DNA of 34,870 nucleotides from Bacteroidales bacterium (GCA_035389045.1 DAOORA010000007.1:62001-96870); one strand, 5' to 3'; numbered from the stretch's first letter, positions 1-34,870 are shown. Made by a program: numbers and translations. The notes: generated by a model from the letters alone, not told the origin.

Positions 1-114
1 TGCATAACTTCCGCAGCAACCGCTTAAAAAGCAGGCAGGACCGCAGGCACCACCGAAACAACTTAACAGCACTGCTCCTAAGCTTGAAAGTACTGAAATA
101 ATTTTTGCTTTCAT
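1..114 (-). CDS. Partial (runs off window) Cys-rich membrane protein, possibly MerT/MerC-like metal-binding transporter N-terminus; absent from the ORF track
   Basis: ATG at 114-112 overlaps the arsC TGA (ATGA coupling). Reads MKAKIISVLSSLGAVLLSCFGGACGPACFLSGCCGSYA with no stop: a hydrophobic segment with 5 Cys including a CC pair. Confidence 0.75.
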   Translation of the reverse strand, partial: MKAKIISVLSSLGAVLLSCFGGACGPACFLSGCCGSYA

Positions 115-524
115 TTAATGTTATTATAAAATGACGTTAGTTTTTCTTTTATCTCATCCCGTATCCGCCGGTAAACAGGCATTACTTCTTCTTTAGTTCC
201 TTTGGCAGCGGCAGGATCATCAAATCCGATATGAAGGCGATGAGTTACTTTCCCTGTGAATATAGGGCAAACTGCTTTAGCGCCATCGCAAACAGTAATC
301 ACATAATCAAAAGTATCGTTTAGAAAAATATCCACTTGTTTGGGATATTGAGTACTTATATCAGTACCAATTTCTGCCATTGCTTTTACTGCATAAGGAT
401 TTACTTTCTGTTCAGCTTTGGTACCTGCCGAAAATACCTCCAGGTTTTGGTCAATTGACTTTAAAAACCCTTCAGCCATCTGGCTTCTGCAAGTGTTCCC
501 TGTGCAAATTATCAAAATTTTCAT
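111..524 (-). CDS. arsC: Arsenate reductase ArsC, LMW-PTP (thioredoxin-coupled) family
   Basis: P-loop CTGNTCRSQMAEG, resolving Cys pair TVCDGAKAVCP, DDP motif. Start moved to MKILII (524) to avoid overlap with the upstream gene. Confidence 0.92.
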   Translation of the reverse strand: MKILIICTGNTCRSQMAEGFLKSIDQNLEVFSAGTKAEQKVNPYAVKAMAEIGTDISTQYPKQVDIFLNDTFDYVITVCDGAKAVCPIFTGKVTHRLHIGFDDPAAAKGTKEEVMPVYRRIRDEIKEKLTSFYNNIK

Positions 525-531
525 AATGAAG

Positions 532-954
532 TTATTTTGTTCTCGGTTTGAGCTGGCATACACACGAACCATCCAGCTTTTCCTTTGGGTTTATTAATAA
601 TGGTAATCCGTCCCGTTCCCATTCAACTAAGCCGCCTGCCAGATTTGCAATGTTTTTAAAATTTTTTCCGGCAAGAAATATCATAGCTTCCTTGCTTCTA
701 AGCCCGGCAGAATCAGCAATAATTACGGGTTTGTCGCCTGGTAATTCACTGAACTTTTCTGTAATCAGGCTAATGGGTAAGAAAATTGTTTTAGGCACGT
801 CAAACTGTTTGTATCCTGTTAGTTCTTCTTCCCTCACATCAACAAGAATAGCATTATTTTGAGTTTCGTAATAGGCTTCTTTTGGAGTAAGGTTTAAAAA
901 ACCGGCAGATTGAAACCCTGAAGATGCAAAAAATAATTTATTATTGCTATTCAT
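532..954 (-). CDS. Rhodanese-like domain protein with the catalytic Cys replaced by Asp and a C-terminal CxC
   Basis: ILVDVRE, IIADSAGLRS (normally C-x-x-G-x-R-S), NLAGGLVEW...GLP, tail GSCVCQL. Confidence 0.85.
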   Translation of the reverse strand: MNSNNKLFFASSGFQSAGFLNLTPKEAYYETQNNAILVDVREEELTGYKQFDVPKTIFLPISLITEKFSELPGDKPVIIADSAGLRSKEAMIFLAGKNFKNIANLAGGLVEWERDGLPLLINPKEKLDGSCVCQLKPRTK

Positions 955-1015
955 TTAATACCCGAAATTAGGTTAAAAGCGAAATTATTAAATTTTGACA
1001 TACTCCAAGTTAGAT

Positions 1016-1414
1016 TTATTCAATAACATTACCTTTAATAGATAGAGTTACTGTTCCTGTTTCGGCATTCGATATTACAGTAATAGTTTTACTTATAATG
1101 CCGACTCTTTTCGTGTCATAAACCACTTTTATCACTCCGCTTTGACCAGGTATAATCGGGTCTTTGGGCCAGGTAGGGACAGTACACCCGCATGATGATT
1201 TTACATTGCTCAATATCAATGGTTCTTTACCTGTGTTTTTAAAAGTAAATTCACAAGTCCCGTCAGAACCCTGTTTTATAGTACCATAATCATGTACTAA
1301 TTTATCAAACGAAATAACAGGAGAATTTGTCTGAGGTTTATCTGCTTGTCCTTTAGCAACCATAATTGAAGCAAAAAAGAACAAACATAAAGTTAATAGT
1401 TTTGTAGTTTTCAT
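1016..1414 (-). CDS. DUF1573 family exported Ig-like protein
   Basis: Signal peptide; HDYGTI...FTFKNTGKEPL.L..VKSSCGCT...PI.PG signature. Confidence 0.88.
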   Translation of the reverse strand: MKTTKLLTLCLFFFASIMVAKGQADKPQTNSPVISFDKLVHDYGTIKQGSDGTCEFTFKNTGKEPLILSNVKSSCGCTVPTWPKDPIIPGQSGVIKVVYDTKRVGIISKTITVISNAETGTVTLSIKGNVIE

Positions 1415-1431
1415 GATAATTTTATTAAAAA

Positions 1432-2148
1432 TTAATTTACCAAATTTAATTGTGACATTTCGATTTTGGGATTATGGTGAAGTGTTTCAATTTTACCATC
1501 TATCAGGTGTATTTTCATTGTGCCGTATTCGGCTGCCTGAGGACTGTGCGTAACCATGACAATGGTCATTCCTTTTTCCCTGTTGATCTTTTTCAGTAAA
1601 TTCAGAATTTCAGATGAAAGGGAAGGATCAAGATTTCCGGTTGGTTCATCGGCTAAAATTAAGTCGGGTTCATTTATTAAAGCCCTTGCAATAGCTACCC
1701 TTTGTTGCTGACCGGCTGAAAGCTCTCTGGGATAATGTTTCTTCCTGTCTTCGAGACACACCAACTCCATTAATGCATTTGCTTTTTTTATTTTGTCCTT
1801 TTTTGAAAATTTTGAAATTGCCAAAGGAAGCATCACGTTTTCTAAAGCCGTAAGATATGGGATCAGGGCAAAACTTTGCATGACAAATCCCACATGGTTT
1901 TTTCTGAAGTCTGACAGGTGCCTGTCATTTGCATTATCAATGCGAAAATCATTGAAATAAATTTCTCCTGAAGTAGTTTTGATCAATCCCGCCAAAGAAA
2001 GCAGGAGCGTAGTTTTGCCCGAACCCGATGGCCCGGTAATAGTAACAAAGTCTCCTTTTTTTACTTCAAAACTGATATTATCCAGAGCATGAACACCTCT
2101 GCCTGCTTTTTGATATTGTTTATTTAGGTTGTTTACTTTTAATATCAT
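1432..2148 (-). CDS. ABC transporter ATP-binding protein, LolD/MacB-type
   Basis: Walker A GPSGSGKT, signature LSAGQQQRVAIARAL, Walker B LILADEPTGNLD, VTH switch. Confidence 0.95.
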   Translation of the reverse strand: MILKVNNLNKQYQKAGRGVHALDNISFEVKKGDFVTITGPSGSGKTTLLLSLAGLIKTTSGEIYFNDFRIDNANDRHLSDFRKNHVGFVMQSFALIPYLTALENVMLPLAISKFSKKDKIKKANALMELVCLEDRKKHYPRELSAGQQQRVAIARALINEPDLILADEPTGNLDPSLSSEILNLLKKINREKGMTIVMVTHSPQAAEYGTMKIHLIDGKIETLHHNPKIEMSQLNLVN

Positions 2149-2150
2149 AA

Positions 2151-3371
2151 TTAGCCCTCCTGCATATTTGAAAATGGTTCAATTCTTCCGGCAAGATATG
2201 AGGGTATCATAGCACCTAATAAAGAAACGCCGATGGATATTGCCAGTGAAACTCCGATCAGGCTTGCTATAGGTTTTACAGGCAATCCGGCCAGTTCAGG
2301 GCCCAGCCACATCCCGGCTAAAGTACCGAGAATATAACCAACGATTCCGCCGATAATTCCTAACACTAATGCTTTCGACAGCATCATCCGGTAAATCACT
2401 GTTTTGTTAAATCCTACCATGCGTAACATCCCGATTTCCTTACGGCGTTCGTTGATGTTGGCCCACATGAAATTGCCAATGGATATACCGCCGACAAAGA
2501 TGATGATGATCAAAAATATCATGGAAACCTTGTTCATCATTTTGTTGGTTTCTATTTGTGTGGATACGATCTGGCCGATGGTTGTTATTCTTGTATCCGG
2601 CAGCACATTGCGCAGTTTACCAAGAAGCCCGTCGGATATTGCATTACAGCAACCCATTATTTCGATGGCGCTTACCTGTGCGGGAATTTTAAACAATTCC
2701 TGGGCTTTATGCAGATGGATGAAGATTCTGTCATCATCAACGGTACCTGTTTCATTTAACACCCTGGCTACTTTGAATTTTTCACCTAATATGTCAAGGT
2801 TGCCGCCCTCACTAACTTTTAGTTTAGAAGCCGCGGCATAACCAACCAGACATTCATCGCCACCTAATGAATCAATAACTTTTCGCTGCAATTTTTCATC
2901 AGCGTAACCGCTGCTTTGATTTGCAGTATTAGTGGGTGCGCAGCTTGCTTTTAAATCATTTCCCAATAAGCCGGATTGCTGCCACATGGGTTTTGAGGTG
3001 ATCTCGTTTTTCGGTAGAATACCCGTGAGTACAACGGTTTCATTTCCAATTTTTGTTCTTCGTGTTAATTTTGGAGATAAATTATCCACACCCTGGAGAT
3101 TGGAAGCAACAATTCTGTCAACATACTCTTCGGGAATGGTTGGTGCATCGATGTCAGCAGCATAATAATTGTCAACATTGGAAGCCTGTGGTAACACAAG
3201 AATATTGGCGCCAAGGTTATCCAGGTTCACTGCGACTGCTTTCTCCGAAACAACAGAAATTGATCTGATACCTACAATAACTGTAATCCCAAGTACTATT
3301 GCAAGCAGCCCTGAAACCAACTGCGACTTGTGTTGTTTGAACTCAAGCCAGACAAGTTTTCTAATATTCAT
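2151..3371 (-). CDS. ABC transporter permease, MacB/FtsX family
   Basis: N-terminal TM, large periplasmic domain (LGANILV), ERRKEIGMLRMVG motif, three C-terminal TMs; periplasmic Cys including MGCCN. Confidence 0.92.
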   Translation of the reverse strand: MNIRKLVWLEFKQHKSQLVSGLLAIVLGITVIVGIRSISVVSEKAVAVNLDNLGANILVLPQASNVDNYYAADIDAPTIPEEYVDRIVASNLQGVDNLSPKLTRRTKIGNETVVLTGILPKNEITSKPMWQQSGLLGNDLKASCAPTNTANQSSGYADEKLQRKVIDSLGGDECLVGYAAASKLKVSEGGNLDILGEKFKVARVLNETGTVDDDRIFIHLHKAQELFKIPAQVSAIEIMGCCNAISDGLLGKLRNVLPDTRITTIGQIVSTQIETNKMMNKVSMIFLIIIIFVGGISIGNFMWANINERRKEIGMLRMVGFNKTVIYRMMLSKALVLGIIGGIVGYILGTLAGMWLGPELAGLPVKPIASLIGVSLAISIGVSLLGAMIPSYLAGRIEPFSNMQEG

Positions 3372-3383
3372 AACAATATTTTT

Positions 3384-4202
3384 TTATTTTTTCGGGCCAC
3401 ATCCGCTGGTGCTGCCTCCCGGACAACAACCGCCTGTTTTAATAACTTTATTTGCCGAGGCCATCAGCGCTGTTTCTAATACAATACCTTCATATTTATC
3501 GGTTACCTGTCCCGATGCATTTGCAACAACAGTAATAGTCTTATCATTAATGGCGGTAATTCCTATCTGTTTCAAAAAAGCAGCTTCTTTGGTATCATTA
3601 AAATCAAAATCCACAACACTTGGTTTATTGGGCATCTTGGCACTTGTTGATTTACAATTTGCCAGCACCGTAGTTTTATCTGTCAATCCTTTTTTTGATA
3701 CAACAATGAACACAGGCCTTTTTTCAGATACTGCCAATAAAACTTCTTCTTTCTTTGGGCTTGGAATTGCTTGTACAAGCATGTCTGAAGTCGCCTGTAG
3801 TGCCGGATATCCCGCTACTGCAATACCCTTTGGAGAAAGCACAAGGATAAAAGGGAGTTGCACAAACCCAATTCCAAATTTTGTAACTAAATCGCTGTTG
3901 GCAGCATCATCTTTATTCATTTGCATCACTTCGGATTTTGTATATTTTGCTTTAGCGCCGTTGGCAATCACAAGGGCCTTATCAACACCGCTTGCCCCTG
4001 TTCCGGATATGACCATAAAAACCGCCTTACCTTCCTTTTTGGCTTTTTCTAATTGTTCTTTTATGGAAAGCACAGGAACAACTGTTTTGTGATTATTTTC
4101 TTTAGCCCATGTCTTTGAATGAACATTTAGTGTAAATACAGCAACAAGAAATATTGTAATATAAACACTTATTTGACCTGCATTGATTTTAAATTTTTTC
4201 AT
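3384..4202 (-). CDS. Exported protein with two CxxC-less thioredoxin-like domains and a C-terminal GGCCPGGSTSGCG tail
   Basis: N-terminal signal/TM; internal repeat (AKKEGKAVFMVIS / AVSEKRPVFIVVS) resembling Trx-fold starts; paralog of 4271..5092. Confidence 0.7.
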   Translation of the reverse strand: MKKFKINAGQISVYITIFLVAVFTLNVHSKTWAKENNHKTVVPVLSIKEQLEKAKKEGKAVFMVISGTGASGVDKALVIANGAKAKYTKSEVMQMNKDDAANSDLVTKFGIGFVQLPFILVLSPKGIAVAGYPALQATSDMLVQAIPSPKKEEVLLAVSEKRPVFIVVSKKGLTDKTTVLANCKSTSAKMPNKPSVVDFDFNDTKEAAFLKQIGITAINDKTITVVANASGQVTDKYEGIVLETALMASANKVIKTGGCCPGGSTSGCGPKK

Positions 4203-4270
4203 GGTTTTAGTTTTTTTGTTTTTTAGTGTGAATTTATTTTAATGAATTCTGAATATTTATACAATCGGAA

Positions 4271-5092
4271 TCAACCGCAACCTTTGCTGCTTCCACCCGG
4301 GCAGCAACCGCCACTTTGTTGCACTTTGTTTGCCGCAGCATTAAGTTGGTTCGTTGTGGGCATACCCGGGAACGTACCGGTTATCTGTCCTGCCGCATTT
4401 GCCACAGCCGTTATTGTTGTGCCATTAATAGAAGTTATCCCTATTTGCCCTAAAAAAGCTTTCTCATTCTGGTCATCAAAATCAATCTCAACTATGGCGG
4501 GTTTCATATTGTTTTTATTACTTGCATTTTTGCATACTGCGAGAATATTTTCTTTATCTGTATAATTCTTTTTTGAGACAACTATAAATACAGGTCTCTT
4601 TTCACTAAGAGCCATATAAACTTCATCTTGTTTGGGTGAAGGAATGGATTTTATTATCTGTTCCGCAGTCATTTGGGTTGGTGTTCCACCAGCAACAGCG
4701 ATGCCCTTTGAAGAAATCACTAAAATAAAAGGTACAGGAATAGTTGCAATACCAAATCTGTTTACAAGTTCGTTGTTTGCTGAATTGTCCTTGTCCAATG
4801 AATAAACCAGTGATTTGCTTAAATTCCTGTTAGCGTCAGTTACATTTTTAATGGCCTCGTTAATACCTGTAGCACCTGTACCTGTTATAACAAGAAAGAT
4901 AGGTTTTCCATCATTTTTTGCTTTTTCCAAAACATCATTTGAAAGACTTGCAGGTAGCTCAAAATTCAGTTTATCATCTGTGCCATTGCCTTCATTCCCA
5001 TCTTCGCTGTTTTCACTATTCAATTTTGGATTTCCACAGGATACAAGGGCAAATAATAACAAGTAAAGAGGGATATGTTTGATATTTTTCAT
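4271..5092 (-). CDS. Lipoprotein with two CxxC-less thioredoxin-like domains and a C-terminal GGCCPGGSSKGCG tail
   Basis: Lipobox LVSC; shares KGIAVAG, IPSPK, SEKRPVFIVVSKK, EKAFL.QIGIT and VANA.GQ.T blocks with 3384..4202. Confidence 0.72.
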   Translation of the reverse strand: MKNIKHIPLYLLLFALVSCGNPKLNSENSEDGNEGNGTDDKLNFELPASLSNDVLEKAKNDGKPIFLVITGTGATGINEAIKNVTDANRNLSKSLVYSLDKDNSANNELVNRFGIATIPVPFILVISSKGIAVAGGTPTQMTAEQIIKSIPSPKQDEVYMALSEKRPVFIVVSKKNYTDKENILAVCKNASNKNNMKPAIVEIDFDDQNEKAFLGQIGITSINGTTITAVANAAGQITGTFPGMPTTNQLNAAANKVQQSGGCCPGGSSKGCG

Positions 5093-5122
5093 TTTGATTA
5101 TATTTTATTAATTTGTATAATT

Positions 5123-5458
5123 TCAATCGCATTGACACATAAATGAACTTATAGTGCTGTCAAAAAAACTATTGAAGGTTTGTTTCATTTCTGCAAGTTT
5201 TTTCATATCCAGACAGTAATGGATTTTTAAACCGTCAATAGTACCCTGTATGATTCCCATTTCTTTGAGGTCTTTCAGGTGTTGGGATACTGTTGGCCGG
5301 CTGATTGGCAAAAAATCAGAAATATTACCCGTCCTGATTTCATTTTTCTCCGCCAACAATTGAATGATAGCAATCCTTGCCGGATGCGAAAGGATTTTTC
5401 CGAACAAGGCAATGTTTTGCTGATCCTGGCTGAATTCGTCAAATTTATTGTTATTCAT
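5123..5458 (-). CDS. arsR: ArsR/SmtB family repressor with C-terminal CQC
   Basis: LSHPARIAII, wHTH ISRPTVSQHLKDLK.MGII.G, HYCL. Confidence 0.9.
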   Translation of the reverse strand: MNNNKFDEFSQDQQNIALFGKILSHPARIAIIQLLAEKNEIRTGNISDFLPISRPTVSQHLKDLKEMGIIQGTIDGLKIHYCLDMKKLAEMKQTFNSFFDSTISSFMCQCD

Positions 5459-5470
5459 TATTTATATGTT

Positions 5471-5509
5471 TAATGTTGCAAACATACGACATTAATTTTT
5501 AATGACAAA
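5471..5509 (-). promoter_or_regulatory. Bacteroidota sigma70 promoter with overlapping putative ArsR operator
   Basis: Minus-strand TTTG (5509-5506), 19-nt spacer, TATGTTTG (5486-5479). The -7 box is bracketed by the inverted repeat TAATGTTG / CGACATTA (5471-5494). Confidence 0.8.
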
Positions 5510-5539
5510 AATTTTTTTATCTAAAAAATATATAAATTG

Positions 5540-6496
5540 CTAACTATTTGATTTGCATAAAGAAAAACTTTTTCTCAGTCCGACTTGTACTGAAAATGTA
5601 TTTGTAAGCTGGCAACCGTTCACATACTTGTAAAGTGGGATATCAGCCATAGCAAAAAGTCCCCATTTATATTTAAAATCGTAGATTAGTTGCGGGTTAA
5701 TATACAGTACATAACTGCCGGTGGATTCTATCTTTAAATTGTTTTCCCTTTTGTCCCTACCTCTAAATTCAAATTTTGCATTGGCTATAAAATCAAATTT
5801 TTTGGTTATTGCACATGTGCCGGCAAATGCAAATTGAAAATAATTGCCGTACCTGTATATTAAATAACCTTTTTTAATGGTTTGGCTTATTTCAAAAAGA
5901 GCAAAAGTGTTCCACCCGAATCTTCTGTCAGGACGTTTGCGCATATAGAAAGCACTTGCATTATACTTTAAAGAACCCGATGATGGTTGTAATGAGATGG
6001 GAATGGTAACCCCGTTGATTTGTTCGTTAAATGCTCCCACGGGTATTTTGATTCCGGCAGATATTACTAATTGGGATATTGGTTTGACTGTTCTGAATGG
6101 AATGTATTTGATATTGAATGCCAGGTCTCCCAAGCCATGTGCCCTTATCAGTTCGCTTTCATTATTGATGGTCAGCTTCTGGGTTTTATCTATAAAATAC
6201 CCCAGTTCTGCATTTGCAGATAGTTTGGACAATATTCCGTAGGTTAGTGAAAGTGAGCCGTAATCAAAATAACTTTTGTCTACATATTGCAGGTCTGTTT
6301 TAATGTCATGGTAAAAATAATTTTTGGATAGGCTGTATTTATAGGATGCCGAGATTCTTAATTCCTTTTTGTCCGCACCTATATTTGAGCCATCACCACC
6401 GATAGGATTTCCGGCTGTGCAGCATTGCCCGTAAGCGATATTGTTTACGGATAATGCTAAAATGTAAAAAAGGACAATAATTCTCCTCAAGATCAT
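5540..6496 (-). CDS. Putative outer-membrane beta-barrel ('transporter'/MetA-pathway-like) with N-terminal CC
   Basis: Signal peptide ending AYG, mature QCCTAGNP; GLGDL..., GIKIPVG and LQPSSGS motifs; alternating beta-strand pattern ending FSVQVGLRKSF. Confidence 0.7.
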   Translation of the reverse strand: MILRRIIVLFYILALSVNNIAYGQCCTAGNPIGGDGSNIGADKKELRISASYKYSLSKNYFYHDIKTDLQYVDKSYFDYGSLSLTYGILSKLSANAELGYFIDKTQKLTINNESELIRAHGLGDLAFNIKYIPFRTVKPISQLVISAGIKIPVGAFNEQINGVTIPISLQPSSGSLKYNASAFYMRKRPDRRFGWNTFALFEISQTIKKGYLIYRYGNYFQFAFAGTCAITKKFDFIANAKFEFRGRDKRENNLKIESTGSYVLYINPQLIYDFKYKWGLFAMADIPLYKYVNGCQLTNTFSVQVGLRKSFSLCKSNS

Positions 6497-6906
6497 GGAT
6501 TTACTCTTATCATGATCGTATCGGATACAGTACCGTATTCATTGTTAACTTTACATTCAACAGTATTAAGTCCAACACATGATTCACATGCCCAGTACAT
6601 AACAGTTACAGAATCTCTACCGGTCATACTTCCATGGTTTGCACTCCATTGAAATGACAGATTCTGTCCTCTTGCATAAGCTGTAATATAAATTGCTTCC
6701 CATGTAGCAATGTTCTTTTTTGTAGAAACCAAACTATCTAATGCCAAATTATCAGATGTGTCGGTTAAGGGCGGCTCCCTATCTTTTTTGCATGATTCAA
6801 TAGGTATTAATAAAGAAAGGTATATTACAAAAAGCACAAAATTTTTTGCTGACCGTTGCCATTTATTTTGCATATTATATAAGTTTTCAGTGTTATTTAT
6901 TTTCAT
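6493..6906 (-). CDS. Lipoprotein with Ig/PKD-like domain and CxxC
   Basis: Lipobox IESC followed by KKDRE; LSFQWSANHG and WACESCVG; stop overlaps the next ATG. True start may be 6873. Confidence 0.7.
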   Translation of the reverse strand: MKINNTENLYNMQNKWQRSAKNFVLFVIYLSLLIPIESCKKDREPPLTDTSDNLALDSLVSTKKNIATWEAIYITAYARGQNLSFQWSANHGSMTGRDSVTVMYWACESCVGLNTVECKVNNEYGTVSDTIMIRVNP

Positions 6907-6975
6907 TTTAAAACATTTTGGGATGTGACGGTTTATTTATTTTACAAGTATTATGGCTTTTTATGTATTAAGCTG

Positions 6976-7740
6976 CTATTTAATTTCAGACACGCCAAAT
7001 TTAAGAAATTCATTTTCAAGTTCATTAAATGAAAAATATCCTATGTGCCTAAAACATTCCTTTCCGGTTTTATCAAGTAGTATTTGTACAGGAATTAGCT
7101 GAATGCCGAAATGTTTGGCTGTTTTTTTGTTTTCTTTCATCCGGACATCATAGAAAACGACATTAACACTTCCTTTATATTTTTCTTTTATTTCCTTCAT
7201 AACTTTTTCCATTTTATTACACTCTATGCAGCCTTTAGATCCAAATTCGAGAAAAGTAATTTGATAGGTTGACATTTTCCTTGTGTAATTGTACAACAGG
7301 TTTAAACTGTCTGCAATGCTTAATGGCGCTATGGAAGATTCGGATAAAAGATCCTTGTCTTTGTGCCCGGTTTTATTTTTAGTTAAAAATACAATTGCAA
7401 GTAAAACAGAAATAAAAATGATCAAAAATAAAATTGTGAACAGATGGCGTTTATTCAGGTTCTTTTTTAAAGGGATCGTCAGCTTTTCGCTATCTGCCAG
7501 AAATTCATTTAATAACTTAATAATTTCAGTTTCAGCCGGAACAATTCCTCTTGAAACAACTTTGCCATTTATAACTATTGCAGGAACAGAACAAATTCCA
7601 TAAGAGATAAGCCGACCGGTATCCGTAATTTTTTCGACACTGGCATCCAAGGCATTGTCCGACACAATTTTTTGTATACGATCAAGAAGTGCATTGCATT
7701 TAGAGCAATCCACACCTAATATGATGATGTTTAAATGCAT
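6976..7740 (-). CDS. Fusion: MTH895/ArsE-like redox-active disulfide domain + TM helix + thioredoxin domain
   Basis: IIILGVDCSKC...VPAIVINGKVVSRG; TM HLFTILFLIIFISVLLAIVFL; LEFGSKGCIEC...IPVQILLDKTGKE.FRH.G. Confidence 0.85.
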   Translation of the reverse strand: MHLNIIILGVDCSKCNALLDRIQKIVSDNALDASVEKITDTGRLISYGICSVPAIVINGKVVSRGIVPAETEIIKLLNEFLADSEKLTIPLKKNLNKRHLFTILFLIIFISVLLAIVFLTKNKTGHKDKDLLSESSIAPLSIADSLNLLYNYTRKMSTYQITFLEFGSKGCIECNKMEKVMKEIKEKYKGSVNVVFYDVRMKENKKTAKHFGIQLIPVQILLDKTGKECFRHIGYFSFNELENEFLKFGVSEIK

Positions 7741-7746
7741 ATCATT

Positions 7747-8118
7747 TTAAACAAAGGTTTTTGCCATTTCATATACATCGTTTATCACATCATCATTTAC
7801 GGTTGTTTCTCCTTTTTTATACCTCAGATCTGTTACCCTCATATATTGGTAATTAGTAAACCCGTTCTTGTCCATGATTCGTTTACCGCAATCTATCGGA
7901 CAACCGTCAATAACAAGGATGTTTTTAGTCTTGAAATTCTCAATTGATTTTTCAATACCAGCGCCTATAACAGCAAGGCAATTCATTTTTCGTACCTTAT
8001 TGTCACGAAGTTTTCGGGCAACCAAATCGGTTATCTGTCCGACATCTGAAGAACCGGAACAGGCTAAAACCATATGTTCGCCACTTCCGCATAGGCAACC
8101 GTCTATTATTTCTTCCAT
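7747..8118 (-). CDS. DGC domain (putative zinc-binding) protein
   Basis: ACSGSSDVGQ, MNCLA and IDGCPIDCG motifs. Confidence 0.88.
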   Translation of the reverse strand: MEEIIDGCLCGSGEHMVLACSGSSDVGQITDLVARKLRDNKVRKMNCLAVIGAGIEKSIENFKTKNILVIDGCPIDCGKRIMDKNGFTNYQYMRVTDLRYKKGETTVNDDVINDVYEMAKTFV

Positions 8119-8159
8119 TTTATATAATTAAAAATGAATAATTAAAAAGAAAATGTCTG

Positions 8160-8390
8160 CTATAGGGTTGATTTTAAGAGTTTCTCAACTTGATCATAAA
8201 TATCATTTATTGGCCTTTGTTTTATCATTTTGCCAAGTTCAATGGCTTCTGCTGCTTGTTCTTTCGTGCAACCAATTTCAATGGCTTTTTTATAATGATA
8301 ATCGAGACAGGGGCGGCAGCCACCCGCTATGGATGCTGCAATACCTGCTAATTCAATAGTTTCTGCATCAAGATGTTTGAATGGTTCCAT
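8160..8390 (-). CDS. Carboxymuconolactone decarboxylase/AhpD-like protein
   Basis: ELAGIAASIAGGCRPCLDYH..KA...G.T.E. Confidence 0.85.
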   Translation of the reverse strand: MEPFKHLDAETIELAGIAASIAGGCRPCLDYHYKKAIEIGCTKEQAAEAIELGKMIKQRPINDIYDQVEKLLKSTL

Positions 8391-8394
8391 GTGT

Positions 8395-9159
8395 TTAATT
8401 TTTAAAAGGGTCGTTTTTACTTATTTCTTCTGCTTCTTTGCGTTTGAGCATAGCCAAAGCATTTTTGCCTCGGGAATTTGGTATGGCCTTTTGATTTAAA
8501 AATTTTAAACTTTGCACAATAGCATCAAAATCTTTAAAAGGAAAACCCAGTACCGTTTCATTTGGGCAAATATCAGTTGCATCACGGCAGCCATAGCATC
8601 CCATGCTCATATTGAATTTTTGTTGTAAGATGGAACTGTGGTTGCGTCCACACAGGTTGCCTGCAAAATTGCTGTGCTGCTTTCAACGCGTTGCCCTCCC
8701 TTAATATTGAGGTTGGCCAGGGCAAACCACATGAGTTTTTCGGTTTCATCTTCCACTATGATTATCGGGTTCTATATTTGCTGTTTCAAGCGGAAACAGA
8801 TATAACGCCTTGAGTTTCCCGTGAGGCAAAGTGCTCATTCCTTCAAACATGGTTTTGCCTGTGCCTTCTTCTTTTACAATACCAAAACCCACTAAGCCTT
8901 TTCCTGTTTTCAAGCCTTCGGGAAGGGGCTTAAAGCCGAATGCGGCTGCGGCGGCAGGGCAGGAGATACCCTCAGCATCAAGTAATACATGAGCCCCATG
9001 ACGCGCTTTCATAAGCGCCTGGCAATAGCGATGGCTTGTGAGTTTTTCAATTTTGGCAGGTATTTCTTCTTCTGGAAAAATAAATTTCACCCCAACTAAA
9101 GAAGATGTTAATCCAAGTATTTGTTTTACTTCTTTTGATGATTTCTGAATGTATTTCAT
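8395..9159 (-). pseudogene. DUF169 family gene disrupted by two compensating frameshifts (~8762 and ~8630)
   Basis: N part (HRYCQ, ISCPAAAAAFG) and C part (SMGCYGCR) share a frame. The intervening segment reads IIVEDETEKLMW...LQATCVDATTVP only in a shifted frame. Confidence 0.8.
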
Positions 9160-9178
9160 TTGATTGTGTTAAATAACT

Positions 9179-9478
9179 TTAAATTGATTCAATCATCTTA
9201 TAGATTTCACGCATCATATCATCATGTTCCGTTTCGCCTTCTTTCGACCACCTTGGCTCATAAGCGCAACTACATTTCCATGAAGAAGCACATGTCTTTG
9301 GTTTTTCTCCCTTATGGAGCATATCAGCACAAGCTAAAAGTGATCGAACATCATAGTTTGTATATTTCTCATTATGTCCGTTGTATTCAGGAGAGATTAC
9401 AGCGTATTTTTCAATAAACCTGTAAATACGTTCGGCAAGTTCTTTCATTTTATTTTCCGTTACAGAACCATCAAACAT
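9179..9478 (-). CDS. Hypothetical protein with Cys cluster
   Basis: Co-oriented and fills the gap within the operon; TCASSWKCSC motif; start may be 9448. Confidence 0.6.
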   Translation of the reverse strand: MFDGSVTENKMKELAERIYRFIEKYAVISPEYNGHNEKYTNYDVRSLLACADMLHKGEKPKTCASSWKCSCAYEPRWSKEGETEHDDMMREIYKMIESI

Positions 9479-9512
9479 TTGTTGAACTTTAAAAAAATGG
9501 TTTTAAAGAAAA

Positions 9513-10859
9513 CTAAAAGATACTTCCATAAATAATTCCTGTGATGGTGGCCATTACCACAACAAGACTAACATATACAACAGTTTTCTGAGTTCCCATT
9601 ACTTTTTTTATAACCAGCATATTTGGTAACGATAAAGATGGGCCTGCAAGCAATAAAGCCAGGGCAGGACCCTTGCCCATGCCGGAAGCAATCAGGCCTT
9701 GCAGAATGGGAACTTCTGTCAATGTGGCAAAATACATAAATGCACCAACAATAGATGCGAAAAAATTGGAAAACACGGAATTGCCACCCACCAGCCATTG
9801 TATCCATTCATTGGGTATCACTCCGGCGATGGTTTTCCCATCGTGAGTTGAACCGAGAAGGAAACCTGCTGTAACCACGCCAATGGCAAGTAATGGAAGT
9901 ATCTGTTTGGCAAAGCCCCACGTTGATATTGTCCATTCTTTATTTTCCTGTTCTTTTTTATCAAGAAGCGTGATGATACTCAATGCGGCTATGCCCACGA
10001 TCATGGGTACCAGCGGACTGAGTTTTGTATCAGGAATAAACAAGGTGGAAAGTATGGCGGCAGCCGCTGTTGCTATAACAGCAAAAAGTACCCATTGCCA
10101 TTTGATTTTTAATATTTTTATCAGCGAATACACCAGAAACAATCCGAAAAACCCGGTGATATACCATTTGTAATACCAGATGTAATACCAGGCGCTGGAG
10201 GTGTCACCATCAGAAGGGCTGCCCCAGTTGGCAAAAACAAGGATCAGTATCAGCGTAAAAAAATGAAAGGATGTCTGCCACATCGGCCGTTTCTCAGGCG
10301 GGAGTTGTATATTCATCTGGTCTTCGCGTTTTTGTTTTTCTTCTTTGCGGTATATCAGCGACATGATCACTCCTATAATTACACTGAATGAAACGGCTCC
10401 GACTGTCCGTGCAACGCCCATTTCAAACCCTAAAATACGTGCTGTTAATATTATGGCAAGTATATTGATTGCCGGCCCGGAATATAGAAAAGCAATAGCA
10501 GGGCCTAAACCCGCGCCGCGTTTGTGAATACTCGAAAATAAGGGCAATATGGTGCAGGAACACACAGCAAGTATAGTTCCCGAAACAGCAGCCACTGTAT
10601 ATGCAAGCCATTTTTTTGCGTTGGCGCCAAAATATTTCAGCACCGAACCCTGGCTGACAAATACCGAAATAACCCCCGCAATGAAAAATGCCGGTAACAG
10701 GCAAAGAATTACGTGTTCACGCGCATACCATTTAGCTAAATCAAAGGTTGCGTCAATGGCTGTTGTAAAACGGGCGCTATCTATTGGTAAAAAAAACACT
10801 GCCCCGAATACCAATGCGATCCAGATTAAAATTTTAATTTCTTTTTTTGTTTCCATCAT
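9513..10859 (-). CDS. arsP: DUF318/ArsP-family permease
   Basis: LAVCSCTILPLF, FLYSGPAINI, YFATLTEVPI and LLAGPSLSLP motifs; multiple TMs. Confidence 0.85.
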   Translation of the reverse strand: MMETKKEIKILIWIALVFGAVFFLPIDSARFTTAIDATFDLAKWYAREHVILCLLPAFFIAGVISVFVSQGSVLKYFGANAKKWLAYTVAAVSGTILAVCSCTILPLFSSIHKRGAGLGPAIAFLYSGPAINILAIILTARILGFEMGVARTVGAVSFSVIIGVIMSLIYRKEEKQKREDQMNIQLPPEKRPMWQTSFHFFTLILILVFANWGSPSDGDTSSAWYYIWYYKWYITGFFGLFLVYSLIKILKIKWQWVLFAVIATAAAAILSTLFIPDTKLSPLVPMIVGIAALSIITLLDKKEQENKEWTISTWGFAKQILPLLAIGVVTAGFLLGSTHDGKTIAGVIPNEWIQWLVGGNSVFSNFFASIVGAFMYFATLTEVPILQGLIASGMGKGPALALLLAGPSLSLPNMLVIKKVMGTQKTVVYVSLVVVMATITGIIYGSIF

Positions 10860-10872
10860 AATACGTTTTTGT

Positions 10873-10892
10873 ATTTCGCAAAAAAGCGAAAT
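10873..10892. promoter_or_regulatory. Putative ArsR operator upstream of the ArsP-family permease
   Basis: Perfect ATTTCG-N8-CGAAAT with arms identical to the site at 13614-13633. Confidence 0.7.
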
Positions 10893-10908
10893 GAATTTAT
10901 AAAAAAAT

Positions 10909-11622
10909 TTATGAAATCAGTTTCTGAAAGTAGAATATATAAACATAGTAAAATCCTACAATAATAAAGACAACAGCAATAACCCGCCTAAACCATTTTT
11001 CAAATACTTTCACTTTGTTATAAAATCCTCCCAGGCTTGATATGCTGAATGCCAGCAGATATGCCACTATGATTACCGGTAATCCTGTTGCAATAGCATA
11101 CACCAGCGGCAGAAATAAACCGGATGGTGAACTGATAGTAATAGGGATGAGCATGCCGAAATAAAGAACCCCGCTATAAGGGCAAAAAGCAAGAGCAAAG
11201 ACAATACCTAATAATAACGCGCTCCACCAGTTGTTTTTCTTGTTTTTCCCCATTCGTTCTGTTAACTTTCCGCTGCCGGGTAGTTTTATTTTGATAAAAT
11301 CGAGCATTAGTATTCCGATTATTATTAAAAGTGGTCCTAAAAATTTCTCACCGTGCGACTGCAAAAATTTGGCAATTTGGAAGGTGCTGGCACCAAAAAA
11401 TAAAATTATACCAATTGTTGTATAACTGATAGCTCTACCCAGGGTGTACCATAAACCGTTAAAAAAAATCTTTTTACGATTTTCGAGGTCTTTGCTTATA
11501 AAGCCAATAGCTGTGATGTTGGTGGCAAGCGGGCAGGGGCTGATAGCCGTCATGATCCCTAGTATAAATGCTGATAGAAATGGAACATTGGTCCCATCCA
11601 GCCAGTTTTGTAAAAAGTCCAT
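10909..11622 (-). CDS. arsG: ArsG-family / CcdA-DsbD-like membrane protein
   Basis: TAISPCPLATNI and ALAFCPYSGVLYFG motifs; about six TMs; context with ArsE/ArsF-like genes. Confidence 0.8.
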   Translation of the reverse strand: MDFLQNWLDGTNVPFLSAFILGIMTAISPCPLATNITAIGFISKDLENRKKIFFNGLWYTLGRAISYTTIGIILFFGASTFQIAKFLQSHGEKFLGPLLIIIGILMLDFIKIKLPGSGKLTERMGKNKKNNWWSALLLGIVFALAFCPYSGVLYFGMLIPITISSPSGLFLPLVYAIATGLPVIIVAYLLAFSISSLGGFYNKVKVFEKWFRRVIAVVFIIVGFYYVYIFYFQKLIS

Positions 11623-11631
11623 AAAAAAAAT

Positions 11632-12036
11632 CTACTTTAAAAGCCCGTCAATCTTGGCTATCAGCTCTTTCTCCAGCGTTTCTTTATTCTGGTCAAGCAT
11701 ATAATTTTTTACTATGTCTGTGACATTCACACTGGTTTCTTTTTTCTTCTTTTTCTTAACAATGATGACCGTCTGTGAAGTGGCTTGGTATTTATCAATA
11801 AGGGCTTTATTACTTTCTTCGGCAATTTTTACCTCTTTGAAAATTACATTTCCTGTGGGATAGTTTTTTTCAACGATACCTTTGATGTCCGCTTCGAGGA
11901 CATTGCAGGCCTTTGCTTTGCAACAGGCAAGGTTGGCTTTGAAATACAATACCTCTGCTTTTCCTTTGGTACTCTGAGCGAAAAGTGCAGACGCGGAAAT
12001 GATTAAAACTGCAATTAATAATGTTGCTTTTTTCAT
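11632..12036 (-). CDS. Exported ArsF-like thioredoxin-fold protein (divergent CCxxxC)
   Basis: Signal peptide; EVLYFKANLACCKAKAC; aligns by eye with the two adjacent paralogs. Confidence 0.7.
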   Translation of the reverse strand: MKKATLLIAVLIISASALFAQSTKGKAEVLYFKANLACCKAKACNVLEADIKGIVEKNYPTGNVIFKEVKIAEESNKALIDKYQATSQTVIIVKKKKKKETSVNVTDIVKNYMLDQNKETLEKELIAKIDGLLK

Positions 12037-12042
12037 GTTGTG

Positions 12043-12474
12043 TTATTTTAATGATTCATCAATTTTTGATTTCAGTTCAGAAATAAATATGTCGGGCTCG
12101 TGTACTTTTTTGAAAGCCCAGCCTGTAAGGTCTTCGCTTTTGTCTTCTTTGCCGCTGACAAATGAAGTTATGGCCAGTGTAGCTCCGTAGGCTTCATATT
12201 TTTTTACCAGGTCTCTGTTTTCGGGCAGCTCGCAATTCAGAACATACAGGTCAACAATTCCAAGTTCAAGCTGGCTCGCAAAATTGTTGTCAATAGTCTG
12301 CCTGACATATTTTTCAATAGAAAAACAGGTGTTGCAGCGGTTAGTGATATGAAAGTAATAAACTTTCAGTTTCAGGTTCTGGGGATTGTTTGAAATAATG
12401 GTGTCGTTACTTTTTTGTGAGAATACTCCAACAGACAACAAGAGTAAAAATGTAATTATGACCGGTTTTTTCAT
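12043..12474 (-). CDS. arsF: Exported ArsF-family thioredoxin-fold protein
   Basis: Signal peptide; KVYYFHITNRCNTC.SIE; EDLTGWAF. Confidence 0.75.
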   Translation of the reverse strand: MKKPVIITFLLLLSVGVFSQKSNDTIISNNPQNLKLKVYYFHITNRCNTCFSIEKYVRQTIDNNFASQLELGIVDLYVLNCELPENRDLVKKYEAYGATLAITSFVSGKEDKSEDLTGWAFKKVHEPDIFISELKSKIDESLK

Positions 12475-12479
12475 GGTTA

Positions 12480-13013
12480 TTATTTTAAATATTCAGTGAT
12501 TTTGTTTTTTAGGATTTCAATAAATTTTTCCTCCTTGTTTTTAGCAAATTTGAAGCCATCTCCTGTCATGTCGGTGGTGGTTTCTTTCCCTTTGAAAACT
12601 CTCGTCACATAAAGCCCTGAACCAAAGGCCTGATATTTCTCAGCTATATCAGCATTTTTATCTTCATCTACATTTAAAATATATTGTTTGACCCTGCCTT
12701 GTTTAAGTTCTGCAGAAAAGTAAGTATTCAGTGTTTTTGTCGTTGCTTTTTCTATGGCTATGCACGACACACAACGGTTAGTGATATGAAAGTTGTACAC
12801 CAAAACTTTAGGTAAATCTTTTTTTTGTTCAACAACATCTTTTTTATCTGTCGTATCCGTTACCGGTAGTGAGTCAATGCTTTTTTGTTCAACTTTTGCA
12901 AGGGTGTCGGTTGCCACCTGTTCGTCTGATTTTTTGTTTGCTTGATTGCAGCCCAAAAATAACAAGACTATAATAACAAGTGTCAATGATTTTAATGCTG
13001 ATAATTTTTTCAT
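12480..13013 (-). CDS. arsF: ArsF-family lipoprotein
   Basis: Lipobox FLGC; VYNFHITNRCVSCIAIE; DMTGDGF. Confidence 0.75.
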   Translation of the reverse strand: MKKLSALKSLTLVIIVLLFLGCNQANKKSDEQVATDTLAKVEQKSIDSLPVTDTTDKKDVVEQKKDLPKVLVYNFHITNRCVSCIAIEKATTKTLNTYFSAELKQGRVKQYILNVDEDKNADIAEKYQAFGSGLYVTRVFKGKETTTDMTGDGFKFAKNKEEKFIEILKNKITEYLK

Positions 13014-13032
13014 AGTTCAATTTTTTTGCTTG

Positions 13033-13347
13033 TTATTTGTTTTTGCCTTTGTTCAAAAATTCTTCCAACAGTGTTTTTGCAATTTCCCAGTTTTTAGTGT
13101 TTATACAATATTTTATTATGGGAGGTTCTATCTCACCTTGTATCAAACCTGCATATTTCAGCTCTTTCAGATGTTGTGAAAGTGTGGAGCGGGCTATGGG
13201 AATATCTCCTATCATTTCGCCGCTGGTGCAACATGAATTTAATCCCAGAAGCTTTTCAATTATATAAACCCGTGCCGGATGGCTTAATGCTTTTGCAATT
13301 AAGGCTATTTGCTTGTGCTCTTCTGTGAATTTTGGTTTAGGTGACAT
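13033..13347 (-). CDS. arsR: ArsR/SmtB family repressor with CC before the HTH
   Basis: KALSHPARVYII, NSCCTSGE, IARSTLSQHLKELK.AGLIQG, KYCI. Confidence 0.9.
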   Translation of the reverse strand: MSPKPKFTEEHKQIALIAKALSHPARVYIIEKLLGLNSCCTSGEMIGDIPIARSTLSQHLKELKYAGLIQGEIEPPIIKYCINTKNWEIAKTLLEEFLNKGKNK

Positions 13348-13349
13348 AA

Positions 13350-13589
13350 TTATTTGTTTTTTTCAATGATTTCTTTGAGCTCTTTCATGGAAGGAACTCT
13401 GCCGCTAAAAACCACTTTTCCGTCAATCACCAGACCTGGTGTGCGCATGATGCCATAATTCATGATCATGACGATGTCTTCCACTTTTTCGATAGCGGCG
13501 TCAATATTTAATTCTGCAACGATATCTCTCACGGATTTCTCCAGCATTTTACAATTCGGGCAGCCGGTGCCTAAAACTTTTATATCCAT
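13350..13589 (-). CDS. arsE: MTH895/ArsE-family small redox-active disulfide protein
   Basis: IKVLGTGCPNC...YGIMRTPGLVIDGKVV.SGRVP. Confidence 0.85.
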   Translation of the reverse strand: MDIKVLGTGCPNCKMLEKSVRDIVAELNIDAAIEKVEDIVMIMNYGIMRTPGLVIDGKVVFSGRVPSMKELKEIIEKNK

Positions 13590-13613
13590 GGCAATTTTAT
13601 TTTATATGTTTAT

Positions 13614-13633
13614 ATTTCGCAAAATTACGAAAT
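13614..13633 (-). promoter_or_regulatory. -7 promoter box bracketed by putative ArsR operator
   Basis: ATTTCG-CAAAATTA-CGAAAT; the spacer on the minus strand is TAATTTTG (TAnnTTTG consensus). Confidence 0.78.
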
Positions 13634-13704
13634 GTTTTTTAATTGGAGAAGTTATTTCAAATAAATTTTTTTGCTGAAACTTAAAGTTATTGATTCAGTG
13701 GGTA

Positions 13705-13737
13705 TTTGTCATGGTCTTACAATAATCAATACCTTTG
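13705..13737 (+). promoter_or_regulatory. Bacteroidota sigma70 promoter of the DUF5131 gene
   Basis: TTTG (13705-13708), 21-nt spacer, TACCTTTG (13730-13737). Confidence 0.7.
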
Positions 13738-13767
13738 CATGTCAGAACATTCTATATTGAAAAAATC

Positions 13768-14505
13768 ATGTCTGTTACCTGGAATCCCTGGCACGGGTGT
13801 AAGAAGATCAGCACCGGCTGCTTAAACTGCTATGTTTACCGGATAGATGGCCGGCATGATAAAGATAGCTCGATTGTCAGGAAGACACTCAACTTTGACC
13901 TTCCGGTAAAAAAGAAAAGGAATGGAGCCTATAAAGTTCCGCTTAATGAGCAGATATACACATGTTTCAGTTCTGACTTCTTTCTTGATGAAGCAGATGC
14001 CTGGAGGGAAGAAGCATGGGCGATGATCAGTGAACGCAATGATTGCCGTTTCTTTTTGATTACAAAACGCATTGACCGGTTTACTGTTTGTCTGCCGGAG
14101 GACTGGGGAGAGGGATACGATCATGTTACCATTTGTTCTACTGTTGAAAATCAGGACAGGGTAGATTATCGTTTACCCATATTTTTTGCGGCCCCGATAA
14201 AACACAAAATGATCGTTTGCGAACCGCTCCTTGAGCGCATAGATCTTGCAAAGTATTTAGGCGATTGGGTGGAACAAGTCATCGTCGGCGGCGAATCTGG
14301 CAATGATGCCCGCATATGCGATTTTGACTGGGTGCTGGATATTCAGCGTCAATGTGTTCAGCACGAAATATCCTTCCATTTTAAACAGACAGGCGCAAAA
14401 TTTCGTAAAGACGGACATCTTTATATGATAAACCGGAGATTTCAACATTCACAGGCCCGCAAGGCCGGGATAGATTTTAACCCAGATTGCGCAATAGGAA
14501 TGTAG
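13768..14505 (+). CDS. DUF5131 (phage Gp37/Gp68-like) family protein
   Basis: TWNPWHGC.KIS.GC.NCY, SDFF, LITKR, EPLL, VIVGGESG..AR and F.FKQTG motifs; start at ATG 13768 downstream of the promoter. Confidence 0.9.
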   Translation: MSVTWNPWHGCKKISTGCLNCYVYRIDGRHDKDSSIVRKTLNFDLPVKKKRNGAYKVPLNEQIYTCFSSDFFLDEADAWREEAWAMISERNDCRFFLITKRIDRFTVCLPEDWGEGYDHVTICSTVENQDRVDYRLPIFFAAPIKHKMIVCEPLLERIDLAKYLGDWVEQVIVGGESGNDARICDFDWVLDIQRQCVQHEISFHFKQTGAKFRKDGHLYMINRRFQHSQARKAGIDFNPDCAIGM

Positions 14506-14722
14506 TGAACTATTGAGCAGCGGGTGGGCGTATATGTTGCATACGGGTATGCCCGACTTAGAAAATGTTACCGACTTGTCGGAATTACTTTTTTTCGCAG
14601 ATTACGCAATAAAAATGAATTGTATTTTCTTGAATATTAGATTATAATGTTTATTTGTTCTATTGCTACAAAATTGAATTTTGTAATGCGCAATATGGGT
14701 TTTATGCAGGCTTGTCCCGATA

Positions 14723-14771
14723 AACCCAACAAAAGCATTAGTTCGCGGGATACTAATGCTTTAGCTGGGTT
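14723..14771 (-). terminator. Stem-loop, probable intrinsic terminator between convergent genes
   Basis: AAAGCATTAGT / ACTAATGCTTT 11-bp stem, extended by AACCCA / TGGGTT; about 50 nt after the 14812 stop. Confidence 0.6.
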
Positions 14772-14811
14772 AAACCATATACCTATTCACTATGGTGTTA
14801 GAAACAATTTC

Positions 14812-17800
14812 TTAGATGATGACAATTTTTTTCTGATGCACAGCATTCCCGCTTACAACATGTATGATATAACATCCGGGTTCTTCAACCGTATAGCGGG
14901 TGGTGCCAATACCTTTTTGTTCAGCGCTGATGACCTTTTGTCCCAGCATGTTGTAAACGGATATTTCAGCATTTTGTATATCGGTGTTGCTGTAATTGAC
15001 AAAAATATCTTTGCCCGACGACCATGCATCCATAAAGGAATTGCTGGTTTGATCAATACCTGTGATCACAGAAGGCGAGAACCGGATGAAGAACCTGTAT
15101 TGCGGGGCATTGGCGTTCATGGTGAAGGTGTAGACAGGGTTCATTGTCAGATCCTGGTTTGTTGATGTCTGGTTATCTTCAAGATAGATATGCAGGGATG
15201 GGTCGAAGTTGAGTATCTCGCTGGCATTGATGGTAAAGTTCCCGTTGGTTTTGGTAATATAGCCGAGCGGAATGATCACGTCTGTATTGGATAGAGGTGG
15301 CAGGGCCTGTATTGATAAAGAAACCGGAGTGCTGTCCCTGGTGAAGATGTTGGGGTAAGCCGGATTATTATTCATCATTTTATAAGCGTCGAAATTACCG
15401 TCGAACATTGAACTTGCCTGTGGATCGAAATAAATAACCGTTTCGTCGGCCGCAGAAATATTGTTGGCAGGGTAGCCTCTGAGCCTCAGTATGGGATTAT
15501 TTTGTGTGGCTTTATGGAATACCGGGTTCAGGTCAGAAATCCTTACGGCATTGGTAGCGCCCAGTGATCCCGCACCTGTTGCCTTAACTAAGAATCCCTG
15601 CATGGCTGCAATAATACCTGTGGTTCCTGAAGGATTACCAATGCCATTGACAAAAGAACTGTAAGTTCCTGTATACTGATCTGCGGCATCAAAATAATAA
15701 ATAGCATTGTTCATATTTAATTTGGTCCAAGCTCCTGATTGCCAGTCCACCGGCGAAGGGTAGGGGTTGCCAACAAGGTTCCAGCCGTCGGCATAAGTGT
15801 TGCCTGTAATGGTTTTTGTCAAGTCTATGCTAAGATTTCCGTTGTTGACAACGCCTGTAACATCTGTTGTCAGCGGAGTAGCTGAAGCCCCGAAGTTGAT
15901 GCAGTATCCGCGCATGGTCTGAAGTGTCGATCCTGCGCCCGTCCAGCCTATGGACATTGTTGGTCCCATGGTTTCGTCGTAAGCAAAGAAATTGGGGAAA
16001 GGAGTGACGGTCTGCGTGGTGTCGTTACCAATGTATGGATTCCCCGTGATGATCGTGCCGATTTCATCGGCAAACTCGTTTATGGAAGCCCCGTTGAACG
16101 GCGAAGAATAATAATGATAACCCAACCTGCTTGGCATATAGCGTTGCATGGTTACATTGCCGCTGACATTGCCGGATCCCGTACCAGCTATCAGTGCTGT
16201 CTGCAAGGCATTGGACACCAGGGTAAGGTTCCCTGCAGAAGCCAATGTGCCGAGTGTGGGTGTGAGAACCCCTGTCACCTGTGTGGGGTTGTTTAAGGTA
16301 ACACCATTAGCGTTATTGATGGTGAGGTTTCCGAAGGTGGTGGCTCCGTTAATGGACTGTGCGGTGCTGCCGGAAAAGATAACAGTTCCGCTGCCCACGC
16401 TGCTTTGCCCGTTGTTGGTCCAGTGGCCATAAACCGTCAGGTTTTTGGCGCTGTTAACCGTAACAGAAGCCCCGGCATCGATGACAATGCTTCGGCATAC
16501 CGATGTGCCAACCGAATTAACCACCGGCAGGTTGCTGACCGAGGGAATTGTTATGTCTGAAGTGTTTGTTGGCACTATTCCGCAAGACCAGTTACCTGGA
16601 GTATCCCAGTCGGTATCTATTGCGCCTGTCCACGTGAGATCTGCACATTCGGAAAATTCATCAGCGCCGATATCGGGCCCGTCAACAGGTGCAGTTCCGG
16701 TTTGCCGGGTGTCGCCATCAAAGTCGCTTGAAATTCCGGCAATAACGATACCGGCATTGCTTGATGCTGAACCTGTGGTGCAATGCAGGTCGGTTCCTGA
16801 AGTAAACATCGGGTTGCCTGAAACCGAGTTTGCATCTTTTCCGCTTGTTGTCTGCCAGGCTGCCAGGTTTGCACAGTCGATACCACCCCAATTGCCCAGG
16901 TTTGAACCGGTTGAAAACAAATTATTATAGTTGCATGTAGATAAACCACCGGTAGATGATTCAATATTTATGGCATATAAATCAGCGCTGTAAAAGATAT
17001 TATTATGAACATTTACAGAAGAAGATGACGACATGTAAAAAGAAGCATAACCGGCAGCATAAGCACCATTGTTATAAACACTGTTAAAATAAAAATTTTT
17101 GTAAGATGAATTTGCAACGTAAATACCATAAGCATATGTGCTTCCCACAATTATCATATTATTAGATATGTCGCCGACATAGGAACTACTTCCTGAACAA
17201 TTGCTAAGGGCTATCCCGTAATTGCCCGCCGAGCTGTTATATTTAAAATAATTTTTGGAAATGCTAAGGCCATTATTGGCATAGTACCCAAAGATCCCAT
17301 AATTTGAAACAGCGTCATAGGTTGTGGAATTGGTAAGATGATTTCCGGTAATGATTGCTCCCTGTACGTAATGCAAACTAATTCCAATAAAATAGTTTTC
17401 AAACGTACTGTTCTGAATTGTAATGTTCGATTTCGGACTTCCGGAAGCTCCACGCCAATCCACTCCGGACCATCCGTTGTAGAAGTAACAATCGTCAAAC
17501 ACATTTCCGGTATTCCCGGTATTATTGTCGGTAGACGAAACAAGGGCATCATTCATCGTGGAACCTGTTCTTCCTGAAAACTTGACATTTCCGAACAGGT
17601 TATTAGAAGCATCGCCGGAAACTTTTACCACTATTGCATAAATGCCGGTACCGGTTCTTTCGATGGTCATATCTTTAAAAACAACATGGTCGGTTCCGTT
17701 TAGCTGCAGGGTATAATTATTTGTCGAGCTTGCACTGCTTGGGTAAGACAAGGTTACATCCGCCTGATTTCCGTTATTGGATTGAAAGGTTACGGTTACA

Positions 17801-20286
17801 TTATTAGGGTTGAAAAAACTGCCGATGGCTACCTGTTCATTATATGTGCCGTTGGTGGCCGTAAATGTTACATAAGTGGCGGCGGGGTCAACACCACAGC
17901 TCATCAGATGCGATACTGCCGCGGAAAAACTAAGATAATCACCGGCAGGGCCGATGGTGTAATCGCCATTTAACAATGATTTCACGCTCAGGGTAACGCT
18001 CTGGCTGAAGTTGGTAAAGCAGCTCCCGTTGGTTATTTTTGTGATTACCAGCGCCTGTCCGTCGTTGGCAACAGTTAAAGAGGCAGTAGCAAAACTGGCA
18101 TTTCCCGATCCATCGGCGGTGATACCCGTAACTTGTGTTTGTGCCACCCCGTTGATAGTATAGTCAATAGCATTTCCTGTGCTGTTAGGCACCATGCCGG
18201 TGAGGTTAATAGTAGCAGAGCCGCTGCCGCAGATTGAAGACGCCTGGCTGGCTCCGCTAAGGGTGGGGTTGGTGCAGGAAGCTGCAACAAATTCATCTGC
18301 GCCGATATCAGGGCCATCGGCTGGTGCGGTTCCCGTCTGCCGGGTATTGCCATCAATGTCAGTAGATATTCCAGCTATAACAACCCCGGAATTGCTGGCG
18401 GCAGAACCTGAACTGCAATGCAGGTCTGTGGCCGAAGTAAACACCGGGTCACCCGAAACGGAATGCGCATCCTTACCGCTGGCCGACTGCCAGGCGGCTA
18501 AATCTGCCCTGTTGGCTGACCAGTAACCAAGATACGTACCTGTAGAGTATAAGTTATTATAATCGCTGGTTCCGACGCCTGAGGTGGTCCGGATATCAAT
18601 AGCCATTCCTATAGTTGAATAAAGAATGTTGTTTTGAATATTGATATTGGAAGATCCGTTCATATAGAAAGCGCTGGCACTGCTAGAGTTGGTGCCGGTA
18701 TTATAAACACTGTTGAAGTAATAGTTTTTGTATGCCGTGGTGCTTCCGGAATTTATTCCGTTGACTGTTCCTGTTCCCCCGACCACTATCATGTTATTTG
18801 AGATATCCCCTATATAGGAAGCTGTGCCGACGCAAGCCTGAAGTTCTATTCCGTCATTGTTGGTGGCGCTGGTATATATAAAACTGTTCTTTGAAATAGA
18901 AAGTGAATTATTTAAATAATACGCATATATTCCCTGGGTACTTGCAGCGTTGTATGATGTGGCATTGGTAAAGGAGTTCCCGGTTATAGTTGTCCCTAAC
19001 AGGTATCTCAGGTACATTCCGTAACGATAGTTTTCAAAGGTTGAGTTCTGGACAGTGAGGTTGGGTTTGAGGTTTGAAGTGCTGGTACTTTCATACCAGA
19101 TGCCGGCAGAGCCGTTGATGAAAGAACATCCGTCGAAGGTGTTGTTTGCATTGCCAGTGTTATTGTCATCGGAATACACCAGGGCCGCTGTATTGCTTAA
19201 AGAGCCGGTCCTTCCTGAAAAAATCATATTGTCGAACCGGTTATACGAAGCATCTCCGGAAATATTCACCACAGTAGCGTATGTATTGGATCCTGTTCTT
19301 TCAATAGTCATATTTTTCCAGATGAAATAATCGGCGCCCGTGATTTGGAGTGTGTAATTATTGGTTGCAGCGGCACTGCTGGCATAGGTCAATATCACAT
19401 CTGCCTGGGTTCCCGTTTCGGACTGGAACGTAATGGTATTCGTCGCACCTGCACCGATGACGGCGCTCAGATTGACCTGTTCATTGTAGGTTCCGGTTCT
19501 TACATTGAAAGTAACAGGGCCATTGATTCCACAACTGTTTAATGCATTAACGGCAGCATTGAAAGTAGCGTAATCGGGTGTTGTACCTCCGATCGTATAG
19601 ATTCCGTTAAGAGGTGCGCAATTCGAACTTGCCGCGGTGAAGTCTGAAAAACCTGTCACTGTCCCGGAGATAAGATTTGTTGCATCATCTACATCATTAA
19701 GTTCTGTCAGGGCAACACCATCATATTTAGCAGTTACCAATGTGCTTTCGGTGCCAGTTATATCGGCATCAACATAAGTGCCGTTAACGGTGCATGAAAA
19801 AGAACTGATCCCGCTGTTTGAGGCGGTCCAATAACGATTGATATAATTTGATGTGGTCACCTGCGGATGTTTTGAATTAACCAATTTAACCCCGATATAG
19901 GAACTCGCTCCAAATGTTCCTGTTGAGAAATTAATGGTTATCGGACTAAATTCCGCAGTAGATGTTAAATCGCCCACATCAAAGGTGAAATTTTTATATG
20001 AAGAATTGTATTGTTTCCTGTACTCTCCGGTTCCTGTGGCAACAACCATTTTTGAAGCAGAGGGTGTAGAAATGGTTTTGGTAGTTGCCGGCAATAAAGT
20101 CAGGTTGGCGCTGCCCAGAACCAGTAATCCGTTTGTAATGGTAAAAGCGTTGTTAACCAATACACTATTGCCAAGGCTTACCTGCCCGCTTGATGTTTTA
20201 TTGATGGTTAGATTATATAAATTACTTGAGTTTCGCATGTTTTTTTTGTCATGCAGTAAGTGACGGGGTGACTGCGCACCAGCCAT
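14812..20286 (-). CDS. Large T9SS-type cargo with two parallel beta-helix modules; apparently 5'-truncated
   Basis: Two YTIG...DY...GTYNEQV to PDIGADEF modules, GWNLVGNPYPS domain, CTD (ISVYNMLGQKV...GCYIIHV...KKIVII); no signal peptide. Confidence 0.8.
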   Translation of the reverse strand: MAGAQSPRHLLHDKKNMRNSSNLYNLTINKTSSGQVSLGNSVLVNNAFTITNGLLVLGSANLTLLPATTKTISTPSASKMVVATGTGEYRKQYNSSYKNFTFDVGDLTSTAEFSPITINFSTGTFGASSYIGVKLVNSKHPQVTTSNYINRYWTASNSGISSFSCTVNGTYVDADITGTESTLVTAKYDGVALTELNDVDDATNLISGTVTGFSDFTAASSNCAPLNGIYTIGGTTPDYATFNAAVNALNSCGINGPVTFNVRTGTYNEQVNLSAVIGAGATNTITFQSETGTQADVILTYASSAAATNNYTLQITGADYFIWKNMTIERTGSNTYATVVNISGDASYNRFDNMIFSGRTGSLSNTAALVYSDDNNTGNANNTFDGCSFINGSAGIWYESTSTSNLKPNLTVQNSTFENYRYGMYLRYLLGTTITGNSFTNATSYNAASTQGIYAYYLNNSLSISKNSFIYTSATNNDGIELQACVGTASYIGDISNNMIVVGGTGTVNGINSGSTTAYKNYYFNSVYNTGTNSSSASAFYMNGSSNINIQNNILYSTIGMAIDIRTTSGVGTSDYNNLYSTGTYLGYWSANRADLAAWQSASGKDAHSVSGDPVFTSATDLHCSSGSAASNSGVVIAGISTDIDGNTRQTGTAPADGPDIGADEFVAASCTNPTLSGASQASSICGSGSATINLTGMVPNSTGNAIDYTINGVAQTQVTGITADGSGNASFATASLTVANDGQALVITKITNGSCFTNFSQSVTLSVKSLLNGDYTIGPAGDYLSFSAAVSHLMSCGVDPAATYVTFTATNGTYNEQVAIGSFFNPNNVTVTFQSNNGNQADVTLSYPSSASSTNNYTLQLNGTDHVVFKDMTIERTGTGIYAIVVKVSGDASNNLFGNVKFSGRTGSTMNDALVSSTDNNTGNTGNVFDDCYFYNGWSGVDWRGASGSPKSNITIQNSTFENYFIGISLHYVQGAIITGNHLTNSTTYDAVSNYGIFGYYANNGLSISKNYFKYNSSAGNYGIALSNCSGSSSYVGDISNNMIIVGSTYAYGIYVANSSYKNFYFNSVYNNGAYAAGYASFYMSSSSSVNVHNNIFYSADLYAINIESSTGGLSTCNYNNLFSTGSNLGNWGGIDCANLAAWQTTSGKDANSVSGNPMFTSGTDLHCTTGSASSNAGIVIAGISSDFDGDTRQTGTAPVDGPDIGADEFSECADLTWTGAIDTDWDTPGNWSCGIVPTNTSDITIPSVSNLPVVNSVGTSVCRSIVIDAGASVTVNSAKNLTVYGHWTNNGQSSVGSGTVIFSGSTAQSINGATTFGNLTINNANGVTLNNPTQVTGVLTPTLGTLASAGNLTLVSNALQTALIAGTGSGNVSGNVTMQRYMPSRLGYHYYSSPFNGASINEFADEIGTIITGNPYIGNDTTQTVTPFPNFFAYDETMGPTMSIGWTGAGSTLQTMRGYCINFGASATPLTTDVTGVVNNGNLSIDLTKTITGNTYADGWNLVGNPYPSPVDWQSGAWTKLNMNNAIYYFDAADQYTGTYSSFVNGIGNPSGTTGIIAAMQGFLVKATGAGSLGATNAVRISDLNPVFHKATQNNPILRLRGYPANNISAADETVIYFDPQASSMFDGNFDAYKMMNNNPAYPNIFTRDSTPVSLSIQALPPLSNTDVIIPLGYITKTNGNFTINASEILNFDPSLHIYLEDNQTSTNQDLTMNPVYTFTMNANAPQYRFFIRFSPSVITGIDQTSNSFMDAWSSGKDIFVNYSNTDIQNAEISVYNMLGQKVISAEQKGIGTTRYTVEEPGCYIIHVVSGNAVHQKKIVII
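16655..19620 (-). repeat. Intragenic duplication of a ~445-aa beta-helix module (about 18290-19620 and 16655-17975)
   Basis: Shared blocks QADV.L.Y.SS...TNNYTLQ, MTIERTG, SGDAS.N, FSGRTGS, IQNSTFEN, GDISNNMI, SGKDA.SVSG.P and TRQTGTAP.DGPDIGADEF. Confidence 0.9.
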
Positions 20287-20525
20287 CTTAGGACTGAGGA
20301 AAAGACGAAAACGCCTGTTTACATCCTTTTTCAGCGGTTCATAATTGCAAACAACGAGCTTGCAAAAACAGTTCGTTGTTAAAAACTACGAACACTGATG
20401 TTCTTACTTGCACATTATGGACAAATGATTTTTTATGATAGGATGACTGTCTGAAGCGCAAGGCCAGCGCTCAGTCATCTTATCACCTGCAATAAAGGAT
20501 GTAAATCATCCAAAACTGATACTGG

Positions 20526-23500
20526 CTAATGTATTAACTTTAATATCAGGCATTTGGATTTATTCACTCCGGTGAATTCGAGTTTAAACGTGTACATGCC
20601 CCGGGCAAGTTCCGCGGAAGCAAATTCAGCGGTATGTTTTCCAAATGCCTGAACTTCATTGACAAGCACACTGACCTGTTCACCTATATTGTTATAAACA
20701 CTGATCTTCACGCTGCCATCTTCCGGTAAGTAATAGTCCACTATGGCATTGTCATTAAACGGGTTTGGATAACCGGCAAATTCAAATTCTGTGTCTGTAT
20801 TACCAGCCTGAACAAATATCCTGGGCATAGTCAGGTATGCCTCGTCGTTCTCCTCGCCGTATTGGTCGCCTATGACACCGGTTCCATTAAGGATGAAACC
20901 AGACTCTCCCGGCTCCATATCCCGGAGTGAGCGGAAGCCTAATCTTAGGATTTCATCGTTGGCGGCAACATCAAAATGGTTTGTTGTTGCAAATACAACC
21001 CGTATCACCCCATGTTCATCTGTGACAAGCAGGTCATCATCGCCGGCAATGATTTCTTCCAGCGTCGGGTTTAGTTTTACTACATCGTTTTTGCCTGCTG
21101 TTCCCGGCATGGAAGCGCCGACCAGTATGTAACTTTCTGCAGGGTAATACAGTTCTAATCCCAACGCCGAAAATGCATTTATCTTAGTGCTGATACGCAA
21201 GGGTACTTCAAAATACCCGGGGCTGCTGTTGATATAATCGTCTGCAACTGCAACAATGTTTTCGGCGGATGATTTAGCCTGGCTCCAGTTTGCCACAGAA
21301 TCGCGGTATTTGGTGCTTGATGCATTATAGTCGCCATAGCATATCGTTTTCAAAATTAAGCTTATATCTGCACCCGCAACTGTTACTAAAGTATCAAACA
21401 CCGGCCAGTTTCCGGAGGGGAAATTCCTGGCCGGATTGGTAGGATTACCAACCTTGGCTTTTAATCTGGCCACATCAATAGAATTAATGGACGTGTTGTT
21501 GTCTACGTTGGCCACTTTTTTATATTTTGAAGAGAAACATCTGGACGGATCTACCAGGGTGTCGCTGCCAACAAAATATTTTACCAGGGCCACATCAATA
21601 GCATTAATGTTATCACCCCATTGCATGGTATCATCCGTATATTTATCATAGGTAAGCAGGTAGCTGCCGTTAGCGACATTACTGAACTGATAATTTCCGA
21701 GGGCATCACTGGTATCTCTTGTCAGTTCTGTTCCTGCCGGATAGTTTTTCAATATCACGATCACCTTATTGATATCATAAATTACAGAATTATAGGTTGG
21801 TAAATTGGGCGCAGGGTTTCCCGCATTAGCCTTTCCGGCATAACGTGTTTTTCCGCTGATCGTATGCCCGGTACCGCAAAGATTTATTACAACGGTTCGG
21901 ATAACCTGAACGGAAGGCCCGTCGCAACCGTTGGCAGTCACCTGAATATCGACTGTTCCATAAAACCCGTTTGCCCAGGTCATCAGGCCTGTGGAAGGAT
22001 TAATACTGCCGGCGGCAGGATTGCTGACCGACCAGTTGTACCCTGTTGCATAAGATGCATTAGTATAATAACCGGTGGTTGTAGTGGAATTGGTCAGCTG
22101 GCAAACCGGTTCCGTTCCTGATGAAACGGTAATAGGCAACGGTGTTCCCACGGGTGGTATAATAGAAACATAAAAGGTTGATGTGGTAAGGGGGCCACAG
22201 GTATTGTTAACGACGCAATAGAAATTTGCCGGATTTTCCAGAACACCGGGAGAATAGGTACTTGATGTGACACCAGTGGAAGTCCCGTTCATATACCACA
22301 GATATGTGTATGATCCTGATCCTCCTGAAGCGCTGCAGGTGAAGATGCCCGGACTGGTTTTGGTGCATATGGATGTGTCTCCATGGGTATGAGCTGTGAG
22401 TGGGGGATGAATTGTTATGGTGTAAGTGGAAACAGGTCCGTTACATCCGTTAGCAGTGGGAGTGACCGAAACAGTTCCGCTTATGGAAGCAGTTCCGGTA
22501 TTGGTTGCCGTGAAAGCAGGTATGTTGCCCGAACCGCTGGCTCCTAAACCAATAGCAGTGTTGCTGTTTGTCCATGTGAATGTGGTGCCGCTCACCGGGC
22601 CTGCAAGTGTGTTGGCAGGCACGGCAGCGCCATGACAAAAACTTTGGTTATTTTCTGAAGTCATGCTTGGTGTCGGGTACACGGTAATGGTATAGATTTC
22701 TGCAGTACCGGTGCATCCGTCTGCCGTCGGCGTAATTGTTACAGTTCCGGTGGCCGAGGAGGCGCCTGTGTTGGTTGCCGTGAAAGCCGGAATGTTTCCG
22801 GAGCCTGCTGCACCCAATCCAATGCTGGTATTATTATTTGTCCAGGCAAAGGTGGTGCCGCTGACTGGTCCGGCTAAGGTATTGACAGGTACCGGGGCGC
22901 CGTTGCAATAAGTCTGATCACTTTCGGAGGTCACTACAGGTGTTGGTTTCACCGTGATGGTCACTTGATCAGTGCCGGTTGTATTTCCATCGTTAACGGT
23001 TACCGTATAGGTAATGGTGGTTGGGCCTGTAGGGGCTGCCGTAACCGGTGTACATAAGGGATTGGCAACCGTGGAGTTGTTTAAATAGGATGAGGGAGTC
23101 CAAATGTAGGTATATGTGCCGCTACCACCGCTGGCTGTGGGGTTGCCGCCAATGGTAATGGTTTGATTGGCGCAGACGGACTGATCATTGCCTGCATCGA
23201 CAATCAGTGGTGAAGCCGTGTCACAGACATTGCTTGTTGTGATGGCAGGTGTAAACACCATCCCGTATTTTGTTGTGGAACTGCCAATGGCGCTTACAAC
23301 AGGGGTGACTGTCGCCGATGGAGGGTTGTAAGTCCTTTGCTCGGGTGTGGCAGGGTATTCGTCGCATCCTGTGGTCCCTGCTGCTGTAGTTTTTATCAGA
23401 AGGAAATCCATAGACAACGATTGACCCCAGCCAGCCATCACAAATCCGCCGTCGGCCGTTTGCTGCCCGTCAGCCATATAATTATGGGCGGGGTTTGTCT

Positions 23501-24569
23501 GACTGAAGATCTCCCCAAAAACGGGGCTTCCCGTACCGTTAGTTTTCATCAGGAACATATCCAGGAAACTAAATCCCCACAGGCTGAATGTAGTTCCCAT
23601 GACTGCCAGCCCCGTGCTGGTTTCAACCACCCTGTGGCCTATATCTTCTGTTGATAAATTATAGGCATAGGTCCACGTTGGAGTGCCTGATGAATTGGTC
23701 TTCATGATGAACAAATCGCTGCCATCAAGGCCTGAAACAGACCTGTCGGTATAGCCCGTTATGACTAAGCTGGTACCATCACCAAGCAGTTTTACATCCT
23801 TGCCTTCCTCCGAATACAAGTCCTCTCCAAAGGTTTTTGTCCAGAGTACATTTCCGTTAAGATCTGTTTTTAAAAGCACGATGTCATTGGTAGTATCGTT
23901 GCCGAAGATCTGAGTGGTATAACCGGTAACCACAAAGCCATCGCTGACGATTTCAACGGAATTGCCCATATCATCATCATTGGAACTGATCCGGATCATT
24001 TTATCCCAGCTTAGAGCGCCGCCTGATGTGACCTTGGCAAGGTAGATGCTGGTAGAGTCATTTTTTGCCGCATCATTTATATATCCTGTAATTATATAAC
24101 TGCCGTCGGTAAGCTGTTTGACCATATTACCTGCGCTGTTGGCTGCATATTGCTTTGTCCAGGCAACGGTGGTGCCGGTTGAATTGACTTTCATAAGGTA
24201 ACATTTGGAATCCAGTTGTCCGCAAATAATATATCCTCCATCGCTGGTTTGCCGGGTGCAAAAGGGCGTCTGAATGGCAAGAGGATTTTCAAACAGTGGT
24301 AAAGGGGGGCTGGTAGTTGAAACTCCATAACTTTTTGCCCACGACACCACTCCGTTTGCATCAGTTTTAATAAGTTCTGCACGGTAGGGCGGAAGTTTAT
24401 TCTGAAATCCCGACATAATATATCCTCCGTCGGATGTCTGTTGAACACTCCACGCAATAGCCATGGATGGTAACCCATACGAATATAGTTTTTGAAATGC
24501 AACCTGTGAGAAGAGATTGCTGATGCCAAAACCTACTGTAATCAATAAGAACAATGTAATTCTTTTCAT
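20526..24569 (-). CDS. T9SS cargo: beta-propeller repeats, PKD/Ig-like domains, dockerin-like + cohesin-like domains, CTD
   Basis: Signal peptide; repeated (Q)QTSDGGY..G / LIKTD..G...W.K.YG; two PKD-like repeats; YPNPF...VYN..GE...G.Y CTD. Confidence 0.88.
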   Translation of the reverse strand: MKRITLFLLITVGFGISNLFSQVAFQKLYSYGLPSMAIAWSVQQTSDGGYIMSGFQNKLPPYRAELIKTDANGVVSWAKSYGVSTTSPPLPLFENPLAIQTPFCTRQTSDGGYIICGQLDSKCYLMKVNSTGTTVAWTKQYAANSAGNMVKQLTDGSYIITGYINDAAKNDSTSIYLAKVTSGGALSWDKMIRISSNDDDMGNSVEIVSDGFVVTGYTTQIFGNDTTNDIVLLKTDLNGNVLWTKTFGEDLYSEEGKDVKLLGDGTSLVITGYTDRSVSGLDGSDLFIMKTNSSGTPTWTYAYNLSTEDIGHRVVETSTGLAVMGTTFSLWGFSFLDMFLMKTNGTGSPVFGEIFSQTNPAHNYMADGQQTADGGFVMAGWGQSLSMDFLLIKTTAAGTTGCDEYPATPEQRTYNPPSATVTPVVSAIGSSTTKYGMVFTPAITTSNVCDTASPLIVDAGNDQSVCANQTITIGGNPTASGGSGTYTYIWTPSSYLNNSTVANPLCTPVTAAPTGPTTITYTVTVNDGNTTGTDQVTITVKPTPVVTSESDQTYCNGAPVPVNTLAGPVSGTTFAWTNNNTSIGLGAAGSGNIPAFTATNTGASSATGTVTITPTADGCTGTAEIYTITVYPTPSMTSENNQSFCHGAAVPANTLAGPVSGTTFTWTNSNTAIGLGASGSGNIPAFTATNTGTASISGTVSVTPTANGCNGPVSTYTITIHPPLTAHTHGDTSICTKTSPGIFTCSASGGSGSYTYLWYMNGTSTGVTSSTYSPGVLENPANFYCVVNNTCGPLTTSTFYVSIIPPVGTPLPITVSSGTEPVCQLTNSTTTTGYYTNASYATGYNWSVSNPAAGSINPSTGLMTWANGFYGTVDIQVTANGCDGPSVQVIRTVVINLCGTGHTISGKTRYAGKANAGNPAPNLPTYNSVIYDINKVIVILKNYPAGTELTRDTSDALGNYQFSNVANGSYLLTYDKYTDDTMQWGDNINAIDVALVKYFVGSDTLVDPSRCFSSKYKKVANVDNNTSINSIDVARLKAKVGNPTNPARNFPSGNWPVFDTLVTVAGADISLILKTICYGDYNASSTKYRDSVANWSQAKSSAENIVAVADDYINSSPGYFEVPLRISTKINAFSALGLELYYPAESYILVGASMPGTAGKNDVVKLNPTLEEIIAGDDDLLVTDEHGVIRVVFATTNHFDVAANDEILRLGFRSLRDMEPGESGFILNGTGVIGDQYGEENDEAYLTMPRIFVQAGNTDTEFEFAGYPNPFNDNAIVDYYLPEDGSVKISVYNNIGEQVSVLVNEVQAFGKHTAEFASAELARGMYTFKLEFTGVNKSKCLILKLIH

Positions 24570-26730
24570 GATGTTTCAGATTTTATTAAAAATACATTTA
24601 TAAAAAACATTCATGGCTGTTAAACCAGAGGTAATAATAACTATAAAGATAAATATTTTTTTTTTACATAATAAAATTTTTAACACAGTCTGATCATTAA
24701 AACATATCGACTAAATAAATATTTATATATTTATATTTGTTTTAAAGCAAATAACAGACAGTTTCTTTCTATGGCTATCGAACTGAAAGCGAAGGTAATT
24801 TTATTTTGTGAAAAACCAGGTCTGTTTTACCGGAATATTTTCAGTACAGCATGTTCAGATTTTTTTGGGCCATCATATTCGAGCTTAAAGCTGTAAATGC
24901 CGGCGGGCAGGTTTGTCCCTGAAAACCCGATAATATGTCTGCCGTTATGCTGTGTCTCATTCACCGGTATGGCAACGATTTCACCCAGGGCATTAAATAC
25001 TTTAATTGTTACATGGCCTTGCTCTGGTATATTGTATGTCAGTTTGACCAACCCGCTGAACGGATTGGGGTATCCGGCGAATTCCAAACCCGCATTTGCA
25101 TTACTTCCCTGAACAAATATCCTGGGCATGATCAGGTATGCGTCTTCGTTTTCTTCGCCGTACTGGTTACCAATAACACCGGTGCCATCAAGGATGAAAC
25201 CTGAGGGTCCCTGCTTCATATTATGGAGAGAGTGAAATCCTAATCTTATGATTTCATCGTTGGCGGCAACATTAAAATGATCTGTTGTGGCAAATACGAC
25301 CCGTATCACTCCGTTTTCATCAGTAACGAGCAGATCATCATCTGCTGCTATGATTTCCTCCATCGTCGGATTGATTTTTACGCTACCGTTTTTGTTCCCG
25401 GTTCCAGGCATGGAAGCGCTGACCAGCATGTAATTATCTGACGGATAATTCAGCTCAAGTCCCAGGGCTGAGAATTCATTGATTTTAGCACTGATACGCA
25501 AGGGTATTTCAAAATACTCCGGGTCGCTGGTGGTAATATAATCGTCGGAAACATCAATAATGTTTATGGGTAGTGATTTCGCCATGCCCCAGTTTATCAA
25601 TGAATCGCGGTATTTGCTGCTTGAGGCATTATAATCGCCATAGCAGATCGTTTTAAGTGTGATATTCAGGTCAGCGCCTGCAACTGTAACAGAAGTATCG
25701 AGCGCCACCCAGTTTCCTTTGGGGAAGTTTTTGGAAACGGCGTAAGGAGCTCCCAGCTTGGCTTTAATTCTTGCTATATCTATGGCATTAATTAATGTGT
25801 TATTATCTACATTGGCAGCTTTTCTATATTTTGGATAGAAATTTCTGGAGGGATCAGATAAGGTATCACTGCCAATATAATATTTTACCAATGCCAGGTC
25901 GATGGCATTTACATCATTACCCCATTGCATGGTATCGGCAGTGTATTTGTCGTAAGATAATATATAATTTCCATCCTGTACATTGGAGAAATGATAAACT
26001 CCAAGGGCGTCACTGGTATCTCTTGCGATTTCTGTTCCGGAAGGACTGTTTTTCAGTATAACGATCACCTGATCAATGTTGTATTTTATGGAGTTGTAGG
26101 TCGGTGGGTTTGGGGCAGGATTACCGTTGCTGGCTTTTCCGGCATAACGAGTTTTGCCGCTGATGGCGTGTCCCGTGCCGCAAGGATTAACAGTGACAGT
26201 GCGTATAATCTGGGGTGAGGGCAATCCGCATCCGTAAGCATATACCTGTATATTTACCGTGCCATAGAATCCGTTTGCCCATGTCATCACACCGGTGGAC
26301 GAATCAATACTGCCTGCTGCAGGGTTGCTGATTGACCAGTGAAATCCTAAATTATTGGATGCGGATGTATTATAGGTTGTCGTAGTGGTGTCGTTGGTCA
26401 GCTGACAAAGAGGTTCTGTGCCGGCAGATACCATAATTGGTGCAGGCGTGCTGACTTCGGGCATCACGACAACATTAAATGCAGGGCTGGACGCCGAGCC
26501 ACAGGATCCGCTGGTGACTACACAATAGAAACCATTGCTGGAAGTCATTATTCCGGGATTGAACGTGCTGTTTGTAGCCCCATTGATTATTCCCATTGAG
26601 GTTCTGTACCATTGATAGGCATATATACTGGTGCCTCCGGACCCTGATGCCGTGAAAATTCCCGGGCTGGTTTTTTCACATATTGGAGATGTGCCACCGC
26701 TGATACCGGCTGTCAGTTCCGGGTACACGA
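20526..26730 (-). repeat. Duplicated ~1.9-kb C-terminal module (about 20526-22400 and 24827-26730)
   Basis: Near-identical blocks such as ISGKTRYAGKA..GNPAPN.PTYNS, YDKYT.DTMQWG, LKTICYGDYNASS.KYRDS, DDDLLVTDE.GVIRVVFATT.HF.VAANDEI and EFAGYPNPF, also visible at DNA level. Confidence 0.92.
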
Positions 26731-29700
26731 TAATATCCGTGGTATCTGTACTGGCAGATCCGCAGGAACCAGAAACAATGCAATAATATCCTGAATTTGA
26801 TGTGATGCTCCCGGGACTGTAAGTACTGTTGGTGGCATTATTAATAATGGTTGAAGGTGACAGAAACCACTGGTAATTAAAGGCCCCTGTGCCTCCGGCT
26901 CCGGTAGATGTGAAAATTCCCGGAGCAGCGTTATAACAAATTGGTGAGGTGCCTCCGCTTATGGTTGCACTGACCGTGCCGGCCACGGTCACGGCTGCTG
27001 TTGCCGTGTTGTTACAGCCTCCCGAAGTGGTTACACTGTAAGTTATTTCAGATGTTCCCGCTGTTACGCCGGTTAATGAACCTGTAGACGGATCAATCAC
27101 TGCTACGGCAGAATTACTGCTGGCCCATGTTCCTCCCGATGTAGTGCTGGCCCATGCTGCCGTGGAACCTGTGCATAAAAGATTTATTCCAGTAATTGTC
27201 TGAGGTAAGGGATCCGTTATTGTTATGGTCTGTGTACCTGTGTTGACACAAGATCCTATGGTAACGGAATACGTAATGATTGAAGTTCCGGCAGCAATGC
27301 CTGTGACAGAACCTGTGTTTGCATCAATAGCGGCCACTCCCGGATCACTGCTTGTCCATGTGCCGCCGCTCGTTGTGCTCGACCAGGATGTTGCGGAACC
27401 CGCACATAAAGGCGACATTCCTGTGATGGTCTGCGAAATGGAAGAGCCACCGTTAACCATTGCAATATCGTTTGAAGTAGCAGAACAGCCATTATATGTA
27501 ACTACACAATACACGTGTATGTGATCATAGTTGGCTCCAAAAGTGTAAATGTCAAGTGTCTGGGACATACCGCCATTATAGCTGGTAAATAAGGGCGCAT
27601 TGCCAATAACGGATGATGAGTCCAGTGTTACCACATTGGAACTGTCCGCATTGGTTATATACCATTGATATGCCGGTGAACCAGACCATCCGGAAGGTGT
27701 TGCTGTATAAGAGATGTCAGTCAACGGACAGGCTGATGCGGGGCCGGTGATGGTGACTGTACCCGGGGTGACATAAGTCACGGTAACACTATCACAACCG
27801 GACCAGCATCCTGAGGAATTATATGCCCTGGCATAATAAGTAGTTGTTGAGGTGGGAGAAACGGAGATCACGTTACCTGATCCAATAAAGTTGCCTCCGC
27901 ATGATCCTGTATACCAGTATGTTGTTGCCCCCGTTATCGTTGCTGACAGGTCAGATGAGCCATTTCCGCAAACAGTGGGTGGCATAGCCACCGGTGATGG
28001 TGCGGCGGGTAATGCATTCACGGTAACCACAATATTGCCGCAGCCAGCTGACCAGCAACCGGTCGTGTCATTATAGGCTCTTGCATAATAGGTTGTTGTT
28101 GTTGAAGGAGAAACTGTTATCGGGCTTCCTGTTGCCAGTATGCCTCCCCCGCATGATCCTGAATACCAGTATATGTCAGTTCCCGTTGTGGTGGCCGCTA
28201 AGTTCGTCGAATTTCCCTGGCAAATTGATGTTGATGGGGGTGTGACAGCTATTACAGGTGTGCTCCCGACAACTACTGTTACACTGTCTATGACAATTGA
28301 CGAAGCGCCGATAAGTGAAATGTCGTCTATACCAAAATCATTGCCCACATAGTTGGTACAATAATCTACAATACAAATAGCCACGCTGGTATTGCTGCCG
28401 GAATTCCAGAGTGCCGAAAAATTTGCCCACGGGCCTCCGTTGGTAATCGGGATGGCAAGGTTTCCGATATCAATGCCGTTGAATAAAAAGTGCAGGTCGC
28501 CTGAACAATTACCGTATGTATTGTTCATGCTGACTGCCCAGCAGGAAAATGTATAGTTTGTATTTGGTGTAACGGTTACCGTCTGACACCAGACATTCTT
28601 GTCGGATTCCATATAACCATCTGCGATCAGGTAGTTACCGGCACTCGTGGTATGATCCGGATAATTCCATCCGGCATGAAGCGCACTGCCCAGGGGCGCC
28701 ACCACATAATAGCTTGGGTTACAGGTCGCAGCAGGGCAAAGGTTGTAATCTGTTGTAAAACCTGTATTACCCAATTCAAAATCACCATTATAAATGAGGT
28801 TCGAAGAACCACATGGTGTGGAACAATAATACGTGGTTGTGACAGATGGACTCGCCATGACAACAGCGTTGTTTGTTGAACTTAATCCATTGGCCGGTGA
28901 CCATGTGTATGTGTCTCCACCTGAGGCACTTAATTGCACAGAATCTCCTGTACAAATCGTATCCGCATCGGGAATGACCGTGATTTGAGAAGGAATGATC
29001 GTCAGGGTATCGGAATGTGCCGAGCCACATGAACCGGTTACAGCACAATAATATCCGATGGCCGACGTGATGTTACCCGGATTAAATGTACTGTTGGTGG
29101 CGTTACTTATCATGGTAGAAGGCGAGATGTACCATTGGTAAGTGTAAGTGCCTGATCCTCCTGATGCATTGGCAGATAGTGTTCCCGGACTTGTATTGTA
29201 ACAAACATCCGTTGTTCCGCCACTCAGGGAGGCACTTACAGGCCCATAGATGGTTACTGTTTTGGTGGCAGTATTGACACATCCCCCTACGGTTACGGTA
29301 TAGGTAATTACCGATGTTCCTGCTGCAATGCCGGATACAAAACCTGTTGATGAACCTACCGAGGCTATCCAGGGATTGGAACTTGTCCATGTGCCGCCGG
29401 AGTTGGTACTTGTCCACAGTGCTGCTGAACTCGTACATAAAGGTGTTATTCCCATGATAGTCTGTGCTGTGCCTACGTTGATGGAAACGTTTCCGCAGCC
29501 TGATGACCAGCAGCCTGTAGTAGCATTGTATGCCCTGGCATAAAAGGTGCTGTTCGAAGTCAGCGTCACAGTAACGGGGCTTCCGGAGGCTACAAAAGTA
29601 CCTCCGCACGAGCCGGAGTACCAATATACGGTTGCGCCGGAAACCGAAGCCGACAAACTTGTTGTACTGCCCGGACATATCGAAGCAGGCGAAGCCGTAG

Positions 29701-32122
29701 GTGATGGACTGGCAGGCAATGAATACACTGTTACTGTTGTACTTAAGCAACCGGATGACCAGCAACCACTTGTAATATTAAAGGCCCTGGCAAAATAGGT
29801 AGTGGTTGATGCAGGTGTTACGGTCACCGGGCTGCCTGATGCAATTAATGTTCCTCCGCACGATCCGGTGTACCAGTTAATGGTTGCTCCTGATACCGAA
29901 GCTGACAGATTTGATGAAGCGCCCGCGCATATGGCAGATGGCGAGGCTGTCGGTGATGGATTGGCAGGCAATGGATTTACTGTTATGGTGATATTTCCGC
30001 AGCCTGCCGACCAACAGCCTGAGGCACTGTAAGCCCTGGCATAGTATGTTGTTGTGGTTGCCGGTGAAACAGTGATTGAATTACCCGTACCTATCAATGT
30101 TCCTCCGCAGGAACCGGTATACCAATAGACCGTGGCGCCTGCCACTGAAGCTGTAATATTGGTCGAACTGCCCTGGCAGATCGTTGCCGGAGAAGCGGCC
30201 GGTGAAGGATCGGGCGGCAATGGATTTACTGTTATTGTTGTACTTCCGCAATTTGCTGACCAGCATCCCGATGTGTTATACGCACGGGCATAATATGTAG
30301 TCGTTGATACCGGGGTGACACTGACTGTGTTACCCGATGCAATAAGACTTCCTCCGCATGAACCTGTGTACCAGAATATTGTGGAATTTGTTACTGTTGC
30401 AGACAAACTTGACGAATTACCCGTGCATATAGATAAAGGTGAAGCTGTTGGTGATGGATTTGCCGGTGGTGCCCAAACAGTGATTACGACGCCTGCGCAA
30501 CCGGACCAGCAACCATTGGTGAGATTATATGATCTGGCATAATATGTAGTAGTTGTGGCAGGTGTTACCGTAATCGGGCTGCCAGAAGCGATCAGGGTTC
30601 CTCCGCAGGAACCGGTGTACCAATAAACAATTGATCCCGTCACAGAAGCCGAGAGGGTTGAAGAGCTACCGAGACAAATTGCTGATGGCGAGGCTGCCGG
30701 AGTTGGTGTGGCAGCAGCATTAACAGTTACGGGTACACTTCCGCAACCCGCTGACCAGCAGCCCGAAGGATTATAGGCCCGTGCATAGTATGTAGTTGTG
30801 GTTGCAGGAAAAACATTGATTGAGTTGCCTGTGCCAACATAACCTGCTCCGCATGAACCGGAATACCAGTATATGATCGATCCCGTTACCGAAGCTGATA
30901 AATTGGTTGCCGTGCCGGCACATATCGTTGAAAGTGAGACCGAAGGTGATGGTACAGCGGGTACAGTAGTGACCGTTACGGTAATACTGCCGCAGGCAGG
31001 CGACCAACATCCGTTGGAAGTATTATAAGTCCTCACAAAATAGGTAGTGGAAACGGCAGGTGTCACCACTATCGGGCTGCCTGTTCCGATAAGTGTCCCG
31101 CCGCAGGAACCGGTGTACCAGTATATTTCAGAGCCGGCCTGCGAAGCAGATAGTGTGCTTGATCCGCTTCCGCAAATTACCGTGGGTGTTGCTGCTGGAG
31201 TAGGATTACCGGGAAATGGCCCTGACTGGGTGACAACCCATTGAGTACCACCAATAGCGGTGCAACATGACCACGGTATACATGAGCAGGAAGAATAATT
31301 ACTGCAGTGGTGAACACAGCACCAGTCGTAAGCATATCCCGAAGGGCAGCTTGCAGCTTCCGGGACATTGTCACAACACCAGCCAGCCCCGCAAGGACTG
31401 CCATTCTGAATGTACAAGGTTTCGGTGTAGGAGCAGCAGTCCCCGTAGTATGTCTGTGTTGTGCTGGTGGGCGTATAACCGGCAGGAGGTGTCCCTACAG
31501 GGGGACACGTTGTACCGGTTTTATTTTGTGCAAGCCACTTATATCCCGGTTCTTCGTTTGATGGTGAATTGTTTTCACCGTTTACTGCATTTGCTAAAAG
31601 AGTATTACTGTTTTGTTGCGCCGGATCCTTTCCTGAATCTGTGGTGCAAACACTTTGCGAAACATAGGTGTGGCCTGAAAAAGTCCGCATTTTCAAACGG
31701 TAAAACTTTGGATGTACTAATACATTGCGGCTTTTTAACACATCATTGAATATATATCTCACATTGCCATGTTCTGTCGACATTAAAATATTATTATAAT
31801 AATCAAGTTCTGTGGGATAGTCGAATAAATGGATATCTGGCAAATCCGAGATCAGCGCTTCAGAGCATGGGGTAAAATTGATTCTGTCATTACCCGATTC
31901 GAGTATAACTTCTTTGATGTTTTCCGAATCATAATTTTCCCAGACTAAATGAACGTATGAATCCTGAAGTACCCCGATGTAAAAAAATATATGAACCTGC
32001 TCTGGTTTTGATTCCGGAGTGGATTGGGATAACAGATAATTGGCGTTGGTCTGAGCTATATTTACAAACCTGATTAACAACATGAAAAGAATAAAAACAA
32101 ATAAATTTTTATTAGCATACAT
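24827..32122 (-). CDS. Giant T9SS cargo/adhesin: Cys-rich microdomain, nine Ig-like repeats, Big_2-like and CBM-like domains, dockerin-like + cohesin-like domains, CTD
   Basis: Signal peptide; repeats IC.G.S..LSA...YWY.GSCGG...TTTYYARAYN..GCWS..C; WTSS(N/D)P..A.V/I domains; NLIYNGDFE...DFGIDDISL; YPNPF CTD. Confidence 0.88.
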   Translation of the reverse strand: MYANKNLFVFILFMLLIRFVNIAQTNANYLLSQSTPESKPEQVHIFFYIGVLQDSYVHLVWENYDSENIKEVILESGNDRINFTPCSEALISDLPDIHLFDYPTELDYYNNILMSTEHGNVRYIFNDVLKSRNVLVHPKFYRLKMRTFSGHTYVSQSVCTTDSGKDPAQQNSNTLLANAVNGENNSPSNEEPGYKWLAQNKTGTTCPPVGTPPAGYTPTSTTQTYYGDCCSYTETLYIQNGSPCGAGWCCDNVPEAASCPSGYAYDWCCVHHCSNYSSCSCIPWSCCTAIGGTQWVVTQSGPFPGNPTPAATPTVICGSGSSTLSASQAGSEIYWYTGSCGGTLIGTGSPIVVTPAVSTTYFVRTYNTSNGCWSPACGSITVTVTTVPAVPSPSVSLSTICAGTATNLSASVTGSIIYWYSGSCGAGYVGTGNSINVFPATTTTYYARAYNPSGCWSAGCGSVPVTVNAAATPTPAASPSAICLGSSSTLSASVTGSIVYWYTGSCGGTLIASGSPITVTPATTTTYYARSYNLTNGCWSGCAGVVITVWAPPANPSPTASPLSICTGNSSSLSATVTNSTIFWYTGSCGGSLIASGNTVSVTPVSTTTYYARAYNTSGCWSANCGSTTITVNPLPPDPSPAASPATICQGSSTNITASVAGATVYWYTGSCGGTLIGTGNSITVSPATTTTYYARAYSASGCWSAGCGNITITVNPLPANPSPTASPSAICAGASSNLSASVSGATINWYTGSCGGTLIASGSPVTVTPASTTTYFARAFNITSGCWSSGCLSTTVTVYSLPASPSPTASPASICPGSTTSLSASVSGATVYWYSGSCGGTFVASGSPVTVTLTSNSTFYARAYNATTGCWSSGCGNVSINVGTAQTIMGITPLCTSSAALWTSTNSGGTWTSSNPWIASVGSSTGFVSGIAAGTSVITYTVTVGGCVNTATKTVTIYGPVSASLSGGTTDVCYNTSPGTLSANASGGSGTYTYQWYISPSTMISNATNSTFNPGNITSAIGYYCAVTGSCGSAHSDTLTIIPSQITVIPDADTICTGDSVQLSASGGDTYTWSPANGLSSTNNAVVMASPSVTTTYYCSTPCGSSNLIYNGDFELGNTGFTTDYNLCPAATCNPSYYVVAPLGSALHAGWNYPDHTTSAGNYLIADGYMESDKNVWCQTVTVTPNTNYTFSCWAVSMNNTYGNCSGDLHFLFNGIDIGNLAIPITNGGPWANFSALWNSGSNTSVAICIVDYCTNYVGNDFGIDDISLIGASSIVIDSVTVVVGSTPVIAVTPPSTSICQGNSTNLAATTTGTDIYWYSGSCGGGILATGSPITVSPSTTTTYYARAYNDTTGCWSAGCGNIVVTVNALPAAPSPVAMPPTVCGNGSSDLSATITGATTYWYTGSCGGNFIGSGNVISVSPTSTTTYYARAYNSSGCWSGCDSVTVTYVTPGTVTITGPASACPLTDISYTATPSGWSGSPAYQWYITNADSSNVVTLDSSSVIGNAPLFTSYNGGMSQTLDIYTFGANYDHIHVYCVVTYNGCSATSNDIAMVNGGSSISQTITGMSPLCAGSATSWSSTTSGGTWTSSDPGVAAIDANTGSVTGIAAGTSIITYSVTIGSCVNTGTQTITITDPLPQTITGINLLCTGSTAAWASTTSGGTWASSNSAVAVIDPSTGSLTGVTAGTSEITYSVTTSGGCNNTATAAVTVAGTVSATISGGTSPICYNAAPGIFTSTGAGGTGAFNYQWFLSPSTIINNATNSTYSPGSITSNSGYYCIVSGSCGSASTDTTDIIVYPELTAGISGGTSPICEKTSPGIFTASGSGGTSIYAYQWYRTSMGIINGATNSTFNPGIMTSSNGFYCVVTSGSCGSASSPAFNVVVMPEVSTPAPIMVSAGTEPLCQLTNDTTTTTYNTSASNNLGFHWSISNPAAGSIDSSTGVMTWANGFYGTVNIQVYAYGCGLPSPQIIRTVTVNPCGTGHAISGKTRYAGKASNGNPAPNPPTYNSIKYNIDQVIVILKNSPSGTEIARDTSDALGVYHFSNVQDGNYILSYDKYTADTMQWGNDVNAIDLALVKYYIGSDTLSDPSRNFYPKYRKAANVDNNTLINAIDIARIKAKLGAPYAVSKNFPKGNWVALDTSVTVAGADLNITLKTICYGDYNASSSKYRDSLINWGMAKSLPINIIDVSDDYITTSDPEYFEIPLRISAKINEFSALGLELNYPSDNYMLVSASMPGTGNKNGSVKINPTMEEIIAADDDLLVTDENGVIRVVFATTDHFNVAANDEIIRLGFHSLHNMKQGPSGFILDGTGVIGNQYGEENEDAYLIMPRIFVQGSNANAGLEFAGYPNPFSGLVKLTYNIPEQGHVTIKVFNALGEIVAIPVNETQHNGRHIIGFSGTNLPAGIYSFKLEYDGPKKSEHAVLKIFR
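27777..31205 (-). repeat. Coding ~250-bp Ig-like repeats: seven in tandem (29474-31205) plus two (27777-28267)
   Basis: Recurring WY[TS]GSCG and GCWS motifs about every 83 aa. Confidence 0.92.
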
Positions 32123-32202
32123 AATAATATATTTTTTTAATAAATAACTATTTTAGATGTGATTTATTCAAATCAAATAGCAAGTTCTATTTTTTTGATA
32201 CA

Positions 32203-32210
32203 CAAATGTA
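32203..32210 (-). promoter_or_regulatory. Candidate -7 box for the 2431-aa gene
   Basis: TACATTTG on the minus strand ~80 nt upstream of the start; nearest TTTG is 16 nt away (non-ideal spacing). Confidence 0.5.
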
Positions 32211-32356
32211 TGAAAAAAAAGTTTAACAAAAAAATAATAATGATCTATTGTGTGAGAACTAATATGTATAGACAATAAAGCTCTGTATTTCGCCTTTAAT
32301 GTTTATTGAAGTTGCTGAAATCATTGAAAACTATGCTAATAAGCTGGTAAAGAATA

Positions 32357-33550
32357 TTATAGTCTGTCTTCGATGTTATAGAAAAGTATGGATAACAATC
32401 CGAAAAAATACACGCCCATTTGTCTTTCCAGTATAGATTCACTAAAAAAGACTAAAATAACGGCTATCATGAAATACCTGGCTTCAGGAATTATTATTAT
32501 CTTTTTGAATATCCAAAAAAGACAAACCAAAAAAGTCAGAAGTACAAATATCCCGTAAGCAATGCCTTCGGTAAGGTATTGGTTATGAGGATTAAAGCTC
32601 TGATCTTTATCTTCCCATCCTTTGGTGGAATAACAGGCATTGAGTTCATCCTGAAAAAACCGGCTTCCGGTTCCCCATAAAATATTTTCTGAAAATACCA
32701 TCCATGAACAATCGGTAATCATTTTGCGCTGTGATATGGTGTTTTCCTGAAAACTGTTTCCATCAGCCCACGTAATGATTTCTCCGAAGCGCGCTTTAAG
32801 TGATGGTACACAAAATATCAGAAGGGTCATCAATAACAGGGTGCTTAAAATCCATGCCGCTTTCTTCAAAACGGAAATTTTTTTCAGAAATATATGTGTC
32901 AGTATGATAATCAATAAGATAATAATGGTAATTCTCACTGCGAGCAACAGCACTGAAACAAATAATAAAGTTGCCATTACAATTCCGGCTATCCTTAAAG
33001 CTTTTTTGCAGGCCGATAAATTGCAATAGAAGAAACTTCCTCCACAAAGGGCAAAAATCGAATAATACGTGGGATGCAGCCCTGAGATATGCTCGAAATT
33101 GTCTCTGAGGATAAATGCACCGTTCTCATAGTAGGATGGATCAGCTAGCAATCCCTTTGCCAGCAGGTATGAGAAGCTGTATATGGTGAGCAGCGTTACC
33201 GACAATGAAAAGATCAGTACCGGTATCTTATAGTTTTTAAACCCGGTGATTTTCAGGAATACAGGTATTATCAGCGGCGCCGTGAAAAAGAAAAGTTTTT
33301 TTTCGAATTCAAAGCGTGCCAAAGGGTCGAAACCGGAGGTGAAAAACTCTATGAGATAAGGCACGAAAGGCAGGATAAAAACAAGATTCTGAAACATTGT
33401 TTTTCCGATAGAGATGGGTTTTATTATAAACATCAGAAGGGTGGCCAGCGTGAGCAGCATGAAGACGGCGTTGCTGAATTTCAGCGGAAATACCGGGAAA
33501 GCAAACAATGTCAGAAAAAGCATGGTGGCCACCCGGGCGGGCCATTTCAT
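32357..33550 (-). CDS. O-antigen ligase/polymerase (Wzy_C/WaaL-like) family membrane protein
   Basis: Many TMs; HPTY, SQR..I, WGTG and NPHNQYL...G..G motifs; start placed at ATG 33550, right after the GT stop. Confidence 0.85.
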   Translation of the reverse strand: MKWPARVATMLFLTLFAFPVFPLKFSNAVFMLLTLATLLMFIIKPISIGKTMFQNLVFILPFVPYLIEFFTSGFDPLARFEFEKKLFFFTAPLIIPVFLKITGFKNYKIPVLIFSLSVTLLTIYSFSYLLAKGLLADPSYYENGAFILRDNFEHISGLHPTYYSIFALCGGSFFYCNLSACKKALRIAGIVMATLLFVSVLLLAVRITIIILLIIILTHIFLKKISVLKKAAWILSTLLLMTLLIFCVPSLKARFGEIITWADGNSFQENTISQRKMITDCSWMVFSENILWGTGSRFFQDELNACYSTKGWEDKDQSFNPHNQYLTEGIAYGIFVLLTFLVCLFWIFKKIIIIPEARYFMIAVILVFFSESILERQMGVYFFGLLSILFYNIEDRL

Positions 33551-33551
33551 G

Positions 33552-34676
33552 CTACTCTTTTCTTCTTTCGGAAAAAAATCTGTTGATTTTATCATCGACA
33601 AAAGTCTTGAACTCGGTTCGAAATCGTTCTATGCTGAATCGTGTAATATTTTTTTCAAAATCATTGTACCGGAAAGTCCTCTTACCGGTATGAAAAGCCC
33701 TAATCGTTGCAACCATATCTTCGGGTGTCTGGTCATTAAAAAAGACTCCGGTGTCATTGTTCACGGTTTCCTTATATCCGCCTTTGAATGGTACGATAAC
33801 CGGGGTGCCGTACGATTGGGCTTCAACGACCGAAATTCCGAAATCCTCGGTGGCAGCGGCAATAAAAGCCTTTGCACGGGACATTTTCCGGTGTTTGGTT
33901 TCTTCATCAATAAAACCCAGATAGGTGACATTTGGAGGAAGGTCTTTCATAATTTTTCGCCGCATGGGTCCAAATCCGGCTATTTCGAGTTTCAGTTCGG
34001 GCATGCGGCGGAATGCTTCCACAATAAGGTCAATATTTTTATAGGTGACCAGGCGTGAAACGGTGATGTATGATTCGGATCTGTCACCAGCCTGATCTTT
34101 CATACCTATATTCACGGGAGGATATATGACGGTACTCTGACGCATGAAGAACCTTTGAATCCTGTCGTGTACAAAGGATGAATTGGCAATAAAATGATCA
34201 ACCCTGTCGCAACTTGCAAAATCCCATTTACGCAATTTTTCAAAGAAATAACTTAGTATGCCTTTTGTTATTCCGGTATTGGTGACTTTGAGATAATCTT
34301 CTTTCAGATCCCAGGCATAACGTGCAGGGCTGTGACAGTAGGATATGTGTAATTGTCCCGGCTGTCTTTTCACGCCTTTGGCAACACAGGAGGATGAAGA
34401 AATGATGACCTGGTAGTCTTTCAGATCAAGGCTTTCGATGGCATACGGGAACAGTGGGAAAAGATTGCGGTATCCCCGGCGTGCAAAAGGAATATGCTGA
34501 ATAAAACTGGTTTTTGATGTTTTTCCATGCAGGTACGTATCGCGGTTGTTTTGATCAAAAAAATCGAACAGGCAGAAGACATCGGCCTCCGGATAACAAT
34601 GAAGTATCTCCTTCACTACTTTTTCGGCTCCGCCGGCTTCATTGAACCAATCATGCACAAGCGCAATTTTCAGCAT
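33552..34676 (-). CDS. Glycosyltransferase family 4 (mannosyltransferase-like)
   Basis: KIALVHDW...GGAEKV, YCHSPARYAWD, VSRLVTYK and EDFGISVVEAQ..GTPVI motifs. Confidence 0.92.
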   Translation of the reverse strand: MLKIALVHDWFNEAGGAEKVVKEILHCYPEADVFCLFDFFDQNNRDTYLHGKTSKTSFIQHIPFARRGYRNLFPLFPYAIESLDLKDYQVIISSSSCVAKGVKRQPGQLHISYCHSPARYAWDLKEDYLKVTNTGITKGILSYFFEKLRKWDFASCDRVDHFIANSSFVHDRIQRFFMRQSTVIYPPVNIGMKDQAGDRSESYITVSRLVTYKNIDLIVEAFRRMPELKLEIAGFGPMRRKIMKDLPPNVTYLGFIDEETKHRKMSRAKAFIAAATEDFGISVVEAQSYGTPVIVPFKGGYKETVNNDTGVFFNDQTPEDMVATIRAFHTGKRTFRYNDFEKNITRFSIERFRTEFKTFVDDKINRFFSERRKE

Positions 34677-34735
34677 GTTCCGGTTTTTTTGAGTTTGCTG
34701 TTATTACAGATATAATGATGACAAAAAACAGAGTG

Positions 34736-34743
34736 CAAATCTA
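34736..34743 (-). promoter_or_regulatory. Candidate -7 box for the GT4-ligase operon
   Basis: TAGATTTG on the minus strand 60 nt upstream of the start. Confidence 0.5.
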
Positions 34744-34870
34744 AGAAATTGTTTTGATTTTATCTTTTCATATCTTTATGGGCAATTTCTTTTTTTGAGG
34801 TGCTGATAAATAAAATCCGAATAGATTCTTGTAACAATATTACTTTTCTGTATTACTTTTTTGCATGTCC

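Follow-up and report, generated by a model that had tools for sequence, protein, structure and literature searches.

Tri-thiolate sites bind As(III), and in the cytoplasmic chaperone ArsD, which operates with ArsA, roles have been assigned to Cys12, Cys13 and Cys18. Among type VII ABC systems, HrtBA, YbbAP-TesA and BceAB are described, in the available portions of the sources, as extracting or freeing compounds at the outer membrane face and as handling membrane-associated small molecules without a duct. The SAO system of anaerobes, presented in a preprint by Haft and Gwadz (10.1101/2022.07.06.499078), is a multi-gene locus in which, as far as the accessible text goes, recurrent CC and CU motifs occur in exported proteins and lipoproteins whose genes neighbour those of an ABC transporter and of an ArsP-like efflux protein. 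Here, we set beside these systems, and beside MacAB-TolC and LolCDE-LolA, a conserved gene trio found in the ars islands of anaerobic bacteria. The trio is apparently not previously described; as the initial annotation of the locus had supposed, literature searches turned up no account of a characterised system arranged in this way.

The locus occupies positions 1-5509 of a 34,870-nucleotide stretch of DNA from a Bacteroidales bacterium (GCA_035389045.1 DAOORA010000007.1:62001-96870), the whole of which is referred to below as the window. It had been annotated as an ArsR-controlled, MacB-type exporter operon and a candidate thiol-relay system for metal(loid) export, an interpretation that is partly supported by our findings. 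The gene set itself is confirmed as described: arsR, the twin CCPGG-tailed proteins, a permease bearing GCC, its ATPase, a DUF1573 protein, a rhodanese, arsC and a Cys-rich ORF are all present on the minus strand (Table 1).

Table 1 Features of the locus and their positions in the window.
Feature	Position	Strand	Characteristics
Operator/promoter motif, 26 nt, 5' of arsR	5468..5493	-	AATGTCGTATGTTTGCAACATTAAAC
ArsR/SmtB-family repressor gene arsR (predicted)	5123..5458	-	HTH_5 44.4 bits; NF033788 64.7 bits (cut-off 55)
Cys-tailed protein A, lipoprotein, 273 aa	4271..5092	-	lipobox LVSC; C-terminus SGGCCPGGSSKGCG
Cys-tailed protein B, paralog, 272 aa	3384..4202	-	signal/anchor sequence; C-terminus TGGCCPGGSTSGCGPKK
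Type VII ABC (MacB/FtsX-type) permease	2151..3371	-	FtsX (PF02687) 66.1 bits (cut-off 25.5); MacB_PCD (PF12704) 33.1 bits (cut-off 27)
ABC ATPase, LolD/MacB/FtsE type	1432..2148	-	ABC_tran 116.5 bits; motifs readable
Exported DUF1573 protein, recurrent accessory	1016..1414	-	123.1 bits; motif SCGCT
Rhodanese-homology protein, variable accessory	532..954	-	tail SCVCQLKPRTK
LMWP-type arsC (putative thioredoxin-coupled arsenate reductase)	111..524	-	LMWPc 76.7 bits; CX5R and Cys pair spaced by 7
Start of Cys-rich membrane ORF, weakly MerT-like	1..114	-	runs beyond the window edge
Possible accessory: outer-membrane beta-barrel, Phenol_MetA_deg type	5540..6496	-	profile match
Possible accessory: small lipoprotein	6493..6906	-	three conserved Cys; companion of the barrel

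Spacing between genes of the operon is only 2-68 bp, and the ATG of the Cys-rich membrane ORF overlaps the arsC stop codon (ATGA). Terminator-like sites numbered 7, against 4.5 +/- 1.9 in shuffled sequences, and none of these 7 was a minus-strand intergenic site. Beyond the end of the window, arsC and the Cys-rich ORF are followed directly by ArsM, at 359 bits against a cut-off of 263, and by Acr3, at 436 bits against 283. The motif that precedes arsR is built around an imperfect inverted repeat, ATGTCG-N8-CAACAT, spanning TATGTTTG, which we take to fit the Bacteroidetes -7 box TAnnTTTG. Allowing up to two substitutions, the full 26-nt motif recurs in 30 of 88 related loci (among them L011, the window's own contig), on the operon strand in every occurrence and just 5' of arsR or, in L016 and L020, of the tailed gene; the dedicated promoter/operator proposed for the operon is thus upheld. 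By its profile score and its cysteines, the arsR product is a predicted ArsR/SmtB metalloregulator, with C82, C108 and C110 (the last two forming a C-terminal CxC) as candidate ligands that are kept in 8/8 orthologs.

Comparison of related loci revealed an invariant core of three parts, namely the Cys-tailed protein (one or two), the permease and the ATPase. Two sets were compared, 79 metagenome loci found by their permease and 8 genome loci found by their tailed protein. The tailed gene lies directly upstream of the permease in all 66 metagenome loci whose contig extends far enough to show it, the one apparent exception being a split FtsX in L059, and the ATPase lies directly downstream in 66/66; many of these metagenome sequences nearly duplicate each other and are not independent. 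All 8 genome loci carry the complete trio. Linkage runs both ways. Two distant copies with permeases only 49-50% identical retain the trio intact beside ArsD-ArsA-ArsC-Acr3. Contigs derived from RNA libraries occur in this material and are no proof of transcription.

The arsenic context is similarly consistent, with ArsC, ArsM or Acr3 in 35 of the 40 loci that span 8 kb or more. ArsR is present in 35 of these 40 and its gene sits directly upstream in 34/60 loci, a DUF1573 gene directly follows the ATPase in 16/56, and a rhodanese occurs in 10 of the 40 large loci. The synteny on which the initial annotation had made its reading depend holds for the trio and its place in ars islands, but not for ArsR, DUF1573 and the rhodanese, which are variable.

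The two tailed proteins both end GGCCPGGS..GCG and are paralogs, protein B being 47% identical to lipoprotein A (E 2e-85). The predicted structure (pLDDT 85.8) consists of two thioredoxin-fold domains and a disordered tail, CC-x7-C. Neither domain contains CxxC, in the sequence or in the alignment of homologs, and in profile searches neither protein passed the cut-off of any Pfam or NCBIfam family. Among 85 aligned homologs, C263 and C272 of the tail never vary, while P265 and G267 reach a conservation of at least 90%. Of 119 full-length representatives of the family, 100 have three or more Cys within the last 30 aa, and all listed copies that are complete at the C-terminus have a tail of the form CC-x5-10-C or C-x3-C-x4-C. 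A lipobox or a hydrophobic, signal-like segment is visible at most N-termini, though not in a few ORFs whose starts are uncertain. No lipobox was detected in 48/74 ORFs of related loci and 50/86 database homologs, many of which have ordinary signal peptides, by a rough regular expression that misses some lipoboxes.

The permease and the adjacent ATPase form a type VII ABC transporter of the MacB/FtsX family, as judged from domains, topology, fold and the cognate ATPase. Modelling of the permease (pLDDT 73.2) places transmembrane helices at residues 15-53, 267-308, 323-361 and 370-395, and between the first and second of these lies a large periplasmic domain (~230 aa) that bears C144, C174, C241 and C242; by sequence, this domain matches nothing in the PDB. 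C144, C241 and C242 are found in 121/121 sequences and C174 in 120/121; in a distant permease branch (49% identity) the CC pair is kept and C174 lost. The pair belongs to an MGCC motif at residues 239-242 and caps the N-terminus of a helix in the predicted structure. The ATPase has intact Walker A, signature, Walker B and H-loop motifs, and its best NCBIfam match is LolD at 229.7 bits, below the cut-off of 307.75. The initial annotation had made its case depend on conservation of the Cys motifs, and in the tail, the permease and ArsR alike they are kept.

How, then, does this module compare with known systems? Foldseek searches with the permease model returned MacB as best match (5gko_A, E 3.6e-15), with LolE (E 4.3e-15) and LolC also among the best. 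The likeness to MacB extends to the FtsX and MacB_PCD domains, the four transmembrane helices and the large periplasmic domain, and here a separate LolD/MacB-like ATPase is encoded beside the permease. The differences are an ATPase not fused to the permease, a CC pair conserved in the periplasmic domain and, as partner, a tandem-thioredoxin protein. A MacAB-TolC tripartite pump was rejected: no Pfam family of a MacA/HlyD-type adaptor or TolC-type duct was found among the 28 cluster proteins, nor did either occur among the 12 most recurrent extra same-strand neighbours, and the MacB equivalog model, whose cut-off is 966, scored 34.7 bits. LolCDE-LolA likewise pairs a permease and ATPase with a dedicated periplasmic partner, and LolE and LolC are close fold matches; however, the partner here is not LolA-like and the context is an ars island rather than housekeeping. 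Membership of LolCDE was rejected on the LolD score above and on TIGR02212 (lolCE), at 32.9 bits against 362.45; the LolE model likewise fell well short of its cut-off. HrtBA, YbbAP-TesA and BceAB are also type VII ABC systems with fold matches to the permease model, but lack a thiol-tailed partner and an arsenic context.

A further comparison is with ArsD-ArsA, where ars operons pair an ATPase-driven machine with a protein of thioredoxin fold that has a CC..C thiol site. The tailed protein has a predicted thioredoxin fold and, in its C-terminal tail, a conserved CC..C as a candidate As(III) site, and the ArsD of L094 reads MCCPSGLCGP, close to CCPGGSxxGCG. Unlike ArsD, however, the tailed protein is exported and two-domained, with cysteines in the C-terminal tail, and the ATPase here is of ABC type, working through a type VII permease. 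The tailed proteins were excluded from the ArsD family, as PF06953 gave no match, whereas the true ArsD proteins of L094 and L058 score 108 and 136.6 bits. With regard to SAO, the ABC transporter of that system is of uptake type with substrate-binding proteins, whereas the permease here is FtsX-type, and the accessible text of the preprint (10.1101/2022.07.06.499078) makes no mention of FtsX, MacB, ArsR or DUF1573. Membership of SAO was rejected on scores for SaoA (156.6, cut-off 360), SaoE (118.7, cut-off 325) and SaoT (20.3, cut-off 65).

Modelling of a complex, suggested by the initial annotation, yielded an ipSAE of 0.33 for tailed protein and permease against 0.00 for the best control, with at least 56% of contacts common to runs and partner pLDDT of at least 79. 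In benchmarking, 116 of 157 solved complexes attained the mark applied to ipSAE, as did 2 of 215 mismatches; values at 0.60 or under accounted for only 18 of the 157 solved complexes and for both passing mismatches. The prediction weakly suggests that the tailed partner may contact the permease.

Taken together, we interpret the locus as, on balance probably, an ArsR-repressed type VII ABC envelope module of ars islands in which a periplasmic partner binds trivalent arsenicals through thiolates. The genomic context points to arsenic as substrate and, to judge from sequence, the trio most likely binds and moves it within the cell envelope. Its parts would be one or more exported proteins, soluble in the periplasm or lipid-anchored, with two redox-inactive thioredoxin folds and a flexible tri-Cys tail; a homodimer-type MacB/FtsX permease whose periplasmic domain bears a conserved CC pair and other Cys; and a cytoplasmic ATPase. 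As(III), or possibly MAs(III) or Sb(III), would free ArsR from its operator via the three Cys of the repressor. The periplasmic tail may then trap the arsenical as a tri-thiolate, like the CC..C site of ArsD, and the loaded partner would dock onto the periplasmic domain of the permease, where ATP-driven mechanotransmission could force thiol-to-thiol hand-over or release at the CC site. The arsenical would thereby be cleared from the envelope, presumably outwards and to the benefit of resistance, through a CC-headed outer-membrane barrel where present and otherwise through general porins.

The term 'exporter' was not borne out, given that no MacA-like adaptor or TolC-like duct is found nearby and that transport across a membrane is not a necessary function of type VII ABC systems. 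For want of such an adaptor or duct the outward route is tentative, and most loci have no CC-headed barrel (it is present in 4 of the 40 large metagenome loci and in 3 of the 8 genome loci). As(OH)3 is moreover small and neutral, so that the gain from an energised periplasmic step is not obvious.

It is conceivable, if unlikely, that the metalloid is not moved at all, the tails serving instead as sacrificial or regulatory thiol buffers that the ABC transporter resets or regulates under arsenic or redox stress, in an envelope protection or repair role. Such a role would suit the predicted thioredoxin-like fold and an island rich in periplasmic-reductant genes, which include an ArsG/CcdA-like gene (318 bits, cut-off 200), three ArsF-like genes and the fusions Trx3-Trx and MauE-Trx. 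There are also type VII ABC systems, e.g. FtsEX-EnvC, that are described in the available part of the literature as acting on partner proteins and not on solutes. The protection or repair role is, however, at odds with thioredoxin domains that lack CxxC, with conserved cysteines that sit in a disordered tail in the shape of a metal site, and with the observation that the tightly linked genes are those of ArsC and Acr3, not general redox genes.

We consider it very unlikely that the trio handles Hg(II), methylmercury or Cu(I)/Cd(II), residing in ars islands because hgcAB is also there. Mercury is the main rival substrate because 18 of 88 loci have hgcA (NF040863, 426.9 bits against a cut-off of 275) on the same strand at a distance of 1-6 kb downstream. 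Hg is also bound by CC motifs, and the gene after arsC is weakly MerT-like. The SAO preprint (10.1101/2022.07.06.499078) discusses CC and CU motifs in relation to heavy metals, in the portion available. Nevertheless, this genome, 96.3% complete, holds the trio and yields 0 matches to hgcA, no hgcA is visible in 70/88 loci, to be set against the frequency of ArsC, ArsM or Acr3 in large loci, and merA-, merB- and merP-like families were not among the recurrent neighbours tested. Furthermore, a three-thiol site suits As(III) or Sb(III) better than two-coordinate Hg(II).

Lol-like sorting, in which permease and ATPase would lift the tailed proteins and lipoproteins out of the inner membrane for delivery to the cell surface or outer membrane and arsenic would be sequestered there, is highly improbable: it would accord with the lipoboxes of protein A and many relatives, with LolE and LolC as structural matches and with LolD as best match of the ATPase, but the majority of the family lack a lipobox by the rough count above, the lolCE score is far below its cut-off, and sorting would assign no role to the CC pair conserved in the permease's periplasmic domain.

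Around the trio, DUF1573, the rhodanese, and the barrel with its lipoprotein are variable accessories outside the core. DUF1573 and the rhodanese had been counted as parts of the system. For DUF1573 the CGC motif is indeed present, in 17 of 18 copies adjoining the module, and CGC is common to DUF1573 in general; for the rhodanese the CVC tail stands, but Asp replaces the catalytic Cys and a signal peptide is absent. Among rhodanese copies, 13/14 have Asp at the catalytic position and 13/14 a C-terminal CxC. The putative ArsC, which has the active-site and paired cysteines, scores 131.6 bits with TIGR02691, below the cut-off of 174.3, and the Cys-rich membrane ORF, which is 177 aa long in L002, has a weak, sub-threshold MerT-like match. 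The small lipoprotein always accompanies the barrel, its three conserved Cys arranged as CxxC or CC plus a further C. The mature N-terminus of the barrel reads QCC(S/T/A/G)(A/S)GNP, with QCC in 8/8 distinct full N-termini (the window and 7 loci).

In our rating, the trio formed by a Cys-tailed exported protein, a MacB/FtsX-type permease and an ABC ATPase belongs with the type VII ABC systems, and what is new about it is its class of partner and its arsenic setting. In the host genome (4.46 Mb, 96.3% complete), the minus strand holds every gene from 13347 to 1 and the run continues past the window end. Gene reading and family matches bear out the gene set that the initial annotation described for 1-5509. 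The Cys-rich membrane ORF that closes this set is translationally coupled to arsC, its ATG overlapping the arsC stop (ATGA). The encoded 177-aa protein has weak, sub-threshold MerT/MerTP-like matches (57.9 bits against a cut-off of 180), and its gene is followed in L002, a locus of the same genome that reads on past the window end, by ArsM (359.1 bits, cut-off 263) and then Acr3 (436.3 bits, cut-off 282.8). Further on in L002, past these two, lie a triple-DUF1573 protein and a MauE-thioredoxin fusion. The block upstream of the operon, whose ArsG scores 318 bits (cut-off 200), is like organoarsenical arsEFG/arsP gene sets and is found again in many related loci. Since ars genes lie both upstream and downstream, we regard the stretch from arsR to the Cys-rich ORF as one operon-like block within an arsenic island that exceeds 20 kb. 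The number of terminator-like sites was not above chance.

Features of the trio locus and its surroundings (window positions unless a related locus, L, is named)
Feature	Position	Strand	Remarks
arsR	5458-5123	minus	
Tailed protein A	5092-4271	minus	273-aa lipoprotein
Tailed protein B	4202-3384	minus	272-aa paralog
Permease	3371-2151	minus	FtsX and MacB_PCD domains
ABC ATPase	2148-1432	minus	
DUF1573 protein	1414-1016	minus	
Rhodanese-homology protein	954-532	minus	
arsC	524-111	minus	LMWP-type
Cys-rich membrane ORF	1-114 and L002:11581-12114	minus	177 aa, many CC/CxxC motifs
Outer-membrane barrel and small lipoprotein pair	5540-6906	minus	neither with a named function
Upstream block	6976-13347	minus	second ArsR, three ArsF-like proteins, ArsG, ArsP_1-type permease, 99-aa unknown, DUF169, DGC, Thioredoxin_3+Thioredoxin fusion
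hgcA in related loci	e.g. L077:9404-10447		L003, L007, L008, L012-L014, L016, L023, L057, L065, L071, L073-L077, L085, L087

The two tailed paralogs, which share 47% identity (E 2e-85), end in SGGCCPGGSSKGCG and TGGCCPGGSTSGCGPKK. No Pfam or NCBIfam model reaches its cut-off for either protein, the sole match being Thioredoxin_6 at 23.6 bits (cut-off 27). A word-indexed search recovered 88 relatives, none of them functionally named; those with a source name are called 'hypothetical protein' and carry the MAG labels Bacteroidales, Bacteroidota, Bacteroidia or Ignavibacteriae. Names such as 'Bacteroidales bacterium' among the nearest homologs agree with a host in the Bacteroidota. Screening 1.84 billion representatives with a profile yielded 633 at E <= 1e-3, 442 at E <= 1e-10 and 131 at E <= 1e-30. 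An alignment of 85 sequences shows no exception at C263 and C272 and at least 90% conservation at C187, P265 and G267; tails without the second Cys of the pair have a Cys three to four residues later instead (e.g. GCGPGCGPAGC). At least three Cys occur within the last 30 residues in 100 of 119 full-length representatives, with two in 13, one in 3 and none in 3. The AlphaFold model (pLDDT 85.8, pTM 0.76) predicts thioredoxin folds at residues ~50-150 and ~153-255 and a disordered tail; the top Foldseek matches are tandem-thioredoxin proteins (calsequestrin, Eps1p and PDI, E ~1e-6), at low TM scores of 0.27-0.34. CxxC is absent from the protein. Most N-termini carry a lipobox or a signal-like hydrophobic stretch; a rough regular expression, which misses some lipoboxes and was applied to ORFs whose starts are in part uncertain, finds a lipobox in 26 of 74 tailed ORFs of the related loci, leaving 48 without, 6 of these with neither feature. 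In the ESM Atlas, proteins of this shape form several clusters without names, of Bacteroidota and Planctomycetota origin.

The permease model (pLDDT 73.2) has four helices and a large periplasmic domain, as in type VII ABC permeases, and its structural matches are MacB, LolE/LolC, Spr0695, HrtB, YtrF, YbbP and BceB. In sequence searches of the PDB, the transmembrane part matches MacB (E 1.6e-15) and the periplasmic domain alone gives no match at E <= 10. The subfamily is strikingly conserved in sequence: the best 120 database matches are 66-95% identical, and once the window copy is added to them, C144, C241 and C242 are kept in 121/121 sequences and C174 in 120/121. Source names among these 120 matches are Bacteroidetes/Bacteroidales, Paludibacteraceae, Ignavibacteriae, Deltaproteobacteria and Planctomycetota (MAGs), most being unnamed. 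The CC pair is placed by the model at a strand end/helix start, ~40 residues before TM2. The ATPase has complete catalytic motifs as read in its sequence, and is nearest to the LolD, DarD and FtsE models, yet below their cut-offs.

Cysteine motifs extend to the accessory proteins. The DUF1573 protein is exported and has an SCGCT motif in 17 of 18 copies adjoining the module. The barrel matches Phenol_MetA_deg (29.6 bits), and its mature chain starts with QCC(S/T/A/G)(A/S)GNP in every one of 8 complete N-termini that differ from one another; a lipoprotein is always encoded ahead of it and retains CxxC or CC together with a third Cys. Taken together, these individual motifs place a conserved Cys motif on every exported member of the block, the pattern across envelope proteins that had been noticed from the window alone. 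The rhodanese-homology protein has no signal peptide, and Asp replaces the catalytic Cys in 13 of 14 copies, with a C-terminal CxC in 13 of 14; these residues set it apart from the usual sulfurtransferases. Its CxC ending is shared with the neighbouring ArsR.

The trio module is widespread and strongly conserved, with 442 clusters of tailed proteins (E <= 1e-10) and 338 permease stretches in metagenome contigs. A scan of one genome per species with the tailed protein gave 8 loci, all of which have one or two tailed genes, then the permease, then the ATPase. In 6 of the 8, ArsR lies directly upstream, and in a seventh it is more distant by one gene; ArsC and Acr3 each occur in 7, DUF1573 in 2, and the barrel with its lipoprotein in 3. 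A metagenome scan with the permease confirmed the 338 stretches, of which 80 loci were kept (counts leave out the window's own contig, L011). Where at least 900 bp of room was available, the tailed gene was scored directly upstream of the permease in 65 of 66 metagenome loci by script and in 66/66 once L059 is included, the sole scripted miss, in which the permease is in two ORFs and the tailed gene is in place. The ATPase is directly downstream of the permease in 66/66 and is directly followed by DUF1573 in 16/56, ArsR in 11/56 and ArsC in 7/56, and ArsR lies directly upstream of the first tailed gene in 34/60. Among the 40 metagenome loci of at least 8 kb, 35 contain ArsC, ArsM or Acr3 (Acr3 31, ArsC 28, ArsM 14), and ArsR is found in 35, ArsG in 12, DUF1573 in 12, a rhodanese in 10 and the barrel in 4; near-identical pairs (e.g. 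L043/L046, L085/L087, L035/L036) mean that locus counts overstate independence. The split permease (L059:1961-3173) and an ATPase likewise in two ORFs (L005:12870-13569) are frameshifts or assembly errors. The co-occurrence and Cys conservation in homologs that the initial annotation named as tests are both borne out for the trio by the synteny counts and alignments.

A sample of 400 other genomes of the phylum gave matches in only 2, each at ~50% identity; the module is rare among the genomes searched. Both copies comprise a diverged tailed protein (tails CSGGSCCGSKK and CSGGGCCPK), permease and ATPase beside ArsD, ArsA, ArsC and Acr3; their permeases keep the GCC motif and have lost C174. 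Close to these distant trios (L094:6302-7116 and L095:10499-11288) are paired Com_YlbF-family proteins of ~135 aa (60-63 bits) ending in CCG or CCS, and the adjacent ArsR has CC(K) at its end; a C-terminal CC motif is thus a recurrent feature of cytoplasmic proteins as well. A tblastn search of 72,556 plasmid records with the permease gave no match at 1e-40, and hence no evidence for plasmid carriage.

The operon appears to have its own control region. The 81-bp spacer before arsR contains TTTTGTCATT, followed after 20 nt by AATGTCGTATGTTTGCAACATTAAAC. Allowing no more than two substitutions, this 26-mer occurs in 30 of the 88 related loci, including the window's own contig (1.72 Mb, both strands searched), always on the operon strand and just upstream of arsR, or of the tailed gene in L016 and L020. 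It contains the inverted repeat ATGTCG-N8-CGACAT, imperfect in the window, which spans TATGTTTG, in what we take to be a match to the Bacteroidetes -7 consensus TAnnTTTG. C82, C108 and C110 of ArsR are conserved in 8/8 orthologs, the protein being otherwise a generic ArsR/SmtB member. Pieces of RNA-library contigs at least 99% alike fall in arsR, both tailed genes, the permease and arsC (1-5600 compared), and one contig of 348 nt crosses from arsR into tailed gene A. The runs concerned (X5, X6, X8) are labelled metatranscriptomic and may share one campaign; RNA libraries can contain DNA and such contigs show neither transcripts nor levels, with uncovered parts uninformative, so that they offer a weak hint of expression only.

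Among known systems, membership in LolCDE, MacAB-TolC or ArsD was rejected after component and profile tests. The SAO system resembles the module in the available text of its description in having recurring CC/CU motifs around an ABC transporter, but is an uptake system of other protein families (10.1101/2022.07.06.499078), and membership was rejected on that ground. As supposed in the initial annotation, we found no characterised system with this layout, nor any account of ars operons with a MacB/FtsX-type ABC system or with a thioredoxin-like partner that bears a Cys tail, in the main text of open-access papers and preprints. In the portions available, a 2015 survey counts only 5 ABC transporters, type unstated, among >700 ars-operon transporters (PMC4435449), FtsX-like domains are only tabulated in another paper (PMC6016940), and an arsenite-induced ABC/FtsX-like pair of Xanthomonas is listed among energy genes (PMC8477397).

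How might such a machine work? In type VII ABC machines, ATP use in the cytoplasm moves a periplasmic domain, and known partners include MacA-TolC, LolA, EnvC and TesA. No MacA- or TolC-like gene was found in the cluster or among the recurrent neighbours tested. The obligate partner of this permease and ATPase is instead a periplasmic protein, and the only reactive feature conserved in it is a flexible tail that bears three thiols and a Pro-Gly turn. As(III) and Sb(III) take three thiolates as their ligand set, and ArsD offers a precedent for a three-thiol site in its CC..C, read in L094 as MCCPSGLCGP. On the strength of this chemistry and precedent, the arsenic context and the three-Cys ArsR, the tail is taken to bind trivalent arsenicals, which it would do in the periplasm. 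The permease CC site could then accept the arsenicals or strip them, driven by ATP-powered movement, and the nearby ArsG/ArsF/thioredoxin genes could hold the periplasmic thiols reduced. The CC-headed barrel would be the obvious candidate exit, yet it is present in only a minority of loci. Complex prediction lends weak support to contact between the tailed protein and the permease, with an ipSAE of 0.33 against 0.00 for the best control. Of 157 solved complexes, 116 attain this mark, as do 2 of 215 mismatches; at 0.60 or under, only 18 of the 157 attain it, together with the two mismatches that passed. The runs had at least 56% of contacts in common, with partner pLDDT of at least 79.

We tentatively propose, as a reading that we hold to be possible and rather doubtful, that the trio would represent a functional class new to type VII ABC machines, and that diderm bacteria would have in it their first dedicated route for arsenic from the periplasm to the outside: an ATP-powered thiol brigade from tail to permease CC and, where present, on to the Cys lipoprotein and the QCC barrel. 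The interpretation in the initial annotation, of a soft metal(loid) handed between Cys motifs for export or sequestration, is supported in its computationally testable parts, synteny and Cys conservation, and its mechanism is a proposal.

The main rival reading has mercury, not arsenic, as the substrate. It draws on hgcA (NF040863, 426.9 bits, cut-off 275), which in 18 of the 88 related loci is found on the trio's strand, 1-6 kb further downstream; the window's genome nevertheless has the trio and lacks hgcA, and arsenic genes are far more constant neighbours of the trio than hgcA. Roles in thiol protection or in Lol-like sorting are less well supported. A bolder variant of the arsenic proposal would have the same machine move Hg(II) or methylmercury in the hgcAB-bearing loci. 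Most hgcA loci also contain short ferredoxin-like ORFs ('NitroFeS' matches, 30-38% identity), putatively hgcB. Co-location of hgcAB with ars genes in some methylators is noted in a preprint whose available text does not mention ABC/FtsX (10.1101/2022.10.17.512643), and the presence of hgcA by the trio bears on this debated link.

The implications would be several. Textbook arsenic resistance, to our knowledge, stops at the inner membrane (ArsB, Acr3, ArsP, ArsK or ArsJ), and assigns nothing to the diderm periplasm. If arsenicals are bound, genes now annotated 'hypothetical' and 'ABC transporter permease' would be new ars genes, type VII ABC systems would gain a new kind of partner, and a natural tri-thiol arsenic-binding tag would be on offer. 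The frequent hgcAB neighbourhood is relevant to what the mercury-methylation genes natively do, a matter of debate, and the mercury variant, were it true, would speak to the open problem of mercury uptake and release by methylators.

Elsewhere in the window, the minus strand at 14812-32122 encodes three giant ORFs of 1824, 1347 and 2431 aa with no relation to the trio, in a region of G+C 0.41-0.51 as against 0.33-0.43 in the first 14 kb, which holds the ars genes. One contains nine Ig_7 repeats and two have Por_Secre_tail sorting domains, a mark of type IX secretion and of Bacteroidota.
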